Below, piece by piece: positions 1 through 40,000 of a DNA stretch of 40,000 nucleotides. Under the pieces are notes generated by a model that worked only from the letters and a program-made list of their open reading frames with translations, searched no databases and had not been told where the DNA came from. Numbering within the stretch: position 1 is the first letter of the stretch; each line of letters begins with the position of its first letter. The position numbers were made by a program, and so were the translations under genes. Location of the stretch: contig JAPEVH010000061.1 of the NCBI GenBank assembly GCA_026645415.1, forward strand, positions 1 through 40,000, written 5' to 3'. Source of the DNA: Candidatus Electronema sp. Its GTDB lineage: Bacteria > Desulfobacterota > Desulfobulbia > Desulfobulbales > Desulfobulbaceae.

Positions 1-1262
1 ATAAACAACGAAGTGCGGAGAGCGTGGCTGAGGGCATTCTCGACAACCAAGGCAGCTTGATCAGCCGGGCGACCGCTGGAGCGCAAGTGCAGGTTTTCTG
101 TCCGCAGACCCCGTTCTACGCTGAATCCGGCGGACAGGTCGGCGACAGCGGCACGATGACATGGCCGGGCGGCAAGCTGACTGTGCATTCGGTCAAGGCG
201 GCTGCCGAGGGACTGGTGCTGCACAGCGGCACAATCACGCAAGGCGTGCTGAGTGCTGGTCAAGAAGTCATCTTGCAAGTGGATGAACAGCGCACGGCCA
301 CGGCCTTGAATCATACGGCCACCCACCTGCTCCACGCGGCCATGAAGCAAGTCCTTGGCAGCCATGTCAAGCAGGCAGGCTCGTTAGTTCGCGCTGACCG
401 CCTCCGCTTTGACTTCACCCATTTTTCGCCGGTCACGCCGGAGGAAATCCGGGCCATTGAGCAACTTGTGAATCAGGAAATCCGCCGCAACACACCAGTG
501 CAGACTGTGGTGCTGGCCAAAGAGCAGGCCATCGCCGAAGGTGCAACCGCTCTGTTTGGCGAGAAATACGGCGACGAGGTGCGGGTGGTGAGCATTCCCG
601 GCTTTTCCAAGGAACTTTGCGGCGGCACCCATACCGGAGCCACCGGCGACATCGGCCTGTTCAAGATTATTTCCGAAACCGGCATTGCTGCTGGTGTGCG
701 CCGGATTGAGGCGGTCACTGGCCCGGCAGCTGTTGACTGGCTGCAAAAGCTGGCTGCGCAGGCCGATGAGCTGGGCAAAATGCTTTCCGGCTCCTTTGAA
801 GATGCGCTCGTGAAAGTGCCGAACTTGCTCAAGCGGCAGAAGGAGCTGGAAAAAGAGCTGGCCGCCTTGAGCGCGGCGGCAGCGTCTTCTGATTTGGATT
901 CCTTGCTGGCAGGCGCAGTTGAGGTCAGCGGCATCAAGGTGATCAGCGGTCAGCTTAAATTAGATTCGGCCAAGACCCTGCGCGAGGTCGGCGACAAGGT
1001 GCGCGACAAGATGGGCGGCGGAGCAGCTCTGCTCGGCGGCGTGGTTGACGGCAAGGCGGCCTTGCTCGCCATTGTCAGCAAAGATTTGACCGGTAAAATC
1101 AAGGCTGGCGACATTGTGAAAGCGGCGGCGGCCATAGTTGGCGGCAAGGGCGGCGGCAGGCCGGACATGGCCCAAGCTGGCGGGCCAATGGCGGACAAGC
1201 TGCCAGAGGCAGTCAAGGCCATGCCAAAGATTGTTGCTAATTTGCTGGAGGTAGGCCGATGA
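1..1262 (+). CDS. alaS: Alanine--tRNA ligase, C-terminal ~420 aa (5' end lies outside the window)
   Basis: The frame is open from nt 3 with no stop. It contains the AlaRS editing-domain motif HTATHLLHAAMKQVLG, the zinc motif ELCGGTHTGATGDIGLFKI, and the C-terminal DHHA1-like GGKGGGRPDMAQAGG. Confidence 0.95.
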   Translation, partial: KQRSAESVAEGILDNQGSLISRATAGAQVQVFCPQTPFYAESGGQVGDSGTMTWPGGKLTVHSVKAAAEGLVLHSGTITQGVLSAGQEVILQVDEQRTATALNHTATHLLHAAMKQVLGSHVKQAGSLVRADRLRFDFTHFSPVTPEEIRAIEQLVNQEIRRNTPVQTVVLAKEQAIAEGATALFGEKYGDEVRVVSIPGFSKELCGGTHTGATGDIGLFKIISETGIAAGVRRIEAVTGPAAVDWLQKLAAQADELGKMLSGSFEDALVKVPNLLKRQKELEKELAALSAAAASSDLDSLLAGAVEVSGIKVISGQLKLDSAKTLREVGDKVRDKMGGGAALLGGVVDGKAALLAIVSKDLTGKIKAGDIVKAAAAIVGGKGGGRPDMAQAGGPMADKLPEAVKAMPKIVANLLEVGR

Positions 1263-2506
1263 TATCGGATTCACAACGGATTGTCATCACCGGCGTAGGT
1301 TTGGCTGCACCAGGCGGAGCCAGTACCTTGGCTGAGTTCCGCGAGCAAGTTTTAGCTGGACGAAGTGGCATTTCTACCTTGGAGATGCGCTACATGGGTG
1401 TGCATCCCGCAGGTCTCTGCGATTTTCCAGAAACTAAGTACCGGAAAAAGCGAGAGAACAAGCGCGGCACTCGCGCAGGCTGTCTTGGTGTCTATTGCAC
1501 TGGCGAGGCTTTGACTGATGCAGGAATTGATTTTTCGCAATACCGGCCAGAACGTACCGGGGTTTACATGGGCCTGACTGAGCACGGCACGGTAGAGACA
1601 GAGAACGAAGTCTACAACATCAGTCAGTATAACTACAACGTTGATTACTGGACGCATCACCACAACCCGCGCACCGTGCTCAACAACCCGGCGGGCGAGA
1701 TTACCATGACCTTTGGCATCACCGGGCCGCACTACTCGGTGGGTGCGGCCTGCGCCGCAGGCAATGCCGCCCTGATTCAGGGCTGTCAGATGCTCCGTTT
1801 GGACGAAGTTGATCTAGCTCTCTGCGGCGGCCTGTCTGAATGCACCGGCTCGTTCGGCATCTTTGCTAGCTTCCGCGCCCAAGGTGCCTTGGCTGAACAC
1901 ACCGATCCAACCAAAGCCAGCCGACCCTTTGATCAGGAGCGGAACGGCATAGTCATTTCCGAAGGCGGCTGCGTTTTTGTGCTCGAGCGCATGGACAAGG
2001 CGATGGCGAGAGGGGCAAAAATCTATGCTGAGATTGTCGGCTATGCCATGAACTCAGATGCCCGCGATTTTGTCTTGCCCTACGGCCCCCGGCAAGCCGA
2101 GTGCATCCGTCTTGCTCTTGATCGGGCTGGGCTGCGTTCAGCGGATATCGACCTGATTAACACCCATGCCACTGGCACTAAGCAGGGTGATATCGAGGAA
2201 TGTCGCGCCATTGCCGATGTCTTTGCCGATTGCGAAAACCTGCGGGTTAACAACACCAAGTCAATTATTGGTCATGCGATGGGGGCCGCAGGAGTTTTGG
2301 AGCTGGCCGCCAATCTGCCCGCCTTTACAGACGGTTTGGCCCATCCAACCATCAACCTTGATCAGCTCGATTCCGACTGTGCCTTACCCGGTTTGGTCGT
2401 TGGAAAACCGGAAAAGTTGCCCCGCGCTGAGACTATCCTCAACAACTCCTTTGGCATGGTGGGGATAAATTCTACCCTCATCGTTAAGAGAGTATTGGCA
2501 GAATAG
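1259..2506 (+). CDS. Beta-ketoacyl-ACP synthase, elongating KAS I/II family (divergent FabF/FabB-like)
   Basis: 415 aa. The Cys-His-His triad sits in conserved contexts (SVGAACAAGNAA, INTHATGTKQGD, SIIGHAMGAAG), with an N-terminal IVITGVG. Its ATG overlaps the alaS stop (ATGA at 1259-1262). Confidence 0.85.
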   Translation: MISDSQRIVITGVGLAAPGGASTLAEFREQVLAGRSGISTLEMRYMGVHPAGLCDFPETKYRKKRENKRGTRAGCLGVYCTGEALTDAGIDFSQYRPERTGVYMGLTEHGTVETENEVYNISQYNYNVDYWTHHHNPRTVLNNPAGEITMTFGITGPHYSVGAACAAGNAALIQGCQMLRLDEVDLALCGGLSECTGSFGIFASFRAQGALAEHTDPTKASRPFDQERNGIVISEGGCVFVLERMDKAMARGAKIYAEIVGYAMNSDARDFVLPYGPRQAECIRLALDRAGLRSADIDLINTHATGTKQGDIEECRAIADVFADCENLRVNNTKSIIGHAMGAAGVLELAANLPAFTDGLAHPTINLDQLDSDCALPGLVVGKPEKLPRAETILNNSFGMVGINSTLIVKRVLAE

Positions 2507-2571
2507 GTGGACTGTGGTAATTTTTTTGTTTTCTGCCTTTTGACAAAATAAGTCCTAGAACAATGCGTAAC

Positions 2572-2601
2572 GGCAGGCTACTTGCCTGCCTTTTTGTTTT
2601 T
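2572..2601 (+). terminator. Rho-independent terminator after the KAS gene
   Basis: A 7-bp GC-rich stem, GGCAGGC (2572-2578) / GCCTGCC (2584-2590), has a 5-nt loop and is followed by TTTTTGTTTTT (2591-2601). Confidence 0.6.
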
Positions 2602-2657
2602 CGCGCTATCTTCCTGTAACTTTATACTTTTAAGTTTCACCTTAAAGAAAATGATCA

Positions 2658-4805
2658 ATGAGAATTACAATAGCTTACAATCTTCGAACCGATGATACGG
2701 AAGCAACTGCTGAACTCTTAACTGAGGAGGACATTAGCAGAATATCCAATGCCATTAGTAGTCTTCAGCATACAGTAACAGTTGTTGAAGTCTCTGGTAA
2801 ACCAAATGATGTGATTGAACGCCTTATTGAAAGTGAACCTGATCTTGTATTTAATCTGGCAGAAGGGACTATCGGCAGTTCCCGTGAGGCATTTTACCCA
2901 GGATTGTACGAGCAAATGGGTATCCCCTTCACCGGCGGCAATGCATCGCTGCTTCATCTTAATCTTGATAAACATCTTGCTAAAACTGTTTTGGCATCAT
3001 ACGGAATCAGCGTTCCAAAGGGTATATTAATTATCGAGAAGGAACAAAAAATACCCGACAATTTACAATATCCGCTTATAATAAAACCAAATTCAGAAGG
3101 ATCAAGCAAAGGTATTACACAGAATTCTGTTGTTGAATCGCATGATCAGGCACAGGAAAGAATAAACAGTCTTTTAAAAAATTATCCAGCAGGGCTTGTG
3201 GTTGAAGAATTTATAGAAGGTCGTGAATTAAGCATTCCATTTCTTGAAAGCTTTCCTGGTAAGCTGCTTGACATCGTTGAACACACTTTTGACATGGATA
3301 CGATTGATGGCAAATATAATATCTATGACTACGACATGAAGCAAGGAGGAAAAGGGGCAGAAGCAATCAATGTTGTTTGTCCTGCCAAAATTACCCCTCA
3401 TGAAGAAAAAGCTGTCATAAAAATGGCCCGTGAGGTTTTTGATATCATGTCATGCCCTGACCTTGGGCGGGTAGATATTCGATTGCATACAAACGGGCAA
3501 CCATATTTTATTGAACTTAATCCCCTGCCAAGCCTGCATCCAAATGCCTCCCTTATGACGGCTGCTAGATCGCGCGGTCTCGAATTCAGAGATGTCATGA
3601 GGTTACTCATACGCTCTGCCGCTCGCCGATATGGTCTTGCAATCAAGCAACCCCAAAAAGGTGGATTTACATCAGGTACCTCACGGCCTACCGCCAGAGA
3701 ACTTGGAATTCAAATTGGCCGAATGAGTTCAGGGATCCATAATGCAATCACAGATGTTAAGGGCGTTCGGGTCGGCCATTTCACCAAGATAGAAGATAAC
3801 ATTTCAATTCCCGGAGGGACAGAAAAAAGCTCCATACGTACTGGTATTACAGCCATAATGCCTGCTGGCCAGGCTTATGCCAATCGGATTGCTGCTGGCG
3901 GCTTTATACTCAATGGTGTTGGAGAAATGGCTGGACTTACCCAAGTTTTTGAAACAGGTTGGCTGGAGACACCTATTCTTCTTACAAATTCACATTCAGT
4001 TGGTCGGGTTCATGCTGGCGTTGTCAATCATCTGCTTAAAAAATATCCGCATCTTGGAACCGAAACTGATGTGGTTCTGCCTGTAGTTGGTGAAGCCGAC
4101 GATTCTTTTCTCAACGATATACGAGTTGGATATTGCTCGGCACAAGATACCATTAAGGCTATAGAGTCGGCAGCATCAGGACCAGTAATGCAAGGCTCCA
4201 TTGGCGCTGGTACAGGTATGACCAGTTTTGATTTTGCCGGGGGAATAGGTACTTCTTCACGTATCCTAGACCTTTCGGGAAAGAATACATTTACAATTGG
4301 TGTGCTTGTCCTTTCAAACTTTGGCAAGATGCGAAATCTTACTATTGATGGAGGCGTTGTTGGCAGGCAATTAGACAAAGAATTCGATCCAACTATCCGT
4401 CGGGAAGTATCAGAAGGATCAATCATTGTTGTTGTTGCCACTGATATACCACTCATAAACAGTCAGCTTAATCGTGTGGCCAAACGAGCTGCTCTCGGAC
4501 TTGGCCGAACCGGTTCGTATGCTGCTTCAACCAGTGGCGAAATTGTTATTGCTTTTAGTACAGGTAACCGCAAGCCTCGAAAGATCGTTTCTGACAGCAG
4601 CTTTTTAACGTTAAAATGTATTTCCGATAATCATATAAATCTGGTGTATGAGGCTGTCGTAGAAGCAACTGAAGAGGCAGTAATTAATGCCATTTTTTGC
4701 TCTAATGGAATGAATGGGCGCAAACAACGCTGGTGCCCACCTGTTCCGCAAGAACGAATCATTGAATTATTAAATAAAGGAAGAACAATTCATGAAAGTA
4801 ATTGA
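2658..4805 (+). CDS. Fusion protein: N-terminal D-Ala--D-Ala-ligase-family ATP-grasp domain plus C-terminal DmpA/peptidase-S58 (P1 family, Ntn-hydrolase-type aminopeptidase) domain
   Basis: 715 aa. Ddl-like motifs occupy aa 1-330: LAEGTIGSSREAFYPGLYEQMGIPFTGG, PLIIKPNSEGSSKG, EEFIEGRELSIPF, GRVDIRLHTNGQPYFIELNPLPS. DmpA-family motifs occupy aa ~345-700: NAITDVKGVRVGHFT, GSIGAGTGM, and EG|SIIVVVATDIPL, where Gly587/Ser588 (nt 4416-4421) is at the position of the DmpA autoprocessing site. Confidence 0.8.
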   Translation: MRITIAYNLRTDDTEATAELLTEEDISRISNAISSLQHTVTVVEVSGKPNDVIERLIESEPDLVFNLAEGTIGSSREAFYPGLYEQMGIPFTGGNASLLHLNLDKHLAKTVLASYGISVPKGILIIEKEQKIPDNLQYPLIIKPNSEGSSKGITQNSVVESHDQAQERINSLLKNYPAGLVVEEFIEGRELSIPFLESFPGKLLDIVEHTFDMDTIDGKYNIYDYDMKQGGKGAEAINVVCPAKITPHEEKAVIKMAREVFDIMSCPDLGRVDIRLHTNGQPYFIELNPLPSLHPNASLMTAARSRGLEFRDVMRLLIRSAARRYGLAIKQPQKGGFTSGTSRPTARELGIQIGRMSSGIHNAITDVKGVRVGHFTKIEDNISIPGGTEKSSIRTGITAIMPAGQAYANRIAAGGFILNGVGEMAGLTQVFETGWLETPILLTNSHSVGRVHAGVVNHLLKKYPHLGTETDVVLPVVGEADDSFLNDIRVGYCSAQDTIKAIESAASGPVMQGSIGAGTGMTSFDFAGGIGTSSRILDLSGKNTFTIGVLVLSNFGKMRNLTIDGGVVGRQLDKEFDPTIRREVSEGSIIVVVATDIPLINSQLNRVAKRAALGLGRTGSYAASTSGEIVIAFSTGNRKPRKIVSDSSFLTLKCISDNHINLVYEAVVEATEEAVINAIFCSNGMNGRKQRWCPPVPQERIIELLNKGRTIHESN

Positions 4806-5802
4806 GAAATATAACGACAGTCTGCATAACCCCTATTGGAAGTATCAGCTTGGACCAGAAGCCTATGAGGTGAAAGATACGCCAAAGCGCGTTGAATCTA
4901 TCAAGAAGTCGCTTCACTCTGATGAGCAGTTTCAATTTCTTACTGCAAAACCCTTTCCAGAACGATTCATCACTCGCCTGCATCCCTATCACGATTATAT
5001 TAAGAACACAGCATTGTCTTTGCAAAACGATGAAGAGGAATTCTATCCCGATCTTTTTCCCGGCGAGGGTGCCCATCTTAGGAAGAAATCTGATTCACCA
5101 CTCTGGGGCGGAATCTGGTGTACAGATGCGGTAACACCCATTAAAAGAAAAACCTATGAAGTAGCGCGGGCCTCTGCTGAAACGGCCTTGACAGGTGCTG
5201 AATTGATTCGAGATGGCCTTGAAAAAACGGTATATGCCCTGTGCAGACCTTCCGGGCATCATGCAGGGCCGCGTGTATTTGGCGGCTACTGCTACTTTAA
5301 CAATGTGGCTACAGCGGCCGAGTATCTATTACCTGAAGGTAAAGTAGCAATAGTAGATATAGATTATCACCATGGAAACGGAACGCAGGAGTTTTTTGAT
5401 GAGATAAAATCTGTATTTACCGCATCTATTCATGGTGCCCCTGATGATGAATATCCGTATTTTTGGGGCTATGCCGACGAAAAAGGCAAAGGCCAGGCTG
5501 TCGGGACAAATTATAATGAGCCGTTACCCAAAGGTACACAACTGGAACAATACAGCGCAGCCTTAGATCGTATTTTTTCTGAAATTCGTAAGTTTAATCC
5601 TGCATACCTTATTATTGCCGCCGGTTTTGACACTCATGAAATGGATCCGATAGGTGGTTTTAAACTTCGCACGGAAGATTACTTTGCAATAGGCAAACAA
5701 TTTCAGTCTCTGGGAATACCCACATTGGTATGCCAAGAAGGTGGTTATAACATTGATGTTCTTGGAGAGTGTGTGAAGAATTTTCTTCTTGGACTGATAT
5801 AA
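4792..5802 (+). CDS. Histone-deacetylase-superfamily amidohydrolase (acetylpolyamine amidohydrolase / AcuC-like)
   Basis: 336 aa with the full catalytic set: RPSGHHAG, DIDYHHGNGTQ, AAGFDTHEMDP, QEGGY. AAGGAAG lies 8 nt upstream of the ATG. The start overlaps the upstream gene by 14 nt. Confidence 0.85.
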   Translation: MKVIEKYNDSLHNPYWKYQLGPEAYEVKDTPKRVESIKKSLHSDEQFQFLTAKPFPERFITRLHPYHDYIKNTALSLQNDEEEFYPDLFPGEGAHLRKKSDSPLWGGIWCTDAVTPIKRKTYEVARASAETALTGAELIRDGLEKTVYALCRPSGHHAGPRVFGGYCYFNNVATAAEYLLPEGKVAIVDIDYHHGNGTQEFFDEIKSVFTASIHGAPDDEYPYFWGYADEKGKGQAVGTNYNEPLPKGTQLEQYSAALDRIFSEIRKFNPAYLIIAAGFDTHEMDPIGGFKLRTEDYFAIGKQFQSLGIPTLVCQEGGYNIDVLGECVKNFLLGLI

Positions 5803-5920
5803 CAACATGATATGGCGCAGGTATTTTCAATGACGAAACAGTGAACAAAGCTCATGTAATTTATTGTATTTTTTAATTATACTGATTAACAACGTATTTT
5901 TTTGCTGAGGAGCAAGAAGC

Positions 5921-6172
5921 ATGACCCGTGATGACATTAAAGAAGTAATCCTTGAAATTATTAAGGATATAGATGAAGAGGCTGAGTTTAGCGATCTTGA
6001 TGACGACAAGCCACTCCGTGATCAACTTGATCTTGACTCTATGGATTTCCTCGACATTGTTATGGAGCTACGCAAACGTTACAAGCTCCAAATCCCAGAG
6101 GAGGATTATCCGCAGCTTGCCACTCTGATGAGCTGCGTCAACTACCTTGAACCCAAGCTCAAGGATGCCTGA
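5921..6172 (+). CDS. Stand-alone acyl/aminoacyl carrier protein (phosphopantetheine-attachment type)
   Basis: 83 aa and acidic. The carrier-protein serine motif is QLDLDSMDFLDIVMEL. GAGGAG precedes the ATG. It differs from canonical AcpP (DSLD). Confidence 0.8.
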   Translation: MTRDDIKEVILEIIKDIDEEAEFSDLDDDKPLRDQLDLDSMDFLDIVMELRKRYKLQIPEEDYPQLATLMSCVNYLEPKLKDA

Positions 6173-6247
6173 ACGCAGGCCGGTCTGACAGCTTTCTCCT
6201 GTTGAAAGCAAGAAGACCCGGTAGCTTCAGCATCCTATTTCCCTATC

Positions 6248-7624
6248 ATGGCTGACTATCAGCTCATCATTATTGGCGGCGGGCTGGCTGGCCTAGCCGC
6301 CGGTATTCGCGCCGCGCGCTTTGGCCTCAAACCACTGATTATCGAACAACACAGCCTGCCTGGTGGCCTGAATTCTTACTATTTCCGCCAAGGCCATTTG
6401 CTGGAAACAGGCTTACATGCAATGACTAACTTTGCTCCGCCCGGAGTAAAGCACGCGCCATTGAATCGCCTTTTTCGTCAGCTCCAGCTCTCTCGCAAAG
6501 AGTTCGTCACCCATGAGCAGCTTGAGTCGGAGGTATTTTTTCCCCAAGCCAGTCTTCGTTTCTCTAACAATCTTGACTTGCTCTACGAGGAAATCGCGGC
6601 GCGCTTCCCAATGTCTATTGACCGATTTCGAGCCGTGGTCAAAGAGGTAAAGGCATATAATCCTTTTGCCGAGGTGCCTTGGCGTTCCGCCCGAACCTTC
6701 CTTCGCAGCCGTCTCGGTGAACCTTTGCTTGAAGACATGCTGCTCCTGCCGTTGATGGTTTATGGCAATGCCGAAGAAGACGATATGGATCTGGGCCAGT
6801 TTGCGATTATGTTCCAAGCGGTGTTTCTGGAAGGCTTTTTCCGCCCCAAAGGCACGATCAAGGATTTGCTGGAACTGCTGCTGGCTCAGTACCGTCACTT
6901 TGGTGGCGAAATTCGCTTTCGTAGTTCTGTGACGCAAATTCTCAGCATTGGTGATCGCGTTCAAGGTATCCGCCTGCAAAATGGCGAAGAGCTACTTGCT
7001 GATGCAGTGCTATCGACTGCAGGAATTCCTGGCACCGCTGAAATGAGCGGCTGGTCGCTCGAAGAGAGTCGTTATATTGGTAAAATGAGCTTTATGGAGA
7101 CCATCTATCTGCTGCCAGAACTGAGTCTGCCGCCGGAACATAGGGCTAAAACCATCATCTTTTATAATCTGAACAACGAGTTGGTTTATCATCGCCCGAC
7201 TGAACCCATTGATTCTTCATGGGGAGTTATTTGCTTTCCCGGTAATTTTCATGATTTACCAAAAAACAGCCCTGTGCAGGTACGAGTGACGAATGCCGCC
7301 AACTACGACCACTGGCAGCAGATCACACCAGAAGAATATCTTCAGCTCAAGGAAAAATGTGGTCAGCAAACGTCCACCGCAGTGAGTAAAATTCTTGGAG
7401 ACTACAATCAAAATGCAGTCTTTCACGATAGCTTCACTCCGACCACGATTGAGCGTTATACTGGTAAACGAGCCGGTGCGGTTTATGGTAGCCCAGTGAA
7501 AATCAAAAGTGGCAAAACCCCTTGGAAAAATTTGTTTATTGCTGGTACTGATCAAGGCTATCTTGGTATTGTCGGGGCAATGTTGAGCGGCGTGACTATT
7601 GTCAATCAGCATCTGCTGAGGTGA
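6248..7624 (+). CDS. FAD/NAD(P)-dependent oxidoreductase, phytoene-desaturase (CrtI/COG1233)-like
   Basis: 458 aa. The N-terminal Rossmann dinucleotide motif is IIIGGGLAGLAAGIRAARFG...IEQHSLPGG. The C-terminal FIAGTDQGYLGIVGAMLSG is typical of the amine-oxidase/CrtI fold. Confidence 0.75.
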   Translation: MADYQLIIIGGGLAGLAAGIRAARFGLKPLIIEQHSLPGGLNSYYFRQGHLLETGLHAMTNFAPPGVKHAPLNRLFRQLQLSRKEFVTHEQLESEVFFPQASLRFSNNLDLLYEEIAARFPMSIDRFRAVVKEVKAYNPFAEVPWRSARTFLRSRLGEPLLEDMLLLPLMVYGNAEEDDMDLGQFAIMFQAVFLEGFFRPKGTIKDLLELLLAQYRHFGGEIRFRSSVTQILSIGDRVQGIRLQNGEELLADAVLSTAGIPGTAEMSGWSLEESRYIGKMSFMETIYLLPELSLPPEHRAKTIIFYNLNNELVYHRPTEPIDSSWGVICFPGNFHDLPKNSPVQVRVTNAANYDHWQQITPEEYLQLKEKCGQQTSTAVSKILGDYNQNAVFHDSFTPTTIERYTGKRAGAVYGSPVKIKSGKTPWKNLFIAGTDQGYLGIVGAMLSGVTIVNQHLLR

Positions 7625-7636
7625 GTTGATTGCGAC

Positions 7637-7867
7637 AAGTGTGCTTAGGCCGATAGGGGACCGAGAAAATTGGGGAACGGTACTTCTTGCTGCCTCTGTA
7701 GCCATTGCGGTAATTTTATTGCGTTGCATCAGTCTTCGATTGATTTCACCAAGCAATGGAAAGGAGGTGTTTATGAAGAAAACATTATTCTTTAGTGCTA
7801 TCTTTGAAACAACATAGGCTGTCGGAGTCAGCATAGTTGCCGGACACCTCTCGGCCTAAGCGCACTT
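7637..7867. repeat. 17-bp inverted repeat pair (7637-7653 / 7851-7867) enclosing ~197 nt of intergenic sequence
   Basis: AAGTGTGCTTAGGCCGA pairs with the reverse complement of TCGGCCTAAGCGCACTT. There is one mismatch, which would be a G-U pair in + strand RNA. The right arm is followed by a run of T (to 7872). Confidence 0.5.
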
Positions 7868-7878
7868 TTTTTGTGATC

Positions 7879-8250
7879 ATGGAATACAACGAAATAGCAA
7901 AGGCATGTGAAGGCTTGAGCTACAGGGATAAATTCCGTCTTGCGCAATTCCTTATTCAAATGGCGAGAAAGGAAGAGGAACTTCAGAATCCGCAGAGCAG
8001 AATCGGTGTCAGTAAAGATGAAAACTGCAAAGATACTGCCGTTTCTGAAAGCAATTCGATAGAATATGTTATGGAACGGATTGGCAAGCTGCGGCCCGGC
8101 AAAAAGAAAACTCTGCTGAATTCAATTCAAGCAATGTATCAATTCCAAGGGGGTATTTCTGAAAAAGATCAGGAGACGATTATTGCTGAACTGCAAGAGA
8201 GGAAATTTTTGCGAATCGAATCGGAGAACCGAGTTGTTTACTTGCGATAA
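7879..8250 (+). CDS. Hypothetical protein (123 aa from ATG 7879; the ORF track extends to a TTG at 7837)
   Basis: Open frame with no recognisable motif and no clear SD. It is tightly followed by the next gene (2-nt gap). Confidence 0.45.
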   Translation: MEYNEIAKACEGLSYRDKFRLAQFLIQMARKEEELQNPQSRIGVSKDENCKDTAVSESNSIEYVMERIGKLRPGKKKTLLNSIQAMYQFQGGISEKDQETIIAELQERKFLRIESENRVVYLR

Positions 8251-8252
8251 AA

Positions 8253-8933
8253 ATGACAGGAAAAGTCATGCGTAGTCAAGGAACGCTGACCTCTTGGAAT
8301 GACGAAAGAGGATTTGGTTTTATTGCTCCTGATGATGGCAGCAGACAAGTTTTTGTTCACATCAACGCATTCAATAATCGTGGTCTGCGGCCAGAGATCA
8401 ACCAATTGCTGCGCTATACTTTGTCTTCCGACAGCAAGGGACGGCCATGTGCAGAGAATGTTTTATTTGCTGACGAGCGGCGCAGACGTGGCATTGGATC
8501 GTTCGCTGTTGCATTGCTGTTTTTTGCAGTTCTTGCTGTTGCATCTTTTCATCTGAATAAAATTCCTCGCTTGATTTTTTGGTTGTATGTCTTTGTCAGC
8601 CTACTTTCATTTCTTATGTATGCAAAAGACAAATCAGCAGCAAAGAAAGGAAGCTGGCGCACTCCAGAAAGCACCCTGCATCTGCTTTCGCTGTTCTGCG
8701 GCTGGCCGGGCGCATTGATTGCCCAGCAGATCTTGCGGCATAAATCAAAAAAGCAATCATTCCGTTTCGTATTCTGGATAACCGTTTTGCTGAACTGCGC
8801 CGCATTCGTATTGCTGTTCATTCCAGAAGTGTCTGTTGAAATGCAATATTGGCTTGATGTCAAACTAAAATTCTGGATAAGCAACACGGCGAAGCCGCTT
8901 GTTGTCAGCTTGTTGAATTTGTTTGAAAAGTGA
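8253..8933 (+). CDS. Cold-shock-domain / DUF1294 membrane protein
   Basis: The N-terminus has CSD RNP motifs (GTLTSWNDERGFGFIAPDDGSRQVFVHINAF). The C-terminus has hydrophobic helices and the DUF1294-type motif YAKDKSAAKKGSWRTPESTLHLLSLFCGWPGALIAQQILRHKSKK. Confidence 0.8.
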   Translation: MTGKVMRSQGTLTSWNDERGFGFIAPDDGSRQVFVHINAFNNRGLRPEINQLLRYTLSSDSKGRPCAENVLFADERRRRGIGSFAVALLFFAVLAVASFHLNKIPRLIFWLYVFVSLLSFLMYAKDKSAAKKGSWRTPESTLHLLSLFCGWPGALIAQQILRHKSKKQSFRFVFWITVLLNCAAFVLLFIPEVSVEMQYWLDVKLKFWISNTAKPLVVSLLNLFEK

Positions 8934-8945
8934 TTTAATTTCTAT

Positions 8946-9563
8946 ATGCCCTCCAAAAATGCACAGACGAATTTGAACGAAAATGACCTGCTTCACGCGG
9001 TATTTGATGCGCTGCCTTCGTTGATCTTTGTGGTTGATCGGGACGTGCGAATCCAAGAATACAATGCGGCAGCGGCTGAGTTACTCCAAAGTAACCGGGA
9101 AGAAGTGCTCCAACGACGGGCTGGTGAAGTGCTGCACTGCATTCATACAACCAGTGAGCGAGAGAGCTGCGGTAAATCTCTAGCCTGTAAAGACTGTGTT
9201 ATCAAACATTCCGTTCTCAAAGCCTTTCTTGGTAACCGGGTTGTCCGTCATCGAGCAAAAATAGAAATTCGCCGAACAAATTCTAAAATAGAGATGTTTG
9301 CACTGGTTACTGTCTCGCCTTTTTCTTTTACAGGTAATCAACATGCGCTGCTGGTCATTGAAGATATTAACGATATCGCTGACCTGTACAAAACAATTTA
9401 TATCTGTCCGATCTGTGGAAAAATGCAGGATGAAGATAAGACATGGATGCGGATTGAAGCCTATTTCAAAAACTGCTGGGATGTAGACTGCTCGCACAAC
9501 TACTGCCCAGACTGCTTCCAGAACGAGCTGGATAAACTGAGAGCAGAGAAAAAAAGCAAGTAG
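8946..9563 (+). CDS. Stand-alone PAS-domain protein with Cys-rich zinc-ribbon-like C-terminus
   Basis: 205 aa with a PAS-like N-terminus (LLHAVFDALPSLIFVVDRDVRIQEYNAAAAELL). A Cys/His cluster lies inside the PAS core (HCIH...C...CKDC). The C-terminus reads CPICGKMQDEDKTWMRIEAYF...CSHNYCPDC. Confidence 0.55.
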   Translation: MPSKNAQTNLNENDLLHAVFDALPSLIFVVDRDVRIQEYNAAAAELLQSNREEVLQRRAGEVLHCIHTTSERESCGKSLACKDCVIKHSVLKAFLGNRVVRHRAKIEIRRTNSKIEMFALVTVSPFSFTGNQHALLVIEDINDIADLYKTIYICPICGKMQDEDKTWMRIEAYFKNCWDVDCSHNYCPDCFQNELDKLRAEKKSK

Positions 9564-9611
9564 CCTCACTGCTTCCCTGATTAAAATATTTAAGTATATA
9601 GAGATAGAATC

Positions 9612-11018
9612 ATGGCTTTTACCCCTTTTGACAAGGTTCAGGATACGTACGACATCGTTGTTATTGGCTCCGGTCTTGGTGGGCTAACCGCTGCCAATCG
9701 GCTGGCTCAGTGCGGCCATCGCATTCTTCTACTAGAGCAGCACCACCACCTTGGTGGTTTAGCAGCGTGGTTCAAACGTGGCGGGCATACGTTTGATGTT
9801 TCCCTGCATGGTTTTCCGCATGGCATGGTTAAAACCTGTAAGAAATATTGGTCAAAAGCAATCTACAACTCCATAGTTCAGCTCAAGAATATTGTTTTTG
9901 ATAACCCGCAGTTCACGCTGACCACAACGTTTTCTAAAGATGATTTTTCCCGCATTCTGCACGAGCAATTCAAGATTGAGCGTAGCGTAGTCGATGATTT
10001 TTTCAATACAGTCAGGGCGATGAATTTTTATGACGACCAGAGCATGACCACCCGTGAGCTGTTTGAAAAGTTCTTTCCGGGTCGCTCTGATGTGCATCGT
10101 CTGCTGATGGAGCCAATCACTTATGCCAACGGTTCGACTTTAGATGAACCGGCTATTACTTATGGGATTGTTTTTTCAAATTTTATGAGCAAGGGTGTGT
10201 TTACCTTTGAAGGCGGCACAGATAAGCTGATTGCCATGATGGCGGATGAGCTGCAAAAAAATGGCGTGACTATCTGCACAGGCGCAAAGGCAGAGCGGGT
10301 TCTGGTAGATAAAGGTAAAGTGCGGGGCGTGCTTGTCAATGGTCGGGAAATTGCAACCAAGGCTGTTGTTTCCAATTCCGGCATCACCAACACCATTGAT
10401 CAGCTTGCGGGCCGCGAGGCATTCAGTGATGATTTTCTCAGTCGTTTTGATAAAGTGGTAGTGAATAACTCTTCTAGCCAAGTCTATTTCGGCATCCGTA
10501 AGGGTGAATTTTTCCCGGATGTAGGCGATCTGCTTTTCACCTCCACTGCGGAGAAGTTCTCTTCTGAGAAAATGCGGCGCAAGGATACGCAAAGCCGCAC
10601 CTTTTCCGTTTATTATCCCAAGACCAGACCTGAAAAACCTGATTATACGGTAGTGGCTTCCATGAATGCCAACTACGATGACTGGGCGGGGCTGGATCCG
10701 CAGATCTACAAACAAGAAAAAGAGGCAATGGCGGAACGTTGTCTATTGGATTTGGAACGCTACATTCCCGGTATTCGCACCAAGATTGACACCGTGGAAA
10801 CAGCCACACCCAAGACCTTTCACCGCTACACCTTGCATACAAGAGGAACTTCTTTTGGCACAAAATTTGAAGGGTTGGATATTTCCCGAACGATTTTCAA
10901 AGAAGTGGGCGGACTATTTCATGTTGGCTCGGTTGGCATCATCATGAGCGGCTGGCTGGGAGCTATCAACTACGGCGTAATTGTTGCCAATGATGCGGAT
11001 GCGTATGTGCGGACGTGA
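9612..11018 (+). CDS. FAD/NAD(P)-dependent oxidoreductase, phytoene-desaturase (CrtI/COG1233)-like; second paralogue
   Basis: 468 aa. The dinucleotide motif is IVVIGSGLGGLTAANRLAQCGHRILLLEQHHHLGG. The overall length and C-terminal G-rich segment (HVGSVGIIMSGWLGAINYG) resemble those of the 6248-7624 product. Confidence 0.75.
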   Translation: MAFTPFDKVQDTYDIVVIGSGLGGLTAANRLAQCGHRILLLEQHHHLGGLAAWFKRGGHTFDVSLHGFPHGMVKTCKKYWSKAIYNSIVQLKNIVFDNPQFTLTTTFSKDDFSRILHEQFKIERSVVDDFFNTVRAMNFYDDQSMTTRELFEKFFPGRSDVHRLLMEPITYANGSTLDEPAITYGIVFSNFMSKGVFTFEGGTDKLIAMMADELQKNGVTICTGAKAERVLVDKGKVRGVLVNGREIATKAVVSNSGITNTIDQLAGREAFSDDFLSRFDKVVVNNSSSQVYFGIRKGEFFPDVGDLLFTSTAEKFSSEKMRRKDTQSRTFSVYYPKTRPEKPDYTVVASMNANYDDWAGLDPQIYKQEKEAMAERCLLDLERYIPGIRTKIDTVETATPKTFHRYTLHTRGTSFGTKFEGLDISRTIFKEVGGLFHVGSVGIIMSGWLGAINYGVIVANDADAYVRT

Positions 11019-11099
11019 GTATTACTGTTCCCGCGCTGGAGCCTGGAATGTGTGATACTTCAACTTATAGCGACAACAACGTTATACCCTGAAGTTGCG

Positions 11100-12653
11100 T
11101 CAGCTAATAAGCAAACTCTCCCCTTCCATCTCCTCTGGCTGCTTCAGCCCCAACAGGTGTAACAGAGTCGGAGCAATATCTTTGAGTGCGCCACTGCTTT
11201 TCAAGGTGCAGCCTTTGTGCTTGTCGCTGACTAAGATCAGCGGCACTGGATTTAGGGTGTGGGCGGTATGCGGCTGACCGGTTTTTTGGTTGAGCATCAT
11301 CTCGGCATTGCCGTGATCAGCCGTAATCAACAAAATACCACCCAGCTCACGCAAGCGTTTGGCAATTCGACCAAGGCAATGATCCACGGTTTCACAGGCT
11401 TTAACTGCTGCCTCTAGCACCCCGGTATGGCCAACCATATCACCATTAGCAAAGTTAAGAATCACCAAATCATAAGGCGTACCTGCGGCCTCCTGCTCGG
11501 CAAGTGCAGCTAAAAGTCGGTCAGTTACTTCCTCTGCGCTCATAGCAGGTTTGAGATCATAAGTAGCCACATCACGCGGTGACTCAATTAAAATGCGGTC
11601 TTCTCCCAAGAAGGGCACCTCGTTGCCACCATTAAAGAAGTAGGTGACATGGGCGTACTTCTCGGTCTCAGCAATCCGTAGCTGGTGTAACCCAGCCCGG
11701 CTTACCTCTTCACCGAGAATACGATTGAGACTAACCGGTGGGAAGGCGATGGGAAAGGAGAAATCCGCCTCATATTCGGTCATGGTCACCAGCTCCAGCA
11801 GCTTGGGCCTGTTATTGACCGCAAAGCCTTTGAAATCAGCATCAGAAAAGGCATGGCACAGTTCACGTACTCGGTCGGCCCGGAAATTAAAAAAGACTAC
11901 CGCATCGCCATCTTGTATCCTGCCTTCCTCAGCAATAATAGTTGGCTGAATAAATTCGTCTGTCTCGCCTCGGTTGTAGGCAGCCTCAATTGCTTGAATT
12001 GGCTCATCTGCTGTCAGTCCCTGCCCGCCGACTATTGCCTGCCAAGCCTTCTCCACCCGATCCCAGCGAGTATCGCGATCCATAGCCCAGTAGCGACCAG
12101 ATACTGTTGCCACTTGGCCGCAGCCGACTTGCTGGACGATTTCCATAAGCTGCTGCATATAGCCTACGCCACTTTTGGGCGGCGTATCACGACCATCCAT
12201 GAAGCAGTGAATCTTGGCTTCGATGCTGCGCGCCGCAGCCATTTGCAGTAACGCAGCGAGGTGACTGATATGAGAATGCACCCCGCCATCCGAAAGCAGA
12301 CCACAGAAGTGTACTCGCGTTCCAGCGGCTTTTACCTTGTCTAATACCGCTGTCAACACTGGATTTGTGGCAAATTCGCCCAGCTCAATCGCCCGGCTGA
12401 TGCGGGTGTAATCCTGATAGACGACCCGACCAGCTCCAATATTCAAATGCCCAACCTCAGAATTACCCATTTGCCCTTCTGGTAGACCAACCGCACCGTT
12501 GTGAGCCACCAAGGTAGTGTAAGGATACTCTGCCGTCCATTTATCCATGTTTGGCGTGTTGGCAACATAGACTGCATTGGTTGGAGAAGGCGGAGCAATG
12601 CCCCAGCCATCTAAAATTGCCAGCATTACAGGTCGTCCAGCAGCAGCCATCAT
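11100..12653 (-). CDS. gpmI: 2,3-bisphosphoglycerate-independent phosphoglycerate mutase
   Basis: 517 aa. Motifs: LAILDGWGIAP, the catalytic Ser region GNSEVGHLNIGAGRVV, FMDGRDTPP, and C-terminal ITADHGNAE. Confidence 0.95.
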   Translation of the reverse strand: MMAAAGRPVMLAILDGWGIAPPSPTNAVYVANTPNMDKWTAEYPYTTLVAHNGAVGLPEGQMGNSEVGHLNIGAGRVVYQDYTRISRAIELGEFATNPVLTAVLDKVKAAGTRVHFCGLLSDGGVHSHISHLAALLQMAAARSIEAKIHCFMDGRDTPPKSGVGYMQQLMEIVQQVGCGQVATVSGRYWAMDRDTRWDRVEKAWQAIVGGQGLTADEPIQAIEAAYNRGETDEFIQPTIIAEEGRIQDGDAVVFFNFRADRVRELCHAFSDADFKGFAVNNRPKLLELVTMTEYEADFSFPIAFPPVSLNRILGEEVSRAGLHQLRIAETEKYAHVTYFFNGGNEVPFLGEDRILIESPRDVATYDLKPAMSAEEVTDRLLAALAEQEAAGTPYDLVILNFANGDMVGHTGVLEAAVKACETVDHCLGRIAKRLRELGGILLITADHGNAEMMLNQKTGQPHTAHTLNPVPLILVSDKHKGCTLKSSGALKDIAPTLLHLLGLKQPEEMEGESLLIS

Positions 12654-13051
12654 TCGCCCTCCTGCTCCTCAATGCCTAATTCCGGCAAGCCTAATCTAGG
12701 CGCATCGTGCCACAAGCCTTCCAGATCATAAAACGCCCGCTGATCTTTGTAGAAAATATGAGCAACCACATCACCAAAATCAAGCAAGACCCAGAGTCCT
12801 TCCTGAAGTCCTTCAGCATGTCTACTGCTAATCCGCTTGGAGTTTAGCTCTGCTTCTATGGCTTCGGCTAAGGCTTGAACGTGCCGCGTGGAACGACCGC
12901 TCATGATGAGAAAATAATCAGCAAACGAGGACTGGCCGCGCACATCTAGGATGGTGAGTTCTTCAGCTTGGGTGTCCAAGGCTATGTGAGCGCAGATAGC
13001 AGACAGTTCGAGCGGGCTGTGTTGTCGATATTCTTTTTTCAGTTGTTGCAT
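12650..13051 (-). CDS. rsfS: Ribosome silencing factor RsfS (iojap family)
   Basis: 133 aa with the signature SFADYFLIMSGRSTRHVQALAEAI and HIFYKDQRAFYDLEGLW. Its stop overlaps the gpmI start (ATGATG/TGA at 12648-12653). Confidence 0.9.
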   Translation of the reverse strand: MQQLKKEYRQHSPLELSAICAHIALDTQAEELTILDVRGQSSFADYFLIMSGRSTRHVQALAEAIEAELNSKRISSRHAEGLQEGLWVLLDFGDVVAHIFYKDQRAFYDLEGLWHDAPRLGLPELGIEEQEGE

Positions 13052-13231
13052 ATTGTTTGTTGATAATTTTTGGATTCAAAACGATGAATCAGCTTTTCTT
13101 GAGAAACGGCTCTTGCCCTTGGCAACTTTAATTCACGACTTTATCACTGGGTTTAGTTAACCAACTTCTTAGGATGACTAATTTGAGAAGCTCAATATCA
13201 GAAATTTGGCAAAGAATGCCTCAATAAATTT

Positions 13232-13699
13232 TTATTGTTCGTTAATGGCACGGCGACAGAGGTTTACAATGATTGTAGTTAATATTGCTACTTGTACAAA
13301 ATTATCTACAGTTGACATCAAGCTAAATCTCATGACCCAAAAACCATTAGCCTTTGAAAGGCTTAAAATGGCTAAGAAAAAAGTCACAACAAGATTCGAT
13401 ATTGATAGATAATAAATACAAAAAAATACATCGAGATACCCTTTTTTTTTATACTTTTTGAAAGTTACAGAGCCAGCAAAAGAAAAGAGTATTGTAATTA
13501 CAGCAGATAAAAAACCAAGCATTGTAAACGAAAATGTCGCTATAATTACAGCAAGATTGCTTTTTTGGGCTGCTATACTCATTGAGTAACATGGATATAT
13601 TTCAACGAGTTTGTGATACAGACAATGAAAGATTGGACCAGGTAGCAACGTCATTAAACCGTACAATATCGTCAGGGGTATCTTTCTTGAAGGATTCAT
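13232..13699 (-). CDS. Small multi-pass membrane protein, orphan (3 TM from ATG 13582; 4 TM if the 13699 start is used)
   Basis: Hydrophobic segments: LAVIIATFSFTMLGFLSAVITILFSF, VFFCIYYLSISNLVVTFFLAILSL, VDNFVQVAILTTIIVNL. The longest ORF overlaps the upstream gene by 98 nt. The ATG at 13582 lies 19 nt after that gene's stop. The sequence is very AT-rich with no SD. Confidence 0.5.
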   Translation of the reverse strand: MNPSRKIPLTILYGLMTLLPGPIFHCLYHKLVEIYPCYSMSIAAQKSNLAVIIATFSFTMLGFLSAVITILFSFAGSVTFKKYKKKGYLDVFFCIYYLSISNLVVTFFLAILSLSKANGFWVMRFSLMSTVDNFVQVAILTTIIVNLCRRAINEQ

Positions 13700-14537
13700 C
13701 TGACCTGTATTCCTTTAGTTTGTCTATCAGGATTTGATTGCCGGTTGCTTTATTCTCCAACAGTGCTGGAATTTCGTCTTCTTGACTTTTATCGATATGG
13801 TTAGAAACAGCTCCTTTTCCAACCAAGTAAATGTCTAACAGTTGCGATGATACTTCGTCTTTACATTTCAGTATCATTTTTTCAACACCTTCATCGGAAA
13901 TTTTATCCAAAAGTTTTCCACTAACTTCTTTTATATTTTTACCTCTTTTTGGTTTAATAGTTATTTCTATGCTTTTAAGATCATGGCAGTCTTCCGTGTT
14001 TACGGATATCACATTTAAAAGATCTTGAAAAAAAGAATTCTCTTTTGATATTTCAATACTTGTTTTTCCGATAATACTATTAAATATAAACGCCTCGTCT
14101 TTTGTTGCTTGATGCAGTATCGCTCTCGCTTTAAATCTCCAAATTTCAATCCCTATTTTCTTGAAAAGATCATCAATATATTCCGCAAAAACATTCACCT
14201 TTGGTGCCAGCACTGTCGATGCAATTCCAAAATAATCTTCTTTAACAAGAAGATAAGAGGCAAAACTTACCTGTTCTTTTTGAGAAAGAAATTCACTTAT
14301 TGATATATCTGCCGGATTTATTTTTTTTATTAACTCTTTGTTTCTTGTCATAAGAAAAAGAAATATATCACCTTTAAGGTGAACCAGATATATATGTTCA
14401 TCCTTTTTCATAAATTTGTTTTTAAACTCTGGGTTATCTACTTTACAGAAAATTTTTAAAAAAGATCTCATGTCGAAAAGAAATTTTTGTTCATTATCAG
14501 CATTTAACAGATAGTATCCAAAGTACGTTACTTTCAT
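13602..14537 (-). CDS. Hypothetical 311-aa soluble protein with no recognisable family
   Basis: This is a long uninterrupted ORF in ~26% G+C DNA, where stop codons would be frequent by chance. It is Lys/Glu/Ile/Phe-rich. I see no P-loop, GxSxG, HNH or Rossmann motif. Confidence 0.6.
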   Translation of the reverse strand: MKVTYFGYYLLNADNEQKFLFDMRSFLKIFCKVDNPEFKNKFMKKDEHIYLVHLKGDIFLFLMTRNKELIKKINPADISISEFLSQKEQVSFASYLLVKEDYFGIASTVLAPKVNVFAEYIDDLFKKIGIEIWRFKARAILHQATKDEAFIFNSIIGKTSIEISKENSFFQDLLNVISVNTEDCHDLKSIEITIKPKRGKNIKEVSGKLLDKISDEGVEKMILKCKDEVSSQLLDIYLVGKGAVSNHIDKSQEDEIPALLENKATGNQILIDKLKEYRSDESFKKDTPDDIVRFNDVATWSNLSLSVSQTR

Positions 14538-14645
14538 GTTATTTTCAGTAAAGTTTTATCTGAAGTTTTCTCGTTCACGCTCCAGCATGAGAACTTCCCA
14601 CCACAAAAGGTGGGTTCCTCCGTGCCGCCCCTGAGTTTGAGCAGC

Positions 14646-17111
14646 TTATTCGCCTTGTTGATCTTTGCCCCGCGCTTTTCGTGGTGGAAACTCAAACGTC
14701 ACTTTGCCCTTGCCGTCTATGAGGAGATAGGCATCAAAAGGCCGCTTTCTTTTAGAAATAAAGCCGTTGATCAGCTCAGTCTTTCCCTCTGTGAGAAGCT
14801 GACGGATATGCTCTGGACTAATAGCGCGCTCCAGAATGATCTTGCCGATCCGCAGACCATTTTTCTGGTCACCTGCTAAGGCAGCTTCCGACATATAGGC
14901 CATTGGTGTTTCATAGACCTCTGTTTGATCAATCGGGGAACGACCAAGCGATTTCTGTTCTTTGATTGCCTCCAAATCCAAGTTGTCTGTTGAATCAGCA
15001 AATTGGAAAGAAACCTTGGAATCTTTGATCAACACTGAGGCCGTAAAGGGCTTGCCTTTTTTGGAGCGGAAATCCGTGTACGGCCCGACGGTCTCGCCCT
15101 TGATCAGGCAGACAATTTCCTCCTCTTCCATAATCCGCCCGCCAAGAATTTTGCGGATAATCAGTTTCCGGTCTTCGGATTCATACGCCGTGGTGGTCTC
15201 AAAAAAGCGTTTGCCTTCAACTGGCGAGAAAGATGCTTCTTGGCGAGCCGGGCCACCTGCCTTGACCTTTTCCACGATGGTGGAGGTCTGTTGGCGGATT
15301 TCCTGCATAAACTGCTCGCGGGTCATGCTGCCCTTGATGATCTGATTGAGCTTAAACTCCCATTCGCCGGTCAGTTCTGGCGAAGCCAGCACATCTATTT
15401 TCTGCGCTTCGAGCAAGGCAAGCAACTCAAAGCCCTTGCCGGTTGGCACCAATTCTTTCTGCTCACGTACCATATATTTTTCTGAGAGCAGCTTTTCAAT
15501 GATGGCTGCCCGGGTGGCCGGTGTACCAAGGCCGCGTTCCTTCATCGCCTCTGCCAGTTCCTCATCCTCGACCAGCTTACCAGAGTGCTCCATTGCTGAG
15601 AGCAGGGTAGCTTCATTGAAACGGGGCGGCGGCTTTGTTTCTAGCTTTTTCTGCTCAATCTCAGCGCATAAAACTGCTGTTTTCGCAGGCAGAGCTTCCA
15701 GCGTCTTGGCATCACCTGCACCCGCTGTTGCGCCATAAACCGCTTTCCAGCCCGGCTCAATCAGAATTTTACCTTCCGTGAGAAAGGTCTCGCCTTCAAC
15801 AATAGATAAACGCCGGGTCTGATCAAAAATTGCTGCTGGAAAGAAGACCGCAATAAACCGCTGCACGATCATCTGATAAATCTTCAGCTCGGCCTCGTTC
15901 AGGCTGCTCGGCAAATTAGCCGTGGGAATGAGGGCAAAGTGGTCGCTAATCTTCTTGTTGTTAAAGACCCGCTTGTTTTTCGCATTTTTTTCAGGGAAGC
16001 CTTGAGCCAAGGCTTCGGCAGCAAAGCGGCCATGCTGCCACTGCTGCTGCTTAGTCAGCACCTCTTTTACTTGGGGTAGATAATCTTCAGGCAGGCAAGA
16101 GCTTTCTGTGCGCGGATAGGTGATCAGCTTGTGCTGCTCGTACAGAGCTTGGGCTAAACCAAGCGTATTTTTTGCCGAAAAACCAAAACGGGAGTTCGCT
16201 TCGCGCTGCAAGGTGGTTAGGTCGTAGAGCGCGGACGGTGCTTGACTGGTCTTCTTGCTCTCCTCCTCAACTTTTGCCTTTTTGCCCGCGCATTTTGCCG
16301 CGATCAGCGTGGCTTGCTGTTCATCCCAGATACGCTTCTTATTGCCGTCCGGGTCATCTTGGTCTTTCTTAAAGGTGGCATCAATCCACACGGCCTGATA
16401 CGCAACCGAGCCACACTGGAACTGGGCATGTAATTCCCAATAATCCTTAGAAACAAAGGCCCGCCGCTCTGCCTCGCGCTTGACCAGAAGGGAGAGAGTC
16501 GGGGTCTGTACTCTGCCGCAAGGCGTTTTGCGGAAACCACCGTGGCGCGAGTTGTAGCAGGTCAAGGCACGGGTGGCATTGATGCCGATCAGCCAATCAG
16601 CCTCAGAACGGCACAGGGCAGCGTGTTCAAGCGGCACCATTTCCTGATCCTCGCGCAGATGGCGCAGGCCAGACTTGATTGCGTCCAAGGTCATGGATTG
16701 AAGCCAGAGCCTGCGTACGGTTTTACCCTGCGGCGGCTGAGAAAAAATTTGCCGGAAGATGTATTTAAAAATCAGCTCGCCCTCGCGACCCGCGTCGCAG
16801 GCGTTGATAATCACATCCACCTCTTTTCGCCGGAACAGCTTACTCAGCGCGGTAAATTGGGCTTTAGTTTCCGGTAAAACAGTGAGGGGAAAGACCTCCG
16901 GCAGGATGGGCAAATTCTCCAAATCCCATTTGTGAAAAATCGGGTCGATTTCCTCTGGAAAGCCGATAGTAACTAAATGGCCAATGGCGTAGGAAACAAT
17001 ATAGTCGTTGCCTTCAAAATGAGTCTTTTGTCGGTCGAAATTGCCAGGTAAGGCTTTGACAATGTCAGCGGCTACACTGGGTTTTTCGGCGATGATGAGG
17101 GTCTTTGGCAT
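14646..17111 (-). CDS. topB: DNA topoisomerase III (type IA) with two C-terminal Toprim_Crpt-type repeats
   Basis: 821 aa. The Toprim N-terminus is TLIIAEKPSVAADI, and the active-site Tyr context is HKLITYPRTESSCLP. The C-terminal duplicated module is GPYTDFRSKKGKPFTASVLIKDSKVSFQF / INGFISKRKRPFDAYLLIDGKGKVTFEF. Confidence 0.9.
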   Translation of the reverse strand: MPKTLIIAEKPSVAADIVKALPGNFDRQKTHFEGNDYIVSYAIGHLVTIGFPEEIDPIFHKWDLENLPILPEVFPLTVLPETKAQFTALSKLFRRKEVDVIINACDAGREGELIFKYIFRQIFSQPPQGKTVRRLWLQSMTLDAIKSGLRHLREDQEMVPLEHAALCRSEADWLIGINATRALTCYNSRHGGFRKTPCGRVQTPTLSLLVKREAERRAFVSKDYWELHAQFQCGSVAYQAVWIDATFKKDQDDPDGNKKRIWDEQQATLIAAKCAGKKAKVEEESKKTSQAPSALYDLTTLQREANSRFGFSAKNTLGLAQALYEQHKLITYPRTESSCLPEDYLPQVKEVLTKQQQWQHGRFAAEALAQGFPEKNAKNKRVFNNKKISDHFALIPTANLPSSLNEAELKIYQMIVQRFIAVFFPAAIFDQTRRLSIVEGETFLTEGKILIEPGWKAVYGATAGAGDAKTLEALPAKTAVLCAEIEQKKLETKPPPRFNEATLLSAMEHSGKLVEDEELAEAMKERGLGTPATRAAIIEKLLSEKYMVREQKELVPTGKGFELLALLEAQKIDVLASPELTGEWEFKLNQIIKGSMTREQFMQEIRQQTSTIVEKVKAGGPARQEASFSPVEGKRFFETTTAYESEDRKLIIRKILGGRIMEEEEIVCLIKGETVGPYTDFRSKKGKPFTASVLIKDSKVSFQFADSTDNLDLEAIKEQKSLGRSPIDQTEVYETPMAYMSEAALAGDQKNGLRIGKIILERAISPEHIRQLLTEGKTELINGFISKRKRPFDAYLLIDGKGKVTFEFPPRKARGKDQQGE

Positions 17112-17331
17112 TGTCTAATGTAGATTAAACGAGATCAAGGCTGCACAATATGAGCAGCCGTCAATTTCAATAGAGAAAAATACTTGGTTAAGCCAGACGG
17201 ATTCTGGGTTAAAGGCAGAAGCTGGCTGGCTTGAGCTAGAAAACTGCTGCATTGAAACCAGAACATTTCTCCGTTTTTCCTGTCATTCATTTGTCAAGTG
17301 CAGTAGAAGCCACTGACTTCCGCCATTGTAT

Positions 17332-17613
17332 TCAATATACTTCATCATGTGTGCCAACTGCTTCCAGCAAAATTGCCTCGTTGACTGAGTCATCCACAAA
17401 AGAAAAGACTATTCTCAAATCGTAGGCAACACTGCACGCCCACGATCCTTCAAGATTTCCTTTTACTTTATGCGTTTTCAGAGATGGATGGAAAGCATCC
17501 GTAGCAAGTAGCTCCAATACTGTGCGGAAGCTGGCTGCCAAATGAGGCTTCTTTTTAAGGAGCTGTTTTGCGCTCCGAGCAAACGCGCTGGACTTCAGCA
17601 GAGGTCTGTTCAT
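17332..17613 (-). CDS. Type II toxin, RelE/ParE superfamily (YafQ/RelE-like mRNA interferase)
   Basis: 93 aa with a typical family pattern: HPSLKTHKVKGNLEGSWACSVAYDLRIVFSF...ILLEAVGTHDEVY. It overlaps the upstream small gene by 4 nt. Confidence 0.8.
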   Translation of the reverse strand: MNRPLLKSSAFARSAKQLLKKKPHLAASFRTVLELLATDAFHPSLKTHKVKGNLEGSWACSVAYDLRIVFSFVDDSVNEAILLEAVGTHDEVY

Positions 17614-17840
17614 AACAGAAGCGACTGCATGATCTCATCAGGATTTTCAGGATGCAGCTTGCCAGCTTTGTGTTCTTCTCTCGCCAAAGCAACAAGCGAA
17701 GCAATTTCCTGTCGGCGACTATTTGCTATTCGCCTGCGAATAACATCAATGAGAGATTCCTGTTCCTCTAACGAGAGATTGTCAGCAGCTTCCAATATTT
17801 CATTGAATGAAATAGCTTGATTCATAAGACATATCAACAT
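17610..17840 (-). CDS. Cognate antitoxin (small acidic/helical protein; alternative ATG at 17825)
   Basis: 71-76 aa, located immediately upstream of the toxin and overlapping it by 4 nt. Its helical, charged sequence (LSLEEQESLIDVIRRRIANSRRQEI) is typical of such partners. Confidence 0.65.
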   Translation of the reverse strand: MLICLMNQAISFNEILEAADNLSLEEQESLIDVIRRRIANSRRQEIASLVALAREEHKAGKLHPENPDEIMQSLLL

Positions 17841-17887
17841 TTTATTTTTGTTCTATATCCCGGCTTAGGGAATTCACTACACAGGAA

Positions 17888-18265
17888 TCAACCATACACC
17901 TTGGCTGGGTCAAAGACCAGCTCGCCTTGTACTTCCAGTTCTTCGCCCTGTACTTTGCGATAAAAGCAACTTTTATATCCGGTATGGCAAGCTGCTCCAC
18001 CGAGCTGTTCAACTTTAAATACCACAGTATCTAAGTCACAATCCACGAAAATTTCTTTCACAATCTGCACATGGCCGGAAGATTCTCCTTTCAGCCAGAG
18101 CTTGCTGCGCGAGCGACTCCAATAATGCACCTTACCGGTTTCCAAAGTTTTCTGCCAAGATTCTTGATTGATATAGGCCAACATCAGGATTTCGCCAGTG
18201 GCTGCGTCCTGCGCAATAGCCGGGAGAAGGCCATCAACGGCTTTCGTGAAATTAAGATCGAGCAT
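17888..18265 (-). CDS. hisI: Phosphoribosyl-AMP cyclohydrolase (monofunctional)
   Basis: 125 aa. Motifs: [70 protein letters not shown]. Confidence 0.92.
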
Positions 18266-18296
18266 TTTCGTCTAAAAAAATAAGGAAACAATATGT

Positions 18297-18818
18297 TCAG
18301 TATATCTGAAAGATAAACCATGCCACCATAATTCCGGCAAGAAACATTTTGGCGGCCACTCCACTGATAAAACCGAGAAAAGAGCCAATGCCGGAATGAA
18401 GAGCCTGCTTAATCTGCTCACCCATCAACAACTCGCCGACAATAGCACCAAGCAGCGGGCCAATCAAAATACCCAGCGGGCCGATAACAAAAACCAGCAG
18501 CGAACCAAGAGCTGCCCCCCATGCTGCTGCCTTAGAGCCGCCAAATTTTCGTACCCCCCAAGCAGTGGCAAGAAAATCAATTACGTAGCCAAGAGCAATC
18601 AATACACCTTGACCAATAAAGAACCAGAGCGAGAGGCTATCAAAGCCGGTAATCAGACCATACACTAAGAAACCACCTGCAATGAGAATGGTGCCGGGCA
18701 AGGCTGGAAAGACGATACCCATAAATCCAGCAACGATCAAGGGCATTGCAGCCAGAAAGGCCCAGCAATGGACATTAGCAAAGGTGGCCGCATACAAGGA
18801 GTAAAGCCAGTCAGTCAT
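18297..18818 (-). CDS. DUF456-family inner-membrane protein (the ORF track extends to a TTG at 18854)
   Basis: Gly-rich multi-TM protein (FPALPGTILIAGGFLVYG, GSLLVFVIGPLGILIGPLLGAIVGE). The ATG at 18818 has a GGAGG 13 nt upstream. Confidence 0.7.
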   Translation of the reverse strand: MTDWLYSLYAATFANVHCWAFLAAMPLIVAGFMGIVFPALPGTILIAGGFLVYGLITGFDSLSLWFFIGQGVLIALGYVIDFLATAWGVRKFGGSKAAAWGAALGSLLVFVIGPLGILIGPLLGAIVGELLMGEQIKQALHSGIGSFLGFISGVAAKMFLAGIMVAWFIFQIY

Positions 18819-18917
18819 AAATGAAGCAGTACCTCCAAATATGCGGAAGGTCAAAAGAGAGAAGGCTCAAGACAAAGTGTCGTCCTGAGCCTTGGAAAAA
18901 TTGCCACCCGCAAGCAA

Positions 18918-19832
18918 TTACTGTTTCTGAGCTGGTGCTTGGTTTTGCTCAGGCAGGAGCATTTTCTGCTTCATTTTATTTTTTTCCCTGTAATTTTTTT
19001 GGGAAATCTGTGAAATGAGCACATTGTTATTGATTCTACAGTTTTTGAGGTCATTGCCAGTTTGCTCAAGAGCTGCACCTCGCTCCTCAACCATTTTCTC
19101 TAAGCCAATAACCTGAGCACGGAGCGTATCTGCATCAGTAAGCACTTTGTCGCGCTCTTCTTCCAGTTGCTGATTGGCTGCTTCTGCATCTTTCAGCTCA
19201 CCCTGAAGCTTCTCCATGTCAGTGACCTGCACTTTACACGCCTTAAGCTGCTTCTGCTCCTGCTCAATGATTTGTGCAGCACCAGTCAGCTTTTGTTCCT
19301 GCTCTTCCAATGCGGTTTTCTGCTGAGAAAGCTGTTGCTCCAATGCGGTCTTTTGTTGAGAAAACTGTTTTTCCAAGCCTGTTTTTTCTTCAGCACACTG
19401 TATAGAGAGACTCTCCATTTGTGCCTGCATTGCTTGCTGCTTCTTAGCCGCTTCTGCTGTTGAAGATTTTTTCATCTCCTCAGTAGCCTTCAGCAGATTT
19501 TCTTTCTCGCTCTGAAGAGCCTTGACAGCTTCTTCCTGCGCTGCTGTTTTCTCTGCCAAAGATTGGCTTCCCTCTTGCAGCTCATTTATCTTCTGTTGCG
19601 CATTGCTTAAACGACTCTGCGCTTGTTTTAGCTCATCTTTTTGCCGCTCCATCTCTGCTCGCAGCTCGCCGCTGATTTTAACAGCATCTTTGCTCTCTTT
19701 GACCTGAGTCTGCAAAGCTACTTTGTCTCTGACAAGCTGCTTACGTTTCCCAGCCTCATTTTGTCCCCAAATTGCTGAAATCAGCATTAGCGCAACAAGC
19801 GCCGCAATAACAAAGTTTTTGTTGATCTGCAT
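18918..19832 (-). CDS. N-terminally anchored coiled-coil protein (Gln/Glu/Lys/Ala-rich)
   Basis: 304 aa. An N-terminal hydrophobic segment (FVIAALVALMLISAIWG) is followed by continuous heptad-like low-complexity sequence. There is an internal 33-bp tandem duplication at 19308-19373. Confidence 0.6.
   Translation of the reverse strand: MQINKNFVIAALVALMLISAIWGQNEAGKRKQLVRDKVALQTQVKESKDAVKISGELRAEMERQKDELKQAQSRLSNAQQKINELQEGSQSLAEKTAAQEEAVKALQSEKENLLKATEEMKKSSTAEAAKKQQAMQAQMESLSIQCAEEKTGLEKQFSQQKTALEQQLSQQKTALEEQEQKLTGAAQIIEQEQKQLKACKVQVTDMEKLQGELKDAEAANQQLEEERDKVLTDADTLRAQVIGLEKMVEERGAALEQTGNDLKNCRINNNVLISQISQKNYREKNKMKQKMLLPEQNQAPAQKQ
19308..19373. repeat. Tandem 33-bp coding duplication inside the coiled-coil gene
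   Basis: Units 19308-19340 and 19341-19373 are identical at 27/33 positions. They encode the reiterated LSQQKTALE segment. Confidence 0.7.
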
Positions 19833-19878
19833 TGTCCTGCTCCTGTTGAATTAACCTGTTTTTTGTCCAACGCCCTGT

Positions 19879-21549
19879 TTAGCCTTTGCCAGTTCCTGCT
19901 AGTTCTTTATCCACACTGTTCAGATTACGCCGCACTTTGTCCTCCATGCGTGAACGGGGATATTTCCGCAGAATGTCTTCCAGCAAAGCCTTGGAAGAGC
20001 GTAACAGTGCTTTTTTGGCTGAAGGGTCTGCGGTAGTATCAGCCTGTTGAAATAATTCAGCGGCTTTTTTGCGGAGATCTTCGGCCGCAAGCTGCTCCGC
20101 CTCTTCAATTTTGCTCTCTGCCTTGACTGCAAAGGAAGTGCCGGACAATTTGGAAAAGAGGCTAACCGACTCATCATATTTACCCTGTTGCAGCAGCAAA
20201 ATTCCCTTATCCCATAATTCCTGCAACGCATCACCAGGCTCAGGCAGAGGAGCAGGAGAGGCATTTTGTGCAACGTGATCCGGCGCAAACGATTGGGCAG
20301 TTTCAGTAGCAGAGGTCAGTTCTGCTTTTTTCTGACGAATGGTATCCTGTTTGTCTAACGGAAGAATATCTAAAGGCACTTGCTCTAGCCGTTCCAAGGC
20401 TTCTTTTTGCTTTCCTTGTTCTTGGAGTCGATCCGCCTCATCCAGTAAATCCTCAAACCACTGCTCCGCCTTTTTTCCAACCTGCTGTGAGAGACGTTCT
20501 GCATCCTTCAGCAAGAGAGAATCTTGATGCAGGCGAATAAATTCAGTTGCCTGCTGGACAATTGTAAAGCCATCCCTCTCAGGATTGTAGGACAGGCAGC
20601 CGAGCAAAAGATCCGCATAGGCTTCTAGCTCGTCCCGACGAGTAACAGAAGTAGCTAAGGCTGCCAATTGTCTGCTGTACCGATCCGATGAACTATCTAT
20701 CCGCCGTAGTTCCTCATATTTCACCCGCGCAGCAGAAAAATCACGCAGGGCAAAGTCGAGATCAGCAAGCATTGCCAGTATTTTAATCTCCATCTGCTGA
20801 TTTTCTTGCTGGCGAACCTCGGCAAGGAGATTACTTAAAAGACGTTTGGCCTCCTCTTTTTGGCCTGCTTGTAACAACGCGAGACCATGCTTGTAACGAC
20901 TGCCACTGTCATCTTGCCCTGCATTATTGCTTACGGTTTTGCTCGTATCATAAGCTGCCGGAAGCTGAGAGGCTGTTTCTTCTTGCTGAGTATTTGGAGT
21001 AATGTTTTGGCTGCTAGGAGTGCTTAATTTTTCAAAAAGTTGTGGACAGGCTCCTTCCAGATAGGCAATATCTTTCCCTTTAAACTCTTGTAACGATTTG
21101 AAAAGCAGTGCTCTGGAAGCCTCCATAGATTTTTCTTGCAGCAACTTTTCTTGCAGTCCTTTATAAGCCTCTTGTAGATCAGCAACTGTATTACGACAAG
21201 TAATGATCTGCTCAATTTCGTTGGAACTAAGTCGCAAGGTATCTTGACTATTGCCTATTTTTTGCCAATCTGCAAGTTTTTGTCCATACGAAGTAATACG
21301 CCCATTAATGGTAGCCAAGGCAGGCTCTATCACCTGTTTTTCGTATGCAGCCTGCTCTTCTGGGCTGAAGCTCGGCTCCTGTGGCGCAGTGGACAGTGTT
21401 TGCGCCTCAGCCGCAGGGCCAGATTTATCAGGATGAAGCTGGCCTTCAATACCGGTAGAAGGTAAGCAGCCACTTAGAAGCAGCGGAGCGGCCAGCCCCA
21501 AAAGCAACAGACTTCGGCCACGCAGAACAGTAGCAGATGAAAGGAACAT
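19879..21549 (-). CDS. TPR-like / coiled-coil lipoprotein
   Basis: 556 aa. Signal peptide with lipobox LLLSG|C. TPR-like helices include YKHGLALLQAGQKEEAKRLLSNLL and WDKGILLLQQGKYDESVSLFSKL. Confidence 0.65.
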   Translation of the reverse strand: MFLSSATVLRGRSLLLLGLAAPLLLSGCLPSTGIEGQLHPDKSGPAAEAQTLSTAPQEPSFSPEEQAAYEKQVIEPALATINGRITSYGQKLADWQKIGNSQDTLRLSSNEIEQIITCRNTVADLQEAYKGLQEKLLQEKSMEASRALLFKSLQEFKGKDIAYLEGACPQLFEKLSTPSSQNITPNTQQEETASQLPAAYDTSKTVSNNAGQDDSGSRYKHGLALLQAGQKEEAKRLLSNLLAEVRQQENQQMEIKILAMLADLDFALRDFSAARVKYEELRRIDSSSDRYSRQLAALATSVTRRDELEAYADLLLGCLSYNPERDGFTIVQQATEFIRLHQDSLLLKDAERLSQQVGKKAEQWFEDLLDEADRLQEQGKQKEALERLEQVPLDILPLDKQDTIRQKKAELTSATETAQSFAPDHVAQNASPAPLPEPGDALQELWDKGILLLQQGKYDESVSLFSKLSGTSFAVKAESKIEEAEQLAAEDLRKKAAELFQQADTTADPSAKKALLRSSKALLEDILRKYPRSRMEDKVRRNLNSVDKELAGTGKG

Positions 21550-21685
21550 TATTTAAACTGAGATGTATTATTTGTCAGTTGTGGTGCCGTCCGCGAGAAA
21601 TCATCACCGCATCAGACGAAACCAAAAAAGAAATTATCAGAAAACAGCAGCCGTTACAATGGCTTTTTTGTAAAAAAAAATGATT

Positions 21686-22378
21686 TCAGACCTCTTTCAG
21701 CCCTGATAGTAGCCATTTTGCTTGGGGTTGGATACGCTGAATATACTGATCCAAGAGCGTCTGAAACTCCTGTCTATCCAGTTCCCGGCTACCAAAACGG
21801 AGAAGATGAGACGTGGTCATCTGGCAATCTATAGCTTGAATGCCTGTCTGTTGGGCATGTTTGACTAAAGCAACCAAAGCCACTTTTGAGGCATTGCTTT
21901 GGCGACTGAACATCGACTCACCAAAGAAAAAACGATCAAGACAGATTCCATACAAGCCACCAACCAGTAGACCATCTCTTCGACATTCAATAGAATGAGC
22001 AAAACCCAGCTCATGTAAACGGATATAGGCGGCCTGCATTTCTGAGGTTATCCACGTGCCGCTTTCCTGTCGCATTGCTGCACAAGCACCAATTACCTCG
22101 GCAAAGGCTGTGTCCGCAGTCACCTCAAAGACCTGTTGGCGAATAGTGCGGGCCAACCGCTTAGGCAAATGAAATTCCTCTGGCAGCAGAACCAGACGCG
22201 GCACAGGTGACCACCAAAGAATTGGCTCCTTGCCAGAATACCAAGGAAAAATTCCTTGCTCATAAGCACAAAGCAAGCGAGCAGGGGAAAGATCGCCGCC
22301 CACAGCCAGTAAACCATCTGGTTCGGCCAAGTCTGTAGCTGGAAAGACAATCTCTTTGCTCAGGCGAAAAACAGGCAT
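21686..22378 (-). CDS. aat: Leucyl/phenylalanyl-tRNA--protein transferase
   Basis: 230 aa. Motifs: GGDLSPARLLCAYEQGIFPWY, PILWWSPVPR, LVGGLYGICLDRFFFGESMFS. Its start shares one nucleotide with the upstream stop (TAATG at 22376-22380). Confidence 0.9.
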   Translation of the reverse strand: MPVFRLSKEIVFPATDLAEPDGLLAVGGDLSPARLLCAYEQGIFPWYSGKEPILWWSPVPRLVLLPEEFHLPKRLARTIRQQVFEVTADTAFAEVIGACAAMRQESGTWITSEMQAAYIRLHELGFAHSIECRRDGLLVGGLYGICLDRFFFGESMFSRQSNASKVALVALVKHAQQTGIQAIDCQMTTSHLLRFGSRELDRQEFQTLLDQYIQRIQPQAKWLLSGLKEV

Positions 22379-24027
22379 TAGCCGATCAAACAGGTTTTAC
22401 GGCGCAGCTCTTCAATCAGCACAGACTCATTTTCTGCATAGTCAACTGGCAGCTCGATCAGATGCACACCTGTACTGCTCAGACAATGAGGCAGTATCTC
22501 GGCGAGCTGATGTTTTGCCGAAACCCGCCAGCCATGCGCCCCATAGCTCTCCGCATATTTGACAAAATCTGGATTACCAAAATCTAAGCCAAAATCTGGC
22601 AAGCCCATGCCTGCCTGTTTCCACTTGATCATACCAAGGCCATTGTCGCGGAGAAGCAAGATCGTCAGATCAAGGTTAAGGCGAATGGCGGTTTCCAATT
22701 CCTGTGAATTCATCATAAAACCACCATCACCACAAATTGCCACTACTTTCCGTTCTGGGAAAAGCATTTTTGCAGCAATAGCGACAGGCAGACCTGCGCC
22801 CATCGTTGCTAGGGCATTATCCAGCAGCAAAGAACGGGAATCTGTAGAGCGGTAGTTCCGGGCAAACCAAATCTTGTACATCCCATTGTCTAAGGAGAGG
22901 ATGCTATCTTTACCCAGCAGCTCGCGCAGCACTTTGGTCAACTGTTGCGGGGTGTAGGGAAAGGCTAAAGGTAGGTTCCGCTGATAGACATTTTTGTCGA
23001 TTTCTTTTTTCAGCAGGCTGAAATAGCCACCTCCGGCCAGCGAATCAGGTGTAATTAACTCGGCTAACCGTTCAACGGAATCAGCAATATCACCAATAAC
23101 CTCATGTTGGGGAAAGTAAACTTCGTCAAAAACTGCACTGAAATAGCTAATATGAATAACTTGTACGCCATCCCGCCGCATAAAAAAAGGCGGCTTTTCC
23201 ACCACATCATGACCAATATTGATAATCACGTCTGCCTTGGCAATGGCACAGTGCAGGTAGTCATGGTCTGATAAGGCTGCTGTGCCAAGACAACGGGGAT
23301 GGAATTCATCTGCCGCGCCTTTGCCCATTTGAGTGGAAAAGAAGTGAATGCCTGTTCGTTCAATAAACTTACCTAAAGCAGCTCCTGTTTGATGACGGTT
23401 AGCAACCGAAGCAATCAGCAAAAGAGGATTCTTTGCTTGACTAATAATGGCAGCGACTTGGCGCAGTGCTTCTTCCGAAGCGAGCGAGGCAGGAATGTCT
23501 GAGACTGGAAAGGGTTGAGCAGCTTCTGAAACCTGCTCGGCAGCGATGTCCTCCGGTAACTCCAAATGTACAGGGCCAGCCTTTTCCTGCACTGCTGTAC
23601 GAAACGCCTCACGAGTTAGGGCCGCAATGGAGTCTGCGCTGACTATCTGCCGTGTCATTTTGGTGATCGGAGCCATCATCGAAACTACATTGATGATCTG
23701 AAAGCGGCCTTGCTTCGACGTTTTGATCGGCTTTTGCCCAGTAATAAAGAGACAGGGCATACCACCAAGAAAGGCATAGGCTGTACTGGTGACAAAGTTT
23801 GTTGCTCCTGGTCCCAAGGTAGCAAGGCAGACCCCCGGCTTACCAGTTAAGCGGCCGTAGGTAGCAGCCATAAAGCCAGCAGCCTGCTCATGCCGGGTCA
23901 GGATAAGTCGGATTTTAGAAGTGCGCAATGCCTCTAAGAAGGCTAAGTTTTCCTCGCCAGGAATGCCAAAAATGCAGGTAACTCCCTCGTTTTCTAAGCA
24001 GCGCACTAAGAGTTCTGCTCCATTCAT
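22378..24027 (-). CDS. Thiamine-pyrophosphate-dependent enzyme, acetolactate-synthase (AlsS)-like
   Basis: 549 aa. N-terminal Pyr domain: GAELLVRCLENEGVTCIFGIPGEENLAFLEAL, RHEQAAGFMAATYGRLTGKPGVCLATLGPGATN. C-terminal TPP motif: GDGGFMMNSQELETA. Confidence 0.85.
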   Translation of the reverse strand: MNGAELLVRCLENEGVTCIFGIPGEENLAFLEALRTSKIRLILTRHEQAAGFMAATYGRLTGKPGVCLATLGPGATNFVTSTAYAFLGGMPCLFITGQKPIKTSKQGRFQIINVVSMMAPITKMTRQIVSADSIAALTREAFRTAVQEKAGPVHLELPEDIAAEQVSEAAQPFPVSDIPASLASEEALRQVAAIISQAKNPLLLIASVANRHQTGAALGKFIERTGIHFFSTQMGKGAADEFHPRCLGTAALSDHDYLHCAIAKADVIINIGHDVVEKPPFFMRRDGVQVIHISYFSAVFDEVYFPQHEVIGDIADSVERLAELITPDSLAGGGYFSLLKKEIDKNVYQRNLPLAFPYTPQQLTKVLRELLGKDSILSLDNGMYKIWFARNYRSTDSRSLLLDNALATMGAGLPVAIAAKMLFPERKVVAICGDGGFMMNSQELETAIRLNLDLTILLLRDNGLGMIKWKQAGMGLPDFGLDFGNPDFVKYAESYGAHGWRVSAKHQLAEILPHCLSSTGVHLIELPVDYAENESVLIEELRRKTCLIG

Positions 24028-25703
24028 TGCCGCTTCTCCTTCTTTGTCCTGTTCAAACCGATTTCTTGAAAATGAACAGTTGATCGTTCTCTGGTCCAGA
24101 AATACATAGGATTTCCAGTATCATCACTCTCTACCCAGAAGAGGCTAAAGCGACCCGGTTGCGCTAATTTTTTACGAACTTGGCAATCAACAATGTAACC
24201 GGGTGTTTGTGCTGTTTCCCAGAGTCGATTCATCCGGCTACCATCCCAGCTTAGAGCAACGATTGATGCTCCTTCAAAGTAACGAAGGTATTTGAAAAAT
24301 CTAACATGAGTAACCTGATTTTTGCTAATGATAATTTCTGGTTTGCCGTCGCTAGTGAGATCTTGAGCAATAATACGGGTGTGCAGATAGTTCCTCTGCC
24401 GGTCAGCATAAGGTTGATCAAGATCAGCCCGTCGCCTACTGGCTACGGTGCCAAGAGCATCACGACTGGCTCCGTAAATATTCTCACTCTTCCAGATGGT
24501 TCTACCTGTCTGATCCAAGACCAGTAGTTTATTGTCTTCTGTCAGGCCAACAAAGTCGAGCCGACCATCCTTGTTCAAATCAACTCGGATAAAATCATAC
24601 AAACCAAGACCAGCCGGAACAGTAACTTGCTCCGCCGGATTTAGTTTGCCATCCCGACTACGAGTCAGTCGATATATGGCACCGTTAGCCTGACCAAGCA
24701 ATACCGATTTTCCGGTCGCATCTTTATCTGGACGGAGATAATACGGTACCTGCCAGTTCAACAAGCGAAATTGCGTTCCATCCCATTCCAGTATTAAGGA
24801 GGAGGGACTGTCGCCACTGCTCGCAGATATATATATTTCTTGTCGACCATTGTTATCTAAATCGGCAAGATAAACTGCATGCAGACCAAGATAGCCGGGG
24901 AGTTGGTATTCAGCAAGAGGACGGAAACGATCATCGTTACCAGCACGGAGCAAGAGAAGCCGACCATGCTCTAGGAGAACAAACTCTTCCTTTCCATCGC
25001 CGTCCACATCGCCTGCGTCCATTGCTTGAAAAGAATTGGACAATTCACTACTGTTCCTTGCAGAGAGTACTCGAAATGCGCCCACTTCTCCCAAAGAGCT
25101 AGGTGAGCTGGGTACCGCAGCTTGGATTTCCTTTCGCCACATTTTATCTGGATGGGCAGTCTGAAAGCCGACCATGCTATCTTGACTTGCGCTTGGGACT
25201 TGTGCTGCCTCTGTCTTTACATGGAAGATTGTATTTGCTATTTCCGTTGCAAGATCGTCTAAGACAGGAATAACTTTGTCTAAGGAGTCAACGGTGCGGG
25301 TAAAAGAAGTCGCTCCTGCCTTACTTGCACCGAGCACCTGAATAAAAAGGGTATAGCTGCTCCCTTGTTGCTCTAAGCTGCCGAGCACAAGCTGGCTCCC
25401 CTGCATCTTTTTCAGGATTTTTTTTGCTTCCTGTGGCTGTCCACTTTGAAGCATAGCTTCGAGTTGACCAGTTTTATCAGCTCCATATACTGTTTCCTGT
25501 CCACTACGCTCGCTCAGGCGGCTCGCCAAAATGCTGGTTAGCCCAGCACGGAGATGCTCTTTTGGCTGCTCCGTACTCACTTTGAACGGAAGAAAAATTA
25601 TTTTTTCCTGTCCAGCTATTATGTTGCCACTAATAGCTGCTATTGCCAAAACTGTTCCAAGCAGAATAAAAATCACCTGCCGGACAATGGTACCCTGCTT
25701 CAT
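24024..25703 (-). CDS. FG-GAP/VCBS-repeat protein with N-terminal signal-anchor
   Basis: 559 aa. N-terminal TM segment VIFILLGTVLAIAAI. Repeated Ca-binding-like motifs: DVDGDGKEEFVL, DLDNNGRQEIYI, DLNKDGRLDFVG, DLTSDGKPEIII. Its stop overlaps the TPP-enzyme start by 4 nt. Confidence 0.75.
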   Translation of the reverse strand: MKQGTIVRQVIFILLGTVLAIAAISGNIIAGQEKIIFLPFKVSTEQPKEHLRAGLTSILASRLSERSGQETVYGADKTGQLEAMLQSGQPQEAKKILKKMQGSQLVLGSLEQQGSSYTLFIQVLGASKAGATSFTRTVDSLDKVIPVLDDLATEIANTIFHVKTEAAQVPSASQDSMVGFQTAHPDKMWRKEIQAAVPSSPSSLGEVGAFRVLSARNSSELSNSFQAMDAGDVDGDGKEEFVLLEHGRLLLLRAGNDDRFRPLAEYQLPGYLGLHAVYLADLDNNGRQEIYISASSGDSPSSLILEWDGTQFRLLNWQVPYYLRPDKDATGKSVLLGQANGAIYRLTRSRDGKLNPAEQVTVPAGLGLYDFIRVDLNKDGRLDFVGLTEDNKLLVLDQTGRTIWKSENIYGASRDALGTVASRRRADLDQPYADRQRNYLHTRIIAQDLTSDGKPEIIISKNQVTHVRFFKYLRYFEGASIVALSWDGSRMNRLWETAQTPGYIVDCQVRKKLAQPGRFSLFWVESDDTGNPMYFWTRERSTVHFQEIGLNRTKKEKRQ

Positions 25704-25930
25704 ATTGAACCCCGATCATCCAATTTTTTACAGCTTCTCTATCTAAGGAAAGAGGCTAACGGACAGCCGTCTGGGAAAAATTATAAACGGAGTGCGAGCA
25801 AAACGGAAGCAAAGATCAGACTGCCTTTTACACAGTAAAGGTTTGCTATACGTATAACAGAGAGGAAGATAGACGGAGAAACAGCTAAATGCAAGCTAAG
25901 GAATGAGAAGGAAGACTCTTTACAGCGGAG

Positions 25931-25968
25931 AATAAAAAAACAGCCGGAACATAAAAATGCTCCGGCTG
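25931..25968 (-). terminator. Rho-independent terminator after the repeat-protein gene
   Basis: An 8-bp stem, CAGCCGGA (25941-25948) / TCCGGCTG (25961-25968), has a 12-nt loop. On the - strand it is followed by T7 (complement of A-run 25934-25940). It lies 32 nt after the stop codon. Confidence 0.65.
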
Positions 25969-25999
25969 TCAGAATCAAACGGATAAATGGTCCGCAGAT

Positions 26000-27253
26000 T
26001 TACTCGTAAATACCCATGGACTGAAGGGTCTCAATGGTCATACCGCCACCTTCTGGCAGACCTTTTGACCGCTGGTAAGCCCGCAGAGCCTGCTGGGTCT
26101 GCTCGCTGTAGTTACCATCAATCGTACCAGGATCAAAACCTTCCTGAGACAGTGCTTTCTGAACACTCAGAATTTTGGTGTCTTTGATCTGATCTTCACA
26201 AAGAACTGCTCGCCAAACGATCTTGCTGTCGCTGATCTTAACCCGCTTGGTTACATTCTCATACCTAGCTGGAACTGGAACACGACGTTCGCTCGGCTCT
26301 TGCACAACCTGCTTAACCCTGATGGTTTTGTACTCAGCAGGAATCGGGATTCTTCTTGTCTTAGCCGGCTCAACCATAACTGTTTTGGTGATGGTTTTAT
26401 ACTCAGCAGGAACAGGCTCTTGCACAGTTCTTGCTGGCGAAACCACAACTGTTCTAGTAATAGTCTCAAACTCAGCTGGAATGGTAACAGTTTTTGTTAC
26501 CGGAGGTGTAACTAAAATCTTTTTAATTACAGTCTTGTACATTGCTGGAGTCTCAACCAAACAGAGGGTCTCGCAGTCTGTCAGGCCAAGCTTTACATCA
26601 TCAAGAGTACAAGGAACTGCTGTTCTGATCCATTTGTTCGAGGCTGCCTGTACCAGAATTCGCTGCTTTACAGTTCTAAAGACCGGCGGAGTAGTTATAG
26701 TTCTTGTCGAAGCAGGTTTAATCACTACCTGATCTTGTCGAGTCTCGTAACGTGCTGGAATTACTCTTAAACGTACAGAGGCAGGCTTGACTATAATGCG
26801 TACAGTCCGGTCTTCAAAGCGTGGTGGACGGGTCTCGATTCTTTCAGAAGCTTCTTTAGCGACAACTTGCTTCTCAACCCATCTGTACTTTCCAGGAATG
26901 GTAATAATCTTCTCTGTCGCCGGCCGAACCAGTACTCTTTCAGTTACTGTTTTGTACCTAGCTGGAGCGATACAACGAGAATAGCATTCACCTGGACGAG
27001 CATTAGCAGGAACGCTAGGTACTTCACCAGACAACATCTGATTTGGCCCAACAACCTGCTGAACCTCTGGCCCTGATGTTACTACAACTTCTGACTCTGA
27101 ATCTGCTGGTTGATAAACAGCTTGTCCTTGCTCTTGCATAGCATCTTGAGCTGGATCATAGCCACCACCAAAATCAAGATTAGCCGCCTGAGCTGCGCCG
27201 CCGACTAATATCAGAAAAGCCGCCGCTCCGAGAGCTACCTTATCCTTCTTCAT
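26000..27253 (-). CDS. Secreted repeat protein (ten ~23-aa P-A-x-Y-x-T-V repeats) with C-terminal peptidoglycan-binding domain
   Basis: The start at 27253 (MKKDKVALGAAAFLILVGGAAQA, a signal peptide) has AGGAGG 5 nt upstream; the ORF track begins 63 nt further up. The C-terminal PG_binding_1-like motif is VQKALSQEGFDPGTIDGNYSEQTQQALRAYQRSKGLPEGG. Confidence 0.8.
   Translation of the reverse strand: MKKDKVALGAAAFLILVGGAAQAANLDFGGGYDPAQDAMQEQGQAVYQPADSESEVVVTSGPEVQQVVGPNQMLSGEVPSVPANARPGECYSRCIAPARYKTVTERVLVRPATEKIITIPGKYRWVEKQVVAKEASERIETRPPRFEDRTVRIIVKPASVRLRVIPARYETRQDQVVIKPASTRTITTPPVFRTVKQRILVQAASNKWIRTAVPCTLDDVKLGLTDCETLCLVETPAMYKTVIKKILVTPPVTKTVTIPAEFETITRTVVVSPARTVQEPVPAEYKTITKTVMVEPAKTRRIPIPAEYKTIRVKQVVQEPSERRVPVPARYENVTKRVKISDSKIVWRAVLCEDQIKDTKILSVQKALSQEGFDPGTIDGNYSEQTQQALRAYQRSKGLPEGGGMTIETLQSMGIYE
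26204..26968 (-). repeat. Protein-level repeat array (10 units) within the 26000-27253 CDS
   Basis: The units begin APARYKTVTERVLV, PGKYRWVEKQVV, PPRFEDRTVRIIV, PARYETRQDQVVI, PPVFRTVKQRILV, PAMYKTVIKKILV, PAEFETITRTVVV, PAEYKTITKTVMV, PAEYKTIRVKQVV, PARYENVTKRVKI. The period is 23 aa, and a 24-aa Cys-containing insertion follows unit 5. Confidence 0.8.
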
Positions 27254-27631
27254 CACCTGCCTCCTTTCATCTGTTTTTCTTGTTGCAACAAAAATCTTAC
27301 GCAAGCTACCAATCAACGATTGAACCTGCTATTTTTTTGTAAAAAAGTCTCTACTAACAACTGCCAAGAAACAACTTTTTTTGAATCTTTCTTACTATAG
27401 CATTTCTGTTTTAAGAGGGCAATACAAAAAATTGCACTTTGTTAAAAAAATATTTTAATAAGAAATATCAAAAAAATATGGACTTTGTGTTTCTCAACCA
27501 CTTAAACGAGAGACAACTTTTACTCGTAACTTGATTTCATCAGCCAAAAGCATGATAAGGAAGGTCAATAAGAAAAGCAAGCGATTTTTCAAAAGCTTAG
27601 AAAATCAATTTTTTCCTGCATCATGGCACTC

Positions 27632-29602
27632 TCAAATTACTCTATCATTACCACCATCTACAGAAACTTGGGCAGCAGTCGTACAGGCGAAAAGTGGCCC
27701 ACAAAGTTCTGCTGCAAGTTCTGCTATATGATGACTAGAGACCTCAATACCTAGCAAATTATTAGTCTTGTACTCTTGCACAGTCAGGCCATAATGAGCC
27801 GCCCGCGCCTGTAGTATTTCTTCTGTCCAAATACCTGTATCAAAGACCGCGTTTGGGTGCAAGGCATTGATGCGAATACTATCTTTTCCCCATTCCAAGG
27901 CTGTCACCCGCATGAGTTGCGTTAGAGCTGCTTTAGACGCAGAATATGCTGCTGCCCCAGGGCCAGGTGCAGGTACATTTTTTGAGCCAATTATCACGAC
28001 TCGACCTTTGCTGGGCGCAGCCTTAAGCAACGGGTACGTCTCGCGCAGCAGACTCAGATTAGCATCAAGATTTACGGCCATCACCTGCCGCCACAGCTCA
28101 CTGGATAGCTCTGCCACTGTCTTACTAGCTGGGAAAATGCCTGCGTTCAGCACCAACATGTCGATGCCGCCAAAGCGCAATACAGCCTGATCTAAAACGG
28201 CTGTAATTTTGGCTTCATCTGTGATGTCGCAGCAAAGGCCAAGGTAGGCGGGTGAAGCAGAGACTTCAGTAACTCGAACGTCAATATCCAGCCCAACAAC
28301 TGCCGCGCCCCGTTGTAAATAGGAATCTACACAGGCCTTACCAATACCCGAAGCAGCACCCGTAATTAGAACAATTTCACCGCTGAACATGGATGGTTTG
28401 CCACCCTTTTTTAGTTTAGCCTGTTCCAAATCCCAATATTCTACTGCAAAGAGAGCACTGGACGGTAAAGGTTGCCAGCCGCCGAGTCGCTCCGCGCGAA
28501 GGATGCAGTCCAGCGTGTGCTCATAAATATCAGCGACAATGCCCACTTCTGCTACTGAACTCCCCGCGCAGCATAAACCCAAGTCAGGATCTAAAATAAC
28601 CCGTGGCGCAGGATCAAGCATGGTCTTACGCTCTAGGGCTTCTGGCTCATGGCTTTCAAAATAGCGGCGATACTCCTGCTCGTACTGCTCCGTATCTCGT
28701 CCTATCAAGGGCAGAGCTTTGGTCCGAATGACATGATCAGGGGTCGCCGGGCCACAGGCAAGTTGCCTGACATCAGCTCTGCGGGCAAATGCTAAACCTA
28801 CTTGGAGGCCAGTAACATGGAATATCATTGCTTTGCCAGTCTTGGCTGATACCGCCTGCCGCAATTTAGCAATTTCGCAGCGATTGCTGAAGCGTAAGTC
28901 CTGCGCTGTATGCTTATCAAGTTCCCAAGCATCGTGCTTGCGGAGATACGTTTCTGCTATATCTACCAAGCGAATCATGCGCTCGTAAGATTCTTGCGCT
29001 GTGTCAGCAAAAGAAAATACACCATGATTCATTAGAATCATGCCAATGGTGTTTGGCGTAGCTTGCTCAGTAAAAATTCGCGTTGCTTCACGAGCCAGAT
29101 CAAAACCAGGCATCACGTAAGGGACAATCACCACCAAATCGCCGTATAACTCTTCAATACGCTGCTGTCCACCCGGTGTATTGCAAATTGTCACCACAGC
29201 ATCGGCATGAGTATGATCAACATAGCGAAAAGGGAGAACCGCATGAAGAATCGTTTCTACCGAGGGAGCAGGCGCAGCAGATCGGGTAAGTTGGGTTGCT
29301 AGACCATTGACCATTTGCGGGTCAGAGAGCTGCTTTAGCTTTGACAGACAGCGTATAGGGCGCAGGCGTACTGGGGCAAAACCTTCGGGCTTAATGGTTG
29401 CTAGATCCCAACCACTGCCTTTGATGTAGAGAATTTCCTCGTCTTCGCCAAGCAAATTTTTCTCAACAATTTTTACAGAAGTATTGCCGCCGCCATGCAG
29501 AACCAAGGCGGGATTGCAACCTAGTAAGCGAGACGAATAAACTCGTAGTTCAAGATCATCTGTGCAGGCTGCGGCCTCAGTTTCATTCCATAGATTTTGC
29601 AT
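27632..29602 (-). CDS. Bifunctional class II aldolase/adducin-domain plus short-chain dehydrogenase (rhamnulose-1-phosphate aldolase/alcohol dehydrogenase-like)
   Basis: The N-terminus reads MQNLWNE...NPALVLHGGGNTSVK, with an HTHAD metal site. The C-terminal SDR has ITGAASGIGKA and YSASKAA. The ATG at 29602 has a GGAG upstream; the track start at 29638 lies inside the GT4 gene. Confidence 0.85.
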   Translation of the reverse strand: MQNLWNETEAAACTDDLELRVYSSRLLGCNPALVLHGGGNTSVKIVEKNLLGEDEEILYIKGSGWDLATIKPEGFAPVRLRPIRCLSKLKQLSDPQMVNGLATQLTRSAAPAPSVETILHAVLPFRYVDHTHADAVVTICNTPGGQQRIEELYGDLVVIVPYVMPGFDLAREATRIFTEQATPNTIGMILMNHGVFSFADTAQESYERMIRLVDIAETYLRKHDAWELDKHTAQDLRFSNRCEIAKLRQAVSAKTGKAMIFHVTGLQVGLAFARRADVRQLACGPATPDHVIRTKALPLIGRDTEQYEQEYRRYFESHEPEALERKTMLDPAPRVILDPDLGLCCAGSSVAEVGIVADIYEHTLDCILRAERLGGWQPLPSSALFAVEYWDLEQAKLKKGGKPSMFSGEIVLITGAASGIGKACVDSYLQRGAAVVGLDIDVRVTEVSASPAYLGLCCDITDEAKITAVLDQAVLRFGGIDMLVLNAGIFPASKTVAELSSELWRQVMAVNLDANLSLLRETYPLLKAAPSKGRVVIIGSKNVPAPGPGAAAYSASKAALTQLMRVTALEWGKDSIRINALHPNAVFDTGIWTEEILQARAAHYGLTVQEYKTNNLLGIEVSSHHIAELAAELCGPLFACTTAAQVSVDGGNDRVI

Positions 29603-29627
29603 GGGAATCTCCAGACAAAAAAGAGTG

Positions 29628-30857
29628 TTATGCCGCAATCTGCTGATAAAGCGCGACAGTTTGATCAGCCACTTTGTCCAAGGCGAAAATTGCCTCTATC
29701 CTTTTTCGGGCTGCTTTTCCATATTCTTGACGTAGCAAAGGGGAATCATGTAGATGCAATATGGCTTCTGCAAGAGCCTTGCTGTCACCCACAGGGACAA
29801 TCAGCCCATTCTTTCTATGCTCCACTACAGCTCGGTTTCCTGGAATATCAGAAACAATTGCTGGAACACCCCAACTCTGGGCCTCTAATAACGCATTAGA
29901 AATGCCCTCCTTGCGTGAAGGAAGGAGCAGGCAGCAGCTTTTTTCAAAGAAAGGCGACAAGTATGTTTGATATCCGGCAAACTCAATAGAATCTGCACAA
30001 CCTAGTTGCCGAGCCAATTGCTGCCACGCCGTTGCATCGCCCCCGCCGAGAAGTAGCAGCCGTGAACTTGGTCGCTGATAATGAAACTCAGCCCATGCTT
30101 CTAGCAGTATATCAAAGGCTTTATGGGCAGCGGTTTGGCTGAAATTACCGATATAGAGGAAAAGCTTGTTTTTTTCTACAGCAGAAGTTTGCGCAGGAAT
30201 ATCTACCCCATTGGGAATAACCGTGATCTTGCTTTCAGGGACATCATTCCGCATGAGATTATCTTTCATGGCAAGGGTCAGAGCAATAAAGTGTGGTTTC
30301 TTACGCCACTTATCACAGCCAGCGGCCAAAGGAACCGCATAAAGAGGCGGAAAAACAGGCATGTCCGCTCCTTTGCAAAGCACTGGTAGTTTAAAGATTT
30401 TTCCAGCAAAGGCAGCTAAACCAGCAATCCAATCCGCAGTATGGACATGCAGAATATCAAACGATTTTTTATTTTTTACGAGAAAAAATAAAACTCCAAG
30501 AGAAAAAACGGTGATATTACAAAGTCTAATACAGAAATTGATATTTTTTGCAATTTTCTTTTTTGAAAAGATGCCTTGCTGAACTGTAACCGTGTCGTTG
30601 CAATGCGTATTGTTTTGCTCTTTTTTGTTTTTTCTACTTTGAATAAGCTGAAGCAACAGCTCTAAGGAAAAGATTCTGACAATCTTCACTCCATTTTCTT
30701 CCTGCTGCTGAGAGGCATCTTCGATACGGCAGCGACAGGTTAGAACCAAGCACTGATGACCGCGTGCTGCCAAGGCCGCTGCAAGTCTTCTACACTGATT
30801 TTCACTTCCTCCGGCAGGAGCTGGCCAGTAATAGTATGTCAACATGCAAATTCGCAT
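29628..30857 (-). CDS. Glycosyltransferase family 4 (GT-B)
   Basis: 409 aa. N-terminus: CMLTYYYWPAPAGGSENQCRRLAAALAARGH. C-terminal E-x7-E-like region: LLLPSRKEGISNALLEAQSWGVPAIVSDIPGN. Confidence 0.8.
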   Translation of the reverse strand: MRICMLTYYYWPAPAGGSENQCRRLAAALAARGHQCLVLTCRCRIEDASQQQEENGVKIVRIFSLELLLQLIQSRKNKKEQNNTHCNDTVTVQQGIFSKKKIAKNINFCIRLCNITVFSLGVLFFLVKNKKSFDILHVHTADWIAGLAAFAGKIFKLPVLCKGADMPVFPPLYAVPLAAGCDKWRKKPHFIALTLAMKDNLMRNDVPESKITVIPNGVDIPAQTSAVEKNKLFLYIGNFSQTAAHKAFDILLEAWAEFHYQRPSSRLLLLGGGDATAWQQLARQLGCADSIEFAGYQTYLSPFFEKSCCLLLPSRKEGISNALLEAQSWGVPAIVSDIPGNRAVVEHRKNGLIVPVGDSKALAEAILHLHDSPLLRQEYGKAARKRIEAIFALDKVADQTVALYQQIAA

Positions 30858-30859
30858 AG

Positions 30860-31663
30860 TTACCAGCCGAAATCTTGGCCAAGAGCATTCTGTAGCATCT
30901 CATTGTGTGGAGCAAAAAATTGCTCTAAATACGCATAAACTTCAGGAGGAGCTGCATTTTTACTTGGATTAGCGTTTTTTACTGCAACATCTTGAATAAC
31001 GATACTAGAGTCAATTTCTAAAAAATCAAACACCTGTTTCAAAACAGCCAGCGGTTCAGTAAAGAGGCGACTGCTTTCTAAGATAAGCATCTGCTGCTTG
31101 GAAAAGAAATCCCAATATCTTTGAAGCTGTTCAATATATATTCCGCGTTGTTTATACGAAAAAGACTGATGTGTCTGGCTCAGATACGAAGGCTCATTCA
31201 GCATTTTTTGCCATTCTCCTGTGCAACGCTCCTCTTCTTGCTGGAGAGCTTCTAAAAGCGATAGCTGTTCTCGTCCTTTTTTTTTCTCATGGAAATAATG
31301 AGAAATAGCCCGTTCCACCGGATTCCGCAAAATGACAATAAGTTTTACTGTTGGCAATAAAGCAGCAATACGGCGTGGTGCGTGAGGATGACAAAAATAA
31401 TAAGGCGTTGCCTCGCCAATGTAGCGACGTGGTAGTAATCGACCACCTAGCGGGAAATGAGAGCGATACCAGTTTGCTCCTAATTGGTAGTGAAGATCAA
31501 AAAAATGAATTTCTTTATAATTATTTGTAAAAACTTGCGGATGCTGGCAGATGTAGTGAAATAGAGAGGTGGTCCCTGATTTTTGCGCACCAATGACGAG
31601 GAAATTCGGCAAGGGCCGCAAGGGAGCAGTTAGTGCATAGTATTTTTGCAAAAAAATATTCAC
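30860..31663 (-). CDS. PAPS-dependent sulfotransferase (Sulfotransfer_1/3-like)
   Basis: 267 aa. The 5'-phosphosulfate-binding loop is FLVIGAQKSGTTSLFHYI, and the 3'-phosphate-binding motif is ILRNPVERAISHY. Confidence 0.85.
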   Translation of the reverse strand: MNIFLQKYYALTAPLRPLPNFLVIGAQKSGTTSLFHYICQHPQVFTNNYKEIHFFDLHYQLGANWYRSHFPLGGRLLPRRYIGEATPYYFCHPHAPRRIAALLPTVKLIVILRNPVERAISHYFHEKKKGREQLSLLEALQQEEERCTGEWQKMLNEPSYLSQTHQSFSYKQRGIYIEQLQRYWDFFSKQQMLILESSRLFTEPLAVLKQVFDFLEIDSSIVIQDVAVKNANPSKNAAPPEVYAYLEQFFAPHNEMLQNALGQDFGW

Positions 31664-31669
31664 AACTTA

Positions 31670-32623
31670 TCAATATTTATGCGCTACATGAAAGAGCTTC
31701 CGTTTGCTAGACTCGTACAAATACAAGCAAAGAAGAACCGCAAAATGACTCATTGTAAGCAATCCTGTTTTTTTAGGATGATACAAAGGAAATCCTTTAG
31801 CCAGCAGATAACGTTTCAGCACTGTTTGCAGGAACAAAAGATGAGAGACAGATAGCTCCTGTTGCCATCCTGTGACTCTATCTGGGCGTGGCCTTCCGTC
31901 CTGTACATGGGTGTGAAGATGTTGTTGCGCAGAAGGAATTGAAGAAAAGTAGCCCGGCTGATCTACGTTTTCCTTCTGGGAAGAAATCCCAAAAAACTGC
32001 TCAATACCAGCCATCACCTCTGTTTCATGCTCAATAAGATTTTCATATTGAATGACGAGAAAGTTAGGATCATTCTGCAAACTTTCAAGCCGCTGCAAGG
32101 TATCAAGATAGCTAAAGAGAAAATGGAGAATATTTTTCTGCATCGGCTGACCGGTCTGGCTGTCTAAGCTCCGTCTCTGCGAGCTAAACACCGCACGGGG
32201 ATCGCGGTTGACAAAGATAAATTTTGCACTTGGCAATTCTTGACGAATCGTTTTTACGCAGCGATAATACTCACCGCACTTATGCACCACTATACGTTTT
32301 TCCGGTGAGTGCCCTTGATACAAGGATAAAGCAGCTCGCAACACATCGCTGAAACAAAGTGGCAAAGGAAGCGAGGCTAGATGCTTAACCAGTTCATCCC
32401 GATTGATCTGCCATGCCTGAAATTTTGCATCCTGATACAGCGTATCAAGATATGATTGCAGCTCGTCCTCAGTACGGATAGAAAAACCGGGTCTGATCCA
32501 GCCATCAACAAAACGGGCCTCGATGCCCACCTTTACGGTCTCGTAGCCACTCAATTTGTTCGCAAGATAGGTTGATCCCGACCGATTCAGATAAGTAAGA
32601 AATACTATTTGCTGATCAGACAT
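31670..32623 (-). CDS. Sulfotransferase-family protein (Stf0/Sulfotransfer_3-like)
   Basis: 317 aa. P-loop-like PSB motif: FLTYLNRSGSTYLANKL. 3'-PB-like motif: FVNRDPRAVFSSQRRS. Confidence 0.75.
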   Translation of the reverse strand: MSDQQIVFLTYLNRSGSTYLANKLSGYETVKVGIEARFVDGWIRPGFSIRTEDELQSYLDTLYQDAKFQAWQINRDELVKHLASLPLPLCFSDVLRAALSLYQGHSPEKRIVVHKCGEYYRCVKTIRQELPSAKFIFVNRDPRAVFSSQRRSLDSQTGQPMQKNILHFLFSYLDTLQRLESLQNDPNFLVIQYENLIEHETEVMAGIEQFFGISSQKENVDQPGYFSSIPSAQQHLHTHVQDGRPRPDRVTGWQQELSVSHLLFLQTVLKRYLLAKGFPLYHPKKTGLLTMSHFAVLLCLYLYESSKRKLFHVAHKY

Positions 32624-32632
32624 TGAAGCGTA

Positions 32633-33991
32633 CTATACCACAGACAGAGAAAAACAATTCTGGCCTTCTTCCCGCACCATAATTTTTTCAGTATAGCCTA
32701 AGCACTCTGCCAAAATTTGGGTACGTTTCTGCACCTCAGCCACTGTAGTATCAGGAAATTTTCCGGCAATATATTGATCTCGGTTCTGTCTGCTGGCATC
32801 AACTCGATCCAATATGCTGCGCCAAAGGCGTTTCATCGCTTGAACAGTGCGTTGCGATATGTCTCGTTGGCGAACAAAAGTCTGACTGAGCTGCAATAAC
32901 TCATCAACCATTTTTTCCGAAGCTAGACTACCTTGCAAAGATGCAATGTGCTGTTCCAGTATTTTCTGTTGTCTGACAAGTTCTTCAGGAGAAGCAGTAA
33001 GATTACCTTGAATAGCTCGATCAAGCATATCCAGCAACTCGTCTGGATTAGTTGCGTGAAAGCTACATGCGTTGGGCAATGGCTGCTCGTAAAGGTCAGG
33101 CTGCTCCTTACGATAGGCAATGGCTGGTTTGCCAAGCAACAGTGCTTCAATAGCAGTGGTACAGTTCCAATGGACAAGAACATCAGCAGCTAACAACCAA
33201 GGCACAACGTTACCTTCGCGGATCACTACAGTATTATGTAAGGAAAACGCAAGCTCCTGCCATAGTTGCAAACCCTCCGAAGGGTGGGGTCGAATAATGA
33301 TCGTGTGTTCTGGAAAGCGTTCCCGTACTTGAGGCAAAATCTCTTGAAATGATCGCAGCACCTTATGCTGGGCTTCTGTCCAGCCTGCAAAAAAGCCGGG
33401 CCGTTGTTCTTCAATAGGATATTGGGCAAAAGTTTTCAGTAACGCATTTGCATCATTAGCACTATTGGCAAAGGAAAAACTGGTGTTGATTAGAATGATG
33501 CGACCATATTCTTTATATAGTGCAGCAACATCCCTGTCATAAACCTTGCGCAATTCCGGGCGGAGCAGGTCAAAGCGTGGATTACCGACCAGCTTGATCC
33601 GTTTTGCTAGTGTGCCAACTGCAGGACTCGTCACTTCGGCCTGATCTTTGCCCCAAGCAAAAAACACGTCTGCTGATTCTAACGATGGAGGATAAATACG
33701 GAGCTGACGATAGGTCTCAGCATCAAAATAAACAAGCCCCTCCTCGTCCAAAGCTGCAATACGGTGTCCCTGCTGTTGACAGCGGCTGAACCATTTTTCC
33801 TTTGTCTTGGCAATGCTCTTATCTAAAAATATTCCCCGATCAAGAAGCTCTGTGAGAAATTTCAGCTCCCATAATGCACCAAGCACCACATCAAATCCCC
33901 GTTGTAGGGCAACGATAGCTAAGAGCAACTTGGCATCAAATTCCCGCACCTTGGTTTCTATAGGAATGATGAGAAGCGGTTTCTTTTTCAT
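32633..33991 (-). CDS. Uncharacterised surface-polysaccharide biosynthesis protein, probable GT-B-fold transferase (TagF/KpsS-like features)
   Basis: 452 aa. Only weak motif resemblance: HTIIIRPHPSE, and WNCTTAIEALLLGKPAIAY as in GT-B C-terminal domains. The call rests mainly on context inside the glycan cluster. Confidence 0.35.
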   Translation of the reverse strand: MKKKPLLIIPIETKVREFDAKLLLAIVALQRGFDVVLGALWELKFLTELLDRGIFLDKSIAKTKEKWFSRCQQQGHRIAALDEEGLVYFDAETYRQLRIYPPSLESADVFFAWGKDQAEVTSPAVGTLAKRIKLVGNPRFDLLRPELRKVYDRDVAALYKEYGRIILINTSFSFANSANDANALLKTFAQYPIEEQRPGFFAGWTEAQHKVLRSFQEILPQVRERFPEHTIIIRPHPSEGLQLWQELAFSLHNTVVIREGNVVPWLLAADVLVHWNCTTAIEALLLGKPAIAYRKEQPDLYEQPLPNACSFHATNPDELLDMLDRAIQGNLTASPEELVRQQKILEQHIASLQGSLASEKMVDELLQLSQTFVRQRDISQRTVQAMKRLWRSILDRVDASRQNRDQYIAGKFPDTTVAEVQKRTQILAECLGYTEKIMVREEGQNCFSLSVV

Positions 33992-33993
33992 AA

Positions 33994-34983
33994 CTATTGC
34001 AATGAATTGCGCAGCACGATTCGCATATGATTCGCTCGGCCTGCTTCATCTATTACGGCCTGAAAAAGATCACCATGTTCAAGCAAAAAAGCTGTTACTT
34101 CTTTGTTTTGTTGTTTGTCGCGATAATAGGCGATTAAGTCAGGAATATCCATACCTCTGGTTTCGATATGCAGTAGCTCAAAGCCGACTTTTTTCAACAA
34201 ATGCTGCATAGATTGTTTGGTGAAATAGAGCAGATGCTCTGCTGGAGCAACAAGAGCAGATTCTTCCTGTAGAATTGTCGATCCAAGAGAATATAAATTA
34301 GGGACATAAAGCAAAGCAATTCCATTGGGTAGCAATAGTCGCTTCACTTGGGCCAGCATTGCTACTGGATCAGCAGTATGTTCCAGAACATCAAATAAGG
34401 TAATGATATTAAACAATCGTTTTTGATCAATTTCTGCAACCGGGCACGACCAAATTGGAATACCCAGACGTTGCGCTGTATATTCTGCTAATGTCTTTCC
34501 TAGCTCTTGGCCGAAAATAGTATATCCCTGCTGGCGGCAATAGTCGAGAAACCAACCAGTTCCACAACCTATATCCAATAAAGCACAGTCCTTTGGTTCT
34601 TTATCTGACCATTTCCGCAGAATATTAACTCGTTCTTTGGCAAAACGCTCCATTCGGTAGCTGATATTGTGCTCGTAATCTCGTTTTGCCTGACCGAGAT
34701 ATTGCTGATCTGCGTAAACATCATTTGTATTTTTCGGTACTTTTGCGGCATAGCCTAAACTGCATTCTTGGCATTGTACTATATCAATACCGCATTTTTG
34801 CATCAGTGGTTTCTGTTGACCAGAACCGCAGATCGGACATGCTATAACTGGCTGCCAGCCGCTCCCTTGGTCAACTTTAGTACAGCATTGTTGTACAGAG
34901 CAAAGTTTTTTGTTATGAAAGCCATTTGGCCTCATGGCGCAAATATCAATAGAATTAAAATTTTTCAATAAATTATTGCGCAT
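33994..34983 (-). CDS. Class I SAM-dependent methyltransferase with N-terminal zinc-ribbon
   Basis: 329 aa. CPICGS...CQEC is followed by SAM motif I (LLDIGCGTGWF) and post-I/II motifs (IITLFDVLEH). Confidence 0.8.
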   Translation of the reverse strand: MRNNLLKNFNSIDICAMRPNGFHNKKLCSVQQCCTKVDQGSGWQPVIACPICGSGQQKPLMQKCGIDIVQCQECSLGYAAKVPKNTNDVYADQQYLGQAKRDYEHNISYRMERFAKERVNILRKWSDKEPKDCALLDIGCGTGWFLDYCRQQGYTIFGQELGKTLAEYTAQRLGIPIWSCPVAEIDQKRLFNIITLFDVLEHTADPVAMLAQVKRLLLPNGIALLYVPNLYSLGSTILQEESALVAPAEHLLYFTKQSMQHLLKKVGFELLHIETRGMDIPDLIAYYRDKQQNKEVTAFLLEHGDLFQAVIDEAGRANHMRIVLRNSLQ

Positions 34984-34986
34984 AAC

Positions 34987-36003
34987 TTAATTTTGTCTAT
35001 TTTTTCCAGCCAAACTATAGCGTAAGTTTGTAAATAATCTCTCTACACCGCTTACCCCAGCAATAGAGATAAGAAAAGATATTGTAAAGACAAGGGCTGC
35101 AAATATATAAGGATTTACTGATCGATCAATTTCAAGTGTAAATTTGACTATCCAAATAGCAAGATAATGCGACAAAAATATTCCATAAGATATATCTCCC
35201 ATAAATCGATTAGAAATGAGATTTTTCTTAAAAGAGGATAGGTAATTAATAACTGGTATCGAAATAAGAATTCCAACAATCACTTGAATTGAATGCGGAA
35301 TATGAACTCTGTTCAAAACACCCAAGGCAATAGCAAGAAATATTACTAATCCATATACGAATTGCGGAAAGTACTTGTCGAATGTAGAGAGCTGGTCAGG
35401 ATTATTGGCTCTAATTGCTAAGATAACTCCTGTGTTAAATATAAACAAAACACCAGGCAAAAGCCTATATCCATAATAATCTGTATGAAGCCAACCGAAA
35501 CAGGCTAAAATAAATATAAATAATGAAAGAATAGAGCTTATTGCCCGTATTTTTTTGTAGAAAACAATAAATGGCAAGATAATATATGCTTGCAATTCTA
35601 AACCAAGAGACCAAGATATTGGCACAATAGCATATTCTTTTTCCTGAAAAAAAGACACGTCATTAAACATAAAATAATTAGTTGGCACAATCAGGATATT
35701 TTTTAAAAGAAGAGCGATTCCTCCTCGATACGTCAACTCTTCTGACAGAAGAACAAATAATCCTGTTAATAACGCAATAAAAAAATATTGAGGGTATATT
35801 CTAAGGATTCGTTCACAATAAAATCGCGCGTATACAGTCTTATCCGGCGTAAAGACATTAGTCAGTAGGGTACATACCACATAACCTGCCAGCATATAAA
35901 AAGAAACAACCGATGCCACTCCGATATTAAATCCTTGAAGACTGAAGTTTAAATGTGACATGAGTACAAATACAGCAAGGAAAAATCGGTAATAACCAAA
36001 CAT
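34987..36003 (-). CDS. Membrane O-acyltransferase (acyltransferase family 3)
   Basis: 338 aa and polytopic. The N-terminal YRFFLAVFVLMSHL pattern (conserved Arg/His) is characteristic of Acyl_transf_3. Confidence 0.8.
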   Translation of the reverse strand: MFGYYRFFLAVFVLMSHLNFSLQGFNIGVASVVSFYMLAGYVVCTLLTNVFTPDKTVYARFYCERILRIYPQYFFIALLTGLFVLLSEELTYRGGIALLLKNILIVPTNYFMFNDVSFFQEKEYAIVPISWSLGLELQAYIILPFIVFYKKIRAISSILSLFIFILACFGWLHTDYYGYRLLPGVLFIFNTGVILAIRANNPDQLSTFDKYFPQFVYGLVIFLAIALGVLNRVHIPHSIQVIVGILISIPVINYLSSFKKNLISNRFMGDISYGIFLSHYLAIWIVKFTLEIDRSVNPYIFAALVFTISFLISIAGVSGVERLFTNLRYSLAGKNRQN

Positions 36004-36009
36004 ACGAAA

Positions 36010-37191
36010 TCAGGAAACTACACTTTGTTTATTAAGTGATGAATACACAATATATTGCACAATTTTTGAATGCAGCATATATGATTCAACAATACTCTCT
36101 ACTTGACTGAAACATCTCTTTCGTAAAGTTGCATCTGTCAATAATTGATCGATTTTCAGACGAAAATCTTTAAATGTACTGGCGAAAAATAATTCTTCTG
36201 GAGCCTTGTTCCACCAAAAAGTGTCTACATTTGGTTTGTCCATTAAAGGAATAGAACCTAATGCAACAGCTTCATAATGCCGAAAACAGTCCCAGCCACC
36301 GCCAGAGATAGAAAGAGTAATTTTACTTCGAGCAATAGTTTTGCAATATTCTACAAAAGGAAGTGAGTCAGCTATGACAATATTCCAGTCTGTTGCTTGA
36401 GTTAACTCGTGTAAATATTCTAAAAATTTTATTCTGACAGTGCTAGTTGCTGCCCCACAGTAAAATATATCGATATTCTGTTTATCACTCCGTATTTTTT
36501 TGAGTGAATAATATTTCTTATTTTCTATTCCTAAAGGAATATTTATAACTTTTTCGCATATAGGAGATAGTTTTTCACGCCAAAGCCGCCAAGGTGCAGG
36601 ACGTTCCTGATAGTAAAGAAAAAACCGATTAAATGGCAGTTCACGTTTATAGTAAGACGAACAGACTTGCAGTAATTCTTGACCAGAAGGTGGCAGGCAT
36701 ATCCAGTCATCTAAATCAATTACAGCAAGTGGAATCTTGTTAGAGAGTGCGGAAGGTGTGAATGGTATTCCTTGTATATAATTAAGTTCTTCGAGAATCT
36801 CTGATGTATTTTTTCTGAAAAAAAACTTTACTTGTCCAAATAGGTTCCGTATTTTTTTCAGTCGGTTCATCTGCATATAACTAAACAAACTGGCATTGTA
36901 ATCAAGCAGTAGAATAATATCAAAAAAATGCTGGTCTATCTTTTTTTTAAGTTCCTTTTTTGTTGCAATAAGATTCCGTTGCAGATGCTCTCGCGCTTCG
37001 GCTTGGTCATAGAGCTTATTCAGCTTATCCAGTCTATTGTCTGGGATAGGAGGGTACTGCATAAAATCAAAACTGGCGTAATGTAAACCTCCAGTAATAA
37101 ATGCAGCAAATGTAGCTTGAGTGGATGATCTGAGGAAAAGGATCTTTGGCCTAGAAAGACGTTTTGATTGGTCTGGATCAGACATTACCAT
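36010..37191 (-). CDS. Putative glycosyltransferase (GT1/exostosin-like C-terminal motif), otherwise uncharacterised
   Basis: 393 aa. The C-terminal SISGGGWDCFRHYEAVALGSIPLM resembles the sugar-nucleotide-binding region of GT-B / exostosin-like enzymes. There is no other motif, so the call rests on context. Confidence 0.4.
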   Translation of the reverse strand: MVMSDPDQSKRLSRPKILFLRSSTQATFAAFITGGLHYASFDFMQYPPIPDNRLDKLNKLYDQAEAREHLQRNLIATKKELKKKIDQHFFDIILLLDYNASLFSYMQMNRLKKIRNLFGQVKFFFRKNTSEILEELNYIQGIPFTPSALSNKIPLAVIDLDDWICLPPSGQELLQVCSSYYKRELPFNRFFLYYQERPAPWRLWREKLSPICEKVINIPLGIENKKYYSLKKIRSDKQNIDIFYCGAATSTVRIKFLEYLHELTQATDWNIVIADSLPFVEYCKTIARSKITLSISGGGWDCFRHYEAVALGSIPLMDKPNVDTFWWNKAPEELFFASTFKDFRLKIDQLLTDATLRKRCFSQVESIVESYMLHSKIVQYIVYSSLNKQSVVS

Positions 37192-38038
37192 TGACTGATT
37201 CAGTCTTTTTTTTCAGAAAAATTCTCTGCAAGTATCGTAAGGGCAAAAGAAAATAATATCCTAACCTGTATTCTAAAGATGCTGCTAAAGCATTACGTTG
37301 TTCTTTCATCGACAGTACTTCTTTGTCTTTCTTCAATACAACCAGATCGAGATATTTACCAAATACATCTTGATGATTTCTGATAACATGACCAAGAGAT
37401 GCTTCCCGCTGACTATTTAACTTTGTCCTTCTTGAATCGTCCTGCCAATTGTAGAAAAATAGATATTCTTTAATAATATGAACTATCCAACCTCTTTTAG
37501 TTACATCAAGCCAAAAATTCCAATCTTCATAGCCTGATGTCTTCATGCTTTCATCATAACCGTCGGTCTGCTCCCAGCATACTTTACGCATCAAGGCACT
37601 ACCTGTTAATCCAGAAGGAGAAAGGAATGTACACACGTCTCCTCCTTTTGGCATTTTCCTTCCTGAATCAAGCCCGAAATGTTGAATGCCGCAAGCTACC
37701 ACACCAACATGCTCTTGTTGCTCAAGAATCCTGATTCCTTTTTCTAAAAAAATAGGGTGATAGTAATCATCGGCATCTAAAACAAGAATGTATTCCCCTT
37801 CGGCTTGGCTGATTCCAAAATTTCGTGCTGCGGAAGGGCCTTGATTGACTGTGTGTAAAACGCTTGTTTTTGGTTTATCAATTTTTTTTAATGTATCTAC
37901 AGTAAAAGGATCTGTTGAACCATCGTTTACTATGATTATTTCAACATCTTTAAATGTTTGCGCAAGTATAGAATCGACAGCTTTGTCGATATATTGACCA
38001 TGATTGTAACATGGAATGACAACGCTTACTCTTGGCAT
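37178..38038 (-). CDS. Glycosyltransferase family 2
   Basis: 286 aa with VSVVIPCYNHGQYIDKAVDSILAQTFKDVEIIIVNDGSTD and the DxD motif LVLDADD. Confidence 0.85.
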   Translation of the reverse strand: MPRVSVVIPCYNHGQYIDKAVDSILAQTFKDVEIIIVNDGSTDPFTVDTLKKIDKPKTSVLHTVNQGPSAARNFGISQAEGEYILVLDADDYYHPIFLEKGIRILEQQEHVGVVACGIQHFGLDSGRKMPKGGDVCTFLSPSGLTGSALMRKVCWEQTDGYDESMKTSGYEDWNFWLDVTKRGWIVHIIKEYLFFYNWQDDSRRTKLNSQREASLGHVIRNHQDVFGKYLDLVVLKKDKEVLSMKEQRNALAASLEYRLGYYFLLPLRYLQRIFLKKKTESVNGNV

Positions 38039-38047
38039 TACAAAGAA

Positions 38048-38794
38048 CTAATAGCCTCTCGTGCCTAATTTGTTCTCGAAATAGTCAATAACAGTTCTTT
38101 TCGCACGATATGCCATAGAAAAATGCCTATTTCTAATACTTTCTATTTCTTTTTTACTCAGCTTTGTTCCTAATTCCGTAGAGCTGATTCCATCAAATGG
38201 ATAGTTTGCAATACATTTTTTTATAAATTCTAAACTTACGCCTCTATTAATTACTCTTAAAAAAAAATCCCAGTCGCCATATATCTTGTATCCCTGATCA
38301 TAACCTCCATGTTTATCAAAAAGTTCTCTTTTAATAAATGTTGCCTGATGATGCAATGTTCTATGATAGAGAAATTTTTTTCTCACATCCTGAAGATCGA
38401 GCCGTCTGAGTTTTGGAGTTTTATTAAATTTTTCTGGATAAATAACTGTCAGCCATCCTGCAACTAAATCGCCTTTCAGTTGCGTTGCAGCTTCTGCCAA
38501 GACAGTATCATCATATAACCAATCGCCTGAATTGAGGAAAAGGCAGTATTCTCCCTGTGCTAAAGCAATTCCTTTGTTCATAGCATGATAAATACCGTCA
38601 TCAGGCTCAGAGATGAGATGCGTAAGGGCAGCATTTTTTTGAGCAATAGCAAGAGAGTTATCTTGAGATGCCCCGTCAATAACAATCCATTCAAAATTCT
38701 TATATGTTTGCGTCTGAATAGATTGAGAGGTATTTGCAAGCCCCTGCTCATTATTCAGACAGACAGTGATAATTGAATATAAGGGCTTGTTCAT
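38048..38794 (-). CDS. Glycosyltransferase family 2 (short WcaE-like type)
   Basis: 248 aa with YSIITVCLNNEQGLANTSQSIQTQTYKNFEWIVIDGASQD and FLNSGD. Confidence 0.85.
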   Translation of the reverse strand: MNKPLYSIITVCLNNEQGLANTSQSIQTQTYKNFEWIVIDGASQDNSLAIAQKNAALTHLISEPDDGIYHAMNKGIALAQGEYCLFLNSGDWLYDDTVLAEAATQLKGDLVAGWLTVIYPEKFNKTPKLRRLDLQDVRKKFLYHRTLHHQATFIKRELFDKHGGYDQGYKIYGDWDFFLRVINRGVSLEFIKKCIANYPFDGISSTELGTKLSKKEIESIRNRHFSMAYRAKRTVIDYFENKLGTRGY

Positions 38795-38844
38795 AGAATA
38801 ACTCAGAATAGCTGTCCAATATCAGAAAGGTTATTCTATAACAA

Positions 38845-39765
38845 TCAACCTTTCATAGCTTTTAATTGAATTAACCCACTACCATAACAAAGCTTTGCTA
38901 TCTCAGAGTCATATTCACAATAGAGCGGACTGAGAAAACGTCGCATATTTTTTAAATACGGATAACGGGTAAGTCGCTCTATTTGGTGGAACCCCTCCTC
39001 TTCCAAGCAAGCGCGTAATTGTTCTTCAGTATGCTCGTGGTATGCTGGAGCTGCAATACGATCTTGAATAGTGAGCACTAAATCATCATCAACAAGCTCA
39101 TCAACAAGATTGACAGGAATCTTCTTTCCAAAAGAATCTCCATGCCTCTCCATACTGGCAAAAATTTCCAGAATTCCTTGCTGAAGTTTTTGCGCAGTTA
39201 AGTTGTCGACAATGCCTTTAAAGCTCTCATCTTGACTATATTTTTCTCGAAAGAAAGAGGTCATTTCACGAACAAGTCCACCTGCTCCGTAGGTGTGAAT
39301 ATAGAGCACTTCTCCTATCTTTGTTACTCGACCAAGCTCTTGTAATCCTTGGAACACATCAGCAGAATGATGGAGTACACCACCGCAATGGACAAAGTCA
39401 AAGCTGTTGTCCGCAAAAGATATATTGAGGACATTGCCGGTGCTCAATTCATAGTGACTGCTAGGAAACTCTTTTAGCATCCTAGGAGCTGTTTCATAGA
39501 TACTTTCATCAAGATCAAAGGCATATACTTTCTTTGCTCCCATCTTGAGCATGGCATAGGTGGCATTGGCATTAGAGCCGCAGCCTGCATCCAAGCATAT
39601 TTTTCCACGAAAAAAGTCTTCAGGAACATTCAGATAGTCTGTTGACAGTAGTGAAGTCAGGCGCTGAAAAATATACGTACTATCTGCTTGGGCACTGTGG
39701 AGCTTATGAAAAAGTTGCCGAGTATCTTTTTCAAATTTTTCTCTGTTGTTTTGCGTGGTATCCAT
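38845..39765 (-). CDS. Class I SAM-dependent methyltransferase
   Basis: 306 aa. SAM motif I is CLDAGCGSNANATYAMLKMGAKKVYAFD, followed by FDFVHCGGVLHH. Confidence 0.8.
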   Translation of the reverse strand: MDTTQNNREKFEKDTRQLFHKLHSAQADSTYIFQRLTSLLSTDYLNVPEDFFRGKICLDAGCGSNANATYAMLKMGAKKVYAFDLDESIYETAPRMLKEFPSSHYELSTGNVLNISFADNSFDFVHCGGVLHHSADVFQGLQELGRVTKIGEVLYIHTYGAGGLVREMTSFFREKYSQDESFKGIVDNLTAQKLQQGILEIFASMERHGDSFGKKIPVNLVDELVDDDLVLTIQDRIAAPAYHEHTEEQLRACLEEEGFHQIERLTRYPYLKNMRRFLSPLYCEYDSEIAKLCYGSGLIQLKAMKG

Positions 39766-39803
39766 AAGACCTTATCAGCAGTTCGCAGAATAATACAGAA
39801 CAG

Positions 39804-40000
39804 TTAATTTCCTGCCTGCTTCGTAAGAATAAAATCACCCAAAACCAAGCAGTTCATGCCATTGCCAAGAAAACAGCGAATCGCATCTGTAGGGGTGTTG
39901 ACTATTGGTTCACCTTTGATATTGAACGAGGTGTTAATGACCATAGGAATACCAGTCAGTTTTTTGAACTCGCTAATGAGACGGTGATATTTTGGATTAC
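39804..40000 (-). CDS. Carbamoyltransferase (NodU/CmcH family), C-terminal 64 aa only; the gene continues beyond the window
   Basis: This is my own translation of the - strand and is not in the ORF track: NPKYHRLISEFKKLTGIPMVINTSFNIKGEPIVNTPTDAIRCFLGNGMNCLVLGDFILTKQAGN*. The NTSFN..GEPIV..P.DA motif is the conserved carbamoyltransferase C-terminus. Confidence 0.8.
   Translation of the reverse strand, partial: NPKYHRLISEFKKLTGIPMVINTSFNIKGEPIVNTPTDAIRCFLGNGMNCLVLGDFILTKQAGN

Follow-up and report, generated by a model that had tools for sequence, protein, structure and literature searches.

Between the KAS and ACP genes of Candidatus Electronema sp. (GCA_026645415.1) lies a metabolic cassette of two genes, self-contained and mobile by horizontal transfer, which encodes a Ddl-like ATP-grasp ligase fused to a DmpA-type aminopeptidase and, overlapping the fusion gene, an HDAC-fold zinc deacetylase. 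We propose, giving the idea an even chance, that the substrates of the cassette are small molecules derived from β-lysine, with Nε-acetyl-β-lysine (NeABL) the likeliest, and that it is the maker and breaker of a β-lysyl amide combined with an ε-N-deacetylase. The window, i.e. the whole stretch of DNA that was analyzed, comprises 40,000 nucleotides (JAPEVH010000061.1:1-40000), and its relevant features are the following.

1259-2506, KAS, the gene upstream of the cassette
2572..2600, + strand, terminator of KAS (stem 2572-2590 and T-run; terminator scan), left border of the cassette
2601..5894, + strand, cassette of two genes (about 3.3 kb), flanked by KAS and ACP (empty-site comparison)
2658..4805, + strand, fusion gene, 715 aa (ORF; Pfam, NCBIfam and PDB matches)
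2658..3632, + strand, ATP-grasp ligase domain, aa 1-325 (alignment to E. coli DdlB)
3633..3692, + strand, variable linker, aa 326-345 (no consensus in the family alignment columns)
3693..4778, + strand, S58 (DmpA/BapA-type) Ntn aminopeptidase domain, aa 346-707 (Peptidase_S58 match)
4416..4421, + strand, Gly587/Ser588 codons, predicted autoproteolytic site and nucleophile (aligned with DmpA Gly249/Ser250)
4792..5802, + strand, HDAC-fold zinc deacetylase, 336 aa (Hist_deacetyl, 9e-66; APAH-like)
4792..4805, + strand, gene overlap of 14 nt, translational coupling (ORF coordinates)
5921-6172, ACP, the gene downstream of the cassette

The gene pair is an insertion between two unrelated fatty-acid genes

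The homology of the flanks to those of relatives stops at about position 2600, right after the hairpin that follows KAS, and returns at about 5895, at the ribosome-binding site of ACP. At the same site, Electrothrix YB6 has KAS followed directly by ACP, E. aureum holds an unrelated 197-aa ORF, and another Electronema carries a BrnT toxin-antitoxin pair. The gene pair is an insertion between KAS and ACP, fatty-acid genes to which it is unrelated. A first-pass annotation of the window had placed the beginning of the block after a terminator. The terminator is present (GGCAGGC-TACTT-GCCTGCC followed by a T-run in the terminator scan), but it is KAS's own, because it is conserved 3' of KAS in Ca. 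Electronema aureum and in another Electronema, both without the gene pair. The same annotation described the block as poorer in G+C; the three local values that it gave (0.30, 0.483 and 0.667) were exact, but the overall G+C of the pair is 0.43 versus a window mean of 0.453, the upstream alaS and KAS being the unusually G+C-rich genes, and the pair is low only in GC3 (0.32-0.37 versus 0.45-0.6 in the neighbour genes).

The nearest relatives of the fusion are in other phyla; among the best matches there was no homologue of at least 80% from Electronema genomes other than Ca. Electronema halotolerans, although the database that was searched also contains their KAS orthologues. Across loci the flanks are otherwise unrelated, often with toxin-antitoxin genes or variable regions, and the cassette was found on none of the viral contigs and plasmids. 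The mobility of the cassette is as much a matter of observation as its architecture, its intact catalytic sets, its co-inheritance, its loss of Ddl- and APAH-specific residues and its linkage to ablA/ablB and KamA-family genes.

The fusion is genuine and co-inherited with the deacetylase gene

Full-length relatives of the fusion number more than 100 (60-95% identity) and come from at least 8 phyla; one set of matches comprised more than 120 at 67-89% identity, and 170 species-representative genomes have relatives. In 95 of the 96 full-length loci with room for it, the next gene 3' of the fusion is that of the deacetylase; the fusion is therefore genuine and not a frameshift artefact. An overlapping junction between the two genes is common to 57 of these 95 loci, and the identities of fusion and deacetylase co-vary (r=0.94). 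One locus (L087) has the order ablA-ablB-fusion, and there the deacetylase is absent. An unfused sister family, in which a tandem ATP-grasp gene is accompanied by a separate, translationally coupled S58 gene, was found at 13 loci. We found no paper giving the ATP-grasp plus S58 architecture a function.

Catalytic and substrate residues of the fusion protein

The reading of the 715-aa ORF as a Ddl-like ATP-grasp domain joined to a complete S58/DmpA domain was borne out by the ORF itself and by Pfam and NCBIfam. In the N-terminal half, whose closest sequence family is Ddl/VanA (25% identity to Ddl), Pfam Dala_Dala_lig_C matches aa 128-318 (1.6e-30), the NCBIfam Ddl model PRK01372 spans aa 29-322, nearly the whole model, and Ddl structures match at about 1e-19 in a PDB search. 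The residues kept with respect to E. coli DdlB are K105, K143, S149/S150, E183, E190, K228, R271, D273, E286 and N288. They include all the counterparts of the ATP/Mg2+ and catalytic set checked (DdlB K97, K144, E180, K215, R255, D257, E270 and N272), i.e. K105, K143, E183, K228, R271, D273, E286 and N288, which are invariant in the family; the acyl-phosphate residues are likewise all kept. The D-Ala recognition residues were checked as the DdlB triad E15-S150-Y216 and S281/L282. Whereas the S150 counterpart is kept (S149), Y216 and S281 are invariably replaced, by Q229 and A297, respectively, and neither the E15 region of the N-terminal domain nor the D-Ala1 site could be aligned to DdlB.

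The best Ddl model, PRK01372, scores 151.5 bits versus a cut-off of 243, TIGR01205 scores 129.7 bits (cut-off 245.65), and all NCBIfam Van ligase models are far under their cut-offs. A true D-Ala-D-Ala ligase was rejected as a candidate, since the domain fails every curated Ddl cut-off, is without the D-Ala-specific residues and belongs to an accessory insertion; the fusion gene is absent at this site in sister genomes and is not core and vertically inherited as a cell-wall Ddl would be. The ATP-grasp subfamily comprises 562 clusters (50% identity, E<=1e-30), mostly of tandem or single-domain proteins.

Judged by model and catalytic set, the C-terminal half is a member of peptidase family S58. 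Pfam Peptidase_S58 matches aa 362-691 (5e-105), and PF03576 scores 351.7 bits against a threshold of 23.9 and covers profile positions 1-305 of 307. The matches to S58 structures begin at aa 340-346 (2drh, 4.5e-84; 1b65, 2e-70), the P. horikoshii protein 2drh sharing about 50% identity with the domain. The claim that Gly587/Ser588 occupies the autoprocessing position of DmpA proved exact in the alignment with Gly249/Ser250 of 1b65, and the pair is invariant among 14 diverse family members. Also invariant in the family are the equivalents of DmpA E144 (E479, the conserved Glu that binds the free amine), N218 (N554) and S288/G289/D290 (S626/G627/E628). Self-cleavage at G587/S588 and aminopeptidase activity are predicted from these identities. 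DmpA acts on amides of N-terminal D-Ala; to our knowledge, the natural role of the S58 β-aminopeptidases is still unclear.

The deacetylase is a distinct APAH-like subfamily

As stated in the first-pass annotation, the second gene overlaps the fusion gene by 14 nt and keeps all HDAC catalytic residues: H156/H157, D191/H193/D280, Y319 and the EGGY motif are conserved in 69 of 69 relatives. The protein matches Pfam Hist_deacetyl (9e-66), and its best PDB matches are acetylpolyamine amidohydrolases (APAHs; 6phr, 1e-63; 3q9b, 1e-61). With the bacterial APAHs ("cluster 4" classical deacylases; 3q9b, 6phr, 9gkz) it shares the fold, about 45-50% identity, the Zn ligands, His-His, the catalytic Tyr, EGGY and the gatekeeper Ile (PMC11532494). 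In contrast, APAH E117, which forms a salt bridge to the N4 ammonium of the polyamine (PMC5454378), is replaced by V114, a Val in 68 of 69 subfamily members, with an invariant new Asp (D112, for A115) two residues before it. Other near-invariant changes are D163 to R161, F286 to H282, a basic patch at 118-120, and RPSGHH and PIG in place of the RPPGHH and PIS motifs of APAH (PMC11532494). Glu106 of APAH, which ends the L2/polyamine-specificity loop (PMC11532494), aligns to P103 with phmmer but to D101 with MAFFT. A further difference from APAH is the position of the gene directly 3' of the ATP-grasp-S58 fusion. The protein is predicted to be an ε-N-deacetylase of a distinct specificity subfamily; this argument and that on the ligase rest on alignment to APAH and DdlB, respectively.

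Genomic link to β-lysine

AblA and AblB synthesize NeABL, a compatible solute of salt stress, in methanogens and many bacteria. An unbiased clustering of all flank ORFs from 80 genomes showed that, the deacetylase apart, just two families recur as neighbours, AblA (TIGR03820, 764-792 bits; cut-off 525) and AblB (TIGR03827, 301-338 bits; cut-off 205). The ablA/ablB genes adjoin the cassette in 11 of 102 full-length loci and in 4 others that are partial or divergent. They share its strand, often lie within tens of bases of it and are arranged in at least 5 gene orders, the phyla concerned also numbering at least 5. The adjacency (binomial tail, 1e-11 to 1e-15) was seen again in metagenome contigs (L089, L116, L130 and L147), and at one locus (L014) the pair sits within a canonical Bacteroidota MarR-ablA-ablB-SSF operon. 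In about 85% of the loci, the flanks that were fetched contain no ablA/ablB, and these genes are likewise absent from the 40-kb window. The gene pair was absent from 3 of 3 sampled ablAB operons, and for this reason the cassette is accessory and not core NeABL synthesis. It is not part of the known AblA/AblB pathway, most ablAB operons being without it, and its deacetylase would reverse the AblB reaction.

In the sister family, four loci (L134, L137, L149 and L151) have a gene for a KamA-family aminomutase immediately upstream. The scores of these aminomutases (474-497) are just under the lysine-2,3-aminomutase equivalog cut-off of 525, and their substrate is therefore uncertain. The ablA/ablB adjacency and the KamA-family genes suggest a β-lysine-related function.

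Proposed function of the cassette

The general logic of the first-pass annotation, a synthetase/hydrolase pair acting on a small amide together with a deacetylase, agrees with the genuine fusion, the sister-family partnership and the co-inheritance in 95 of 96 loci; its D-alanyl and polyamine or amino-sugar specifics do not agree with the failed Ddl cut-offs, the loss of E117 and the ablA/ablB neighbours. We infer instead the following substrates, flux direction and physiological role. The ATP-grasp domain would activate a carboxylate as an acyl-phosphate and couple it to an amine, giving a dipeptide-like amide whose first residue is a β-amino acid, either β-lysyl or its Nε-acetyl form, much as carnosine synthase makes β-Ala-His. 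The S58 domain would first cut itself at G587/S588, and Ser588 would then remove, or transfer, the N-terminal β-aminoacyl residue; one polypeptide would therefore make and break the bond, setting the level of the conjugate. The co-translated HDAC-fold enzyme would take off the ε-N-acetyl group, and the set may serve for adjusting or recovering the β-lysine osmolyte pool in saline habitats. By our own reasoning, the number of atoms from the β-ammonium to the acetylated nitrogen of NeABL equals that from N4 in N8-acetylspermidine, and because of this equal spacing an APAH-like fold would suit NeABL, while the loss of E117 and the gain of R161, K/R119-120 and H282 would fit a carboxylate-bearing substrate. 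Against the β-lysine proposal, encoding a deacetylase in one operon with the acetyltransferase would seem futile, except where turnover is useful or the acetyl group protects only transiently, and in methanogens NeABL turns over little (PMC1224877).

Two known systems offer parallels. Carnosine, a β-aminoacyl dipeptide, is made by an ATP-grasp ligase (carnosine synthase, ATPGD1) and cleaved by the β-Ala-Xaa dipeptidases or β-aminopeptidases of family S58 (DmpA, BapA and BapF), and S58 enzymes both hydrolyse N-terminal β-aminoacyl amides and form them by the reverse aminolysis (PMC9235088). The same two enzyme families have the same ligase and hydrolase roles there on an N-terminal β-residue, and their catalytic residues are intact in the cassette. 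The cassette differs in that the two activities are joined in a single bacterial polypeptide or come from coupled genes, in that its ATP-grasp domain is Ddl-like and not ATPGD1-like, and in having a deacetylase partner and a genomic link to β-lysine (ablA/ablB, KamA) and not to β-alanine. The cassette probably works, by analogy, like E. coli glutathionylspermidine synthetase/amidase (GspSA), one polypeptide with an ATP-dependent amide ligase and a reversing amidase, in controlling how much of a small conjugate is present. The likeness is confined to function, and the cassette protein lies outside the GspSA family. In GspSA a CHAP cysteine amidase comes first and the synthetase second, whereas the cassette protein begins with the Ddl-like ATP-grasp and ends with the S58 Ntn-serine amidase, Pfam finding only ATP-grasp/Ddl and Peptidase_S58, and unlike GspSA the cassette has no glutathione or polyamine context.

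Alternative functions

An acetylpolyamine-centred function, in which the fusion would attach a D-alanyl or other α-aminoacyl group to a polyamine or amino sugar and take it off again, with the HDAC-fold enzyme, as an APAH, freeing the amine in a GspSA analogue, would accord with an ATP-grasp domain closest to Ddl enzymes, with the cleavage of N-terminal D-Ala amides by DmpA and with a deacetylase whose closest solved relatives are APAHs. The deacetylase also keeps EGGY and the gatekeeper Ile, with PIG for PIS (PMC11532494). We consider this function improbable, however, since E117 is lost, the tunnel region is more basic, the D-Ala residues are replaced or unalignable with all Ddl cut-offs failed, and the 160 neighbourhoods contain no recurrent gene for polyamine synthesis or transport, whereas ablA/ablB recur. 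Even less credible, and largely refuted, is a cell-wall set of a true D-Ala-D-Ala ligase and a D-aminopeptidase for peptidoglycan precursor synthesis, recycling or remodelling. The Ddl-family and DmpA-type "D-aminopeptidase" domains would point to it, but the substrate residues and the 151-bit score do not, the insertion is missing at the site in sister species that must still make peptidoglycan, neighbour clustering showed no recurrent murein genes, and the paired deacetylase has no role in D-Ala-D-Ala metabolism.

Mobility and toxin-antitoxin or restriction-modification neighbours raise the question of an anti-phage or stress "conflict" module: the Electrothrix copy has methylases, an AAA_15/21 ATPase and RelE/MqsA genes around it, a Kiritimatiellae contig copy adjoins ParE and VapBC, and a relative carries the BrnT toxin at the insertion site of the window. 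This is very unlikely, as neither protein has a PADLOC match, none of the neighbour families that recur is a defence family, viral contigs and plasmids carry no copy, and all three domains are those of small-molecule amide enzymes with intact active sites. A more serious, if doubtful, possibility is another amine or amide metabolite (for example a different diamino acid in N-acetylated form, a compound with a β-alanyl or β-glutamyl group or a secondary metabolite resembling a peptide), with ablAB adjacency reflecting co-location in salt-stress or variable regions and not a common substrate. The many loci without nearby ablAB, the unrelated flanks and the sub-cut-off scores of the sister-family aminomutases favour it, as does the report that cable-bacteria genomes encode no osmolyte-biosynthesis pathway (PMC10030654), owing to which the cassette would act there on imported or different substrates. 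Conversely, the adjacency is same-strand and is met with in several gene orders and phyla, with one insertion inside an ablAB-SSF operon, and the 2,3-aminomutase link is seen independently in the sister family.

Within the β-lysine proposal, a bolder and rather unlikely version is that the cassette makes and breaks an undescribed, "carnosine-like" dipeptide or short oligomer containing β-lysine or NeABL, with which cells in fluctuating salinity would interconvert a monomeric osmolyte and a condensed reserve, the deacetylase toggling the ε-acetyl group. We found no enzyme acting downstream of NeABL described in the literature; if this bolder version is true, these would be the first such enzymes known, and the S58 β-aminopeptidases would gain a first physiological substrate. 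In favour of the β-lysine proposal, the carriers are, according to their record titles, mostly marine, brackish, soda-lake or hypersaline, and those among the cable bacteria are saltwater Electrothrix and Ca. Electronema halotolerans.

The Two Genes and Their Catalytic Residues

The cassette between the KAS and ACP genes consists of two overlapping open reading frames, as called in the window.

2658..4805, + strand: fusion of an ATP-grasp ligase and an S58 aminopeptidase, 715 aa
4792..5802, + strand: HDAC-fold enzyme (hereafter the deacetylase), 336 aa, overlapping the fusion ORF by 14 nt

The first-pass annotation had described this 715-aa ORF, its 14-nt overlap with the next gene, and the joining of an ATP-grasp domain to a complete S58 domain, and all three points were borne out, the last by Pfam, NCBIfam and solved-structure matches. 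The Ddl-type ATP-grasp domain covers residues 128-318 of the fusion in Pfam, the NCBIfam Ddl model spanning residues 29-322, and the Peptidase_S58 domain is complete at residues 362-691 (Pfam, E = 5e-105). Many Ddl structures matched the N-terminal half at about 1e-19, and the C-terminal half matched the Pyrococcus horikoshii structure 2drh (4.5e-84), DmpA (1b65, 2e-70) and BapA (3n2w, 1e-59). The predicted autoprocessing site Gly587|Ser588, recognized earlier from its position, aligns exactly with Gly249|Ser250 of DmpA, and E479, N554, S626, G627 and E628 of the fusion align with DmpA E144, N218, S288, G289 and D290; this S58 catalytic set, including G587|S588, was invariant across a 14-member family alignment. 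The AlphaFold model of the fusion was not used because of its low pLDDT (mean 55, below 50 in the S58 half), which is due to a shallow alignment.

The second protein is an HDAC-fold enzyme (Pfam, 9e-66) whose closest solved relatives are bacterial acetylpolyamine amidohydrolases (APAHs; 6phr, 1.6e-63; 3q9b, 1.6e-61). It keeps all catalytic residues of the fold, as had been proposed, with the His-His dyad, the D/H/D zinc ligands and the Tyr conserved in 69 of 69 relatives. An Rfam scan of the whole window matched no riboswitch or other RNA leader.

Family, Distribution and Annotation

More than 120 full-length (~712-720 aa) relatives of the fusion, 67-89% identical to it, came out of a search of 5.8 billion proteins, with source names from Bacteroidota, Kiritimatiellia, Spirochaetes, Desulfobulbales, Acidobacteriota, Calditrichota, Fidelibacterota and Psychromonas. 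When one genome per species was scanned, 170 species had a relative; the best match, at 95%, belongs to the cable bacterium Ca. Electronema halotolerans, to which the source of the window is therefore closely related. These numbers rule out a frameshift or assembly artefact, a concern raised at the outset, and establish the fusion as a genuine single gene. In a library of 50%-identity representatives the wider ATP-grasp subfamily comprises 562 clusters, mostly of tandem (~640-720 aa) or single-domain (~320-350 aa) proteins, whereas the fused proteins fall into what is essentially a single cluster within it. The fusion thus forms a narrow clade under strong constraint, which has passed from phylum to phylum.

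The deacetylase gene lies directly 3' of the fusion gene in 67 of 68 species genomes and 28 of 28 metagenome contigs, counting full-length fusions that are 60% or more identical and have enough sequence downstream, so that conservation of this neighbourhood, which had been suggested for inspection, was confirmed. The overlapping junction is common to 57 of these loci, and when loci are compared, the two proteins rise and fall together in their identity to the window copies (r = 0.94). Apart from this, neighbouring genes bear no relation from one locus to the next. The cassette is thus compact, very highly conserved (60-95% identity across phyla) and horizontally spread among saline-sediment bacteria. 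Its proteins carry the generic database names 'D-alanine--D-alanine ligase', 'P1 family peptidase' and 'AcuC-like', which are mis-annotations. Our literature searches found no paper joining ATP-grasp with S58/P1 peptidase and HDAC, none joining ATP-grasp with acetyl-β-lysine or β-lysine, and none on any enzyme downstream of Nε-acetyl-β-lysine (NeABL). Since every part comes from a known enzyme family and there are precedents for the maker/breaker logic, we do not regard the cassette as categorically new.

The Pair Is an Insertion between KAS and ACP Genes

In Electrothrix sp. YB6 the order is alaS-KAS-ACP-FAD oxidoreductase, with ACP directly after KAS and the pair elsewhere on the chromosome; in the freshwater Ca. 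Electronema aureum the KAS|ACP junction holds an unrelated ORF of 197 aa, and in another Electronema a BrnT toxin-antitoxin pair. Junction alignment showed that homology with these relatives ends right after the KAS hairpin (~2601) and restarts at the ACP ribosome-binding site (~5895). The terminator that had been placed before the pair does exist, as a hairpin with a T-run at 2572-2600, and the same alignment assigns it to KAS. The pair in the window is an insertion, and on the strength of the empty-site comparison and the breaks in homology the KAS, ACP and oxidoreductase genes are bystanders. A link to them was rejected, since relatives keep alaS-KAS-ACP-FAD oxidoreductase without the pair.

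The G+C values quoted in the first-pass annotation were exact on recomputation. Low overall G+C was nevertheless dropped as a sign of foreign origin, because that of the pair (0.43) is the same as the window mean; its GC3 is low (0.32-0.37), and only GC3 and the empty-site comparison were kept as support for the insertion. No full-length fusion was found on PLSDB plasmids, which carry only standalone S58 genes of at most 42% identity, and no copy of the pair on viral contigs. The KAS|ACP junction appears as an insertion hot spot in cable bacteria (window, 2507-2657 and 5803-5920; cable-bacteria loci L168, 8447-9040; L169, 8401-9392; L170, 8260-8379), empty in Electrothrix YB6 and, in both the window and Ca. 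E. halotolerans, the site of the ligase-peptidase/deacetylase pair.

Association with ablA and ablB

All flank ORFs from 80 species genomes were clustered without prior expectation, and besides the pair itself only two families recurred, AblA and AblB. Equivalog models identified the former as lysine 2,3-aminomutase (764-792 bits against a cut-off of 525) and the latter as β-lysine N-acetyltransferase (301-338 bits against 205). Together the two synthesise the compatible solute NeABL. Their genes adjoin the pair, share its strand and occur in different orders.

Bacteroidales: ablA-ablB-fusion-deacetylase-SSF (sodium:solute) symporter
Psychromonas: fusion-deacetylase-ablA-ablB
Desulforhopalus and a related MAG: ablB-fusion-deacetylase
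Syntrophales: fusion-deacetylase-ablA
Lentisphaerales and a deltaproteobacterial MAG: ablA/ablB linkage with an embedded amino-acid ABC transporter
Verrucomicrobia: pair preceded by ablA and ablB, which enclose an SSF symporter gene
Desulfuromonadales: ablA-ablB-fusion without deacetylase

Four further ablAB cases were found in independent metagenome contigs. Altogether, ablA or ablB lies at most 6 kb away in 11 of 102 full-length loci, the probability of which is 1e-11 to 1e-15 under a null of one ablAB operon per genome placed at random. A 'kamA' match in locus L085 was discounted as a distant KamA paralogue 6 kb away. When three ablAB loci of Bacteroidota were sampled starting from AblB, all had MarR-ablA-ablB-SSF without the pair, which was therefore no longer taken for a standard component of the NeABL operon; the pair is accessory and is placed inside the ablAB operon in some genomes, the association being one-sided. 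The MarR-ablA-ablB-SSF operon is itself conserved in Bacteroidota (loci L171-L173, ~7080-11330 in each; L014, 1825-8712), and its symporter may import lysine or recapture the solute.

A more distant sister family (40-49% identity) has, in 13 loci, a tandem ATP-grasp gene that overlaps a separate S58 gene downstream of it. A KamA-family 2,3-aminomutase gene lies immediately upstream in several of these loci, as it does in some relatives with ATP-grasp only; the sister-locus aminomutases score best as lysine 2,3-aminomutase (474-497 bits, just below the equivalog cut-off). The sister family supports both the ATP-grasp/S58 partnership and the link to β-lysine. Uncharacterised tandem Ddl-like ATP-grasp proteins of this sister family (~660-740 aa) are encoded in comparison loci L072 (5797-7890), L140 (10001-13227) and L152 (10001-15165), and what comes after such genes is either an S58 peptidase gene of its own or an amino-acid ABC transporter. 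In L072 the tandem gene lies directly upstream of a fusion without deacetylase, and L139 and L141 also have a GshB-like ATP-grasp gene nearby.

Specificity of the Two Enzymes and Rival Functions

The specificity arguments for both enzymes come from alignments. The fusion ATP-grasp scores 151 bits against a Ddl cut-off of 243 and falls below the cut-off of all Ddl and Van models. Aligned with E. coli DdlB (a reference 100% identical to PDB 2dln), it keeps all ATP/Mg2+ and catalytic residues (K105, K143, S149/S150, E183, E190, K228, R271, D273, E286 and N288), with DdlB Y216 replaced by an invariant Q229 and S281 by an invariant A297, and its N-terminal domain cannot be aligned to the E15 region. 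The D-Ala specificity envisaged earlier is thus disfavoured by the alignment, and a true cell-wall Ddl, or D-Ala:D-Ala ligase, is excluded by the failed cut-offs, the changed residues and the accessory status of the gene, which sister species lack at this site.

In APAH, Glu117 forms a salt bridge with the N4 ammonium of the polyamine (PMC5454378). This position is Val in 68 of 69 members of the deacetylase subfamily, which has a new invariant Asp (D112) two residues before it; D163 is replaced by R161 in 67 of 69 and F286 by H282 in 63 of 69. The Ser-Pro-Gly at APAH 121-123 has become a basic patch, with Lys/Arg at position 120 in 60 of 69, and the motifs RPSGHH and PIG stand in place of RPPGHH and PIS, whose roles in APAH have been described (PMC11532494). 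The position equivalent to APAH Glu106 differs between two alignment methods. The alignments place the deacetylase in a putative specificity class of its own on an APAH-like fold. With the D-Ala and polyamine determinants lost and no polyamine genes near the pair, the D-alanyl-polyamine conjugate first suggested as its substrate is weakened. A defence role, to which occasional toxin-antitoxin neighbours might point, found no support, as there was no PADLOC match, no recurrent defence neighbour and no copy on viral contigs. Some other small amide metabolite is a serious alternative, which we hold to be rather unlikely.

Proposed Role in β-Lysine Metabolism

Ddl-type ATP-grasp enzymes convert a carboxylate to an acyl-phosphate and couple it to an amine, giving a dipeptide with a free N-terminus. 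S58 enzymes need a free N-terminal amine, remove the first residue, are the enzymes known to accept N-terminal β-amino acids and also run the reverse aminolysis. An ATP-grasp ligase synthesises carnosine, a β-aminoacyl dipeptide, which DmpA, BapA and BapF cleave (PMC9235088). We give an even chance to the cassette acting on β-lysine or NeABL-derived compounds, any particular product being much less likely than this general reading. The ATP-grasp domain would make an amide with N-terminal β-lysine or NeABL, the S58 domain would self-cleave at G587|S588 and then remove or transfer the N-terminal β-aminoacyl residue, and the HDAC-fold enzyme would take off the ε-acetyl group put on by AblB. From these proposed roles, ligase and peptidase would work on the β-amino-acid end, and AblB and deacetylase on the ε-amine end. 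Such a division matches the gene content, with KamA, ATP-grasp and S58 as the sister-family core and AblB and deacetylase as additions. By analogy, NeABL would resemble an APAH substrate, the distance from its β-ammonium to the acetylated nitrogen being that from N4 to N8 in N8-acetylspermidine, and its extra carboxylate would fit the basic residues gained by the deacetylase subfamily. The fusion of maker and breaker suggests a level-setting of the conjugate pool, like that by glutathionylspermidine synthetase/amidase, likewise a ligase with an opposing amidase, and in saline sediments the cassette could adjust or recover the osmolyte pool.

Against the β-lysine reading counts that most loci, including the window, have no ablAB nearby. 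Cable bacteria have been reported to be without osmolyte-biosynthesis pathways (PMC10030654), and therefore the substrates of the cassette there would have to be imported or different ones. It would seem pointless for one operon to encode both an acetyltransferase and a deacetylase, unless acetylation gives temporary protection or turnover is itself the aim; in methanogens the turnover of NeABL is low (PMC1224877).

Habitat of the Carriers

Carrier record titles are mostly marine, brackish, soda-lake or hypersaline, and the cable-bacteria carriers are saltwater Electrothrix and Ca. Electronema halotolerans. Other Electronema genomes gave no fusion homologue of at least 80% among the best matches, though KAS orthologues were in the same database, which is suggestive of an absence of the cassette from freshwater cable bacteria. 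If the β-lysine reading holds, the cassette, having spread horizontally among saline-sediment bacteria, may amount to a portable trait for salt adaptation and serve as its marker. NeABL is a widespread compatible solute whose synthesis by AblA and AblB is known, and we know of nothing on its turnover or further conversion; if the β-lysine reading is right, the cassette provides the first concrete candidate enzymes for these steps. The S58 β-aminopeptidases DmpA and BapA serve biocatalysis, in the making and cleaving of β-peptides, and to our knowledge this group has no established natural substrate, to which the ligase fusion and the link with a β-amino-acid-forming aminomutase would then point. 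Should the substrate guess be wrong, the cassette still encodes an uncharacterised bifunctional maker/breaker enzyme, present in at least 170 species, and its obligate partner, the deacetylase.

Other Features of the Window

13232-13699, - strand: RexB (PADLOC, 4e-26)
13602-14537, - strand: RexA (Pfam, 2e-53; PADLOC, 6e-54)
29628-39765, - strand: low-GC3 (0.26-0.39) genes, among them a glycosyltransferase, a methyltransferase, Acyl_transf_3 and several without Pfam match

The overlapping RexA/RexB genes, an abortive-infection pair with a G+C of 0.32 against a window mean of 0.45, are wedged between rsfS (12650-13051) and a topoisomerase gene (14646-17111) and are probably a separate, horizontally acquired phage-exclusion module. 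The low-GC3 genes, unlike the rest of the window in composition, look like a surface-polysaccharide island. The C-terminal part of alaS (24-1262) overlaps the FabF-like KAS gene (1259-2506) by 4 nt, both being markedly richer in G+C (0.55-0.61; GC3, 0.61-0.70) than the rest of the window. With 300 bits the KAS stays below the fabF equivalog cut-off of 494, and it is kept across cable bacteria with a dedicated ACP and two CrtI/amine-oxidase-like flavoproteins (6248-7624 and 9612-11018), a set that constitutes an uncharacterised lipid or polyene-type cluster. A 226-aa protein with a cold-shock domain fused to DUF1294 (8253-8933) occupies the same position in all cable-bacteria loci examined (L168-L170).

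What the first reader, a model, noticed from the sequence alone, without database searches (positions are those of the whole stretch)
13100..14645. AT-rich two-gene cassette (311-aa orphan plus small multi-TM protein) between rsfS and topB: candidate undescribed defence or abortive-infection module
Seen in the sequence:
- Hand-counted G+C is 25% (13441-13500) and 27% (14041-14100), against 55% in neighbouring topB (15541-15600).
- Neither gene has a Shine-Dalgarno sequence, whereas several native genes here do.
- The cassette runs co-directionally with a housekeeping string (topB > cassette > rsfS > gpmI), with 108-nt and 180-nt spacers.
- The 311-aa product carries no motif I can assign: no P-loop, GxSxG, HNH, PD-(D/E)xK or Rossmann motif.
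- The downstream product is a 116-155-aa protein with 3-4 hydrophobic helices. It starts either 19 nt after the upstream gene or overlaps it by 98 nt.
- A RelE/ParE toxin-antitoxin pair lies 2.8 kb away.

Established knowledge: a soluble sensor or enzyme paired with a small TM effector recurs in anti-phage systems (Kiwa KwaA/KwaB, TM effectors of CBASS and Pycsar). Such systems are typically compositionally foreign.

Inference: this is a horizontally acquired two-component module of unknown, possibly membrane-disrupting, function.
Basis: partly seen in the sequence, partly recalled or inferred. Interest (0 to 1): 0.75.

Follow-up and report, generated by a model that had tools for sequence, protein, structure and literature searches.

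The report
RexAB phage-exclusion cassette in cable bacterium
The AT-rich two-gene "orphan" cassette is a clear homologue of the long-known phage lambda RexA/RexB exclusion system, a DNA-binding sensor plus a four-helix membrane effector, sitting without any prophage in a variable slot of a cable-bacterium chromosome, so it is a new member of a known defence family, not an undescribed system.

Summary
Two co-directional ORFs (311 aa, 13602-14537; 155 aa, 13232-13699, minus strand) lie in a 31.6% G+C patch between topB and rsfS; the rest of the window is 45.8%.

The "orphan" reading does not hold. The 311-aa protein is RexA (Pfam PF15969, E 1.6e-54; PADLOC RexA, 3.7e-55). Its only significant PDB fold match is lambda RexA 8TWQ (E 3e-16). 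The small protein is RexB (PADLOC 4.1e-26; 27% identity to lambda RexB, E 7e-11) with four predicted long helices.

The host is a cable bacterium close to Candidatus Electronema. topB-rsfS adjacency is conserved in 75 Desulfobulbales loci (median gap 82 nt), and none of the 80 loci scanned carries rexAB. Other Electronema genomes hold different cargo in the same slot: PDC-M38 (ATPase plus DUF3226) and MNT/HepT. The slot is therefore a defence hotspot.

The 98-nt rexA/rexB overlap is real. All 10 related loci examined overlap by 86-134 nt, whereas lambda has a 15-nt gap. This settles the rexB start at 13699.

Most likely function: RexAB-type abortive infection by membrane disruption, inferred by homology.

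Verdict: new member of a known kind; modest interest.

The parts
13602..14537 (-). rexA homologue, 311 aa: soluble, predicted DNA-binding sensor/activator. It belongs to the long form of RexA, with a C-terminal tail of about 30 residues beyond lambda RexA (279 aa).
   Evidence: Pfam RexA PF15969 E 1.6e-54, 185.5 bits against a cut-off of 25. PADLOC RexA 3.7e-55. PHROG RexA-like 8e-31. phmmer to PDB 8TWQ lambda RexA, E 1.2e-19. The AF2 model (pLDDT 74) has lambda RexA as its only significant Foldseek PDB hit: E 3e-16, TM 0.58-0.63. The N-terminus aligns from M1 with 13 homologues.
13232..13699 (-). rexB homologue, 155 aa: four-helix inner-membrane effector. The true start is the ATG at 13699, not 13582.
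   Evidence: PADLOC RexB 4.1e-26, covering residues 17-150 against profile positions 11-140 of 141. Pfam RexB 28.8 bits against a cut-off of 27. BLASTP against lambda RexB: 27% identity, E 7e-11. hhalign 95%. AF2 pLDDT 85 with helices 3-34, 46-73, 88-112 and 119-153. Residues 1-39 are conserved in 10 other loci.
13602..13699 (-). 98-nt out-of-frame overlap. It encodes both the RexA C-terminal tail (residues 280-311, including invariant W300) and the RexB N-terminus with the first membrane helix (motif SRK...L.PGP..LIY).
   Evidence: All 10 other loci of this RexA clade overlap by 86-134 nt. Lambda and Klebsiella phage ST101-KPC2phi6.1 have a 15-nt gap. Conservation is seen in both frames. Gene callers truncate or miss RexB.
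14538..14645 (-). 108-nt spacer between topB and rexA, with two hairpins. The second hairpin (about 14573-14594, GTTCTCATGCTGGAGCGTGAAC) is a host-lineage leader. Other Electronema genomes have it in front of a different cargo gene.
   Evidence: The RNA fold of the spacer has z -2.7. blastn and alignment to L023, L004 and L008 place the same element just upstream of the PDC-M38A start. No sigma-70-like promoter and no intrinsic terminator was found in this spacer.
13052..13231 (-). 180-nt spacer between rexB and rsfS. The proximal ~53 nt (13052-13104) is homologous to the rsfS upstream region of Electronema relatives. The remainder is specific to the cassette.
   Evidence: blastn homology to L004, L005, L006, L008 and L023 ends at window 13079-13104 (alignment). 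No minus-strand terminator follows rexB.
13105..14558 (-). Approximate extent of the acquired DNA (about 1.45 kb): essentially the two genes with minimal flanks.
   Evidence: Set by the flank-homology limits and the composition step. There are no flanking direct or inverted repeats and no tRNA. None of the neighbouring ORFs that were Pfam-scanned is an integrase or a phage gene.
14646..17111 (-). topB (type IA topoisomerase): conserved upstream flank of the slot.
   Evidence: Pfam Topoisom_bac 2e-115. 80-83% identity to Ca. Electronema spp..
12650..13051 (-). rsfS: conserved downstream flank of the slot, followed by gpmI (11100-12653).
   Evidence: Pfam RsfS 8.7e-31 and iPGM_N 4e-83. Synteny holds in 75 loci.

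Best explanation
The cassette is a RexAB-type phage-exclusion (abortive-infection) system. It was acquired horizontally and sits without any prophage in the topB-rsfS intergenic slot of a cable bacterium related to Candidatus Electronema.

Shown here:
- The 311-aa protein is a RexA homologue with the lambda RexA fold.
- The 155-aa protein is a RexB homologue with four long hydrophobic helices.
- The genes are adjacent, in the lambda order, and overlap by 98 nt.
- The cassette is absent from relatives, and the slot carries other defence cargo in sister genomes.

Inferred from the characterised systems (lambda, mycobacteriophage Sbash, Gordonia phage CarolAnn, P. putida RexABpp):
- RexA, a dimeric non-specific DNA-binding protein, responds to an infection-associated signal and activates RexB.
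- Activated RexB compromises the cytoplasmic membrane. Membrane potential, integrity and ATP are lost, growth of the infected cell stops, and the infection aborts.
- Rex activity depends on the RexA:RexB ratio. The conserved overlap, which puts the rexB start codon and first membrane helix inside the rexA 3' end, most plausibly couples RexB translation to RexA translation and so fixes that ratio.
- Expression probably comes from topB read-through or from signals in the conserved host leader, because no repressor gene or own promoter is evident.
For: Family assignment:
- RexA: Pfam E 1.6e-54; PADLOC 3.7e-55; PHROG 8e-31; PDB 8TWQ E 1.2e-19 by sequence and Foldseek E 3e-16 by fold.
- RexB: PADLOC 4.1e-26; Pfam above the gathering score; BLASTP to lambda RexB E 7e-11; hhalign 95%.
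- Four helices by hydropathy and AF2.
- Gene order is the same as in lambda.

Foreign origin and hotspot:
- G+C is 31.6% against 45.8%.
- rexAB is absent from 80 related topB loci. The normal topB-rsfS gap has a median of 82 nt.
- Electronema relatives carry PDC-M38A/B (3e-71 and 1.4e-67) and MNT/HepT in the same slot. One Desulfobulbaceae MAG (L049) carries a C5 methyltransferase cassette.

Overlap: conserved in all 10 other clade loci, including four IMG/VR viral contigs.

Mechanism from literature:
- RexA is a DNA-binding dimer that interacts with the four-TM RexB (PMC11077077).
- RexBpp causes RexA-stimulated membrane damage, and activity is sensitive to stoichiometry (PMC12894663).
- In lambda, the rexB-only promoter PLIT lies in the 3' end of rexA (bioRxiv 10.1101/2021.04.19.439022).
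Against: - There are no functional data for this locus or for any member of the long-RexA clade.
- No repressor (cI/cro-like) neighbours are present here, unlike lambda and several clade members (L003, L084, L087). Regulation therefore differs and is unknown.
- No promoter or terminator was detected by the simple scans.
- rexA has no Shine-Dalgarno sequence.
- The acidic residue in TM3 of lambda RexB, proposed as a proton sink, is Asn here.
- The Pfam RexB score is only just above its cut-off (28.8 against 27).
- Even for lambda, the trigger and the channel activity of RexB are not settled.
Confidence: 0.8

Rival explanations
1. One reading: an undescribed, family-less two-gene defence or Abi module.
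For: NCBIfam has no model for either protein.
Against: Both proteins score strongly against the named RexA and RexB models in Pfam, PADLOC and PHROGs. RexA also matches the solved lambda RexA structure by sequence and by fold.
Confidence: 0.02
2. An inert remnant: the last surviving piece of a decayed prophage immunity region, kept by chance and no longer functional.
For: RexAB is mostly prophage-borne (PMC9090908). Clade members L003, L084 and L087 sit next to cI/Cro-like HTH pairs. Here there is no repressor, no obvious promoter and no Shine-Dalgarno sequence for rexA.
Against: - Both ORFs are intact and full length, and they keep the clade-invariant residues.
- The dual-coding overlap is intact.
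- There is no other phage debris. The foreign DNA is only about 1.45 kb, with clean junctions into conserved flanks.
- Sister genomes carry other complete defence cassettes at the same slot, which points to cassette exchange and not prophage decay.
Confidence: 0.1
3. A non-defence role. RexB would act mainly as an inhibitor of ClpXP/ClpAP proteolysis, for example stabilising antitoxins such as that of the YafQ/RelE-type pair 2.8 kb away. RexA would act as a DNA-binding modulator.
For: Lambda RexB inhibits Clp-dependent degradation of lambda O, Phd and MazE. Lambda RexA acts on the CI/Cro switch independently of RexB (PMC11077077 introduction). A YafQ-family toxin gene is nearby.
Against: - There is no CI/Cro switch here for RexA to act on.
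- The toxin-antitoxin pair lies in a separate variable slot on the other side of topB, so linkage is probably coincidental.
- The strict A-B pairing and conserved overlap across the clade argue for a joint function.
- The slot's other occupants are defence-type cassettes.
Confidence: 0.08

Closest known systems
Bacteriophage lambda RexA/RexB exclusion system (Pfam PF15969/PF15968; RexA structure PDB 8TWQ)
   Same: - Two genes in the same order and strand.
- RexA: 28% identity over about 210 residues and the same fold.
- RexB: 27% identity, collinear, with four membrane helices.
- The genes are AT-richer than their surroundings in lambda too.
   Different: - Not in a prophage, and with no cI/cro or operators.
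- RexA is about 32 residues longer at the C-terminus.
- rexA and rexB overlap by 98 nt, against a 15-nt gap in lambda.
- The acidic TM3 residue of lambda RexB is Asn here.
- The host is a Desulfobulbaceae cable bacterium, not an enterobacterium.
Long-RexA clade in metagenomes, Vibrio cortegadensis, Endozoicomonas and IMG/VR viral contigs (P0002-P0014; L002, L003, L084-L088, L091-L094). Unnamed in databases.
   Same: - 33-71% identity in RexA and 34-52% in RexB.
- Same length class (305-325 aa).
- Same 86-134-nt overlap and the same RexB N-terminal motif.
   Different: Several members sit in prophage- or immunity-like contexts next to HTH repressor pairs, or on viral contigs. The window copy is a bare cassette between housekeeping genes.
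Pseudomonas putida prophage P1 RexABpp (PP_5643/PP_5644), and the actinobacteriophage pairs Sbash gp30/31 and CarolAnn gp44/43
   Same: These are experimentally supported RexAB-type systems. A DNA-binding RexA-like protein stimulates a four-TM RexB-like effector, which damages the membrane. Both genes are required, and activity is sensitive to stoichiometry (PMC12894663, PMC11077077).
   Different: They are much more distant from lambda: detectable only by HHpred or structure for RexApp, with no RexB sequence similarity. They are prophage-encoded. The window proteins are ordinary sequence-level members of the Pfam families.
PDC-M38 (AAA_15/21 ATPase plus DUF3226; AbiLi-like): the cargo of the same topB-rsfS slot in other Ca. 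Electronema genomes
   Same: It occupies the identical chromosomal slot behind the same conserved hairpin leader. It is a two-gene candidate defence cassette of lower G+C than its flanks.
   Different: The proteins are unrelated, so it is an alternative occupant and not a homologue.

Membership tests
RexA (Pfam PF15969) | Sequence match to the family profile above the curated threshold | tested here: met
   185.5 bits against a gathering score of 25, E 1.6e-54, covering 1-232 of the protein and 1-234 of 235 profile positions. PADLOC RexA 3.7e-55.
RexA (Pfam PF15969) | Fold of lambda RexA: a split globular domain plus a beta-sheet/helix dimerisation domain (PDB 8TWQ) | tested here: met
   In the Foldseek PDB search of the AF2 model (pLDDT 74, pTM 0.67), 8TWQ chains A and B are the only hits with E <= 0.001. 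E is 3e-16, TM 0.58-0.63, over about 300 columns. The rmsd of about 6 Å is consistent with a hinge difference or the moderate model quality.
RexA (Pfam PF15969) | Homodimer with non-specific dsDNA binding | not testable with these tools
   Known for lambda RexA, Sbash gp30, CarolAnn gp44, Toast gp42 and RexApp (PMC11077077, PMC12894663). Requires SEC-MALS and EMSA on the purified 311-aa protein.
RexB (Pfam PF15968) | Sequence match to the family profile | tested here: met
   Pfam 28.8 bits against a cut-off of 27, which is marginal. PADLOC RexB 4.1e-26. BLASTP to lambda RexB E 7e-11. hhalign probability 95%.
RexB (Pfam PF15968) | Small inner-membrane protein with four transmembrane helices | tested here: met
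   Collinear alignment with lambda RexB, and hydropathy peaks. AF2 model with pLDDT 85 and four long helices. This holds only for the 155-aa form starting at 13699.
RexB (Pfam PF15968) | Acidic residue in TM3 (lambda E in ...SFVELG...), proposed as a proton sink | tested here: not met
   The aligned position is N102 here, and it is N, C, S or H across the clade. This residue is a proposal in the lambda literature (bioRxiv 10.1101/2021.04.19.439022). It is not a family-defining criterion.
RexAB system (as detected by DefenseFinder/PADLOC) | rexA immediately followed by rexB on the same strand | tested here: met
   The genes overlap by 98 nt.
RexAB system (lambda-type genomic setting) | Located in a prophage immunity region downstream of a CI-like repressor and transcribed with it | tested here: not met
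   - Flanked by topB and rsfS-gpmI. Among the Pfam-scanned neighbouring ORFs (9612-21549) there is no HTH repressor, integrase or phage gene, and the window has no tRNA.
- The setting is met in clade members L003, L084 and L087.
- This is a feature of context, not of family membership.
RexAB system | Both genes required for exclusion of superinfecting phage. RexA excess triggers RexB-dependent membrane failure. | not testable with these tools
   Needs cloning, phage challenge and membrane-potential assays.

The most novel reading that the evidence does not exclude
Two linked readings go beyond 'another RexAB' and are not excluded by the evidence.

(1) The long-RexA clade, to which most RexA-like proteins found by the profile search belong, uses a conserved 86-134-nt dual-coding overlap. 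The RexA C-terminal tail and the first membrane helix of RexB are read from the same DNA. This may be a hard-wired translational-coupling device that sets the RexA:RexB ratio on which Rex activity depends. It has gone unnoticed because gene callers systematically truncate or miss RexB.

(2) In freshwater cable bacteria the topB-rsfS gap is a hot-swappable defence slot. Unrelated cassettes (RexAB, PDC-M38, MNT/HepT) are exchanged behind a conserved host-supplied hairpin leader, inside what may be a housekeeping transcription unit. A membrane-collapsing Abi system in a filamentous, electrically conductive organism could have consequences beyond the single cell.
Probability: 0.4. Interest if true: 0.45.

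Novelty: new member of a known kind. Interest (0 to 1): 0.3.

Why it matters
The headline claim of an undescribed defence system does not survive, because this is RexAB, the oldest known phage-exclusion system.

What remains useful:
- It documents RexAB outside a prophage and in Desulfobulbaceae cable bacteria. The DefenseFinder survey found RexAB mostly in prophages and only in Proteobacteria (PMC9090908).
- It shows that RexB in this clade is systematically mis-annotated. The start is truncated or the gene is missed, because the true gene overlaps rexA by about 100 nt. This depresses automated detection of the system.
- The conserved overlap offers a testable handle on the stoichiometry dependence of Rex.
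- It identifies the topB-rsfS gap, and a second gap on the other side of topB, as variable-cargo slots in Ca. Electronema. This helps in mining the defence repertoire of an uncultured, ecologically important group.

Tried and rejected
- NCBIfam scan: no family for either protein.
- Simple promoter and terminator scan of 12900-14900. Promoter-like sites were fewer than in shuffles (2 against 6.1), and both lie inside rexA, none in the spacer upstream of it. The terminator-like sites lie inside coding sequence or on the wrong strand.
- Repeat search for flanking direct or inverted repeats or att-like sites: only short matches at chance level.
- tRNA scan of the window: none.
- Rfam at a permissive threshold over 12000-18500: nothing.
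- Foldseek of the RexB model against BFVD: no hit with E <= 0.001. Simple helical bundles are uninformative. Sbash's uncharacterised membrane protein appears only at rank 25, E 1.4.
- Cluster look-up to name the organism or protein: no names are held.
- A functional link to the nearby YafQ/RelE pair: rejected as unsupported, since that pair lies in a different variable slot.
- The 116-aa RexB start at 13582: rejected. It removes TM1, which is conserved in all clade loci and aligns with lambda RexB TM1.
Full report
OBSERVATION

One is 13602..14537 (311 aa). The other is 13232..13699 (155 aa), or 116 aa if it starts at 13582.

The spacers are 108 nt from the topB stop and 180 nt to the rsfS start. 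The two ORFs overlap by 98 nt.

The composition step is real. The cassette is 31.6% G+C against 45.8% for the rest of the window. GC3 is 0.26 and 0.29, against 0.49-0.58 in rsfS, gpmI and topB.

Pfam confirms the neighbours as a type IA topoisomerase, RsfS and iPGM. It also confirms a YafQ/RelE-family toxin with an upstream 76-aa partner 2.8 kb away.

WHAT THE GENES ARE

The 311-aa protein is not an orphan.
- It matches Pfam RexA (PF15969) at E 1.6e-54: 185.5 bits against a cut-off of 25, nearly end to end on the profile.
- It matches PADLOC RexA at 3.7e-55 and a PHROG annotated "RexA-like exclusion protein" at 8e-31.
- It matches the solved lambda RexA chain 8TWQ at E 1.2e-19.
- tblastn against phage genomes finds lambda, 434, SfI and related phages at about 28% identity under annotated rexA genes.
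- An AlphaFold2 model built on 14 homologues (pLDDT 74) has lambda RexA as its only significant PDB neighbour: Foldseek E 3e-16, TM 0.58-0.63.

The 155-aa protein is RexB.
- It matches PADLOC RexB at 4.1e-26 and Pfam RexB just above its gathering score.
- It is 27% identical to lambda RexB, E 7e-11.
- Profile-to-sequence comparison gives 95% probability.
- It aligns collinearly with lambda RexB and is modelled with pLDDT 85 as four long helices: 3-34, 46-73, 88-112 and 119-153.

NCBIfam has no model for either protein. Public records give the closest homologues no name. This is presumably why the pair looks anonymous.

WHICH START FOR rexB

The PADLOC alignment already begins at residue 17 of the 155-aa form.

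I located rexB by tblastn in six further loci carrying close RexA relatives (metagenomes, Vibrio cortegadensis) and in four IMG/VR viral contigs. In every one the RexB frame is open and conserved from residues 1-11 of the 155-aa form, and it overlaps the 3' end of rexA by 86-134 nt. In lambda and in Klebsiella phage ST101-KPC2phi6.1 the genes are separated by 15 nt.

The overlap region is conserved in both frames.
- The RexB N-terminus carries the motif SRK..L....L.PGP..LIY, which forms the first membrane helix.
- The RexA tail carries an invariant Trp (W300) and conserved DE.F and I.RF positions.

The start is therefore 13699, and the 98-nt overlap is a clade hallmark.

Gene callers handled this badly. 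The window's own RexB is on record only as the 116-aa truncation. In most related contigs RexB was not called at all or was called as 107-140 aa.

HOW BIG THE FAMILY IS

A profile of the 14 RexA sequences, searched against 1.84 billion cluster representatives, found only 295 proteins at E <= 1e-3 and 221 at E <= 1e-30. Most are 305-325 aa long. RexA is thus a small family, and the long form, not lambda's 279-aa form, is the commoner one in sequence space.

WHERE IT SITS

TopB is 80-83% identical to Candidatus Electronema species and 76-77% identical to Ca. Electrothrix. The window therefore comes from a cable bacterium of, or next to, Ca. Electronema (Desulfobulbaceae).

The topB-rsfS(-gpmI) order is conserved in 75 Desulfobulbales loci. 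The median intergenic gap is 82 nt, and 67 of the 75 loci have a gap of 200 nt or less. None of the 80 loci contains rexA or rexB.

Gaps over 600 nt occur only in the five Electronema loci that include both genes and in one other Desulfobulbaceae MAG, and they contain other cargo.
- L004, L006, L008 and L023: an AAA_15/AAA_21 ATPase plus a DUF3226 protein. These match PADLOC PDC-M38A/B at 3e-71 and 1.4e-67 and are AbiLi-like.
- L006 and L007: an MNT nucleotidyltransferase and HepT toxin-antitoxin pair.
- L005: a 130-aa membrane protein.
- L049: a C5 cytosine methyltransferase with a small partner.

Homology between the window and these genomes runs from topB into the first ~90 nt of the spacer. 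That stretch includes a hairpin element (window 14573-14594, GTTCTCATGCTGGAGCGTGAAC) which in L023, L004 and L008 lies just upstream of the PDC-M38A start codon. Homology resumes about 53 nt upstream of rsfS.

The RexAB-specific DNA is therefore about 1.45 kb (~13105-14558): two genes with minimal flanks. No flanking repeats, tRNA, integrase or phage genes are present.

This pattern is cassette replacement at a lineage-specific hotspot, not prophage decay.

HOW IT MOST LIKELY WORKS

Shown here: homology, fold, membrane architecture, gene order, overlap, foreign origin and defence-slot context.

Inferred from characterised systems:
- RexA is a dimeric, non-specific DNA-binding protein with an RdgC-like fold that interacts with the four-TM RexB (PMC11077077).
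- In P. putida RexABpp, RexA excess stimulates RexB to damage the membrane, seen as dye uptake and enzyme leakage, and growth stops. Defence is sensitive to the A:B stoichiometry, as it is in lambda (PMC12894663).

I therefore assign RexAB-type abortive infection by membrane disruption as the function.
- Confidence that these are RexA/RexB family members: about 0.97.
- Confidence that the locus works as an Abi-type exclusion system: about 0.7.

In lambda, a rexB-only promoter (PLIT) is embedded in the 3' end of rexA (bioRxiv 10.1101/2021.04.19.439022). In this clade the 3' end of rexA instead contains the rexB start and its first helix. The simplest reading is translational coupling that fixes the RexA:RexB ratio. 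This is inference only.

Regulation must differ from lambda. There is no cI/cro here, whereas clade members L003, L084 and L087 do sit beside HTH repressor pairs. No promoter or terminator was recognisable in the spacers. topB read-through, or signals in the conserved leader, are the likely source of expression.

RIVALS
- An undescribed system: refuted by the family hits.
- An inert prophage remnant (about 0.1). Argued against by intact ORFs, the intact overlap, clean junctions and alternative cassettes in the same slot.
- A non-defence role, with RexB as a Clp-protease inhibitor stabilising antitoxins and RexA as a DNA-binding modulator (about 0.08). This is possible in principle, given lambda's side activities. 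However, there is no switch to modulate, and the nearby toxin-antitoxin pair lies in a separate variable slot.

COMPARISON AND NOVELTY

This is a sequence-level member of the RexA and RexB families and would be called "Rex" by PADLOC-type tools, provided RexB is predicted correctly.

It differs from lambda in five ways:
- no prophage or repressor context;
- a RexA C-terminal tail of about 32 residues;
- the 98-nt overlap;
- Asn in place of the acidic TM3 residue of lambda RexB;
- its host phylum.

The DefenseFinder survey reported RexAB mostly in prophages and only in Proteobacteria (PMC9090908). The P. putida paper counts only five described RexAB-like systems (PMC12894663). A chromosomal, prophage-free copy in a cable bacterium is thus a modest extension. 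The conserved overlap and the mis-annotation it causes appear not to have been described; neither is mentioned in the papers I read.

I classify the finding as a new member of a known kind, with interest 0.3.

DEAD ENDS

The following gave nothing useful: NCBIfam, Rfam, the tRNA scan, the repeat search, the promoter and terminator scan, the BFVD fold search for RexB, and the cluster-name look-up.

Noticed in passing
window 17111-18297 (hisI 17888-18265; YafQ/RelE-type toxin 17332-17613; 76-aa partner 17610-17840): The gap between the DUF456 gene and the topB start is a second variable slot. The window carries hisI plus a YafQ-family toxin-antitoxin pair there. Electronema relatives carry unrelated cargo at the same place: a 332-aa Zn-ribbon protein in L004, a DUF4160-like/DUF2442-like small pair plus a TM protein in L005, and a 241-288-aa protein in L008 and L023. 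No hisI or toxin-antitoxin homologue was found in any of the 80 topB loci.
   Followed up: partly
L004 8529-10251; L006 5819-7517; L008 8490-10317; L023 8534-10301: Four other Ca. Electronema genomes carry, in the topB-rsfS slot, an AAA_15/21 ATPase plus a DUF3226 protein. These match PADLOC candidate system PDC-M38 (3e-71 and 1.4e-67) and are AbiLi-like. In L004, L006 and L008 the two genes overlap by 14-32 nt; in L023 they are separated by 1 nt.
   Followed up: partly
window 14573-14594 (and L023 ~8485-8520, L004, L008): A conserved hairpin element, GTTC(C/T)CATGC-TGGA-GCGTG(GG)AAC, lies downstream of topB. It is retained in front of whichever cargo gene occupies the slot. The window copy has lost two stem bases. 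Its function is unknown: it could be a topB 3' structure, a processing site or a regulatory leader.
   Followed up: partly
L006 5415-5705 and L007 8473-9089: An MNT (NTP_transf_2, PDC-S09-like) and HepT-like toxin-antitoxin pair sits directly after topB in two Electronema-related genomes. In L006 it lies upstream of the PDC-M38 cassette, so the slot can hold stacked cargo.
   Followed up: no
P0162 (176 aa, 1176-bp Logan contig): A 99%-identical RexB variant from another sequencing run has a different, longer C-terminus (…CRRLDFKILNF…). This suggests a frameshift or indel allele of rexB in a related population.
   Followed up: no
L085 1-8586: This metagenomic contig carrying a clade RexAB is flanked by mirror-image copies of the same genes: 440, 213/208, 125, 94/93 and 59/67 aa on both sides in opposite orientation. 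It is either a large inverted repeat or an assembly artefact.
   Followed up: no
L084 1-1304: The RexAB-bearing prophage-like contig L084 also encodes TIR-domain (ThsB_TIR, TIR_2) and SLATT proteins a few kb away. RexAB is therefore clustered with other defence genes there.
   Followed up: no
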